From positions 292,578,001 through 292,642,000 of the forward strand of contig OZ024742.1 in the NCBI GenBank assembly GCA_964016885.1: a stretch of 64,000 nucleotides of DNA, read 5' to 3'. Positions 1 through 64,000 of the stretch are shown one piece after another. Origin of the DNA: Eledone cirrhosa (taxonomy: Eukaryota). A program made the position numbers and the translations under genes. How positions within the stretch are numbered: position 1 is the first letter of the stretch; the number at the start of each line of letters is the position of its first letter. The notes beneath the pieces are model-generated. The model was not told the DNA's origin. It searched no databases and was given only the letters and a program-made list of their open reading frames with translations.

Positions 1-220
1 AGACTTACAAAATAACAATAAAAACAAAAGCATCTGCTAAATTTAAGAATTAGATTAAATTATATTTTCTTAATTAAGCATAAAGCCGTAAGCAAGTAGC
101 ATAGATTGTCTTGTTGAAGAAAATATTTCTTGCTTTAGGCTACAAACTTAGGATCATTATAGCAGAAGACTTGTCTTTATTTAACCATTTCATTCCACTT
201 CACCCAATACTTTGTAGCAA

Positions 221-237
221 ACTACTACTACTACTAC

Positions 238-275
<38 letters not shown>

Positions 276-313
276 TTGCTACTACTGCTGCAAGGTAATG
301 GTGATGGTGGTAA

Positions 314-355
<42 letters not shown>

Positions 356-436
356 CAACAGCAGTGGTGGTGGTTGTAGTGGTGGTGGTTGTAGTAGCGG
401 TAGTGGTAGTTGTAGTAGTAGCAGTAGTAGTGGTTA
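221..436. repeat. Compound trinucleotide microsatellite (CTA)n/(TAA)n/(GTA)n/(GTG)n
   Basis: Directly visible; explains the low-complexity ORF 111..437. Confidence 0.9.
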
Positions 437-506
437 GATCCTATTTTCCCCTTTCTTCTTTCTACTAAAGGGCTTCCGTGTGAATATTAAGAACAAAATA
501 GCTTAA

Positions 507-727
507 CCCTTTAGCATTTAAATCGGCCATATCCGGCCAGAACTCTCTCACCTCTTTCTGTTCAAACCAGCTGTAACTGACCACTCATAGTGATGTTAAG
601 GTATTCTTCTCAAAATAAATGATATCAAAATCTCGTAGATTTGATATTATGTGAGATAATTATGTGAAATAAAGTGTTTACCGTAAAAATACAACAGTAT
701 ATATAAAGTAATGTAAATGCTAAAGGG
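507..727. mobile_element. piggyBac-type MITE (221 bp)
   Basis: TTAA at 503-506 and 728-731; 14-bp perfect TIR CCCTTTAGCATTTA...TAAATGCTAAAGGG; a second copy in opposite orientation at 32556-32973. Confidence 0.85.
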
Positions 728-807
728 TTAAGTTAGAGATAATCTCCATAAAGCCAGGTTACTGGTCCAATCCTGACCTGCAGAGGTCAACATTAGAAGG
801 CAGAGAT

Positions 808-2352
808 TTCATCATCATTACCATCACCATGATTATCATTATTATCATCATTACCATCACCAGTAGCATTATTATCATCATCATCATCATCATAATTCTC
901 ATCATCGTTACCATCACCAGCATCAGCATTATTATCATCAGCAGTATCACATCATCATAATCATCCTCATCAATATCATCATTTTCATCATCATTATCAC
1001 CAGTATCACTACCACCACCACCACCATCACTACCACCACCACCACCACTACAACCACCACCTTCACTACCACCACCACTACAACCACCACCATCACTACC
1101 ACCGCCACCACTACAACCACCACCATCACCAACACCACAACCACAACCATAACCACTACCATCACCACCACCATCAGTGCCACAACCGCCAACATCACCA
1201 GCACCACAACCACCACCATCAGTGCCACAACCACCACCATCACCACCACCACAACCACCACCATCACTGCCACAACCACCACCATACCACCACCATCACA
1301 ACCACAACCATCACCACCACCACAACCACCACCATCACTGCCACAACCACCCCCATCACCACCACCATCACAACCACAACCATCACCACCACCACAACCA
1401 CCACCATCACTGCCACAACCACCCCCCATCACCACCACCATCACAACCACAACCATCACCACCACCACAACCACCACCATCACTGCCACAACCACCCCCA
1501 TCACCACCACCATCACAACCACAACCATCACCACCACCACAACCATCACCATCACTGCCACAACCACCCCCATCACCACCACCATCACTGCCACAACCAC
1601 CACCATCACCACCACCACAACCACCACCATCACTGCCACAACCACAACCATAACCACCACCATCACCACCACCACAACTACCATCATCACCACCCCCATC
1701 ACTACCATAAGCACAACCATAACCACCACCATCACCATCATCACCACCACAACCACCAACATCACCACCACAACCACCACCATCACCACCACCATCATCA
1801 CCTCAACCACAATCACCACCATCACCACCACAACCACCACCATAACCACAATCACCACCATCATCACCACCACCACCCCACAATCACCACCACCATCACT
1901 CACCATCATCACCACTGCAACCATAACCACCGCCATCACCACTATCACCACCGCAACCACAACCACCACCATCACCACCACAACCACAATCACCATCACC
2001 ACCACCACAACAACCACCACCATCACTGCCACCACCACCACAATCACCACCATCACCACCATCACTACCATCACCACCACAACCACAATCACCACCATCA
2101 CCACCATCACCACCATCACTATCATAACCACAACCACCACCACTATCACCACCACCACCACAACCACCACCATCACCACCACCACCACCACCACAATCAC
2201 CACCATCACCACCACACCCACAATCACCACCATCACCACCATAACCACAACCACCACCACCATCACCACCACCATCACCACCACAACCACAACCAATACC
2301 ATCACCACAACCAACACCATCACCACCACCACCACTGTCACCAACATCATCA
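808..2352. repeat. ~1.5 kb degenerate (CAT)n/(CAC)n/(CAA)n trinucleotide tract
   Basis: Direct reading; produces the poly-V/M and poly-P/H ORFs. Confidence 0.92.
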
Positions 2353-2570
2353 AAATTTTATTTTAAGTGGTAGCATTCCTGCAACAATTAATTTTCTTTA
2401 GACATTAAAAAACATTATACATGACAAAAAAAGTACATTACTAGAAATCTCATATGTTATAAAATAAATAGGATGGATTGGGGTCTCAATAAGTAAACTA
2501 AATTACTAATTCTGGTTTTTAAAAAAATCAACGGCAACAACCTAGAAAATTTACTGATTTTCCACTATCA
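2353..2570 (+). mobile_element. Internal fragment of the same DNA-transposon/MITE family as 30210-30605
   Basis: Colinear, highly similar to 30346-30562 (AAATTTTATTTTAAGTGGTAGCATTCCTG...GATTTTCCAC). Confidence 0.7.
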
Positions 2571-2594
2571 CACACACACACTGTGTGTATAAGG

Positions 2595-2946
2595 TGGTAC
2601 TGTTGGTGACACAACAAAAAACCTACAGTCCACCCTGTAAAGTGGTCATGTTGGTGACATGACATTAAGCACCTAGTTCACCCTTTAATGTGATCGATAA
2701 GAAGTACCTGGTCCAACCTGTCAGTTGGTTATTTTGGTGCCATGATATAAAGTACCCAGTCCACGCTATAAATATGGTTGACATTAGGAAGGGCATCCAG
2801 CTGTAGAAACCAAGCCAGAAACAGTTCTGCATGAACAAGACACAGTCACCTGATCTGACTTGTCTCACATGACAGGACAACTCATCTAACCTATGCTAGC
2901 ATGGAAAATGGATGTTAAATGCTGCTGCTGATGCTGATGATGATGT
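2595..2946 (+). mobile_element. Diverged RTE-type 3' tail fragment (5'-truncated LINE or SINE tail)
   Basis: Contains TTAGGAAGGGCATCCAGCTGTAGAAACC and CCTATGCTAGCATGGAAAATGGATGTTAAA followed by (GAT)n, as in the RTE 3' ends at 11285-11440. Confidence 0.7.
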
Positions 2947-2949
2947 TGT

Positions 2950-3345
2950 ATCATCATCATCATCATCATCATTTTACGTCCACTTTTTCCTGCTTGCAAG
3001 GGTGGGACGGGAACTGATTCTGGCTTGATTTCTACAGCTGGATGCCCTTCCTAACACCAACCTCATTTACAGTGAGTGCTGGGTGCTTTTTTTCCGTAGC
3101 GCCTGCACGTCCACTTTACAGTGAGTGCTGGGTGCTTTTTTGCCGTGGCACCTCCACGACCACTTTGCAGTGGAATGATAGAGACTCCAGTCCCTATCAT
3201 CTCATTTCTACAGCTAAGTAAACTGGAGCAATGTGAAATAAAGTGTCTTGCTCAAGGAAACAACACATCACCCGGTATGAGAATTGAACTCACAACCTTT
3301 CGATTGCAAGGCCAATGCTCTAACCACTAAGCCATATGCCTCCAT
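2950..3345 (-). mobile_element. tRNA-derived CORE-like SINE with RTE-derived 3' tail
   Basis: Minus strand: A-box TGGCTTAGTGG, B-box GAGTTCAATTC, CORE-like TCCTTGAGCAAGACACTTTA, then ~160 bp nearly identical to RTE 3'UTR 11172-11328, ending GGACGTAAAA(TGA)n. Confidence 0.75.
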
Positions 3346-3350
3346 ATATA

Positions 3351-3533
3351 TCATCATCATCATCATCATCACCATTTTACGTCCGTTCTTCCATGCTAGC
3401 ATGGGTTAGACGGGTTGTCCTGTTGTGGGCAGTGTCTGGTCGGCTGACCATGCCTTGCTCATACAGGAACTGATTTATCATCATCATCATTTCATTTTAC
3501 GTCCGCTTTTTCCCTGCTTGCAAGGGTGGGACA
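3351..3533 (-). mobile_element. Two stacked very short RTE 3' termini
   Basis: 3351-3476 matches 11320-11440; 3477-3533 matches the terminus at 12230-12272; each has its own (CAT)n tail. Confidence 0.75.
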
Positions 3534-4267
3534 TAACTTATATATATATATAAGTTAGTTCCACAACAGTTAATAAACCATTTTCGAAGTTGCACGTTTC
3601 ACCTTGCGGATTTTCAACTCGAGTAAATGGTTTCTACCACATATATATATATTAAAGTAAGTAAGTAAAGATTTTTTTTCTTATCTTATTTGCTTTTCCC
3701 AGATATGATTTTATTAAGCTCTGAATGGGTTGATTTTTGTTAATTCTTTCATAGAGCAAAACTTAGTATCGGTTGGATGCCTTTGTATGTATCTATACTT
3801 GTGTAAAGATATATATATTTCCTCATTTAATTTATATATATATATATAGCAAAGGTAACTCTATATATACAAAGCTCAAATATATGTATATGATAGTATA
3901 TAACTGCTATGAAAAATATTCCTATATATTATTGTGTAGATATTGATTATATGAATTTTCACCTCACCTAACATTATTCAAATAATTTGAAATATGTTTG
4001 AGGAATTAAAAATTATTTAAAAACTAATTTTCCATCTATATATACATATATTCAACCCATGCCAACCTAAAAAGGATGATGAAATGATGGTGATTATCTA
4101 TATATACATTCAAATAGTGTTGCTGTCTGAATATGGTGAGCGTGAAAAAACATCAACCAATTAAGGCTATCCTCACAATTTCAAAAAGTGTCCAGGTGAT
4201 GAGAAGCAAGCAAGAAAGAGAACTCCTACAGCCTGAGCTGATCGAAATATTTGGAAACAATTTAAGA

Positions 4268-4483
4268 TAATAGTTTCTGATTTAGGCGCAAGGCCAACAT
4301 TTAGAGGAGAGGAAAAAGTCAATTAAATCAACCCCAATGCATTACTGGTGCTTTATTTTATCGACCTCCGTAAGGATAAAAGGCAAAACTAATCTCGACA
4401 GGATTTGAACTCAGAACAGAAAGGGACAAAACTCTGTGCTGCAAAGCATGTTGTCAGATGCTCTACTGATACTACCAATCCAT
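4268..4483 (-). mobile_element. tRNA-derived SINE (same superfamily as 21449, 31228, 32609 copies), diverged
   Basis: TTTATTTTATCGACCTCCGTAAGGATAAAAGGCAAAA...GGATTTGAACTCAG shared with the other copies. Confidence 0.75.
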
Positions 4484-5011
4484 CTATAATCAACTAAAAC
4501 ACAAAATGGCAGTGCCCCAGCATGGTCACAACCCAATGAGAAAGAGTAGCAGAGGAATATCAGAGTATATTGACATACAACCAATAGTTTCTAAGAAATG
4601 AAATTATTTATTTGAAATTATATTGAACTGAGTAAAACTGTGTGTTAATATAAAATGTTGTTTGAATAATTTACTCTCTTGACCTCCATTAATGTCTTGG
4701 TCACTAGTGGTGCTGTTTAACTTAATGTCTTCTTCCTCAAGCTTATTGGAACACTCTACTTATTATTTCTGTGTTGCAGCTAATCAAAGTTATATTATAT
4801 TATACATGCATGCACATGCCTATTCATGCATTCAGCATCACAATTTTATGTCCATTGTTCCATGCTGGTATGGGTTGGATGGGATCTTCTCTAGCACAGT
4901 CTCCTTCCATCTGTTGGTCTCCTTTTGTCATCTCTGTGAGGTTCAGCAGTTTGAGATCAGTTCTAACCACTTCTGCTCAGGTTTTCCTCAGTCTTTTTCA
5001 GATATATATAT

Positions 5012-5370
5012 ATCATTATCATCATCATCACCACCACCATCATCATCATTTTACGTCTGTTGTGACACACTTGCATGGGTTGGATGGGTCCTTCTCGGTA
5101 CAGCATCTCTCCACTTGTTGCATTCCTTTGTCATCTCCTTCATGAGCTTTAGTGATCTGAGATCAGCTCTCACCACTTCCATCCAGGTCTCCCTTAGTTT
5201 CCTTCTACTGCGGCTTCCTTCCACGGGATTATTTGACACTTCTTCACTCAGCAACCATCATCCATGCACATCACATGTCTATACCAAAGCAATCTTTTCT
5301 CCTGCACACTACTTCTGATTCTTCTTATACCTGGTTTCTCCCTCAGTCCATCCATGTTTGTCATTCTCGC
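5012..5370 (-). mobile_element. 5'-truncated RTE LINE 3' fragment
   Basis: Translations LREKPGIRRIRSSVQEKRLLWYRHVM and VEGSRSRRKLRETWMEVVRADL match the RTE ORF C-terminus; (CAT)n tail. Confidence 0.8.
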
Positions 5371-5745
5371 AATGTCTTTATGGGAAGGGTATGATAAGTA
5401 TGTATGTAGAAGAGAGAGATGGGGGAGAGAGGGGATGGCAGTGGTGGGGGGTTGCTTGGGATGATAGCAGCAATGTTGAAATTTTTTTAAATTTAATCCC
5501 AATTAATTATATTAGCAGGGAAAACAGATGATAAATGCTCCCAGTACACTCTGTAAAGGGCATCTATCCATTAAAAAAAAATGCCAAACAATGGGTTGAG
5601 AGAACTCTTCAGTGGTGTCACAATAAAATTTCCTCAGTATACTCTGCAGAATGCAGGAATGTGAGATACAGTCTCCTGGGATGGTAATTATGATGATGAT
5701 GATAATGATGATAATGATGATGATACATACAAACATGTACATATG

Positions 5746-5778
<33 letters not shown>

Positions 5779-6559
5779 TCAGGAGAATAATTTCTCTTAG
5801 GGATACAATGTTGTGTTCACAATCATGTGAAGGTATTCTTTATTAATATATTTCTGTTATTTATTCCCATTTCCATTCACTTCTTGTCACAATTCTTGCT
5901 ATTTTACCCCAAAATAAAAGAGTTCCATGTAATTTGCATGGTTTGTAATGTATCAAGTGAAGCAAGAAAATCGATTATTCTTTAAGTAAGAATGATGTTC
6001 AATATAAAATATATAGAAAGAACTTCCCAATTTCATCATATAGATCTCTTTTCAATAAAATCACCGAAGCAAATCATCTCAGCTTTATATTTTTTTGTCA
6101 AGATTTACAATCTAAAATAAGCCATTTCTTTTGATATGGTTTTTCCCTTTTATAAATCATTTTTCTACAAAAAGCCTATAAAGTTTTTTCCCAAAGTTAT
6201 TTAAATCAGTGACTTTATGGATATTTTTAGTAATATTGGCACACTTTCATTTGCAACAAGCAAAGTGGTGTTGAAATATGTTTTTTCCTCAATGCACATA
6301 TTCTACAATAGCTCTAACATTATCTTTTTTAGTTCTAAGAAAAGATGTTATTCCTGTACAGTTAAAAGATATTAGAAAGAGGTGGGGTGGGGGTGACATG
6401 ATATAAAATTGTGCATCCATCTTATATTTCTATTATAATGAACTTTAACTCTATTGAGTTACAATTATCATTTTATGTCTGTTTTTTTGTTTTTTTTATT
6501 TAAGGGGTGGTCATGATTGCATGATTTGGATGAAACCTGTAGTTTATTTTGGACAAGAG

Positions 6560-6716
6560 GCTAGTCCCTCATAGTGCTAACTTCCAGCTGCTGCTAGTAC
6601 TCACTTTTAGATGCATAAACTGAGTAACATGAAATGAAATGCTTTGCTCAAGAACACAACACATCACCCAGGCTGGAAATCAAACCCATGCCTTTATGAT
6701 TGTGAGCTCAACAACC
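6560..6716 (-). mobile_element. Degenerate CORE-like tRNA SINE
   Basis: TTTGCTCAAGAACACAACACATCACCC similar to 3246-3273. Confidence 0.55.
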
Positions 6717-6807
6717 TATATATATATATATGTTCATCATCATAACCATTTGAGTCTGGAACTAGCTGTTGAAATAGCAAGAGCTCAGCTATCAGAATCC
6801 CAACTCT

Positions 6808-6865
<58 letters not shown>

Positions 6866-7086
6866 TAAATTCAGCGATAATTGCATTTCAGCGGGTAGAG
6901 AAAGCGAAACGTAACGCAAATTCCGAGTCATGCTGGCAAGCACTCCATGGGCTAAAGAAGACCAGAGCAATAAACATAGGTTATAAAGGCCATACAAACT
7001 GAGAAGGCGGTCAAGAAGCCATTAACCACCTAAGCCAAAAAACAAGTCAAGCTAAACAGGTCAGACAAAATAAATGTCATATTCAT

Positions 7087-7120
<34 letters not shown>

Positions 7121-7134
7121 ATATATATATATGA

Positions 7135-7278
7135 TGTGGGTGACTTTTTGCAATTTCTATCTACCAAATTTCACTCACAAGACTTTGGTCAATCAGAGGT
7201 TATAGTAGAAGACACTTGCCTTGAACCAAGAACCACATGTTTACTAAACCAACTCATTACCCACACAACCATGCCTGT
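7135..7278 (-). mobile_element. Degenerate SINE fragment
   Basis: Minus strand begins CAGGCATGGTTGTGTGGGTAA (A-box-like) and has GGCAAGTGTCTTCTACTATA (CORE-like). Confidence 0.5.
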
Positions 7279-7453
7279 GTTAAATATGCAACACATTTGA
7301 ATCAATAAATATACAAATAAACACAAATAAATAAATAAATAAACATTTACGAGGGAGAGAGGAAATTTCCAAAGAATGTTTATCTGAGCTGATTCCTAAT
7401 AGAGAAGGTGTATTAGCACGATTTAAAAAAAAATAATGTTTGATATACTTTAA

Positions 7454-7709
7454 CCCTTTAATTACCATATTTCTAATGAAAGATATTGTCTGTAGCTTTC
7501 AAATGATTTTGAAAATAGTTAAGATCTTGGAATGATTTAGTAATATAGTTAACTTTCACATTGCTAATTTAGTGTTTTGAACATAACTTAACAAATGTTC
7601 TTACATTAAATTATGATGGAAGGTTTTTAGATAAATATAATCACATTAAAACAGACAGTTTTGTATTGTAAAACCAGGGTCAGCTTCAAGCAATCTGGTA
7701 TCAAAAGGA
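7454..7709. mobile_element. Older piggyBac-type MITE (second family)
   Basis: TTAA-CCCTTTAATTACCA ... TGGTATCAAAAGGA-TTAA imperfect TIRs; right end recurs at ~34085-34193. Confidence 0.55.
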
Positions 7710-8910
7710 TTAATCTCCTCAACTTTGATACAGATCTGAAGAATGAAGTAGGAATATTCATATCTAGCTTACATTAAATCACATTTACCCCATTTAGTAT
7801 ATTATACTTTATTCTTGCAGATTGGCTTCGCATTTTTTTTATTTACACATGTTAATCATACTTTGATCTTTCAGTGATAACCCCTTCATCTACCACTATC
7901 ACTTCAACTCCTCACTGCAGCACCACTAACCACTACTGTCACTGCCATCATGTCAAACCTCTAATGGAATCTAGCTCCTCATGTGGTGAATATATTCCAA
8001 GCTTCTGTCTCAAATTGTTTCACGTGTAACAGCAAAATAAGAGCTCAAAAACTTTGATACAAAACAAAAAATCATTGAATGACAAAACAGTCGATCAATC
8101 ATGATCACAACTGATGTGTTATTTTTTAACTGTTTATTTTCACATAAGCTGTTTGTTTTCCTATAAGTTAAGTTGACAAATGTAATTTCTGTCATTTATT
8201 TAAGTATACTTTATTTTTCAATCTGATGTTTTTTTTCTAAAATTTGATAAAGAGAGGTAAGATTTATACATAAAAGAGTTCCACGATTTCTTTCAAGAAC
8301 CATTTTGTCAAATAATTTACATATTAGTAACAGGCCATTAGCTTTATGTGTATAATGTTCTGAGGATGATTTTCTAATGAAATGGTTCCTTACATTGACA
8401 TGAAGGTGGCGAATTGGCCAAGATGTTAGGGCATCAGATTAAAAATACCTTGGTATTTATTCCATCTCATTGCTCTTTAAGTTATATATATATATATATA
8501 AAATGTTGTATGGTTGCTTATATATATATTATATATATATATAGTAATAATAAATACAAAGATCAAAATTCAATAAGGATTGTATATATATATAAATATA
8601 TATAAACCCATAGAGCAAATATTTATTAGTACAAATTAAAACTTTAAGCAAAGAATTTCTGCTTTCACCCTAAACGGGATCTTCTGAAACTTAACGTGAA
8701 AACAGGAATTCTTTGCTTCTCCGCATTACTCCACCTCTTTTTTTTAAATGTATTTTTTATTTCTTTTCCTTTTTTTTATTTTTCCCCTCTCTCATTTTGT
8801 TTGTTAATATATGCATATATTCAAATATATTGGCAGTTACATGAACTGAAGAGTTTGAATAGAAACAAAATAAGAATAAATCAGATATTTATCAGAACCT
8901 ACTATTTATA

Positions 8911-9070
8911 AGGTGTTGAATTGGTGGAGAGTAGTTAGAACGTCGGATAGAATACTTTATGGTATTTGTTCTGGCTCTCTGCTCTCTAAGTTCAAATCCT
9001 GCCGAGGTCAACTTTGCCATTCATCCTTTTGAGGTCGATCAAAAATTACCAGTCTAGTACTGGGGTCGAA
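8911..9070 (+). mobile_element. tRNA-derived SINE, diverged
   Basis: B-box AAGTTCAAATCC followed by GAGGTCAACTTTGCCATTCATCCTTTTGAGGTCGAT. Confidence 0.7.
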
Positions 9071-9825
9071 TCTTCCTCTCTCTTTGGAAGAAATCTGCTG
9101 TACTCAAGCCTGGAGAGGGATGGGTTTCACCAGGCTTAAAATGACTAAGAAATGCCATTTGTCAATACAGCACCACTACAACTCTATCAGGAGTTACAGG
9201 ACTATACATATATACTATTTATAAACTCAAGATTAAAACATTTTCTAGCTACAATTCCAGTCAAACAGAAGGGAATAAGCAGTAATATTAGCGATCTAAG
9301 CATCTCTCAACAAAAAATATTTTAATTCTTGTGTCTTAGAAGAAAGAAGATCAAAGAAATATTTGTGTGCAATATTGAAGTATTATCTTTCTAAGTATTG
9401 CTTTAATGTCTATTTTTCCCATTTTACAATTCTGTTGTGGGTTTAACAGATCTACTACATAGTCTGTTTACAAATATTTTGTTCCTGCATCATTTTGATT
9501 GTGGGTGTAGTTTTCTGAGATCAGATATAATCACTTCTTCAATCATCCTTATCATCATCATCGTCATCATCATCATCCTCATCATCATCATCATCACCAC
9601 AACCATCACCTTTATCAAGATTGTGTAGAAGAGAGATACACAATATTGACAAAGGACAATCACCCAGAAACAACACTATTGTCTATTGTTTCTCTCTGTC
9701 ATCGCTAGAACAAAAGATGGCCATGGTCATCTAAAACACATAGAGTAATGAGGCTGTTTGATTGCAAATGAATCAAATATTATTATCATTCAATATAAAA
9801 CTCACAAATGTATATATATATATAC

Positions 9826-11148
9826 ACAGGCATCACTGATGCCCTCTTCCTTGTGAGGCAATTACAGGAAAAGTACCTAGCTAAAAGTAAGCCACTCTAC
9901 TTGGCATTTGTCGACCTTGAGAAAGCCTTTGACAGAGTTCCACGTGCTGTAATCTGGTGGGCTCTTAGAAAACTAGGAGTAGATGAATGGCTTGTGAAAG
10001 CGGTACAAGCCATGTATAGGGGAGCAGTCAGCAAAGTTAGGATTAGCAATGAGTATAGCGAGGAATTTAGCGTACAGGATGGGGTCCACCAGGGCTCTGT
10101 TCTTAGCCCTCTCCTGTTCATCATAGTCCTGCAGGCAATAACGGAGGAATTTAAGACCGGATGCCCATGGGATACCCTGTATGCTGATGACCTCGCACTC
10201 ATAGCTGAATCTATGATAGAACTAGAGAATAAATTCCAAACCTGGAAGCAGGGACTAGAGAGAAAGGGTCTCAAAGTCAACATGACAAAGACTAAGGTCC
10301 TTGTAAGTAGACGAGAAAACAGAACCCAGATCCCCTCAGGGAAATGGCCTTGCTCAGTATGTAGGAAAGGTGTAGGTAGGAACTCCATTCTCTGCCCCAA
10401 ATGCAAACAATGGGTACACAAGAAATGTAGCGGGATCTCAGGAAGCTTAATTAAGAATGTAGGATTCACATGCAGCAGCTGTGCTGAAACAGCAAGCAGC
10501 AAGAAGCCACAGGAAACAAGTACCACCAATCTCTGGGAGGGCCCTGTAGAAACAGTAGACAGCTTCTGCTACCTAGGTGACCGAATTAGCAACGGAGGTG
10601 GGTGTTCAGAAAGTACAATAACTAGGGTAAGAACGGGATGGAAGAAGTTTAGGGAACTACTACCACTGCTAGCTACAAAAGGCTTCTCCCTCAGAATGAA
10701 AGGCAGACTGTATGATGCGTGTATCCGAACAGCGATGTTGCATGGTAGTGAGACCTGGGCGCTGAAGGTGGAAGACTTACGTAGATTAGAGAGAAACGAA
10801 GCCTGCATGCTCCGATGGATGTGTAACAGTAATATACGTGAACGACAAAGCATAAATGAATTGAGAGAGAGACTGAGCATAAGAGGAATCAAATGCTGTG
10901 TGCAGGAGAGGCGGTTGCGCTGGTATGGACATGTGATGCGTATGAAGGATGACAGCTGCATAAAAAGGTGCAGAGCACTAGAAGTTGATGGAAACCACGG
11001 AGTGGGGAGACCCAAGATGACCTGGGATGAGGTGATAAAAGCCGACCTTACCCAATTACACCTCTCAAAGACACACGACCGTGACTTCTGGCGTCACGCA
11101 GTAATACAGAGTACCCGACCTCCCATGGGTACATGCTGTCGCATATAA
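9826..11148 (+). pseudogene. Truncated RTE reverse transcriptase ORF with embedded PHD-like finger
   Basis: Open frame; the N-terminal MYIYIY of the ORF track is (TA)n microsatellite, not a real start. Confidence 0.85.
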
Positions 11149-11440
11149 ACAATATGCCCCCACACCCCCCACCGCAAGGTGGTCGTGGAGGTGCCACGGC
11201 AAAAAAGCACCCAGCCCACACTGTAAAGTGGACGTGTAGGCGCCACGAAAAAGCACCCAGCACTCACTGTAAATGAGGTTGGTGTTAGGAAGGGCATCCA
11301 GCTGTAGAAATCAAGCCAGATCAGTTCCTGTATGAGCAAGGCATGGCCAGCCAACCAGACACTGCACACAACAGGACAACCAGTCTAACCCATGCTAGCG
11401 TGGAAGAACGGACGTAAAACGGTGATGATGATGATGATGA
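9826..11440 (+). mobile_element. 5'-truncated RTE-clade LINE (copy A)
   Basis: ORF 9808..11148 has RT motifs FVDLEKAFDRV, GVHQGSVLSP, LYADD, YLG and the RTE C-terminus RRLRWYGHVMR; 3'UTR ends in (GAT)n; flanked by (TA)n/(CA)n. Confidence 0.93.
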
Positions 11441-11593
11441 CACACACGCACACACACGCACACACACACACATGTATATATATATATATATATGTAATAT
11501 ATATATATACACACACATATATATATATTACATATATATTACATACATATATATATATATATACACACACAGACATATATATATATATACATA

Positions 11594-12164
11594 CATGATG
11601 CGCATGAAAGACGACAGCTGTATAAAAAAGTGCAGGGCGATCAAAATAGACGGTAGCTACGGAGTAGGCAGACCCAGAAAAACCTGGGACGATTGATAAA
11701 TTCCGACCTTACACGTTTACACCTCTCCAAGACAATGTCACTGGAACGAGATCTTTGGCGCTACGCAGTAATACAGAAGACCTGCCTTGCCTAAGTACAA
11801 AGCGAAAACTACAGGCAGTAGGTACCTCTTAACCAAAATACACCCCCATCCCTAGTCTACACCACCCCTTTTGCTGTAAAGTTATGTTGGTACCACAATA
11901 CCCAGTCCTAAATAAATGAGGTCGTGTAGGTGTCACGAGAAAAAAACACACAGTCCACGCTGTAATGTGGTCGTGTAGGTAACACGGTAAAAACCTACCA
12001 GTCCATACTGTAAACGTGGTTGGTGTTAGGAAGGGCATCCAGCCATAGAAAACCTGCCAGACAGTCTTACACGAGCAAGACAACCAATCTTGCCTCAAGT
12101 GGGACAATTCCCATCTAAACCCATCTAGCGTGGAAGATAGACGTTAAACGATGATGATGATGAT
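11594..12164 (+). mobile_element. 5'-truncated RTE LINE (copy B, same subfamily as copy D)
   Basis: Near-identical to 16055 onward (MRMKDDSCIKKCRAIKIDGS); (GAT)n tail; (TA)n on both sides. Confidence 0.9.
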
Positions 12165-12208
12165 ATATATATATGTAATATATATGTAATATATATATAT
12201 ATAAATAT

Positions 12209-14484
12209 ATCATCATCATTATCATCATCATCATCATTTTACGTCCGCTCTTCCCTGCTTGCAAGGGTAGGATGGGTCTTATTCAGCACAGCATCTCTCC
12301 ACTTGTCATGGTCCTTTGTCATCTCCACTGTGAGCTTCAGCGATCTGAGGTCTGTTCTCACCACCTCCGCCCATGTTTTTCATGGTCTACCTCTACCACG
12401 TCTTCCTTCAACTGCATTTCCTGGCACTTCATCACCCATCGGTCATCCTCCATGCGCATCACATGTCCATACCACCTCAGTCTCCTCTCCCGTACACTAC
12501 ATTCTATCCCACTCAGACACAGTTTCTCTCTCAACACATTTATGCTGGGTCGTTCACGCACATTGACACTGCACATCCAATGGAGCATGCTTGCCTCATT
12601 TCTCTCCAGCCATTTGATATCCTCTGCAGTTGCTGCCCATGCCTCACTACCATGCACATTGCGCTCCTCACACAGGCATCATATAACCGGCCTTTCGTAC
12701 GCAGGGAGAAACCCTTCTTCGTCAGCAGAGGAAGCAGCTCCCTAAACTTCTTCCAACCCGTCCTTATTCTAGATACTATGGCCTCGGAACACCCTCCTCC
12801 CATGCTAATCTGATCTCCTAGGTACCGGAAGCTATCCACTACTTCTATAGCGCCCTCCTGCATTTGAAAAATGTATCTATCAATGCGACTTCTACTGTCT
12901 AATTTCCCTGTACATCTACTGCATACATATTTCTCCCTACCTGTTAGTTTGCCTGCTATCCCGCACATCTCTTGTGTACACAGGATCTGCATTGTGTGCA
13001 TTTTATAGAATTTATGCCAGTTCCTTTTCTGCATATTGAACATGACTATTTCCCTGACGGAATCAGAGTTTTGTCCTCTTTTCTACTCATCAACACTTTT
13101 GTCTTAGCTAGATTCACTCTCAGTCCTCTTGCTTCCAACTGCTGTTCCCATAACCAGAATTTATTCTCTAGCTCCTCTACTGATTCTGCTATAAGAACCA
13201 GATCGTCAGCATAGAGAAGTTCCCATGGACAGCCAGTCTTAAACTCCTCTGTTATGGCTTGGAGGACTATAATGAACAAGAGCGGGATGAGGACCGAACC
13301 TTGATGTACTCCTACTTGTATCTGGAATTCCTCACTAAACTCCATTCCTACCCTGACTTGACTGACAGTACCTCTGTACAAAGTTTGCACTGTCCTCACA
13401 AGCCATTCCTCAACACCTAGTTTCCTTAGGGACCACCAGGTGACAGATTGGGGTACCCTATCAAAGGCCTTCTCTAGGTCAACAAAGGCTAAGTATAGTG
13501 GCTTATTTTTCTCTAAGAACCTCTCTTGCAATTGTCTCACCAAGAAGAGGGCATCTGTTGTACCCTTCCCAGGCACAAAACCAAACTGCATCTCATCTAG
13601 TTTGACCCTTTCTCTAATTAGTTGTGCTAATATCCTTTCTGCCACTTTCATAACCTGATCCATCAGTTTTATACCCCTATAATTGCTCCTCTCCAGAGCA
13701 TCCCCTTTACCTTTGTAGCAAATTATGAGAATACTGCTGCACAAGTCTTGGGGTTTGACACCACCATATATAGCCTGATTGATGATGCGTGTAACCAGTT
13801 TAGTGCCTACGTCCCCTGATGCCTTCAGCATATCAGCAACTATTCCTGATGGTCCAGCAGCCTTACCATTTTTCATTTCCATAATCGCCTCTTGGACCCT
13901 ATATTCGTCAATCTCAATAGCTGGTCCCTCTGTCGGATCTACTAAGGGTAATTTCTCTCTCTCCCATTCGTTCTCCACATTCATCAGTCTCTCATAATGA
14001 CATTTCCAGGCCTCCTTTTTCTGATCATTCGTGACACTAAGTACACCGGCATCGTTCCGGACACATTTATCTCCAACAACATCCTGATTTGCATTGACAC
14101 ACTGCCTTGTAATGTGGAACACTGCACGCCTCTGATCTCCCCGTCGCAGAACATTGGCAAACCTACTCTCAGCCTCCCTGTGTGCTAAGTACACCTGACG
14201 TCTAGCTTCTCTCTTAGCAGCTGTATATTCTTCCCTACTCCCACCCTTTTTCCAAGCCTTCCATGCTAGTCTTTTGTCTCTAATAGCCTTATCTACTGTG
14301 CTGTTCCACGACCAGGTCACTCTCTGTCTGGTTGGAGCTCTGCTCCAGCCACAAGTTTCATCAGTAGCCTCCAGTAAGTTGTCACGTAAGAAATTCCAGT
14401 TATTATCTATGGCATACGTCTCTAAATCGTCTTCTTTTTCGTCATACATATCTTGAAGAGATTTCCTAAGTTTGTATTTTAGTG
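12209..14484 (-). mobile_element. 5'-truncated, frameshifted RTE LINE (copy C)
   Basis: ORFs 13046..14449, 12540..13043 and 12358..12657 give consecutive pieces: KAAGPSG, NYRGIKL, QFGF, LYADD, YLG, RLRWYGH; short 3'UTR and (CAT)n tail. Confidence 0.93.
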
Positions 14485-14530
<46 letters not shown>

Positions 14531-14531
<1 letters not shown>

Positions 14532-16750
14532 TAAATGAGGAGAATAATTGGGAGAAAGACAGTCTCCCTCACATCGACCCAATAGAGGGACCAGCAGTGC
14601 AAGTTGAAGGTAGTATAATAAGTAAGGCGATGAAAGACATGAAGGGCAAGGCGGCCGGGCCTTCGGAAATAGTTGCTGAAATGCTGAAAGCATCTGGAAC
14701 GGTGGGACACACCATGGTCACCCGGATAGTAAACCAAGTCATACAGAATGTGGTCGTTCCGAAGGACTGGCACAGCAGCATCATCATTAACTGCTACAAG
14801 GGTAAAGGCGATGCCCTAGATAGGGGAAACTATAGAGGCATTAAATTAATTGACCAGGTCATGAAGGTCACAGAAAAAGTAATAGCGCAACTAATCAGAG
14901 AGCAAATTGATCTTGACGAAATGCAGTTCGGGTTTGTGTCAGGTAAAAGTACAACAGACGCTCTTTTCATTGTACGACAACTACAGGAGAAGTACCTAGC
15001 TAAAAGTAAACCCCTATACTTAGCTTTTGTTGACTTGGAGAAAGCTTTGACAGAGTACCCCGCTCGATTATCTGGTGGGCCCTTAGAAAACTAGGTGTTG
15101 ATGAATGGCTTGTGAGAGCTATACAAGCCATGTATAAAGAAACAGTCAGCAAGGTTAGAATTAACAACGAATATAGTGAAGAGTTTAACGTAAAAGTTGG
15201 TGTTCATGAGGGCTCCGTCCTTAGCCCCCTACTATTTATTATTGCCCTTCAGGCTATAACAGAGGAGTTCAAGACCGGCTGCCCATGGGAACTCCTATAT
15301 GCAGATGATCTAACGCTCATAGCTGAATCAATGACTGAACTAGAGAAGAAATTCCAAACATGGAAGCATGGCCTAGAATCAAAAGGCGTTAAAGTTAACT
15401 TGTCTAAGACTAAAGTTCTAGTTTGTAGGAAGGAAAATAGGGCACCAGTCCCATCTGGGAAATGGCCATGCTCAGTGTGGAGGAAAGGAGTAGGCAGAAA
15501 CTCCATTTTATGTCCCAAATGCAAAGTATGGGTGCATAAGAGATGTACTGGGATCACAGGTAAGCTAACTAAGAACATAGATTTTATATGTGGCCGGTGC
15601 CCAGGTGCAATAAGTAGCAGCACGTGCCCACAGAATACTAGCTCATTCCATTGCACAGATGGTTCTATAGAAATAGAGGACAGCTTCCGTTACCTGGGTG
15701 ACAAAATCAGCAGTGGGGGAGGGTGCTCTGAAAGTACAGTAGCTAGAGTCAGAACGGGATGGAAAAAGTTCAGAGAGCTTATACCACTATTGGCCGCTAA
15801 AAGGTTCTCTCTAAAAATGAAAGGCAGGCTGTATGATGCCTGCATACGAACAGCAATGTTACATGGCAGTGAGACCTGGGCATTGTGTGCAGAGGATATA
15901 CGCAGACTGGAGAGGAACGAAGCTTGCATGCTCCGCTGGATGTGTAATAGTAATATACGTGAACGGCAAAGCATAAACGAACTAAGGGAGAAATTAGGAA
16001 TAAGAGGGATCAGATGTTGTTTACTCGAGAGAAGACTACGTTGGTACGGTCACGTGATGCGCATGAAAGACGACAGCTGTATAAAAAAGTGCAGGGCGAT
16101 AAAAATAGACGGTAGCCACGGAGTAGGCAGACCCAGAAAAACCTGGGACGACTTGATAAATTTCGACCTCACACACTTACACCTCTCCAAGACAATGTCA
16201 CTGGAATGAGATCTTTGGCGCTACACAGTTATACAGAAGACCCGACTTGCCTAAGTACAAAGCGAAACCTACAGTCAGTAGGCACCTCTAACAAAATACA
16301 CCCCGTCCCACTACCCCCACCCCATCCACACCACCCTCTTAAATGTGAAGTTATGTTGGTACCACAACATCCAGTCCGAAACAAATGAGGTCGTGTAGGT
16401 GTCACGACAAAAAAAACACACAGTCCACGCTGTAATGTCGCCATGTAGGTAAAAACCTCCCAGTACACACTGTAAACGTGGTTGGTGTTGGGAAGGGCAC
16501 CCAGCCGTAGAAAACCCGCCAGACGTGTAGGTGTCACGACAAAAAACACACAGTCCACGCTGTAATGTGGCCGTGTAGGTAACACGGTAAAAACCTCCCA
16601 GTCCACACTGTAAACGTGGTTGGTGTTAGGAAGGGCATCCAGCCGTAGAAAACTCGCCAGACAGTCCTATACGAGCAGGACAACCAATCTTGCCTGAAGT
16701 GGGAAAACTCCTGTCCAAACCCATGCAAGAATGGAAGATGGACGTTAAAC

Positions 16751-16801
<51 letters not shown>

Positions 16802-16818
16802 AATGATGATTATGATGT
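14531..16818 (+). mobile_element. 5'-truncated, frameshifted RTE LINE (copy D)
   Basis: ORFs 14516..15094 and 15112..16209 with RT motifs; 3'UTR with internal duplication; long (GAT)n tail at 16751-16818. Confidence 0.93.
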
Positions 16819-17367
16819 TGCATATGTGTATAAAGTTAGTTTTACTTTTTAATTTTCCTATTCAACTGTTAAAACAAGTTTGTTTGTTTTTGTAGATATT
16901 TTTGTTTTGTTTTGTTTTTTTGCAGGGGTGTTATAACATGATCACTTAAATCTTTGATAAAACATTTGATATTTGTTGATAACATCAAATAATTGTAAAC
17001 TATTTACAATCGAAATACGTCGCTTTACAAAAGCTATTTACAATTGAAAGAGAAGACAAGATCACTGTGTGTGTGATTATAATAGCATTCCTTTTGTTTA
17101 TTGTCTTTCATAAGATATGTGTCCAGCATCTAAGTCTGCATAGCTTTACAAAACTATTCACAACTGCATTGTGAGCTGAGATGCTGCAAGAAACATGTAA
17201 TGTGCGTTAAATCATGTAAACAATGTACAATGGAAACCTTGTTTGAAATGTTAACAAAACATTTGTGTATTGTTATTGTTCTGCTTTTAGAGATACTTGG
17301 GATTAACTTCAATGGTTTGGGGCTTTCACTTCTTTTATTTATATGTTTACTTGCATACTCACTCAGG

Positions 17368-17385
17368 CACACACGCGCACGCACA

Positions 17386-17432
<47 letters not shown>

Positions 17433-17520
17433 ATGCATATATATATATGTGAACATATACACACATACATATATACACATACACACACATGCATATACAT
17501 ATATATATACATACACACAC

Positions 17521-17552
<32 letters not shown>

Positions 17553-17692
17553 ATACACACACATACATGCACACAGACTCACACACATATACACACAATA
17601 CATGTACACATATGCACACACACACACACACATACACATGCACATACATACACACAAATACACATATACATAGACACATACACATGCACACA
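17368..17692. repeat. (CA)n/(TA)n compound microsatellite
   Basis: Direct reading. Confidence 0.9.
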
Positions 17693-17754
17693 GAGTTAAA
17701 GAGAGAAACAGTAATAGGTATTTAGTTATGAAAGGTTCTATCACTATATTACTA

Positions 17755-17945
17755 TGAATGCACCTGGCTTAGTAGTTGGGTTATTCAGATCACAATCATA
17801 AGGTCATAAGTTGAATTCACAGTGAAATATTGTCTTTGAGCAAGATATATTCCATGTTGTTTCAGTCTAGTTAGCTAAAAATGATTCAAAGGGCAAGCCC
17901 TGTCACACGCATGTCATGCTGAATCTCCCTGAGAACTATGAGGGT
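17755..17945 (+). mobile_element. Degenerate CORE-like tRNA SINE
   Basis: TGGCTTAGTAG A-box, AAGTTGAATTC B-box-like, GTCTTTGAGCAAGATAT core-like. Confidence 0.55.
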
Positions 17946-18180
17946 TTGCTTCAAAATTCATAGGCTGACCAAGAGCTTGGTTTCATAATAGATTGCTGGT
18001 TCTCCTGGGTGGGGTGTTAGTCCTCTGTTGGATGATGGCGCTGCCATCTTAGTGGCAAGCCAACATGCCATGAGTCACCATTAGTCTAAAACCTCCCTGA
18101 GGGACCAGCCCACCTGGGGTGGCTCTACCAGGAGCCCTCTGAGATTTATAGAATACACATAGGGGATTTCTTCCAGTGAA

Positions 18181-18286
18181 AGAGAGAGAGAGGAGAGAGA
18201 CAGAGAGATAGAGAGAGAGAGAGGAGATTTAGTGTGTGTGTGCATGTGTGTGTATGCATGTGTGTGCATGTGTGTGTGTGTGTGCA

Positions 18287-18317
<31 letters not shown>

Positions 18318-18384
18318 GGGTGTGCATGTGTGCGTGTGTGCATGTGTGTGAGTGTGTGTACATATGTGTGTGTGCATGTGTGTA
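18181..18384. repeat. (GA)n/(GT)n compound microsatellite
   Basis: Direct reading. Confidence 0.9.
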
Positions 18385-18904
18385 TATTGTATTGCCCTAC
18401 CAATGGAAGTTATAGACATTAGAGAATATTTCTATGCAATTTTCAACCAATTTAAAATACATTTCTGTCATTTTCTCTGCTCATCAAAGACTAATGTATT
18501 TTTGTAATACACAATAAAATCCTTATTTCAAGATGTGACCACAGAATGTAAAAAAATACTGACAGAAAATCAATGTAAAACAAAACTAAAAAAGAGATTA
18601 TTTTTAACAAAAAATCAACATAAAAATCATTATTATGAAATAAAATTATTCTTTACATTTCACAGATGATTAATCTCCATGGTAGTTATCTATTTCCTGC
18701 TATTTAGACCATTCTTTGACAATTATGAGTAATTTTCTCCATATTTCCAACAATGGTCAATAAATTGCAATCCTACAACAGTTTTCAATGGTGGTTAGAA
18801 TTTAAAATTTCAAAAACTGACAAATATTAAATCTTTGTGAAAGAATTATAGAGAATTGTGACTATTTAAGGGATTTTTTTGTTTGCTTGTTTCTTGCAAT
18901 ATCA

Positions 18905-19215
18905 GTTATAGAAAGTGGTTAGAGAGTCAGGCTTACAATCATAAAGTTTGAATTTTATTCCCAGACTGGGCTGTGTTGTGTGTGTTCTTGAGCAAGATAC
19001 TTTATTTCACATTGCTCCAGTTTACTCAGCTGTAGAAATGATTTGCAATGTCACTGGTGCTAAGCTGTATCAGCCTTAGCCTTTCCCTTGGACCAACATC
19101 AGTGGTGTGGAGAGGGGAAATTGGTATGCATGGGTGACTGCTGGTCTTCCACAAACAACCTTGCTCAGACGTGTGCCTCGGAGGGCAACTTTCTAGGTGC
19201 AAATCCCATGGTCAC
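18905..19215 (+). mobile_element. CORE-like tRNA SINE with a different 3' part
   Basis: GTTCTTGAGCAAGATACTTTATTTCACATTGCTCCAGTTTACTCAGCTGTAGAAATGA is almost identical to the reverse complement of 3202-3260; downstream sequence differs. Confidence 0.7.
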
Positions 19216-19615
19216 TAATACTACCATTCTTTATATTTTTATTCAGAATTATATCAACCTTCCATTGTTGAATCTCATTATTATTAACTAAAATATAGAT
19301 ATACTTGCATAAACCCATCAAATGTGATGGAGTTTACATTAAAAAAATGTCATTCAATAATTCCTTTATCTCTTGACACTGAAATGGAATTTTATTTTCT
19401 TGTCTGTTATACATAAAAATATTATGTCAACTATATTTTACAGATCTGGCTGTATAGGAAAGTAGAGGAAAGGCTTATAAATGCCATAAATAAGAAGAAC
19501 TGGAGGAAAAAAGCAAGGACTATCAGGCAACAGAAGGAAGAGAGGGGAACATTTAATGTAAAGATGCTTGAATCCTAGTTTTACTTCATATTCTCTCACT
19601 TGTCAGTCTTGCCAT

Positions 19616-19838
19616 CAGGACTGGATTTAGAGCTTGTAGGGCCCGGGACATTTCGGATTTGGGGCTTATACATACAGGTATTAGATTCGATAATTCTAAC
19701 CATCCTAAAACTAAAAAGGTCAGCTGAGGGTACAAATAAATTGGTACGGCTATCGCTGGTGCCCGACATACAAGTGCATACACACACTGCAGGGGGCCCA
19801 GGGCAATTGCTCCCCCCCCCTCATTTAATCTAGTCCTG
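19616..19838. mobile_element. hAT-type MITE (223 bp)
   Basis: Perfect 8-bp TSD CTTGCCAT (19608-19615, 19839-19846); TIR CAGGACTGGATT / AATCTAGTCCTG. Confidence 0.88.
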
Positions 19839-19976
19839 CTTGCCATTGCCTCATTTCATTTTACTTTAAATCAATAACAATTTTCTTCCATATTCTCTTT
19901 AATCATTATCAAACAAATATACACTAAATTACAACTTTGTTCTACATATCTGTCTATCTATCAATCTATTTATCTA

Positions 19977-20966
19977 CTGGGCGCCTGGCACACTGAGTGT
20001 GCCCAGGCGCTCACCGCCCTCTGGCAGGCGGATCCGGTTATCAGTGGAGACTCCACCGCAACATTCTATAGAGGGCTGGTACGCAGCAGGTGCGACGACG
20101 CCCTCGGAGAAGCCCTAGACATGGAGGAGGACGAACTGGCCAGCCTGTTCGGTAGGACATTCAGCCCGGGGCCTATGGACAACTTCCAGAAGTCCCTGGC
20201 CTGGCAGTGCTACCGAGGGGCTTTACCCGTTCGAGAAAGGCTCTACAGACACGGGCGCCCGGGTAGGGACCCCGCCAAAAAGATCTGTCCCAGATGCGTG
20301 TGCGACGAGGAAACCGTTGCACACGCATTGGTACACTGCTCGGGCGTAGCCGATCTGTGGGGCTATGTCGAACAACTGCTGTCAAGGGTGGGACCGATCC
20401 GGTTGACCACCGAGTCTATTGTAATGATCAAGCCGCCTCCCCCCTTCAAAGATGAAGCAGAGGCGGTGTTTCTGTGCGTAATAGCCATGGCGAAAGAGGT
20501 TGTATGGTGGACGCGTCTGAAAGGACTGAGGTCAGGCACCTTTCTCTCTGGCCAACAACTGGTCCGTTTCTTCCGATATCATTTCGGAAGAAGGATCAGG
20601 ATGGAGAGAGAGGTGCTGCACCCCAGCCGTTTCTATGAAAGATGGGTGAAAGTGGCGAGAATGGCCTGTGTGAATGGGCCTTCACTCTACATCAGACTAT
20701 AGGTGAGGAAGATGAAAGACCAAGGGAGCACCCCTTCTCTGTGCTCCTGAGGAGAAGGGTTGCACACTTTTTTCGGGGGTGTGTGCGACCCCCTAAGGCG
20801 CCTCCTCTCTATTGAGGATTTTGTTATAAATTTTATTTTTTGTTATATCTTATTTTATTTTTATATTTTGTTATTGCCTCCTCCTTATTGAGGACGCCTT
20901 TTTGTGTAAACTCCCCCCTTTGTACTTGTCCCACTTTTGATGCCCTAGTGGCAAATAAAAGAAACA
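19977..20966 (+). mobile_element. 5'-truncated Tx1/L1-clade LINE
   Basis: ORF 20121..20702 is a close paralog of 26167..26790 (CPRC...ETVAHALVHC zinc-finger motif); 14-bp TSD AATCTATTTATCTA at 19963-19976 and 20967-20980. Confidence 0.9.
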
Positions 20967-21219
20967 AATCTATTTATCTATCCGTCATAATCTAGCTGTC
21001 GTCTGTTCTACAGCGTAGATGTAATTCACTTCGCGCAGAAGTTTTGTTCAAATTTATTGCGGAAATTTTGTAAGTTCAATTTTAATTTTGATACTATTGT
21101 GTAGCTTGACCCCCCGTCTGAACTGTCAGGTGGTGGGTCAGCTCATCTTTGCCCCTCCCAGGTGAAAAACCTGTTTTTAAAAATTTTGTGGCATAAAAAA
21201 TTTCAATCGTCTGACAGAA

Positions 21220-23117
21220 ATGTTAAACGAAGCTAACGAAAATAGTGGTGGGGGCACAGCGGTAAGAGTTGTAAGCTCGCACGCTTTAGTCCCCCCCCCC
21301 CTTTCTTCCCAACTAACGTCATAGAGAAGGAAAGAAAAAATAAAATAAAAACAGACGAATCTGCGGAGAAAAATGACGAAAACACAAATCTGGACATTGA
21401 TTCCAACAACAAAAAAAAAAATTTGAAAAATTGCATGACAATATTAATTGTTTCTACTTTAGGCACAAGGCCAGCAATTACCCAGTTCATTACTGGTACT
21501 TTATTTTATCGACCCCGTAAGGATGAAAGGCAAAGTCAACCTCGGCGGGATTTGAACTCAGATCGTAAAGGGACGTAACTATGCTGGAAAGCATGGCGTC
21601 CGACCCTCTACCGATACTGCCAATCCACCGCCCTTGCATGACAATATTAATACCACAAACAAAGACACAACAAACACAAAAATAACATTTGAAAACAACA
21701 TCATAACAGAAAGCAAAGCAGACGTCAAAGTCAACACCAATAATATTTCATTTGCACAAACAACAAAGAAATCTTTGACATATATACCTGAAAATATTTC
21801 AGATGTGGCACAAAGAATTACAGACGCCAAACAATACATAACTCAAGGGGAAAATGGTATTTTATCGGTAAAAATGCCTCAAGAACTCACCAAAGACATT
21901 GAAAGTCGGACGGTCGTTTTCCGCACCATCAACAACATTTCTAAAAAACCTCAACAGCCAACACAAACAGAAATCAAAGCAGTACTTACAGAAGTACTTA
22001 ATGAAACCACTTTCATAAGAAGAAACAGACTGTATGGAAGCCTAGCGATTATTATGAAGAACGAATCGGCGGCAAAAAAATGTGCTTTGTCGCCGATTCG
22101 TTCGACAAATTTTACCTTTTATCCATCTTATATGGGTAAAAGAACTCAGCGCATATGGCTGGATGCGATGATGCCAGATGTGGACTACTGCTGGCTCATA
22201 GCAGGCTTCATCGATCCAGCGAATGACAACGTGATTTCCATTGGGAAAACCACAGGCAATGCGTTCAGTGGAACAGGTATAGAATTGTAGTGCAAATGAA
22301 GCCTGAACGCATTGCCCAAATACCCGACAGAATCCTATTAGAGGGCCACGGGTATATAAACATTAGCGTGGAGGGGAGAAGGCCGTCCTGTCATATCTGT
22401 GCAGGCAGAGGGCACCTGAAGGCGGCTTGTCCCCAACTCAATAAGAAGAAAACCCTGCTACCAACACCAGCTCCACCATCACCACAACAGATAAACAAAC
22501 AACAAAACTCAGTCCCACCCAACCCGTCCCTCAGTAAAACTACACCACCACCACAACACAAACAGTCACAACACATTACCCAAAAACAAAACACAGTCCC
22601 ACCCAACCCCTCACTCAATAAAACAACACAACCACCGCAGCCACAACACACAACACAGTCTAACATAGTGACAGCCATCTCCCCCACAAAGAAAACCAAC
22701 ACGGAAACATTACCAGCAAACATACCTCTTCCCTCCAACACTGAAGATAACCCAACGAATTCGGAGGAAGAAACGGAGTCCTTCAGACAGATTAAAAGGA
22801 AAAAAAGAAAACATGTGCAAAACACACAAGGCCAAACAACCCCTACCCAAATGTCAACACAATCCAACAAAACACAAAACACCCCTCCAGCAACAAACAA
22901 AACCAAACCTGCCCCTCCCCTCTTCGAAACACTCACACCATCCGAAAAAAAGACATTACACTATACTTACATCAACAGAAACAATAATAAATTAAATGAA
23001 CTCATAAACAATAACCCTTCGGTACAAACCGAAGGTGTAAACTTTGTTTCTTCAGAAAACTACCCACATTTAAAATTAATAAAGATCCCAATGAACCTCT
23101 ACCAAAAACTAAAATAG
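21220..23117 (+). pseudogene. LINE ORF1 (gag-like, zinc knuckle), disrupted
   Basis: CHICAGRGHLKAAC (Cx2Cx4Hx4C) in 22290..23117 followed by a P/T/Q-rich region; frameshift near 22290 and SINE insertion at 21449; the ATG at 21220 is tentative. Confidence 0.7.
21449..21633 (-). mobile_element. Young tRNA-derived SINE inserted in Tx1 ORF1
   Basis: 18-bp TSD TTGCATGACAATATTAAT (21431-21448, 21634-21651); near-identical to 31228-31408; B-box GAGTTCAAATCC. Confidence 0.9.
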
Positions 23118-23360
23118 GATTTTAAGGAGGACGTAGGACCACCCTCTGTCAAACCCATAAACCGCGTCCTACTAAAAAGCTTTCTCCCTCCCCTTCCCCT
23201 CCCCAACACAAACACCCCAACCCCACCACACACTGACGACCCCACACCACCACAAGACACCCCTTCACCCAACACCCCCGACCCCATGGAAGTCGTGCGA
23301 CCCGAACCCCGGGAAGCAGAAAGGTAGGTCTCTACACTCTCCTTTGGCTTTGCCGCCCAC

Positions 23361-26300
23361 ATGGATGTGTTAAGAGTAGGATGTTTGAATGCACGTGGCC
23401 TGGGCTCAACTTGGAAGCAAGCAAAGCTTCTAAATGACATCAGGTCACGTGGTATAAATGTAATGGTTATCTGTGAGACTCGGATCAACGTCATGCGGCA
23501 GCTGGCCCTTACCTTCGATGACTTTGAGGTGCATGCATCTCTCTGTCAACCTGGAGGTGGGGGTGGGGTTGTCGTACTGCTGGAAAAACACCTGAGTCTC
23601 GCCGTACAGGTTGTTCACTCGGACCCGGAAGGTCGTTTGTTGGTGCTAGACGTTGGCAGTAGTGGAGGTGCGGCCTTGAGACTGGTCGCCGTCTACTCCC
23701 CTTTCGGAGCTGAACGACCCGACTTCTTCCAGCGTCTGGAGACTTTTCTGGGAACGTCGCGTTCCCTGCTTCTAGCGGGGGATTGGAATGACATCCTAGA
23801 TGCACGTTGGGACTATGCAGGAGCATGTCCTAATAGAGGGGGTGTAACAGCCTCAAGGGGTTACTCGACCGTTTTAACTTGGTCGATAGATATCGACTAG
23901 ATTTTCCAACTGTGCCAACCTGGACTTGGACGAACCACAGTGGTCAATCTAGATCGTACTTAGATAGATTCTTAGTTAGAAGTAAGGATAGGGACATATT
24001 AAGCTGTCCAGAAATGCTCACGGCTGGCTATACAGATCACAAATTAGTGACCTGCGTAGTCAATCTCGAGAAAACACATAGACAGGGTCCCGGTTACTGG
24101 AAGCTTAATTTGTCTTTACCGGCAAAAGAAGCTTACAGAAACTGGATTAGCAGATTAGTTAAGGAGAGGTTGACGGGTGTAATCGTCAACAACCGATGGT
24201 GGGCATCTCTCAAAAGAGAGATTAGAACAGAATCAATAAGTTATAGCAAGATGTTAGCTGCCGATAGGAATAGGAACGAGAAAGAATTAACAGGTAAATT
24301 AGAAGAGGCAATCAAGAGCGAAGATGTGGCCAGAGTGCTGGCATCGAGGACGGCCTTGAGCCAGTTTTTCGATGCAAAGCACGAAGGCTGCGTCATTCGA
24401 AGTAAAATACGTGCTCTAGGTAATGAGGGGTCCAAAGCCGTTGGCTGGGCCCGCGTGACAGAAGCTAAGAGTGGAAATCGATCCACCATCCGGTCTTTGC
24501 AAGACGAGGATGGACGGGTGATCCAGGAGCCTAAGCAGATGTGCGAGGCCTTTCAAAGGCCCGATTGTTCGGGGGAGGCGAGAGTCCGGGCGGGGACGTG
24601 GATTTCGGTCCATACCTCGACAGCCTGCCGCGTCTCTCGAGCGAAGAGGCAGAGTCCTGCGAGGGACCAATCTCGGCTGATGAGATCGGGGATGCGCTGA
24701 GCCAATGCAGCAGACGCAAATCTCCAGGTCTCGATGGTATACCTTACGAACTTTATTTAGCAATGCCGGTCTTCTTCTCCGAACTCCTCGAAGCAGTCTA
24801 CTGCAATTGGCAGCAGAACGGGAGAATTTCTTGTTCTGTAGCCAAAGGCGTAGTCTCGCTGGTGAGGAAGGACGAGAACAAGGGGGATAGTATAAATAAT
24901 GTTCGGCCCATAACCCTGCTAAACACAAAGTTAAAGATTTTGGCCAAGGTGTTAGCAAAGAGGTTGGCGCTTGTCGTGGGTGGCCTGGTGGGAGATGCGC
25001 AGACATGTGCTATCCCATCCAGGTCCATTCACGACAACCTCCACCTCATGCGATACATCATAGAGAGGGTTGGCAACAAACCCGGCTTCGGTGGGGCCCT
25101 GATCAACTTGGATCAGTCTAAGGCGTTCGATAGGGTCGACCATGGTTACCTGGATGCGGTGCTAGCGGCGGCTGGGTTCGGTCCTGTTTTCAGAGGCTGG
25201 ATCACTGCCTTACATAGCAACCACATCTGTTCTAGGATCAAGGTGAACGGCTACCTTTCGAAGCCGTTTGAAATCACACGATCCATTCGACAGGGGTGCC
25301 CTCTCTCCTCCCTTCTGTACGTATTGACTCTCGAGCCTTTACTGAGGAAGTTGGAGTTGTTGCAGGGTATCCCCCTGGAACCAGGATTGAGCAAAGCGGT
25401 GTCGGCCTACGCCGATGACGTAACAGTAATGGTATCGAGCGACTCGGAGATCGAGGCGATCGGTACCCTACTGGAGGAATACGAAAGGTTGTCAGGAGCG
25501 AAACTGAACCGGGAAAAATCCATCGGGCTGCAACTGGGAACGTGGAGAGGCAGACCGATGCCTCCCGACGGTGTCGTCGGACACTGGACGGAGGGCCCGG
25601 TGAAGTTGCTTGGGGTCTGGTTTGGAACGGACCTCCAGGTGGAAAAGAACTGGGGCGAGGTTACGAACAAGGTGTTTGCACTAACCCAGAAATGGGCCAA
25701 GTGTAAGCTGTCCCTAAAAGGTCGGGCGGAGGTGGCGAACATTTACATAGCGTCCGTCACTTACTACCGCCTGACTATCGTGCCTTGCCCTAAGGAAACA
25801 CTTACCACCATGGAACGCATGCTCTTTCAATTTCTTTGGAAGAAGCGCCCTCCTATAGTGAGAAGATCCATCTGCTGCCAACAACCTTCGAAAGGAGGGC
25901 TGGGGATGCCATGGTTGATGATGCGTAGACACGCATTAAGGCTACGGCACCTACAGGTATTCCTCACTGGTCAACCGGTGTGGGCTCCGTTCGTGAGACG
26001 AGCCTTTCCAAGACTCGTCTTGCTCACCGAGCTGCAATCCTGGGTCAAGCAAAGATCCGAAAAACTGGGCGACTAGCACACTGAATGTGCCCAGGCGCTC
26101 AGGGCTCTCTGGCAAGCGGACCCGGCGATCGGTGGAGAATCCACCTCGTCATTCTATAGAGGGCTGGTGGCTAACAGGGGCGATGACACCCTTGGAGAGT
26201 CGCTGGACATGGAAGAGGACGAACTGGCCAGCCTGTTCGGTAGGACTTTCGGCCTGGGACCAATGGACAACTTCCAGAAGTCACTGGCCTGGCCATGCTA

Positions 26301-26790
26301 CCGGGGGGCTCTACCCGTTCGAGCAAAGCTCTACAGACACGGGCGCCCGGGCAGGGATCCCTCGAAAAAGATTTGCCCTAGATGCGTGCGTCACGAAGAA
26401 ACCGTTGCGCACGCATTGGTGCAATGTCCGGGCATGGCTGATCCGTGGGGCTACGCCGAACAACTGCTGTCGCGGGTGGCGCCGATTCGATTGACCGCCG
26501 AGTCCGTGATGACAATCAAGCCGCCTCCCCTCTTCACAAAGGAAGCAAAGGCGGTTTTTCTGTGCGTAATAGCCATGTTGAAAACGGTTGTTTGGTGGAC
26601 ACGATTGAAAGGTCTGAGGTCAGGCAACTTCCTCTCTGGCCATAGTCTGGTCTACTTCTTCCAATATCACTTCGGAAGAAGGATAAGAATGGAGAGAGAG
26701 GTGCTTGGCAACAGGCAGTTTTATGAAAGGTGGGTGATAGTGGCGAGAATGGCTCGTGTAAATGGGCCTTCTCTGTATACCATCCTGTAG
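23361..26790 (+). pseudogene. LINE ORF2: AP endonuclease + reverse transcriptase + C-terminal zinc finger, frameshifted
   Basis: APE motifs LNARGL, ICET, AGDWN, SYLDRF, TDH; RT motifs RPITLLN, DQSKAFDRV, RQGCPLS, AYADD; frameshifts near 23850 and 24560; in-frame TAG at 26074-26076 where the paralog has TGG (19986-19988). Confidence 0.92.
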
Positions 26791-27027
26791 GTAAAGAAGT
26801 GAAGGAGAGGGGAGCACCTCCTCCATGTGCTCCCCGGGCAAAGGATTGCACACTTTTTCGGGTGTGTGTGCAACCCCCAACACGTCCCCTCCCTTTTGAG
26901 GTTGTTTTCGATTATTTTCATTTTATACCCTTTTTACTTGATTTTATGTAAACTCCCCCCTTGTATTTGTCCCTTCTTTTTGTGCCTTTATGGTAAATAA
27001 AGAAATAAATCTATTTATCTATCCGTC

Positions 27028-27187
27028 GGGGTATGTGTTACCCATATGAACTGTCTCCCCCTATTGGGGAAAATCGACTAATTTTTAAATTGCATTTGTG
27101 ATAATATTTTACACATTTTTATTGTATGTAAACTTCCCCCTTTGTATTGTCCCCTTCTTTTGTGTCCCTGTGGCTAATAAAGAAACA
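27028..27187 (+). mobile_element. Third, very short Tx1 3'UTR fragment
   Basis: ATGTAAACTTCCCCCTTTGTATTGTCCCCTTCTTTTGTGTCCCTGTGGCTAATAAAGAAAC parallels the 3' ends at 20905-20965 and 26947-27006; followed by ATATCTATCC. Confidence 0.8.
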
Positions 27188-27344
27188 TATCTATCCATTT
27201 GTTAATAAAAAAGATAACTATCGTTTGACAGTCAGACAGATAATTACTTGTGCACCTAGATTCTTAACAGTTGCAGTAGTTTCTATGCATACAACGAGAA
27301 ATAACAGCAGCCTACATCATTAGGTTTGAGGACCAGTCAGAAGT

Positions 27345-27772
27345 GCCATCATAAAATACACCCAGTACACTCTGTAAAGTGGTAGTGCTGGTGTCATGAT
27401 AAAATACACCCAGTATACTCTGTAAAGTGGTAGAATTGATACCATGATAAAATATACCCAGTTTACTCTGTAAAGGGGTACAGCCAGTGTCATGATAGAA
27501 TACACCCAGTACACTTTGTAAAGTAGTAGAGCTGATACTATGATAAAATACACTCAGTACATCTTGTAAAGTGGTGGTGCTGGTGCCATAATAAAATGCA
27601 CTTAGTACACTCTGTAAAGTAGTTGATGTTAGGAAGGACATCCAGCTATAGAAACCATGTCAAAATATGGAATATATGAGTAAGATACAGTACTATGACC
27701 TATCTAATCTCTGGCAGTGACAGCCCATCTAACTCATGGCAGCATGGAAAATGGACATAGAATAGTGATGAT
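27345..27772 (+). repeat. 48-bp tandem repeat (6 copies) grading into an RTE-type 3' tail
   Basis: ATAAAATACACCCAGTACACTCTGTAAAGTGG units start at 27351, 27399, 27447, 27495, 27543, 27591; then TTAGGAAGGACATCCAGC and CATGGAAAATGGAC. Confidence 0.85.
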
Positions 27773-28407
27773 ATTTATTATTATATTTGCATTAGACAAA
27801 CGTGTTCTCTCCTATCTCTGTAATATTCACACTTTATGATTATAATTGTTATTATTCATCTCTTGTGGACTTATCTATAACATGAATCTTTTACATATTT
27901 TTCTATATTTGATGTCAGAAATGAAGCCTTCTATCATAAGTACTATTTATAATGGTCAGTGTAGCTTCTCACTGATAAATTAATTTAATGACTAGTATAG
28001 AAATGTTGTATTGTATTATTTCAATTGTTGTTATTGTTATTGTTGTTGCCATGAAATGGAATATCTCAGTATATATTGTTCTATGACATGTAGATAACCA
28101 ACTGAAAAGTTAAAAAACAATCCTGATACATAGTGTTTCAGATATAAGTCAATTCGTTTATAAACATACTGGTTGACTCATATCTGACAGGGGAGAGAAA
28201 AATAAGAAATAGGAGACAAAAATAAGGAGTTCAAACTAAATGCAGGTAGGAAGCTGGAAATTCCCCATGTAATTTCTGAACTTTATGGTGATTTGAAAGC
28301 TTAACCAAAGTATGACTGATATGACAAGAATGGACTTACCAGAGAAAAAAAACAAATTTTTCACTGATTAAGGTGGAGGAAGTGTAAAATATCAGATACC
28401 CTTAGAG

Positions 28408-28756
28408 CAGGGGTTGCAAGCCTTTTCAATATGAAGAGCCATTTTTAGTTTAAAATAATAATAATTCTGACCATCAGAGCCATGTAATTTATTGTGAACA
28501 AAAATACATTAATAAAACATGAATATAGCTAACTTTTTTCTTATTTATTGAGATTTTTTGCTTTGAATCATATCTGAAATTGCTTCAATGTCCTAGTCAT
28601 AAGTCATAACTTTTATTTTCGTACAAGACTGCAGATTTAATAATGGAAATATGGAAAATATGGAAAAAAAACGTCAGAGCTCCTAAAAACTATCAAAAGT
28701 AGGCTGTAGGCTAAAGAGTCGCATATGACTCTGGATCCACATATTCTTGGCCCCTG
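28408..28756. mobile_element. hAT-Charlie-like MITE
   Basis: CAGGGG...CCCCTG termini; imperfect 8-bp TSD CCTTAGAG/CCCTAGAA with the TAGA core typical of Charlie; subterminal AAGAGCC/AAGAGTCGCA motifs. Confidence 0.65.
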
Positions 28757-29744
28757 CCCTAGAAGACAGATGATTACAAAAGGTCACCAGTTAAAGGATC
28801 TCTACTTAGAGGATATGAGATTCTTCACAGCTTGACAAAGTCTAAAGATGCTCATAAGTAAACAAGGAGGATCCAGTTTGTAGAAGGTGGTCAGGATCAT
28901 AGGGTGCTTTGATCCTGTTTAGGTGGTGGCTTTGCATTTCTCAACTGCATTCTAAAGCAGCTACAAAGTTTATTGAGGAAAATTTCCCTGTTACATTCAG
29001 AAGTAAATTAAATAATTACATTGAATACCTTTCTTGGCTCTGAAGATAGAAGACACTTATCATACTAAGTAGATAATTTATTTTGTTAAGGTTGATTAAA
29101 CCCTAGTTTTAAATGTCCACTTATGTATAGCAGAGCTATAGCTAAGTGTATCATCTCTGACAATAATGGAATCAAGTCAGTAGAAATCGATTTACATGAA
29201 ATACAAAACAGACGAAAAACAGTGATGATGATGATGATGATGATACATTCTTTTACTGATTTCAGTCATTAGACTACAACTATACTGGGGTACCAATTAG
29301 GTTTTAGTAGATCATATTGACCTCTGTACTTATTTTATAAATCTTTATTGGTTAAAACATTAAGTTACAGGACATACACATAATTACAGACACAGACACA
29401 CCCCACACACATACACATATATATGTGTGTGTGCAAATGTGTACGTATATTGAGTCAGCTGGGGGTAGTCTATCTTCCTCTCACACATTCTCCACATTCA
29501 TTAACTTATATGTGTGTGTGTGTGTGTGTGTGTATTGGAAGTTCTCTCATGACAATCTTCTACAAGTTACAGATGAGACCTGTGACTAGAGCAAAACAAC
29601 AACCAGATTGAGAGTGAGTTTGGGATGGAAGAGCACAGTAGACAGAGTTATTAAAACCAAGAGACAAATATGAAAAGACTGGAAAAATAGGTGCAGCAAA
29701 GATCATTAGCAGAGAGGGAAAAGAGAAGGTAGTTTCCAACCTCC

Positions 29745-30052
29745 CAGTGTTGGTGATTTGCATGGTAAATACACCCAGTACATGCTATAAAGTGGTTGGT
29801 GATAGGAAGGGCAGCCAGCTGTAGAAAGCTTACCAAACAAAGAATTGGGAGGACCCTCAGTTGCGTCAAAGACATAGCAACCTCTCCTGAGCACTTGATA
29901 GAACATGAGACCATACATAAGCAAGACACAGGTAGATTAGCAGCCCCGCTTCAGTTGTGATTTGATCTATATGGACCTGTCCAATACTTGCTAGTAAGGA
30001 AAGTAGATGTTAAAACGACGACGATGATGATGATGATGATGATGATGATGAT
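29745..30052 (+). mobile_element. Diverged RTE-type 3' tail fragment
   Basis: AAATACACCCAGTAC...GTGGTTGGTGATAGGAAGGGCAGCCAGCTGTAGAAA; ends GATGTTAAAAC(GAC)(GAT)n. Confidence 0.7.
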
Positions 30053-30054
30053 AC

Positions 30055-30205
30055 AAAGAACAGGGATTGATTGCAGAGTAGAACACTTGCAGAAAACAAA
30101 ATTATTTGGAACTGCCTGAATTCTCAAGAAAGAGCTTGTAAATTAAAGGTATCACCTCAGTTCACTGGCTGTGAACAGCTGACATCTCTATTCCATCACC
30201 AGCTT
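30055..30205 (+). mobile_element. Possible 3' remnant of an R4/Dong-like (restriction-like endonuclease) LINE
   Basis: Translates EHLQKTKLFGTA*ILKKEL, resembling the LQKxALLGTARILRKVL C-terminus of R4-clade ORFs; (TAA)n tail at ~30620-30630 beyond the MITE. Confidence 0.45.
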
Positions 30206-30209
30206 TAGA

Positions 30210-30605
30210 TACTCATCAGTCTCGAATAATCGTCACCCCTTCCTGCTCATTAATTTTTCAAATTTTTTCCAACCCTCTCCCCACACCACTCTTATTAAAC
30301 CTCCCCCTCCTTGCTTATTATATTTTACTAATCTATCTCCAGTGAAATTTTATTTTAAGTGGTAGCATTCCTGTAACAATTAGTTTTCTTTATACATTAA
30401 AAAAACATTATACATGACAAAAAAGAACATTACAAGAAACCTCATACGTTATAAAATAAATAGGATATGTTGGAGTCTCAATATGTAAACTAAACAACTA
30501 ATTTGGGTTTTTAAAAAACATCAAGGGAGACAACGTAGAAAAATGACCGATTTTCCACCACCACTTATTCCGCCCCACCTCATTATTATTTGCGATCTGA
30601 GAGTA
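30210..30605. mobile_element. Tc1/mariner-type MITE (TA target)
   Basis: TA-CTCATCAGTCTCGAATAAT ... ATTATTTGCGATCTGAGAG-TA imperfect TIRs; internal part repeated at 2353-2570. Confidence 0.6.
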
Positions 30606-31227
30606 CTATATGACAGCACAATAATAATAACAGAAATAAAAGTTAAAAGCTCTATTTCAAGATACAAGTGGTATCATATATTTTTGAATTCAAATATTAA
30701 TTGGTTTTGAAAATAATCAATATTTAACAGTGTAAATAATGTATTGATATCATAAGAAACAAAAGTATTAGCAAATATAAGTCAAAGAATTACCATTTCT
30801 ATTTGATTTATGTTTTGATAAAGAAAGACATTCACCAAAGAAAAGATGGTCACAAATGGAAAACAAAAATATTGGCAAAGTAATAAAAGAATTATTTATT
30901 TCTGCACCATAAATAGGAATGAGATGAGAATTACATGAAATGGAATTGATTTTTATAATTCTTTGAGTCATTGACTGCTAAAAATGAAGTAGAACAAAAT
31001 GGGATATGGAAAATGATAAAATTATCAAATTATTTTAGCTTGACTCTTAATGTCTAGTACTGCCTGGAACTACATTGTGGCAAAATACAAAACAGCGCAT
31101 TAAAAATTAATGTCTTTATTCAAATACTGCCAATTTTGATAACAATCTGTACACTAATAAAAATACTATAAACATTTGAATTAACAAAGCACATTTGGAC
31201 AACAACTGGATCACATTAAAAATTAAT

Positions 31228-31408
31228 TGTTTCTACTTTAGGCACAAGGCCAGCAATTAACCAGTACATTACTGGTACTTTATTTTATCGACCCCGTAAG
31301 GATGAAAGGCAAAGTTAACCTCGACGGGATTTGAACTCAGACCGTAAAGGGACGTAACTATGCTGGAAAGCATGGCGTCCGACTCTCTACCGATACTGCC
31401 AATCCACC
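31228..31408 (-). mobile_element. Young tRNA-derived SINE
   Basis: TSD AAAAATTAAT (31218-31227, 31409-31418); near-identical to 21449-21633. Confidence 0.9.
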
Positions 31409-31457
31409 AAAAATTAATGTCTTTAACACAACAAATGGTCACAACTATCTATTCATT

Positions 31458-31650
31458 GGTTGTTGTTGTATAACATGCACAATAGTTAGAGGGGCAGGTT
31501 GTGACCAACAAGCCAAACTAAGGCGTCTTTTGCAGCATTATGGATTGCATCCAGGTCGCCAGGAAAACATCTAAGGGAGAAATCCTGGACAACATGCAAC
31601 ACTCTCTGGTCAGGGTCTTCACAGTCACATGCTGCGCAGTCTTTCATGCT
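31458..31650 (-). mobile_element. Possible 3' remnant of an Ingi/Vingi-like LINE
   Basis: CDCEDPDQRVLHVVQDFSLRCFPGDLDAIHNAAKDALVWL resembles the CxC...QTxxHxxxxCP...W C-terminus of that group; short (CAA)n tail. Confidence 0.45.
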
Positions 31651-31967
31651 CACTAGTAAAGATACTATAACAATTGAATTAACAAACCTGTTTTTAGATA
31701 TTTTCGGCAAAATTATTACAGGATGTTGAGAGTTAACACTGCATATGTTCACAACAATATGTCCAGTAGTATAGATACTATAAATCATTGAATTAACAAA
31801 CCTGTTTTCCGATATTGTCTGCTAAATTATTACAGGATGTTAAGAGATAATACTGCAAATGTTCACAACAATCTGTTCACTAGTAAAGATACTATAAACA
31901 ATTGAATTAAGAAACTTGTTTTTAGATATTTTCTGCTAAATTATTACAGGATGTTAAGAGCTAACAG
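31650..31967. repeat. ~114-bp minisatellite, ~2.8 copies
   Basis: GATACTATA at 31661, 31774, 31888; related partial unit at 31141-31190. Confidence 0.85.
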
Positions 31968-32555
31968 TTTTAGTCTGAAACTAGAAAATTTATTCTGGAA
32001 CTTTTCAGCCAGCATTTAAAAAATTGGCATTACTTCAAACATTTACTTTTTTCTTTTTCCGAAATTTTTACTAAACTAAATTTAAATAGAATATTAACAT
32101 CATCAAATCTAGTTATCCTCTCTCTAGTTTTCTGCAAATTCACGTAATTTCTTTGCAATGATAATTACAAAAAGAAAAGAAAGAATAATAACAAAAATAA
32201 AATCTTTATTTAGTTTTTGTTTCTCAATCAGGCGAAATATGAAATTTTAATCAACTTTTGTTAAAATTCTTCCCTAGAATTCAGTCTAATTGAATGAAAG
32301 CATAAAATGTCTTTGAATTATTTCCAGCTAATCATATGCAGCTGGAAACTGAATAATCAGCTGCTAGTAAAACTCAGTATGGTTTATCAATTTACTGAGA
32401 AGATTTAGGTGTGTGTTTTATTGTTTTGCTAAGACCTATTCCCACTTACCCATGTCAGTGATGCCTATCATCTTTCTTACTTCAGCCTATCCTATTCCAC
32501 CTTCAAATATGTCTCAAGATGGCAAATTGATAGAATCATTAGGGTGTTGTATTAA

Positions 32556-32973
32556 CCCTTTAGCCTTCACATTACTCTATATATACTATTATATTTTCAT
32601 TGTAAAGGGCGTGGATTGGCAGTAGAGGGGCGGACGTCATGCTTTGACGCAGAGTTACGGCCCTTTCCATTCTGAGTTCAAATCCCGCCGAGGTTAACTT
32701 TGCCTTTCATCCTTATGGGGTCGATAAAATAAAGTACCAGTAATGTACTGGGTAATTGCTGGCCTTGTGCCAAAAGTAGAAACAATTATATTTTCATTGT
32801 AAAGGCTTTACCTCACATAATTATCTTACATAATATCGAATCTACAAGATTTTTATATCATTTATTTTGAGAACAATATCTTAATATCAGTATGAGTGGC
32901 CAGTTACAGCCAGTTTGAACAGACAGAGGTGAGAGAATTCTGGCCCGATACAGCTGGTTTAAATGCTAATGGG
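32556..32973. mobile_element. piggyBac-type MITE (inverted relative to 507-727) containing a SINE
   Basis: TTAA at 32552-32555 and 32974-32977; CCCTTTAGC...TAAATGCTAATGGG; internal sequence is the reverse complement of 507-727. Confidence 0.85.
32609..32784 (+). mobile_element. Young tRNA-derived SINE
   Basis: 21-bp TSD ATTATATTTTCATTGTAAAGG (32588-32608, 32785-32805); B-box GAGTTCAAATCC. Confidence 0.9.
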
Positions 32974-33217
32974 TTAAATACCTCGGTATTTGTTCTGGCT
33001 CATTTCGCTCTAAGTTTTAAATCCTGCTATGGTTAACTTTGCCTTTCATACTTTCGAAGTTGATAAATAAAGTACCAGTTTAATACCTAGATTTTTTCAA
33101 TTATATCAACTCCAGTACTTTTTTTTTAAAGTCCAATACTTATTTTATCAATCCATTTTCTCAAACTCCTAAGTTACAGGACAGAGACACAGACACAAGT
33201 GCAAATACAGCACCTCA

Positions 33218-33730
33218 CTACTGAAAGATAAACTAGCTGAAGTATATGGTTATCTAGCTAGAAGTTGTCTTGTTTTATTGGATATATCTGTGTCTTTGAA
33301 TGTACTGAAGGAGATGGATATCTAACTAGATGTTGCTATATGTCATATCTTTAGACTTGCACATATTGAAAGACATGACTATTCAGATGAAAGTTATCTT
33401 ATATCTGATATCTTTGACTTTGAACATACTGAAGGAAGTGGTTATGCAGCTAAAAGTTACTGTGTTATTGTTTATAACTATACTGTTCAACAAACACTAG
33501 AAGACAATGACTATTTAGGTGGAAGTTATGTTGTTATTGCTTGTCTTTATCTTAGAACATACCAAAGGAGATGGATATGTAGCCAGAAGTTGTTATATAT
33601 GTGATATCTATGGTTTTGAACAATCACACTGAAAGGCTTTGTTATCTAGCTGGAACCTGTCATATTATATCTGATATATGTCTTTAGACAGACTGAAGGA
33701 GGTATGTCTCTAGCAGGATATTGTTATGTC
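33218..33730. repeat. Old degenerate ~60-70-bp minisatellite, ~8 copies
   Basis: Recurring ACTGAAGG...TATCTAGCTAGAAGTT...ATATCT units at about 33220, 33304, 33365, 33428, 33497, 33561, 33629, 33693. Confidence 0.6.
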
Positions 33731-34319
33731 TGAAAGAATAAAAGAATATATATATATATATTGTTATATATATTCTTTTATTTATCATTCAAGGAACCAA
33801 GAAAACAAAGATACAAAAAGAAGTCCTATTAGTTTCATGCTTTATGTGGAGAAAGGAAAGAAAATTTGACATGTCGGACTTTAGCCCTTCTTCAGGAGTA
33901 CAAAACTATACATATACATTTGTATTGGTACTCCAACATAACGATACACATATAAATGTATCTGTTGTATATTTAATAATTGCTAATAAGTGAGAAATGG
34001 TGGCATCATTGATTACTTCTTTTGCTGAAGCTAAGTATGTGATGAGCTTCACTACCTTAAAGTTCATAGGGAAAGGCTTTCCAAATTGTGATGGAAATTA
34101 TTATTAGATAAATATAAACACTTTTAAACAAGCAGTTTTATATCATAGAACGAGGGGCAGTATTAAAATGTGATTTGGTATCAAAAGGGTTAATGAATAA
34201 AAGTGAACTCCAAAAGAGGAGTGAAACAGAAATATTTAGCTACCAGATGACCACCAACTGACCAGTTTATCATTTGATCTAATCAACAAACATAGACATT
34301 AAACATTTAGGATCTCATG

Positions 34320-34610
34320 TGTGGGTGTAGCCTGTGTGTAGAGAGAGAGGCAGACAGAAATAATTTGTGTGTAGAGAAAGAGTGAGAGAGAGAATAAGTG
34401 TGTGTGTAGAGATAGAGAGGCAAAGAATGTATGTGCAGGGAGAGGGTGTGTGTATAGAGGAAGAGGGAGAGAGAGAGTGTGTGTATAGAGGAAGAGAGAG
34501 TGTGCATAGAGAGAGAGAGAGAGAGAGAGAAAATGTATGTGTGTGTATGTGCGCATGTGTTTCTGTGTGTATTTGTAGTGTTACACACATGTATTTTATA
34601 TGTGTGTATC
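34320..34610. repeat. (GA)n/(GT)n compound microsatellite
   Basis: Direct reading. Confidence 0.85.
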
Positions 34611-35146
34611 CCTTTCAAATGAGAGACGGGTGGGGGGGGGGGGCACCAACCCCCACCACCACCCACACACATATGGACATAAGTAGTAAACAGAGGACAG
34701 GAAGGGAAGGGTTATAAATATACAAATAAAAGGAATAAATTAACTATCTTACATAAAAGAGAATTGGTTGATTCTTGAAAAATCTATTTTGTTAACGTCA
34801 ACAACTCAAAAACTGGAATTATCCAAATAATTAGTTTACATGTAATTAATTGCATCTTTGTGAATGTGTTTGTGTAATTAATTACATATATATGTGTGTA
34901 ATTAATGATATGCTACAGTATACAGGCTCACTCTGACAAATATGTCAAGAATAGGATTGTAGTCACATCAAAGACATGACAATCTTTGTAATGTTGGTGC
35001 CACAATAAAATAATCCAGTACATTGTTAAGTGGTTGGTGTTAGGAACAGCATCCAGCTGTAGAAACCATGCCAAATACAGAATACAGAGGTCTCTTCAGT
35101 TGTGTCAAGGATAGATATACTCGTTAGTGAATGTAAAAATAAAGAT

Positions 35147-35185
<39 letters not shown>

Positions 35186-35284
35186 TATTTTTTTTTTTTT
35201 TTTTTTTTACTAAAAAAAATTGTTTCTGTTTCTGCCACTGCCCATCACCTCAATCTTTCTATTTCTTCTTTAATTTCTCATTCT

Positions 35285-35325
35285 ATTTTCTGATGAAGGA
35301 CTAGTGTCCGAAACATTAAGACTCT
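35285..35325 (+). ncRNA. Minimal hammerhead-ribozyme-like motif (Penelope-like element terminus?)
   Basis: CTGATGA-A-GGAC-TAGT-GTCC-GAAAC-ATTA: both conserved core boxes with a perfect 4-bp stem II; stems I and III are weak. Confidence 0.5.
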
Positions 35326-35848
35326 TTTCCTACTATATACAGTGTAAAACTAATAATATATTTCTTCATTGTACTTATTATTACTATACATATATATACA
35401 TGTGTATAAGAATGTCTATGTATGAGCGTGTGTGTGTCTGTGTTTCCATATCTATGCTTATGTTTGTGCCTGTATTTTTGTTTATGGATCATAATTTCAT
35501 AATTTAGCAGTTCAACAAAGGGAGATTGATGAAGTAGGTACCAGACGGGAAAGATAGGTAAAAAAATATATAGTGGGACCAATATGATTGACTAATTGAC
35601 AAAAATCCCTTGAAGACAGTGCCCCAGTATGGTCACAGTCAAAGATTGAAACCAGTAAAAAAATAAATAAATAAAGGAACATGATGATGATGGCTTGAAA
35701 CACAAATATTAATTGATGCAAAAAATGCAAAAAGATTACTGAACTGTTAAATATGATAAATAATATAGAATATAAATATATATGATTGAAAAAAACTTAG
35801 ATTAATACAGGGTTTGGTGTTTATGTAATAGCCTGTAGTAGTAGATTA

Positions 35849-38800
35849 TTAATAGATATATCTAGTCATAAACACAACTATATTACTGAGTCAAGGTGAT
35901 ACCTTAATAGATATATCTAGTCATAAACACAACTATATTACTGAGTCAAGGTGATAGCTTAATAGATATATCTGGTCATAAACACAACTATACTTAGTCA
36001 AGGTGATAGCTTAATAGATATATCTGGTCATAAACACAACTATACTGAGTCAAGGTGATAGCTTAATAGATATATCTAGTCATAAACACAACTATATTAC
36101 TGAGTCAAGGTGATAGCTTAATAGATATATCTGGTCATAAACACAACTATACTTAGTCAAGGTGATAGCTTAATAGATATATCTGGTCATAAACACAACT
36201 ATACTGAGTCAAGGTGATAGCTTAATAGATATATCTAGTCATAAACACAACTATATTACTGAGTCAAGGTGATAGCTTAATAGATATATCTAGTCATAAA
36301 CACAACTATATTACTGAGTCAAGGTGATAGCTTAATAGATATATCTAGTCATAAACACAACTATACTGAGTCAAGGTGATAGCTTATTAGATATATCTGG
36401 TCATAAACACAACTATACCGAGTTAAGGTGATAGCTTAATAGATATATCTGGTCATAAACACAACTATACTGAGTCAAGGTGATAGATTAATAGATATAT
36501 CTAGTCATAAACACAACTATACTGAGTCAAGGTGATAGCTTAATAGATATATCTAGTCATAAACACAACTATATAACTGAGTCAAGGTGATAGCTTAATA
36601 GATATATCTAGTCATAAACACAACTATATTACTGAGTCAAGGTGATAGCTTAATAGATATATCTGGTCATAAACACAACTATACTGTGTCAAGGTGATAG
36701 CTTAATAGATATATCTAGTCATAAACACAACTATATTACTGAGTCAAGGTGATAGCTTAATAGATATATCTAGTCATAAACACAACTATATTACTGAGTC
36801 AAGGTGATAGCTTAATAGATATATCTAGTCATAAACACAACTATACTGAGTCAAGGTGATAGCTTAATAGATATATCTGGTCATAAACACAACTATACTG
36901 AGACAAGGTGATAGCTTAATAGATATATCTAGTCATAAACACAACTATATTACTGAGTCAAGGTGATAGCTTAATAGATATATCTAGTCATAAACACAAC
37001 TATACTGAGTCAAGGTGATAGCTTATTAGATATATCTGGTCATAAACACAACTATACCGAGTTAAGGTGATAGCTTAATAGATATATCTGGTCATAAACA
37101 CAACTATACTGAGTCAAGGTGATAGATTAATAGATATATCTAGTCATAAACACAACTATACTGAGTCAAGGTGATAGCTTAATAGATATATCTAGTCATA
37201 AACACAACTATATAACTGAGTCAAGGTGATAGCTTAATAGATATATCTAGTCATAAACACAACTATATTACTGAGTCAAGGTGATAGCTTAATAGATATA
37301 TCTGGTCATAAACACAACTATACTGTGTCAAGGTGATAGCTTAATAGATATATCTAGTCATAAACACAACTATATTACTGAGTCAAGGTGATAGCTTAAT
37401 AGATATATCTAGTCATAAACACAACTATACTGAGTCAAGGTGATAGCTTAATAGATATATCTGGTCATAAACACAACTATACCAAGTTAAGGTGATAGCT
37501 TAATAGATATATCTGGTCATAAACACAACTATACTGAGTCAAGGTGATAGCTTAATAGATATATCTAGTCATAAACACAACTATACTGAGTCAAGGTGAT
37601 AGCTTAATAGATATATCTAGTCATAAACACAACTATGTAATTGAGTCAAGGTGATAGCTTAATAGATATATCTAGTCATAAACACAACTATATTACTGAG
37701 TCAAGGTGATAGCTTAATAGATATATCTGGTCATAAACACAACTATACTGTGTCAAGGTGATAGCTTAATAGATATATCTAGTCATAAACACAACTATAT
37801 TACTGAGTCAAAGTGATAGCTTAATAGATATATCTAGTCATAAACACAACTATATTACTGAGTCAAGGTGATAGCTTAATAGATATATCTAGTCATAAAC
37901 ACAACTATACTGAGTCAAGTTGATAGCTTAATAGATATATCTGGTCATAAACACAACTATACTGAGTCAAGGTGATAGCTTAATAGATATATCTAGTCAT
38001 AAACACAACTATATTACTGAGTCAAGGTGATAGCTTAATAGATATATCTAGTCATAAACACAACTATATTACTGAGTCAAGGTGATAGCTTAATAGATAT
38101 ATCTGGTCATAAACACAACTATACCGAGTTAAGGTGATAGATTAATAGATATATCTGGTCATAAACACAACTATACTGAGTCAAGGTGATAGCTTAATAG
38201 ATATATCTAGTCATAAACACAACTATATTACTGAGTCAAGGTGATAGCTTAATAGATATATCTAGTCATAAACACAACTATATTACTGAGTCAAGGTGAT
38301 AGCTTAATAGATATATCTAGTCATAAACACGACTATATTACTGAGTCAAGGTGATAGCTTAATAGATATATCTGGTCATAAACACAACTATACCGAGTTA
38401 AGGTGATAGCTTAATAGATATATCTGGTCATAAACACAACTATACTGAGTCAAGGTGATAGCTTAATAGATATATCTAGTCATAAACACAACTATTCTGA
38501 GTCAAGGTGATAGCTTAATAGATATATCTAGTCATAAACACAACTATATAACTGAGTCAAGCTGATAGCTTAATAGATATATGTAGTCATAAACACAACT
38601 TTATTACTGAGTCAAGGTGATAGCTTAATAGATATATCTAGTCATAAACACAACTATACTGTGTCAAGGTGATAGCTTAATAGATATATCTAGTCATAAA
38701 CACAACTATATTACTGAGTCAAGGTGATAGCTTAATAGATATATCTAGTCATAAACACAACTTTATTACTGAGTCAAGGTGATAGCTTAATAGATATATC

Positions 38801-41800
38801 TAGTCATAAACACAACTATACTGAGTCAAGGTGATAGCTTAATAGATATATCTGGTCATAAACACAACTATACTGAGTCAAGGTGGTAGCTTAATAGATA
38901 TATCTAGTCATAAACACAACTATATTACTGAGTCAAGGTGATAGCTTAATAGATATATCTAGTCATAAACACAACTATATTACTGAGTCAAGGTGATAGC
39001 TTAATAGACATATCTAGTCATAAACACAACTATATTACTGATTCAAGGTGATAGCTTAATAGATATATCTAGTCATAAACACAACTATATTACTGAGTCA
39101 AGGTGATAGCTTAATAGATATATCTGGTCATAAACACAACTCTACTGAGTCAAGGTGATAGCTTAATAGATATATCTAGTCGTAAACACAACTATATAAC
39201 TGAGTCAAGGTGATAGCTTAATAGATATATCTAGTCATAAACACAACTATACTGAGTCAAGATGATAGCTTAATAGATATATCTGGTCATAAACACAACT
39301 ATACTGAGTCAAGGTGATAGCTTAATAGATATATCTGGTCAAAAACACAACTATACTGTGTCAAGGTGATAGCTTAATAGATATATCTAGTCATAAACAC
39401 AACTATATTACTGAGTCAAGATGATGGCTTAATAGATATATCTAGTCATAAACACAACTATATTACTGAGTCAAGGTGTTAGCTTAATAGATATATCTAG
39501 TCATAAACACAACTATACTGAGTCAAGGTGATAGCTTAATAGATATATCTGGTTATAAACACAACTATACTGAGTCAAGGTGATAGCTTAATAGATATAT
39601 CTAGTCATAAACACAACTATATTACTGAGTCAAGGTGATAGCTTAATAGATATATCTAGTCATAAACACAACTATATTACTGAGTCAAGGTGATAGCTTA
39701 ATAGATATATCTAGTCATAAACACAACTATATTACTGAGTCAAGGTGATAGCTTAATAGATATATCTAGTCATAAACACAACTATACTGAGTCAAGGTGA
39801 TAGCTTAATAGATATATCTGGTCATAAACACAACTATACTGAGACAAGGTGATAGCTTAATAGATATATCTAGTCATAAACACAACTATATTACTGAGTC
39901 AAGGTGATAGCTTAATAGATATATCTAGTCATAAACACAACTATACTGAGTCAAGGTGATAGCTTATTAGATATATCTGGTCATAAACACAACTATACCG
40001 AGTTAAGGTGATAGCTTAATAGATATATCTGGTCATAAACACAACTATACTGAGTCAAGGTGATAGATTAATAGATATATCTAGTCATAAACACAACTAT
40101 ACTGAGTCAAGGTGATAGCTTAATAGATATATCTAGTCATAAACACAACTATATAACTGAGTCAAGGTGATAGCTTAATAGATATATCTAGTCATAAACA
40201 CAACTATATTACTGAGTCAAGGTGATAGCTTAATAGATATATCTGGTCATAAACACAACTATACTGTGTCAAGGTGATAGCTTAATAGATATATCTAGTC
40301 ATAAACACAACTATATTACTGAGTCAAGGTGATAGCTTAATAGATATATCTAGTCATAAACACAACTATACTGAGTCAAGGTGATAGCTTAATAGATATA
40401 TCTGGTCATAAACACAACTATACCAAGTTAAGGTGATAGCTTAATAGATATATCTGGTCATAAACACAACTATACTGAGTCAAGGTGATAGCTTAATAGA
40501 TATATCTAGTCATAAACACAACTATACTGAGTCAAGGTGATAGCTTAATAGATATATCTAGTCATAAACACAACTATGTAATTGAGTCAAGGTGATAGCT
40601 TAATAGATATATCTAGTCATAAACACAACTATATTACTGAGTCAAGGTGATAGCTTAATAGATATATCTGGTCATAAACACAACTATACTGTGTCAAGGT
40701 GATAGCTTAATAGATATATCTAGTCATAAACACAACTATATTACTGAGTCAAAGTGATAGCTTAATAGATATATCTAGTCATAAACACAACTATATTACT
40801 GAGTCAAGGTGATAGCTTAATAGATATATCTAGTCATAAACACAACTATACTGAGTCAAGGTGATAGCTTAATAGATATATCTGGTCATAAACACAACTA
40901 TACTGAGTCAAGGTGATAGCTTAATAGATATATCTAGTCATAAACACAACTATATTACTGAGTCAAGGTGATAGCTTAATAGATATATCTAGTCATAAAC
41001 ACAACTATATTACTGAGTCAAGGTGATAGCTTAATAGATATATCTGGTCATAAACACAACTATACCGAGTTAAGGTGATAGATTAATAGATATATCTGGT
41101 CATAAACACAACTATACTGAGTCAAGGTGATAGCTTAATAGATATATCTAGTCATAAACACAACTATATTACTGAGTCAAGGTGATAGCTTAATAGATAT
41201 ATCTAGTCATAAACACAACTATATTACTGAGTCAAGGTGATAGCTTAATAGATATATCTGGTCATAAACACAACTATACCGAGTTAAGGTGATAGCTTAA
41301 TAGATATATCTGGTCATAAACACAACTATACTGAGTCAAGGTGATAGCTTAATAGATATATCTAGTCATAAACACAACTATTCTGAGTCAAGGTGATAGC
41401 TTAATAGATATATCTAGTCATAAACACAACTATATAACTGAGTCAAGCTGATAGCTTAATAGATATATGTAGTCATAAACACAACTTTATTACTGAGTCA
41501 AGGTGATAGCTTAATAGATATATCTAGTCATAAACACAACTATACTGTGTCAAGGTGATAGCTTAATAGATATATCTAGTCATAAACACAACTATATTAC
41601 TGAGTCAAGGTGATAGCTTAATAGATATATCTAGTCATAAACACAACTTTATTACTGAGTCAAGGTGATAGCTTAATAGATATATCTAGTCATAAACACA
41701 ACTATACTGAGTCAAGGTGATAGCTTAATAGATATATCTGGTCATAAACACAACTATACTGAGTCAAGGTGGTAGCTTAATAGATATATCTAGTCATAAA

Positions 41801-44800
41801 CACAACTATATTACTGAGTCAAGGTGATAGCTTAATAGATATATCTAGTCATAAACACAACTATATTACTGAGTCAAGGTGATAGCTTAATAGACATATC
41901 TAGTCATAAACACAACTATATTACTGATTCAAGGTGATAGCTTAATAGATATATCTAGTCATAAACACAACTATATTACTGAGTCAAGGTGATAGCTTAA
42001 TAGATATATCTGGTCATAAACACAACTCTACTGAGTCAAGGTGATAGCTTAATAGATATATCTAGTCGTAAACACAACTATATAACTGAGTCAAGGTGAT
42101 AGCTTAATAGATATATCTAGTCATAAACACAACTATACTGAGTCAAGGTGATAGCTTAATAGATATATCTGGTCATAAACACAACTATACTGAGTCAAGG
42201 TGATAGCTTAATAGATATATCTGGTCAAAAACACAACTATACTGTGTCAAGGTGATAGCTTAATAGATATATCTAGTCATAAACACAACTATATTACTGA
42301 GTCAAGATGATGGCTTAATAGATATATCTAGTCATAAACACAACTATATTACTGAGTCAAGGTGTTAGCTTAATAGATATATCTAGTCATAAACACAACT
42401 ATACTGAGTCAAGGTGATAGCTTAATAGATATATCTGGTTATAAACACAACTATACTGAGTCAAGGTGATAGCTTAATAGATATATCTAGTCATAAACAC
42501 AACTATATTACTGAGTCAAGGTGATAGCTTAATAGATATATCTAGTCATAAACACAACTATATTACTGAGTCAAGGTGATAGCTTAATAGATATATCTAG
42601 TCATAAACACAACTATATTACTGAGTCAAGGTGATAGCTTAATAGATATATCTAGTCATAAACACAACTATACTGAGTCAAGGTGATAGCTTAATAGATA
42701 TATCTGGTCATAAACACAACTATACCGAGTTAAGGTGATAGCTTAATAGATATATCTGGTCATAAACACAACTATACTGAGTCAAGGTGATAGTTTAATA
42801 GATATATCTAGTCATAAACACAACTATACTGAGTCAAGGTGATAGCTTAATAGATATATCTAGTCATAAACACAACTATATAACTGAGTCAAGGTGATAG
42901 CTTAATAGATATATCTAGTCATAAACACAACTATATTACTGAGTCAAGGTGATAGATTAATAGATATATCTGGTCATAAACACAACTATACTGTGTCAAG
43001 GTGATAGCTTAATAGATATATCTAGTCATAAACACAACTATATTACTGAGTCAAGATGATAGCTTAATAGATATATCTAGTCATAAACACAACTATATTA
43101 CAGAGTCAAGGTGATAGCTTAATAGATATATCTAGTCATAAACACAACTATATTACTGAGTCAAGGTGATACCTTAATAGATATATCTAGTCATAAACAC
43201 AACTATATTACTGAGTCAAGGTGATAGCTTAATAGATATATCTGGTCATAAACACAACTATACTTAGTCAAGGTGATAGCTTAATAGATATATCTGGTCA
43301 TAAACACAACTATACTGAGTCAAGGTGATAGCTTAATAGATATATCTAGTCATAAACACAACTATATTACTGAGTCAAGGTGATAGCTTAATAGATATAT
43401 CTAGTCATAATCACAACTATATTACTGAGTCAAGGTGATAGCTTAATAGATATATCTAGTCATAAACACAACTATACTGAGTCAAGGTGGTAGCTTAATA
43501 GATATATCTAGTCATAAACACAACTATATTACTGAGTCAAGGTGATAGCTTAATAGATATATCTAGTCATAAACACAACTATATTACTGAGTCAAGGTGA
43601 TAGCTTAATAGACATATCTAGTCATAAACACAACTATATTACTGATTCAAGGTGATAGCTTAATAGATATATCTAGTCATAAACACAACTATATTACTGA
43701 GTCAAGGTGATAGCTTAATAGATATATCTGGTCATAAACACAACTCTACTGAGTCAAGGTGATAGCTTAATAGATATATCTAGTCGTAAACACAACTATA
43801 TAACTGAGTCAAGGTGATAGCTTAATAGATATATCTAGTCATAAACACAACTATACTGAGTCAAGGTGATAGCTTAATAGATATATCTGGTCATAAACAC
43901 AACTATACTGAGTCAAGGTGATAGCTTAATAGATATATCTGGTCAAAAACACAACTATACTGTGTCAAGGTGATAGCTTAATAGATATATCTAGTCATAA
44001 ACACAACTATATTACTGAGTCAAGATGATGGCTTAATAGATATATCTAGTCATAAACACAACTATATTACTGAGTCAAGGTGTTAGCTTAATAGATATAT
44101 CTAGTCATAAACACAACTATACTGAGTCAAGGTGATAGCTTAATAGATATATCTGGTTATAAACACAACTATACTGAGTCAAGGTGATAGCTTAATAGAT
44201 ATATCTAGTCATAAACACAACTATATTACTGAGTCAAGGTGATAGCTTAATAGATATATCTAGTCATAAACACAACTATATTACTGAGTCAAGGTGATAG
44301 CTTAATAGATATATCTAGTCATAAACACAACTATATTACTGAGTCAAGGTGATAGCTTAATAGATATATCTAGTCATAAACACAACTATACTGAGTCAAG
44401 GTGATAGCTTAATAGATATATCTGGTCATAAACACAACTATACCGAGTTAAGGTGATAGCTTAATAGATATATCTGGTCATAAACACAACTATACTGAGT
44501 CAAGGTGATAGTTTAATAGATATATCTAGTCATAAACACAACTATACTGAGTCAAGGTGATAGCTTAATAGATATATCTAGTCATAAACACAACTATATA
44601 ACTGAGTCAAGGTGATAGCTTAATAGATATATCTAGTCATAAACACAACTATATTACTGAGTCAAGGTGATAGATTAATAGATATATCTGGTCATAAACA
44701 CAACTATACTGTGTCAAGGTGATAGCTTAATAGATATATCTAGTCATAAACACAACTATATTACTGAGTCAAGATGATAGCTTAATAGATATATCTAGTC

Positions 44801-47800
44801 ATAAACACAACTATATTACAGAGTCAAGGTGATAGCTTAATAGATATATCTAGTCATAAACACAACTATATTACTGAGTCAAGGTGATACCTTAATAGAT
44901 ATATCTAGTCATAAACACAACTATATTACTGAGTCAAGGTGATAGCTTAATAGATATATCTGGTCATAAACACAACTATACTTAGTCAAGGTGATAGCTT
45001 AATAGATATATCTGGTCATAAACACAACTATACTGAGTCAAGGTGATAGCTTAATAGATATATCTAGTCATAAACACAACTATATTACTGAGTCAAGGTG
45101 ATAGCTTAATAGATATATCTAGTCATAAACACAACTATATTACTGAGTCAAGGTGATAGCTTAATAGATATATCTAGTCATAAACACAACTATACTGAGT
45201 CAAGGTGGTAGCTTAATAGATATATCTAGTCATAAACACAACTATATTACTGAGTCAAGGTGATAGCTTAATAGATATATCTAGTCATAAACACAACTAT
45301 ATTACTGAGTCAAGGTGATAGCTTAATAGACATATCTAGTCATAAACACAACTATATTACTGATTCAAGGTGATAGCTTAATAGATATATCTAGTCATAA
45401 ACACAACTATATTACTGAGTCAAGGTGATAGCTTAATAGATATATCTGGTCATAAACACAACTCTACTGAGTCAAGGTGATAGCTTAATAGATATATCTA
45501 GTCGTAAACACAACTATATAACTGAGTCAAGGTGATAGCTTAATAGATATATCTAGTCATAAACACAACTATACTGAGTCAAGGTGATAGCTTAATAGAT
45601 ATATCTGGTCATAAACACAACTATACTGAGTCAAGGTGATAGCTTAATAGATATATCTGGTCAAAAACACAACTATACTGTGTCAAGGTGATAGCTTAAT
45701 AGATATATCTAGTCATAAACACAACTATATTACTGAGTCAAGATGATGGCTTAATAGATATATCTAGTCATAAACACAACTATATTACTGAGTCAAGGTG
45801 TTAGCTTAATAGATATATCTAGTCATAAACACAACTATACTGAGTCAAGGTGATAGCTTAATAGATATATCTGGTTATAAACACAACTATACTGAGTCAA
45901 GGTGATAGCTTAATAGATATATCTAGTCATAAACACAACTATATTACTGAGTCAAGGTGATAGCTTAATAGATATATCTAGTCATAAACACAACTATATT
46001 ACTGAGTCAAGGTGATAGCTTAATAGATATATCTAGTCATAAACACAACTATATTACTGAGTCAAGGTGATAGCTTAATAGATATATCTAGTCATAAACA
46101 CAACTATACTGAGTCAAGGTGATAGCTTAATAGATATATCTGGTCATAAACACAACTATACCGAGTTAAGGTGATAGCTTAATAGATATATCTGGTCATA
46201 AACACAACTATACTGAGTCAAGGTGATAGTTTAATAGATATATCTAGTCATAAACACAACTATACTGAGTCAAGGTGATAGCTTAATAGATATATCTAGT
46301 CATAAACACAACTATATAACTGAGTCAAGGTGATAGCTTAATAGATATATCTAGTCATAAACACAACTATATTACTGAGTCAAGGTGATAGATTAATAGA
46401 TATATCTGGTCATAAACACAACTATACTGTGTCAAGGTGATAGCTTAATAGATATATCTAGTCATAAACACAACTATATTACTGAGTCAAGATGATAGCT
46501 TAATAGATATATCTAGTCATAAACACAACTATATTACAGAGTCAAGGTGATAGCTTAATAGATATATCTAGTCATAAACACAACTATATTACTGAGTCAA
46601 GGTGATACCTTAATAGATATATCTAGTCATAAACACAACTATATTACTGAGTCAAGGTGATAGCTTAATAGATATATCTGGTCATAAACACAACTATACT
46701 TAGTCAAGGTGATAGCTTAATAGATATATCTGGTCATAAACACAACTATACTGAGTCAAGGTGATAGCTTAATAGATATATCTAGTCATAAACACAACTA
46801 TATTACTGAGTCAAGGTGATAGCTTAATAGATATATCTAGTCATAAACACAACTATATTACTGAGTCAAGGTGATAGCTTAATAGATATATCTAGTCATA
46901 AACACAACTATACTGAGTCAAGGTGATAGCTTATTAGATATATCTGGTCATAAACACAACTATACCGAGTTAAGGTGATAGCTTAATAGATATATCTGGT
47001 CATAAACACAACTATACTGAGTCAAGGTGATAGATTAATAGATATATCTAGTCATAAACACAACTATACTGAGTCAAGGTGATAGCTTAATAGATATATC
47101 TAGTCATAAACACAACTATATAACTGAGTCAAGGTGATAGCTTAATAGATATATCTAGTCATAAACACAACTATATTACTGAGTCAAGGTGATAGCTTAA
47201 TAGATATATCTGGTCATAAACACAACTATAATGTGTCAAGGTGATAGCTTAATAGATATATCTAGTCATAAACACAACTATATTACTGAGTCAAGGTGAT
47301 AGCTTAATAGATATATCTAGTCATAAACACAACTATATTACTGAGTGAAGGTGATAGCTTAATAGATATATCTAGTCATAAACACAACTATACTGAGTCA
47401 AGGTGATAGCTTAATAGATATATCTGGTCATAAGCACAACTATACTGAGTCAAGGTGATAGCTTAATAGATATATCTAGTCGTAAACACAACTATATAAC
47501 TGAGTCAAGGTGATAGCTTAATAGATATATCTAGTCATAAACACAACTATACTGAGTCAAGGTGATAGCTTAATAGATATATCTGGTCATAAACACAACT
47601 ATACTGAGTCAAGGTGATAGCTTAATAGATATATCTGGTCAAAACACAACTATACTGTGTCAAGGTGATAGCTTAATAGATATATCTAGTCATAAACACA
47701 ACTATATTACTGAGTCAAGATGATAGCTTAATAGATATATCTAGTCATAAACACAACTATATTACTGAGTCAAGGTGTTAGCTTAATAGATATATCTAGT

Positions 47801-50800
47801 CATAAACACAACTATACTGAGTCAAGGTGATAGCTTAATAGATATATCTGGTTATAAACACAACTATACTGAGTCAAGGTGATAGCTTAATAGATATATC
47901 TAGTCATAAACACAACTATATTACTGAGTCAAGGTGATAGCTTAATAGACATATCTAGTCATAAACACAACTATATTACTGATTCAAGGTGATAGCTTAA
48001 TAGATATATCTAGTCATAAACACAACTATATTACTGAGTCAAGGTGATAGCTTAATAGATATATCTGGTCATAAACACAACTCTACTGAGTCAAGGTGAT
48101 AGCTTAATAGATATATCTAGTCGTAAACACAACTATATAACTGAGTCAAGGTGATAGCTTAATAGATATATCTAGTCATAAACACAACTATACTGAGTCA
48201 AGGTGATAGCTTAATAGATATATCTGGTCATAAACACAACTATACTGAGTCAAGGTGATAGCTTAATAGATATATCTGGTCAAAAACACAACTATACTGT
48301 GTCAAGGTGATAGCTTAATAGATATATCTAGTCATAAACACAACTATATTACTGAGTCAAGATGATGGCTTAATAGATATATCTAGTCATAAACACAACT
48401 ATATTACTGAGTCAAGGTGTTAGCTTAATAGATATATCTAGTCATAAACACAACTATACTGAGTCAAGGTGATAGCTTAATAGATATATCTGGTTATAAA
48501 CACAACTATACTGAGTCAAGGTGATAGCTTAATAGATATATCTAGTCATAAACACAACTATATTACTGAGTCAAGGTGATAGCTTAATAGATATATCTAG
48601 TCATAAACACAACTATATTACTGAGTCAAGGTGATAGCTTAATAGATATATCTAGTCATAAACACAACTATATTACTGAGTCAAGGTGATAGCTTAATAG
48701 ATATATCTAGTCATAAACACAACTATACTGAGTCAAGGTGATAGCTTAATAGATATATCTGGTCATAAACACAACTATACCGAGTTAAGGTGATAGCTTA
48801 ATAGATATATCTGGTCATAAACACAACTATACTGAGTCAAGGTGATAGTTTAATAGATATATCTAGTCATAAACACAACTATACTGAGTCAAGGTGATAG
48901 CTTAATAGATATATCTAGTCATAAACACAACTATATAACTGAGTCAAGGTGATAGCTTAATAGATATATCTAGTCATAAACACAACTATATTACTGAGTC
49001 AAGGTGATAGATTAATAGATATATCTGGTCATAAACACAACTATACTGTGTCAAGGTGATAGCTTAATAGATATATCTAGTCATAAACACAACTATATTA
49101 CTGAGTCAAGATGATAGCTTAATAGATATATCTAGTCATAAACACAACTATATTACAGAGTCAAGGTGATAGCTTAATAGATATATCTAGTCATAAACAC
49201 AACTATATTACTGAGTCAAGGTGATACCTTAATAGATATATCTAGTCATAAACACAACTATATTACTGAGTCAAGGTGATAGCTTAATAGATATATCTGG
49301 TCATAAACACAACTATACTTAGTCAAGGTGATAGCTTAATAGATATATCTGGTCATAAACACAACTATACTGAGTCAAGGTGATAGCTTAATAGATATAT
49401 CTAGTCATAAACACAACTATATTACTGAGTCAAGGTGATAGCTTAATAGATATATCTAGTCATAAACACAACTATATTACTGAGTCAAGGTGATAGCTTA
49501 ATAGATATATCTAGTCATAAACACAACTATACTGAGTCAAGGTGGTAGCTTAATAGATATATCTAGTCATAAACACAACTATATTACTGAGTCAAGGTGA
49601 TAGCTTAATAGATATATCTAGTCATAAACACAACTATATTACTGAGTCAAGGTGATAGCTTAATAGACATATCTAGTCATAAACACAACTATATTACTGA
49701 TTCAAGGTGATAGCTTAATAGATATATCTAGTCATAAACACAACTATATTACTGAGTCAAGGTGATAGCTTAATAGATATATCTGGTCATAAACACAACT
49801 CTACTGAGTCAAGGTGATAGCTTAATAGATATATCTAGTCGTAAACACAACTATATAACTGAGTCAAGGTGATAGCTTAATAGATATATCTAGTCATAAA
49901 CACAACTATACTGAGTCAAGGTGATAGCTTAATAGATATATCTGGTCATAAACACAACTATACTGAGTCAAGGTGATAGCTTATTAGATATATCTGGTCA
50001 AAAACACAACTATACTGTGTCAAGGTGATAGCTTAATAGATATATCTAGTCATAAACACAACTATATTACTGAGTCAAGATGATGGCTTAATAGATATAT
50101 CTAGTCATAAACACAACTATATTACTGAGTCAAGGTGTTAGCTTAATAGATATATCTAGTCATAAACACAACTATACTGAGTCAAGGTGATAGCTTAATA
50201 GATATATCTGGTTATAAACACAACTATACTGAGTCAAGGTGATAGCTTAATAGATATATCTAGTCATAAACACAACTATATTACTGAGTCAAGGTGATAG
50301 CTTAATAGATATATCTAGTCATAAACACAACTATATTACTGAGTCAAGGTGATAGCTTAATAGATATATCTAGTCATAAACACAACTATATTACTGAGTC
50401 AAGGTGATAGCTTAATAGATATATCTAGTCATAAACACAACTATACTGAGTCAAGGTGATAGCTTAATAGATATATCTGGTCATAAACACAACTATACCG
50501 AGTTAAGGTGATAGCTTAATAGATATATCTGGTCATAAACACAACTATACTGAGTCAAGGTGATAGTTTAATAGATATATCTAGTCATAAACACAACTAT
50601 ACTGAGTCAAGGTGATAGCTTAATAGATATATCTAGTCATAAACACAACTATATAACTGAGTCAAGGTGATAGCTTAATAGATATATCTAGTCATAAACA
50701 CAACTATATTACTGAGTCAAGGTGATAGATTAATAGATATATCTGGTCATAAACACAACTATACTGTGTCAAGGTGATAGCTTAATAGATATATCTAGTC

Positions 50801-53800
50801 ATAAACACAACTATATTACTGAGTCAAGATGATAGCTTAATAGATATATCTAGTCATAAACACAACTATATTACAGAGTCAAGGTGATAGCTTAATAGAT
50901 ATATCTAGTCATAAACACAACTATATTACTGAGTCAAGGTGATACCTTAATAGATATATCTAGTCATAAACACAACTATATTACTGAGTCAAGGTGATAG
51001 CTTAATAGATATATCTGGTCACAAACACAACTATACTTAGTCAAGGTGATAGCTTAATAGATATATCTGGTCATAAACACAACTATACTGAGTCAAGGTG
51101 ATAGCTTAATAGATATATCTAGTCATAAACACAACTATATTACTGAGTCAAGGTGATAGCTTAATAGATATATCTAGTCATAAACACAACTATATTACTG
51201 AGTCAAGGTGATAGCTTAATAGATATATCTAGTCATAAACACAACTATACTGAGTCAAGGTGGTAGCTTAATAGATATATCTAGTCATAAACACAACTAT
51301 ATTACTGAGTCAAGGTGATAGCTTAATAGATATATCTAGTCATAAACACAACTATATTACTGAGTCAAGGTGATAGCTTAATAGACATATCTAGTCATAA
51401 ACACAACTATATTACTGATTCAAGGTGATAGCTTAATAGATATATCTAGTCATAAACACAACTATATTACTGAGTCAAGGTGATAGCTTAATAGATATAT
51501 CTGGTCATAAACACAACTCTACTGAGTCAAGGTGATAGCTTAATAGATATATCTAGTCGTAAACACAACTATATAACTGAGTCAAGGTGATAGCTTAATA
51601 GATATATCTAGTCATAAACACAACTATACTGAGTCAAGGTGATAGCTTAATAGATATATCTGGTCATAAACACAACTATACTGAGTCAAGGTGATAGCTT
51701 AATAGATATATCTGGTCAAAAACACAACTATACTGTGTCAAGGTGATAGCTTAATAGATATATCTAGTCATAAACACAACTATATTACTGAGTCAAGATG
51801 ATGGCTTAATAGATATATCTAGTCATAAACACAACTATATTACTGAGTCAAGGTGTTAGCTTAATAGATATATCTAGTCATAAACACAACTATACTGAGT
51901 CAAGGTGATAGCTTAATAGATATATCTGGTTATAAACACAACTATACTGAGTCAAGGTGATAGCTTAATAGATATATCTAGTCATAAACACAACTATATT
52001 ACTGAGTCAAGGTGATAGCTTAATAGATATATCTAGTCATAAACACAACTATATTACTGAGTCAAGGTGATAGCTTAATAGATATATCTAGTCATAAACA
52101 CAACTATATTACTGAGTCAAGGTGATAGCTTAATAGATATATCTAGTCATAAACACAACTATACTGAGTCAAGGTGATAGCTTAATAGATATATCTGGTC
52201 ATAAACACAACTATACCGAGTTAAGGTGATAGCTTAATAGATATATCTGGTCATAAACACAACTATACTGAGTCAAGGTGATAGTTTAATAGATATATCT
52301 AGTCATAAACACAACTATACTGAGTCAAGGTGATAGCTTAATAGATATATCTAGTCATAAACACAACTATATAACTGAGTCAAGGTGATAGCTTAATAGA
52401 TATATCTAGTCATAAACACAACTATATTACTGAGTCAAGGTGATAGATTAATAGATATATCTGGTCATAAACACAACTATACTGTGTCAAGGTGATAGCT
52501 TAATAGATATATCTAGTCATAAACACAACTATATTACTGAGTCAAGATGATAGCTTAATAGATATATCTAGTCATAAACACAACTATATTACAGAGTCAA
52601 GGTGATAGCTTAATAGATATATCTAGTCATAAACACAACTATATTACTGAGTCAAGGTGATACCTTAATAGATATATCTAGTCATAAACACAACTATATT
52701 ACTGAGTCAAGGTGATAGCTTAATAGATATATCTGGTCATAAACACAACTATACTTAGTCAAGGTGATAGCTTAATAGATATATCTGGTCATAAACACAA
52801 CTATACTGAGTCAAGGTGATAGCTTAATAGATATATCTAGTCATAAACACAACTATATTACTGAGTCAAGGTGATAGCTTAATAGATATATCTAGTCATA
52901 AACACAACTATATTACTGAGTCAAGGTGATAGCTTAATAGATATATCTAGTCATAAACACAACTATACTGAGTCAAGGTGATAGCTTATTAGATATATCT
53001 GGTCATAAACACAACTATACCGAGTTAAGGTGATAGCTTAATAGATATATCTGGTCATAAACACAACTATACTGAGTCAAGGTGATAGATTAATAGATAT
53101 ATCTAGTCATAAACACAACTATACTGAGTCAAGGTGATAGCTTAATAGATATATCTAGTCATAAACACAACTATATAACTGAGTCAAGGTGATAGCTTAA
53201 TAGATATATCTAGTCATAAACACAACTATATTACTGAGTCAAGGTGATAGCTTAATAGATATATCTGGTCATAAACACAACTATAATGTGTCAAGGTGAT
53301 AGCTTAATAGATATATCTAGTCATAAACACAACTATATTACTGAGTCGTCAAGGTGATAGCTTAATAGATATATCTAGTCATAAACACAACTATATTACT
53401 GAGTGAAGGTGATAGCTTAATAGATATATCTAGTCATAAACACAACTATACTGAGTCAAGGTGATAGCTTAATAGATATATCTGGTCATAAGCACAACTA
53501 TACTGAGTCAAGGTGATAGCTTAATAGATATATCTAGTCGTAAACACAACTATATAACTGAGTCAAGGTGATAGCTTAATAGATATATCTAGTCATAAAC
53601 ACAACTATACTGAGTCAAGGTGATAGCTTAATAGATATATCTGGTCATAAACACAACTATACTGAGTCAAGGTGATAGCTTAATAGATATATCTGGTCAA
53701 AACACAACTATACTGTGTCAAGGTGATAGCTTAATAGATATATCTAGTCATAAACACAACTATATTACTGAGTCAAGATGATAGCTTAATAGATATATCT

Positions 53801-56800
53801 AGTCATAAACACAACTATATTACTGAGTCAAGGTGTTAGCTTAATAGATATATCTAGTCATAAACACAACTATACTGAGTCAAGGTGATAGCTTAATAGA
53901 TATATCTGGTTATAAACACAACTATACTGAGTCAAGGTGATAGCTTAATAGATATATCTAGTCATAAACACAACTATATTACTGAGTCAAGGTGATAGCT
54001 TAATAGATATATCTAGTCATAAACACAACTATATTACTGAGTCAAGGTGATAGCTTAATAGATATATCTAGTCATAAACACAACTATACTGAGTCAAGGT
54101 GATAGCTTATTAGATATATCTGGTCATAAACACAACTATACCGAGTTAAGGTGATAGCTTAATAGATATATCTGGTCATAAACACAACTATACTGAGTCA
54201 AGGTGATAGATTAATAGATATATCTAGTCATAAACACAACTATACTGAGTCAAGGTGATAGCTTAATAGATATATCTAGTCATAAACACAACTATATAAC
54301 TGAGTCAAGGTGATAGCTTAATAGATATATCTAGTCATAAACACAACTATATTACTGAGTCAAGGTGATAGCTTAATAGATATATCTGGTCATAAACACA
54401 ACTATACTGTGTCAAGGTGATAGCTTAATAGATATATCTAGTCATAAACACAACTATATTACTGAGTCAAGGTGATAGCTTAATAGATATATCTAGTCAT
54501 AAACACAACTATATTACTGAGTGAAGGTGATAGCTTAATAGATATATCTAGTCATAAACACAACTATACTGAGTCAAGGTGATAGCTTAATAGATATATC
54601 TGGTCATAAGCACAACTATACTGAGTCAAGGTGATAGCTTAATAGTTATATCTAGTCGTAAACACAACTATATAACTGAGTCAAGGTGATAGCTTAATAG
54701 ATATATCTAGTCATAAACACAACTATACTGAGTCAAGGTGATAGCTTAATAGATATATCTGGTCATAAACACAACTATACTGAGTCAAGGTGATAGCTTA
54801 ATAGATATATCTGGTCAAAACACAACTATACTGTGTCAAGGTGATAGCTTAATAGATATATCTAGTCATAAACACAACTATATTACTGAGTCAAGATGAT
54901 AGCTTAATAGATATATCTAGTCATAAACACAACTATATTACTGAGTCAAGGTGTTAGCTTAATAGATATATCTAGTCATAAACACAACTATACTGAGTCA
55001 AGGTGATAGCTTAATAGATATATCTGGTTATAAACACAACTATACTGAGTCAAGGTGATAGCTTAATAGATATATCTAGTCATAAACACAACTATATTAC
55101 TGAGTCAAGGTGATAGCTTAATAGATATATCTAGTCATAAACACAACTATACTGAGTCAAGGTGATAGCTTAATAGATATATCTGGTCATAAACACAACT
55201 ATACCGAGTTAAGGTGATAGCTTAATAGATATATCTGGTCATAAACACAACTATACTGAGTCAAGGTGATAGTTTAATAGATATATCTAGTCATAAACAC
55301 AACTATACTGAGTCAAGGTGATAGCTTAATAGATATATCTAGTCATAAACACAACTATATAACTGAGTCAGGGTGATAGCTTAATAGATATATCTAGTCA
55401 TAAACACAACTATATTACTGAGTCAAGGTGATAGATTAATAGATATATCTGGTCATAAACACAACTATACTGTGTCAAGGTGATAGCTTAATAGATATAT
55501 CTAGTCATAAACACAACTATATTACTGAGTCAAGATGATAGCTTAATAGATATATCTAGTCATAAACACAACTATATTACTGAGTCATGGTGATACCTTA
55601 ATAGATATATCTAGTCATAAACACAACTATATTACTGAGTCAAGGTGATAGCTTAATAGATATATCTGGTCATAAACACAACTATACTTAGTCAAGGTGA
55701 TAGCTTAATAGATATATCTGGTCATAAACACAACTATACTGAGTCAAGGTGATAGCTTAATAGATATATCTAGTCATAAACACAACTATATTACTGAGTC
55801 AAGGTGATAGCTTAATAGATATATCTAGTCATAAACACAACTATATTACTGAGTCAAGGTGATAGCTTAATAGATATATCTAGTCATAAACACAACTATA
55901 CTGAGTCAAGGTGATAGCTTATTAGATATATCTGGTCATAAACACAACTATACCGAGTTAAGGTGATAGCTTAATAGATATATCTGGTCATAAACACAAC
56001 TATACTGAGTCAAGGTGATAGATTAATAGATATATCTAGTCATAAACACTACTATACTGAGTCAAGGTGATAGCTTAATAGATATATCTAGTCATAAACA
56101 CAACTATATTACTGAGTCAAGGTGATAGCTTAATAGATATATCTGGTCATAAACACAACTATACTGTGTCAAGGTGATAGCTTAATAGATATATCTAGTC
56201 ATAAACACAACTATATTACTGAGTCAAGGTGATAGCTTAATAGATATATCTAGTCATAAACACAACTATATTACTGAGTGAAGGTGATAGCTTAATAGAT
56301 ATATCTAGTCATAAACACAACTATACTGAGTCAAGGTGATAGCTTAATAGATATATCTGGTCATAAACACAACTATACTGAGTCAAGGTGATAGCTTAAT
56401 AGATATATCTAGTCATAAACACAACTATATTACTGAGTCAAGGTGATAGCTTAATAGATATATCTAGTCATAAACACAACTATACTGAGTCAAGGTGATA
56501 GCTTAATAGATATATCTGGTCATAAACACAACTATACCAAGTTAAGGTGATAGCTTAATAGATATATCTGGTCATAAACACAACTATACTGAGTCAAGGT
56601 GATAGCTTAATAGATATATCTAGTCATAAACACAACTATACTGAGTCAAGGTGATAGCTTAATAGATATATCTAGTCATAAACACAACTATATAATTGAG
56701 TCAAGGTGATAGCTTAATAGATATATCTAGTCATAAACACAACTATATTACTGAATCAAGGTGATAGCTTAATAGATATATCTGGTCATAAACACAACTA

Positions 56801-59800
56801 TACTGTGTCAAGGTGATAGCTTAATAGATATATCTAGTCATAAACACAACTATATTACTGAGTCAAAGTGATAGCTTAATAGATATATCTAGTCATAAAC
56901 ACAACTATATTACTGAGTCAAGGTGATAGCTTAATAGATATATCTAGTCATAAACACAACTATACTGAGTCAAGGTGATAGCTTAATAGATATATCTGGT
57001 CATAAACACAACTATACTGAGTCAAGGTGATAGCTTAATAGATATATCTACTCATAAACACAACTATATTACTGAGTCAAGGTGATAGCTTAATAGATAT
57101 ATCTAGTCATAAACACAACTATATTACTGAGTCAAGGTGATAGCTTAATAGATATATCTGGTCATAAACACAACTATACCGAGTTAAGGTGATAGCTTAA
57201 TAGATATATCTGGTCATAAACACAACAATACTGAGTCAAGGTGATAGCTTAATAGATATATCTAGTCATAAACACAACTATATTACTGAGTCAAGGTGAT
57301 AGCTTAATAGATATATCTAGTCATCAACACAACTATATTACTGAGTCAAGGTGATAGCTTAATAGATATATCTGGTCATAAACACAACTATACCGAGTTA
57401 AGGTGATAGCTTAATAGATATATCTGGTCATAAACACAACTATACTGAGTCAAGGTGATAGCTTAATAGATATATCTAGTCATAAACACAACTATTCTGA
57501 GTCAAGGTGATAGCTTAATAGATATATCTAGTCATAAACACAACTATATAACTGAGTCAAGCTGATAGCTTAATAGATATATGTAGTCATAAACACAACT
57601 TTATTACTGAGTCAAGGTGATAGCTTAATAGATATATCTAGTCATAAACACAACTATACTGTGTCAAGGTGATAGCTTAATAGATATATCTAGTCATAAA
57701 CACAACTATATTACTGAGTCAAGGTGATAGCTTAATAGATATATCTAGTCATAAACACAACTTTATTACTGAGTCAAGGTGATAGCTTAATAGATATATC
57801 TAGTGATAAACACAACTATACTGAGTCAAGGTGATAGCTTAATAGATATATCTGGTCATAAACACAACTATACTGAGTCAAGGTGGTAGCTTAATAGATA
57901 TATCTAGTCATAAACACAACTATATTACTGAGTCAAGGTGATAGCTTAATAGATATATCTAGTCATAAACACAACTATATTACTGAGTCAAGGTGATAGC
58001 TTAATAGACATATCTAGTCATAAACACAACTATATTACTGATTCAAGGTGATAGCTTAATAGATATATCTAGTCATAAACACAACTATATTACTGAGTCA
58101 AGGTGATAGCTTAATAGATATATCTGGTCATAAACACAACTCTACTGAGTCAAGGTGATAGCTTAATAGATATATCTAGTCGTAAACACAACTATATAAC
58201 TGAGTCAAGGTGATAGCTTAATAGATATATCTAGTCATAAACACAACTATACTGAGTCAAGGTGATAGCTTAATAGATATATCTGGTCATAAACACAACT
58301 ATACTGAGTCAAGGTGATAGCTTAATAGATATATCTGGTCAAAAACACAACTATACTGTGTCAAGGTGATAGCTTAATAGATATATCTAGTCATAAACAC
58401 AACTATATTACTGAGTCAAGATGATAGCTTAATAGATATATCTAGTCATAAACACAACTATATTACTGAGTCAAGGTGTTAGCTTAATAGATATATCTAG
58501 TCATAAACACAACTATACTGAGTCAAGGTGATAGCTTAATAGATATATCTGGTTATAAACACAACTATACTGAGTCAAGGTGATAGCTTAATAGATATAT
58601 CTAGTCATAAACACAACTATATTACTGAGTCAAGGTGATAGCTTAATAGATATATCTAGTCATAAACACAACTATATTACTGAGTCAAGGTGATAGCTTA
58701 ATAGATATATCTAGTCATAAACACAACTATATTACTGAGTCAAGGTGATAGCTTAATAGATATATCTAGTCATAAACACAACTATACTGAGTCAAGGTGA
58801 TAGCTTAATAGATATATCTGGTCATAAACACAACTATACCGAGTTAAGGTGATAGCTTAATAGATATATCTGGTCATAAACACAACTATACTGAGTCAAG
58901 GTGATAGTTTAATAGATATATCTAGTCGTAAACACAACTATATAACTGAGTCAAGGTGATAGCTTAATAGATATATCTAGTCATAAACACAACTATACTG
59001 AGTCAAGGTGATAGCTTAATAGATATATCTGGTCATAAACACAACTATACTGAGTCAAGGTGATAGCTTAATAGATATATCTACTCATAAACACAACTAT
59101 ATTACTGAGTCAAGGTGATAGCTTAATAGATATATCTAGTCATAAACACAACTATATTACTGAGTCAAGGTGATAGCTTAATAGATATATCTGGTCATAA
59201 ACACAACTATACCGAGTTAAGGTGATAGCTTAATAGATATATCTGGTCATAAACACAACTATACTGAGTCAAGGTGATAGCTTAATAGATATATCTAGTC
59301 ATAAACACAACTATATTACTGAGTCAAGGTGATAGCTTAATAGATATATCTAGTCATCAACACAACTATATTACTGAGTCAAGGTGATAGCTTAATAGAT
59401 ATATCTGGTCATAAACACAACTATACCGAGTTAAGGTGATAGCTTAATAGATATATCTGGTCATAAACACAACTATACTGAGTCAAGGTGATAGCTTAAT
59501 AGATATATCTAGTCATAAACACAACTATTCTGAGTCAAGGTGATAGCTTAATAGATATATCTAGTCATAAACACAACTATATAACTGAGTCAAGCTGATA
59601 GCTTAATAGATATATGTAGTCATAAACACAACTTTATTACTGAGTCAAGGTGATAGCTTAATAGATATATCTAGTCATAAACACAACTATACTGTGTCAA
59701 GGTGATAGCTTAATAGATATATCTAGTCATAAACACAACTATATTACTGAGTCAAGGTGATAGCTTAATAGATATATCTAGTCATAAACACAACTTTATT

Positions 59801-62800
59801 ACTGAGTCAAGGTGATAGCTTAATAGATATATCTAGTGATAAACACAACTATACTGAGTCAAGGTGATAGCTTAATAGATATATCTGGTCATAAACACAA
59901 CTATACTGAGTCAAGGTGGTAGCTTAATAGATATATCTAGTCATAAACACAACTATATTACTGAGTCAAGGTGATAGCTTAATAGATATATCTAGTCATA
60001 AACACAACTATATTACTGAGTCAAGGTGATAGCTTAATAGACATATCTAGTCATAAACACAACTATATTACTGATTCAAGGTGATAGCTTAATAGATATA
60101 TCTAGTCATAAACACAACTATATTACTGAGTCAAGGTGATAGCTTAATAGATATATCTGGTCATAAACACAACTCTACTGAGTCAAGGTGATAGCTTAAT
60201 AGATATATCTAGTCGTAAACACAACTATATAACTGAGTCAAGGTGATAGCTTAATAGATATATCTAGTCATAAACACAACTATACTGAGTCAAGGTGATA
60301 GCTTAATAGATATATCTGGTCATAAACACAGCTATACTGAGTCAAGGTGATAGCTTAATAGATATATCTGGTCAAAAACACAACTATACTGTGTCAAGGT
60401 GATAGCTTAATAGATATATCTAGTCATAAACACAACTATATTACTGAGTCAAGATGATAGCTTAATAGATATATCTAGTCATAAACACAACTATATTACT
60501 GAGTCAAGGTGTTAGCTTAATAGATATATCTAGTCATAAACACAACTATACTGAGTCAAGGTGATAGCTTAATAGATATATCTGGTTATAAACACAACTA
60601 TACTGAGTCAAAGTGATAGCTTAATAGATATATCTAGTCATAAACACAACTATATTACTGAGTCAAGGTGATAGCTTAATAGATATATCTAGTCATAAAC
60701 ACAACTATATTACTGAGTCAAGGTGATAGCTTAATAGATATATCTAGTCATAAACACAACTATATTACTGAGTCAAGGTGATAGCTTAATAGATATATCT
60801 AGTCATAAACACAACTATACTGAGTCAAGGTGATAGCTTAATAGATATATCTGGTCATAAACACAACTATACCGAGTTAAGGTGATAGCTTAATAGATAT
60901 ATCTGGTCATAAACACAACTATACTGAGTCAAGGTGATAGTTTAATAGATATATCTAGTCATAAACACAACTATACTGAGTCAAGGTGATAGCTTAATAG
61001 ATATATCTAGTCATAAACACAACTATATAACTGAGTCAAGGTGATAGCTTAATAGATATATCTAGTCATAAACACAACTATATTACTGAGTCAAGGTGAT
61101 AGATTAATAGATATATCTGGTCATAAACACAACTATACTGTGTCAAGGTGATAGCTTAATAGATATATCTAGTCATAAACACAACTATATTACTGAGTCA
61201 AGATGATAGCTTAATAGATATATCTAGTCATAAACACAACTATATTACAGAGTCAAGGTGATAGCTTAATAGATATATCTAGTCATAAACACAACTATAT
61301 TACTGAGTCAAGGTGATACCTTAATAGATATATCTAGTCATAAACACAACTATATTACTGAGTCAAGGTGATAGCTTAATAGATATATCTGGTCATAAAC
61401 ACAACTATACTTAGTCAAGGTGATAGCTTAATAGATATATCTGGTCATAAACACAACTATACTGAGTCAAGGTGATAGCTTAATAGATATATCTAGTCAT
61501 AAACACAACTATATTACTGAGTCAAGGTGATAGCTTAATAGATATATCTAGTCATAAACACAACTATATTACTGAGTCAAGGTGATAGCTTAATAGATAT
61601 ATCTAGTCATAAACACAACTATACTGAGTCAAGGTGATAGCTTATTAGATATATCTGGTCATAAACACAACTATACCGAGTTAAGGTGATAGCTTAATAG
61701 ATATATCTGGTCATAAACACAACTATACTGAGTCAAGGTGATAGATTAATAGATATATCTAGTCATAAACACAACTATACTGAGTCAAGGTGATAGCTTA
61801 ATAGATATATCTAGTCATAAACACAACTATATAACTGAGTCAAGGTGATAGCTTAATAGATATATCTAGTCATAAACACAACTATATTACTGAGTCAAGG
61901 TGATAGCTTAATAGATATATCTGGTCATAAACACAACTATACTGTGTCAAGGTGATAGCTTAATAGATATATCTAGTCATAAACACAACTATATTACTGA
62001 GTCAAGGTGATAGCTTAATAGATATATCTAGTCATAAACACAACTATATTACTGAGTGAAGGTGATAGCTTAATAGATATATCTAGTCATAAACACAACT
62101 ATACTGAGTCAAGGTGATAGCTTAATAGATATATCTGGTCATAAACACAACTATACTGAGTCAAGGTGATAGCTTAATAGATATATCTAGTCGTAAACAC
62201 AACTATATAACTGAGTCAAGGTGATAGCTTAATAGATATATCTAGTCATAAACACAACTATACTGAGTCAAGGTGATAGCTTAATAGATATATCTGGTCA
62301 TAAACACAACTATACTGAGTCAAGGTGATAGCTTAATAGATATATCTAGTCATAAACACAACTATATTACTGAGTCAAGGTGATAGCTTAATAGATATAT
62401 CTAGTCATAAACACAACTATATTACTGAGTCAAGGTGATAGCTTAATAGATATATCTAGTCATAAACACAACTATACTGAGTCAAGGTGATAGCTTAATA
62501 GATATATCTGGTCATAAACACAACTATACTGAGTCAAGGTGATAGCTTAATAGATATATCTAGTCGTAAACACAACTATATAACTGAGTCAAGGTGATAG
62601 CTTAATAGATATATCTAGTCATAAACACAACTATACTGAGTCAAGGTGATAGCTTAATAGATATATCTGGTCATAAACACAACTATACTGAGTCAAGGTG
62701 ATAGCTTAATAGATATATCTGGTCAAAAACACAACTATACTGTGTCAAGGTGATAGCTTAATAGATATATCTAGTCATAAACACAACTATATTACTGAGT

Positions 62801-64000
62801 CAAGGTGATAGCTTAATAGATATATCTAGTCATAAACACAACTATATTACTGAGTCAAGGTGATAGCTTAATAGATATATCTAGTCATAAACACAACTAT
62901 ATTACTGAGTCAAGGTGATAGCTTAATAGATATATCTAGTCATAAACACAACTATACTGAGTCAAGGTGATAGCTTAATAGATATATCTGGTCATAAACA
63001 CAACTATACCGAGTTAAGGTGATAGCTTAATAGATATATCTGGTCATAAACACAACTATACTGAGTCAAGGTGATAGTTTAATAGATATATCTAGTCATA
63101 AACACAACTATACTGAGTCAAGGTGATAGCTTAATAGATATATCTAGTCATAAACACAACTATATAACTGAGTCAAGGTGATAGCTTAATAGATATATCT
63201 AGTCATAAACACAACTATATTACTGAGTCAAGGTGATAGATTAATAGATATATCTGGTCATAAACACAACTATACTGTGTCAAGGTGATAGCTTAATAGA
63301 TATATCTAGTCATAAACACAACTATATTACTGAGTCAAGATGATAGCTTAATAGATATATCTCGTCATAAACACAACTATATTACTGAGTCAAGGTGATA
63401 GCTTAATAGATATATCTAGTCATAAACACAACTATATTACTGAGTCAAGGTGATAGCTTAATAGATATATCTAGTCATAAACACAACTATACTGAGTCAA
63501 GGTGATAGCTTATTAGATATATCTGGTCATAAACACAACTATACCGAGTTAAGGTGATAACTTAATAGATATATCTGGTCATAAACACAACTATACTGAA
63601 TCAAGGTGATAGATTAATAGATATATCTAGTCATAAACACTACTATACTGACTCAAGGTGATAGCTTAATAGATATATCTAGTCATAAACACAACTATAT
63701 AACTGAGTCAAGGTGATAGCTTAATAGATATATCTAGTCATAAACACAACTATATTACTGAGTCAAGGTGATAGCTTAATAGATATATCTGGTCATAAAC
63801 ACAACTATACTGTGTCAAGGTGATAGCTTAATAGATATATCTAGTCATAAACACAACTATATTACTGAGTCAAGGTGATAGCTTAATAGATATATCTAGT
63901 CATAAACACAACTATATTACTGAGTGAAGGTGATAGCTTAATAGATATATCTAGTCATAAACACAACTATACTGAGTCAAGGTGATAGCTTAATAGATAT
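35849..64000. repeat. Satellite DNA array, 52/55-bp monomers with higher-order structure (runs off window end)
   Basis: Consensus TTAATAGATATATCT(A/G)GTCATAAACACAACTATA(TTA)CTGAGTCAAGGTGATAGC, roughly 525 monomers by length; no ORFs in the track. Confidence 0.98.

Follow-up and report, generated by a model that had tools for sequence, protein, structure and literature searches.

From position 35849 onward, the window (the whole 64,000-nucleotide stretch of Eledone cirrhosa DNA analysed here, C3:292,578,001-292,642,000 in a 3.0-Gb assembly) consists of the first part of a 354-kb satellite that occupies a single locus. We consider it about 80% probable that this satellite arose in place and grew as blocks of ~1-6 kb were duplicated and deleted repeatedly, at random and in register. 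Its higher-order repeats (HORs) are likely footprints of the latest duplication events, not functional units, and the DNA of the array most probably evolves without selection, in a part of the chromosome arm that is prone to satellites. The structure of the array, its single site, the relics at its edges and its insertions are direct observations. What is new here is a surviving 71/72-bp minisatellite at the far end together with a 24-bp relic at the near edge, sequence features that point to birth in place.

The first 526 monomers of the array (35849..64000, + strand) are 55 and 52 bp long, contain 30% GC and are arranged head to tail in one orientation. The original prediction had the satellite spanning 35849 to 64000; the start was correct, but the array continues for another 326 kb past the end of the window. 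After fetching 400 kb onward, we placed it at C3:292,613,849 to ~292,968,047, a length of 354 kb with 6,498 units of 462 types and no N anywhere. This position lies 77% along the 379-Mb chromosome C3 (378.9 Mb). Genome-wide, all 4,799 exact matches to a 16-mer of the monomer fell inside this one array, as did 5,188 of 5,189 matches to a second exact monomer pattern; the array matches to both patterns were all on one strand, and reversed control patterns gave 2 and 1 matches. The satellite is confined to one site in the assembly, and its monomer is not one common to many chromosomes.

Decomposition into monomers, the check proposed with the original prediction, yielded 61 types among the 526 monomers of the window and recovered the HOR spacings. 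The lengths were 55 bp in 262 cases, 52 bp in 259, 51 bp in three and 58 bp in one, the last monomer being partial. Over the whole array, 6,232 of ~6,500 unit intervals measured 55 or 52 bp, and a few units were truncated or fused. Monomers are ~97% identical, random pairs differing by 3.1% substitutions per site and window monomers by 2.3 differences per pair, and divergence peaks in the middle of the array (1.2-1.4 substitutions per monomer versus 0.6-1.1 elsewhere). We rejected the idea of selection on the mix of 52- and 55-bp units, whose mean period lies near five helical turns: the between-bin standard deviation of 0.06 was no smaller than in neutral simulations. A perfect 12-bp palindrome occurs in 4,087 of 6,475 monomers and is absent from the 71-bp unit described below; 4.5% of shuffles also reach 12 bp. 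Its gain by the amplified monomer could have favoured expansion or function.

Rare variants were claimed to recur at exact monomer multiples, and this was borne out. All eight listed markers were present, seven of them at the positions given and the GATACC variant beginning 3 bases earlier, at 43168/44886/46604 and 49223/50941/52659, with its spacings as described. Each of the 12 spacings checked corresponded to a whole number of monomers: 639 bp to 12, 2941 bp to 55, 1718 bp to 32 (18x55+14x52), 6055 bp to 113 and 2033 bp to 38. Indels thus add or remove whole units and the register is kept. Indeed, monomers were identical in 110 of 114 comparisons at lag 113, in 62/63 and 55/58 at lag 32 and in 34/37 at lag 38, and the 113-monomer block scored ~98 as a run, compared with best-run scores of 4-6 in 30 shuffles of monomer order. 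Because whole blocks match along their length, the repeats are not restricted to the marker variants.

The 32-, 38- and 113-monomer levels could be delimited as blocks on the + strand. One set of 32-monomer blocks (1718 bp) comprises 2.97 copies at 41777..46878, with 1 substitution in 3384 bp, and a second comprises 2.81 copies at 47887..52719, with 3 substitutions in 3115 bp. Both are enclosed by the 113-monomer block (6055 bp; 41832..53999, 2.01 copies), which is built of 32+32+49 monomers and whose copies, compared over 6110 bp, differ by 3 substitutions and a single 3-bp indel. The 38-monomer block (2033 bp; 56931..60941, 1.97 copies, 3 substitutions in 1978 bp) is assembled from modules also present in the 55- and 32-mers. 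The proposed 55-mer level required correction: its two copies at 36702..42690 (+) are spaced by 2941 bp, or 55 monomers, and then, halfway along, by 2886 bp after a one-monomer indel, so that 29/30 monomers are identical at lag 55 and 26/27 at lag 54. The proposed 12-mer level retained only its spacing. Within 36277..37395 (+) just nine monomers repeat 639 bp apart (36277-36756 versus 36916-37395), and the marker recurs 10 times at irregular distances; this is a partial copy and no true 12-mer HOR. Block copies in the window differ by 0.03-0.15%. The multi-level hierarchy therefore stands as regards the nesting of the 32-mers in the 113-mer, but every level has only ~2-3 copies.

Across the whole array, a tandem-block detector that scored only blocks of ~20 monomers or more, and that selects for near-identity, returned 192 long near-identical matches, 29 of them tandem. 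Partners in the 192 matches lay a median of 8.7 kb and a maximum of 63.6 kb apart, and 80% of monomers were covered. The 29 tandem blocks had 23 different periods, ranging from 19 to 115 monomers with a median of 53 (2.9 kb), and reached at most 2.97 copies. All 29 tandem pairs diverged by 0-0.23%; 20 differed, and nine were perfectly identical, most with exactly two copies. No dominant HOR was found among blocks of at least ~20 monomers anywhere in the array, none exceeding three copies. The two ends of the array shared ~1% of their 4-monomer words.

This pattern was reproduced by 12 neutral simulations in which blocks were duplicated or deleted at random and point mutations arose, with block sizes of 5-120 monomers taken from the data. 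Under the same detector the simulations gave 17-41 tandem blocks, 14-30 periods and maximum copy numbers of 2.0-3.1, against 29, 23 and 3.0 observed. In the model, then, no selection is needed to yield the observed blocks; as the simulated block sizes were chosen from the data, this establishes sufficiency, not cause. The length of 354 kb is allowed, but not predicted, by neutrality. Taking the mutation rate of 2.4e-9 per base per generation that an excerpt of PMC13669787 gives for another octopus, we roughly estimate an age on the order of 1e5 generations for the window blocks and of 1e6-1e7 generations for the monomer diversity. Both figures are probably upper bounds, because conversion raises apparent rates in arrays.

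The two edges of the array bear on how it began. Immediately before the first monomer lies a 24-bp relic, the left seed (35825..35848, +), which matches the last 24 bp of a 71-bp unit at 23 of 24 positions and includes the 16 bp absent from the 55-mer. The units themselves survive at the far end of the array, where two copies of a 3.6-kb block hold 15 full 71/72-bp units and 2 hybrid units; the 71-mer has 16 bp that the 55-mer lacks and otherwise differs from it by a few substitutions. At the right boundary, the last bases are a variant of the left-seed motif. An imperfect direct repeat, part of the founding unit, is thus found at both boundaries. In the 3.0-Gb assembly a seed 18-mer had 13 matches, 1 at the left seed and 12 at the far array end, and a pattern for the longer seed allele had 5 matches at the locus and 1 on C7. 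Two sites in the 71/72-bp units vary between the left-seed allele and a right-seed-like one, and all four combinations occur; a first duplication seeded by two imperfect direct repeats would be expected to give this mixture. Among the matches listed for the 71-mer (150 of 255), all lay at this locus with no dispersed copy, and a transposon origin of the monomer was rejected on that ground. The satellite was likely born in place from ordinary sequence, and from the flanks we infer the order seeds, 71/72-mer, 55-mer, 52-mer.

We propose the following course of events. Two imperfect direct repeats of ~23 bp, 71-72 bp apart, would have seeded a first duplication and hence a 71/72-bp minisatellite. 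A 16-bp deletion and a few substitutions could then have produced the 55-mer, and a 3-bp deletion the 52-mer. Out-of-register homology-directed repair may subsequently have copied blocks of whole monomers next to themselves, the candidate processes being break-induced or restarted replication and unequal sister exchange. Newer events would cut across older ones, leaving blocks within blocks, modules used more than once and a different period after every event, and LINEs would have inserted late. The original prediction ascribed the blocks to recent unequal exchange; recent, nested, in-register duplications are what we see, but one haplotype cannot separate such exchange from break-induced replication.

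Seeding of minisatellites by short flanking repeats has been modelled (PMC6947457, citing Haber and Louis 1998), and the Eledone locus resembles the account excerpted there in that an imperfect direct repeat, part of the progenitor, flanks both sides. It departs from that account in its seeds, which are ~23 bp and not 5-10 bp long, and in that the Eledone minisatellite likely changed its unit length twice (71, 55, 52 bp) and reached ~6,500 copies. As for the mature array, it meets its closest likeness in maize CentC and knob repeats and Arabidopsis CEN178: all have near-identical monomers, many local HOR patterns of ~3 copies with none dominant, whole-unit tandem duplications of kilobase size and locally homogenised blocks. 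Like local HORs, the Eledone patterns are many, low in copy number and confined. Excerpts of the plant studies describe maize HORs as local, with ~3 copies and no relation to centromere activity (PMC13011684), and report duplications of 1-31 whole units observed directly in Arabidopsis lines (10.1101/2025.06.02.657473). The Eledone monomer is 52/55 bp long, unlike the 178 bp of CEN178; the median block is 53 monomers, against ~4 by HiReNET in the maize/Arabidopsis comparison, where detectors differ, and 2.9 kb, against a mean insertion of 1.9 kb in Arabidopsis. Unlike the plant satellites, the Eledone array is one 0.35-Mb locus with no known role in centromeres or drive, and its progenitor is still visible.

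The original prediction likened the array instead to primate alpha-satellite. Some resemblance exists, in near-identical, nested copies of multi-monomer blocks and in an older sequence type surviving at the edge, but the comparison as a whole is not supported. Monomers within an alpha-satellite HOR are 50-70% identical according to an excerpt of PMC8997354, whereas the Eledone monomers, which are unrelated to them in sequence and length, are ~97% identical. The Eledone array also lacks a reiterated canonical HOR, its 23 periods having three copies at most, and A/B dimers: no A/B alternation was found in the autocorrelation of 52- and 55-bp units (+0.09 at lag 1, -0.15 at lag 2). The core of the CENP-B box had 0 matches on either strand of the array. 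The HOR finding itself is ordinary, as any young, locally duplicating array shows nested low-copy blocks, and it is uninformative on centromere function.

The most probable of the alternatives is a centromeric one, in which the array forms the functional centromere of C3 or a part of it and is a satellite specific to this chromosome, of recent birth and grown through kinetochore-associated fork stalling. It shares the duplication mechanism with growth as neutral DNA and differs in function, and we regard it as unlikely. Chicken and potato have chromosome-specific centromeric satellites. In favour of such a role, the array is the largest found within ~2 Mb by sampling, and it is AT-rich, uniform and has gained a dyad; short dyads at centromeres that lack CENP-B boxes are mentioned in an excerpt of PMC8997354. 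Of 20 nearby 4-kb samples, 2 consisted mostly of long arrays, versus 0 of 20 along C3; these numbers are too small for significance, and one of the 20 chromosome-wide samples contained at least 1.9 kb of array. No large satellite appeared in those 20 samples along C3, which are too sparse to exclude one. A further sparse sample, the initial 1-4 kb of 20 small contigs out of 1,796, consisted largely of (AT)n or (AG)n repeats, with a single 18-bp array.

The surroundings of the array may argue against a centromere. A C2H2 zinc-finger ORF lies 19 kb from the array end, and on the same side, at 30 kb, there is an SLC52A3-like gene of two exons that looks intact; a neighbouring gene had its best named matches in Octopus sinensis (81%) and Argonauta (73%). 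Three other, unrelated arrays occur within 0.9 Mb: a 22.5-kb array of a 48-mer inside the SLC52A3 intron; a 39-mer array at C3:291.80 Mb, with 401 matches on one strand, all at this site among the 100 of 401 listed; and an 87-mer array at C3:293.48 Mb, where 36 of 36 genome-wide matches lie. All three, by measurement or estimate, are less than one-fifteenth as long as the 354-kb array.

Features of the array itself point the same way. It occupies a single site of only 0.35 Mb; centromeric satellites are often, though not necessarily, present on many chromosomes. Mirror-layered symmetry, with a young core and older matching flanks, was not found in 20-kb bins, which were similar only along the diagonal, and divergence is highest in the middle. 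Single-strand folding showed no excess in three of three array stretches (z -0.2 to 0.5). Besides lacking the CENP-B box core, the array is nearly devoid of CpG (319 seen versus ~8,000 expected); because the commonest monomers carry none, methylation profiling would have little power here. The location at 77% of C3 is a weak argument in the same direction, recombination maps of two other octopus species fitting mid-chromosome centromeres on many large chromosomes in an excerpt of PMC13669787. Nor do HORs mark centromeres in maize, where, in the excerpted text of PMC13011684, they also occur in non-centromeric knobs and no HOR class marks the functional centromere. The centromere reading is thus not favoured. 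Equally doubtful is its extension, that each octopus centromere carries a satellite of ~0.35 Mb of its own, private to one chromosome, unrelated to the others and derived on the spot from unique sequence or from the end of a transposon. Were it true, the C3 array would still display a whole genealogy (seeds, 71, 55 and 52 bp) and the gain of a palindrome in the winning variant. Within the open-access literature we found neither a description of cephalopod centromeric DNA nor a prior description of this satellite.

It is very improbable that some or all of the duplicated blocks are an assembly artefact, with two haplotypes or reads placed in tandem. The nine perfectly identical pairs, most with exactly two copies, would fit such an error, and a haplotype placed twice would likewise give two slightly different copies. 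However, 20 of the 29 pairs differ, the neutral simulations also yield 7-30 perfect pairs, and the 32-mer has about six occurrences, whose variants are partly shared in a nested fashion and partly private, beyond what two haplotypes could supply. Moreover, the array is free of N, and a read-derived contig spans the left junction with 0 differences. Contig depth was 78,000-165,000 on the monomer versus 11.7 on the unique flank, which is not a copy number. The read-derived contigs leave the monomers unphased and may originate from the sample that was assembled; one joint, from 35725 to 35851, was set aside as weak, having a 22-base side.

Four of 12 public runs were examined. Two reduced-representation runs from other samples under the same species label gave no monomer reads and only a trace on the flank 35704-35847; being near-empty on unique flank too, they are uninformative on the presence of the array in other individuals. 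A run labelled as another organism contained the monomer and the LINE junction of the array's insertion near C3:292.95 Mb but not the unique flank. Carry-over and a real shared array are inseparable in this run, so we did not count it. Among the public runs listed, no RNA run contained the sequence.

Least probable is a single-step origin, by rolling-circle amplification or by retrotransposition from a circular template, which the one orientation, sharp ends and high identity of the array would suit, but which expects one period many times where the array has 23 periods in at most 3 copies, a spectrum by which this origin is largely refuted, and which is further opposed by the lack of dispersed 71-mers among the matches listed, by seeds that belong to both flanks and by the lack of any Rfam match at E up to 1.

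Gap-free and at a single site, with both flanks, a likely progenitor and late LINEs, the array offers a clean case of the birth of a 0.35-Mb satellite from unique DNA, and block-duplication sizes could be measured on it in a lineage other than plants or primates. With its progenitor preserved, it is useful as a case, though not surprising.

Five insertions, from four events, interrupt the array. Two are young LINE copies with apparent target duplications of 8-10 bp. One of these two is present in one copy of an 81-monomer duplication but not in the other, and likely inserted after that duplication. Within the window, the flank holds a 5'-truncated LINE copy (19976..20964, +) that shares 98.7% and 99.2% identity with two LINE copies inserted in the array beyond the window, and a related longer element at ~21.5-27.0 kb carries an RVT_1 domain and an endonuclease that scores just under the curated cut-off.

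Two LINE copies lie inside the satellite, the 354-kb single-site array of 52/55-bp monomers, and both are 98.7-99.2% identical to a young 5'-truncated LINE at window positions 19976-20964. The target sites of both copies are AT-rich, and one of them falls inside the perfect 12-bp palindrome carried by satellite monomers. A longer, frameshifted relative at 21.5-27.0 kb of the window, which carries endonuclease, reverse transcriptase (RT) and zinc-binding domains, shares about 82% identity with the short LINE. Broken LINE pieces bearing reverse transcriptase also cluster, on both strands, at 9.8-16.2 kb. The satellite holds a further insertion of about 200 bp (OZ024742.1, about 292,833,190-292,833,400), for which no match was found in the satellite flanks examined.

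X4, a public sequencing run labelled as another organism, contains the monomer as well as an exact copy of the junction at one of these LINE insertions, but the unique flank to the left of the satellite was absent from this run. The presence of the monomer together with the LINE junction may reflect either carry-over or a shared array.

Past the far end of the satellite, at a distance of 19 kb, the same chromosome carries a C2H2 zinc-finger ORF of 364 codons on the reverse strand (about 292,987,053-292,988,144). Farther along, an SLC52A3-like riboflavin transporter gene consists of two exons, and its intron is filled by an array of 470 copies of a 48-bp unit (292,999,296-293,021,864; 22.5 kb). 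The right end of this array continues into a putative SINE body. A short array related to the 48-bp unit was also seen at window positions 27343-27623.

Two other arrays on this chromosome are without relation to the remaining ones. A 39-bp unit at 291.80 Mb gave 401 exact matches on a single strand, the first 100 matches listed all lying at that site, and for an 87-bp unit at 293.48 Mb all matches (36/36) fell at its own site. Within the window, a degenerate (CAC)n triplet array extends over 1.3 kb (998-2349). Elsewhere in the assembly, an 18-bp tandem repeat occupies the whole 4-kb sample (positions 1-4000) of C800, an unplaced 41-kb contig.
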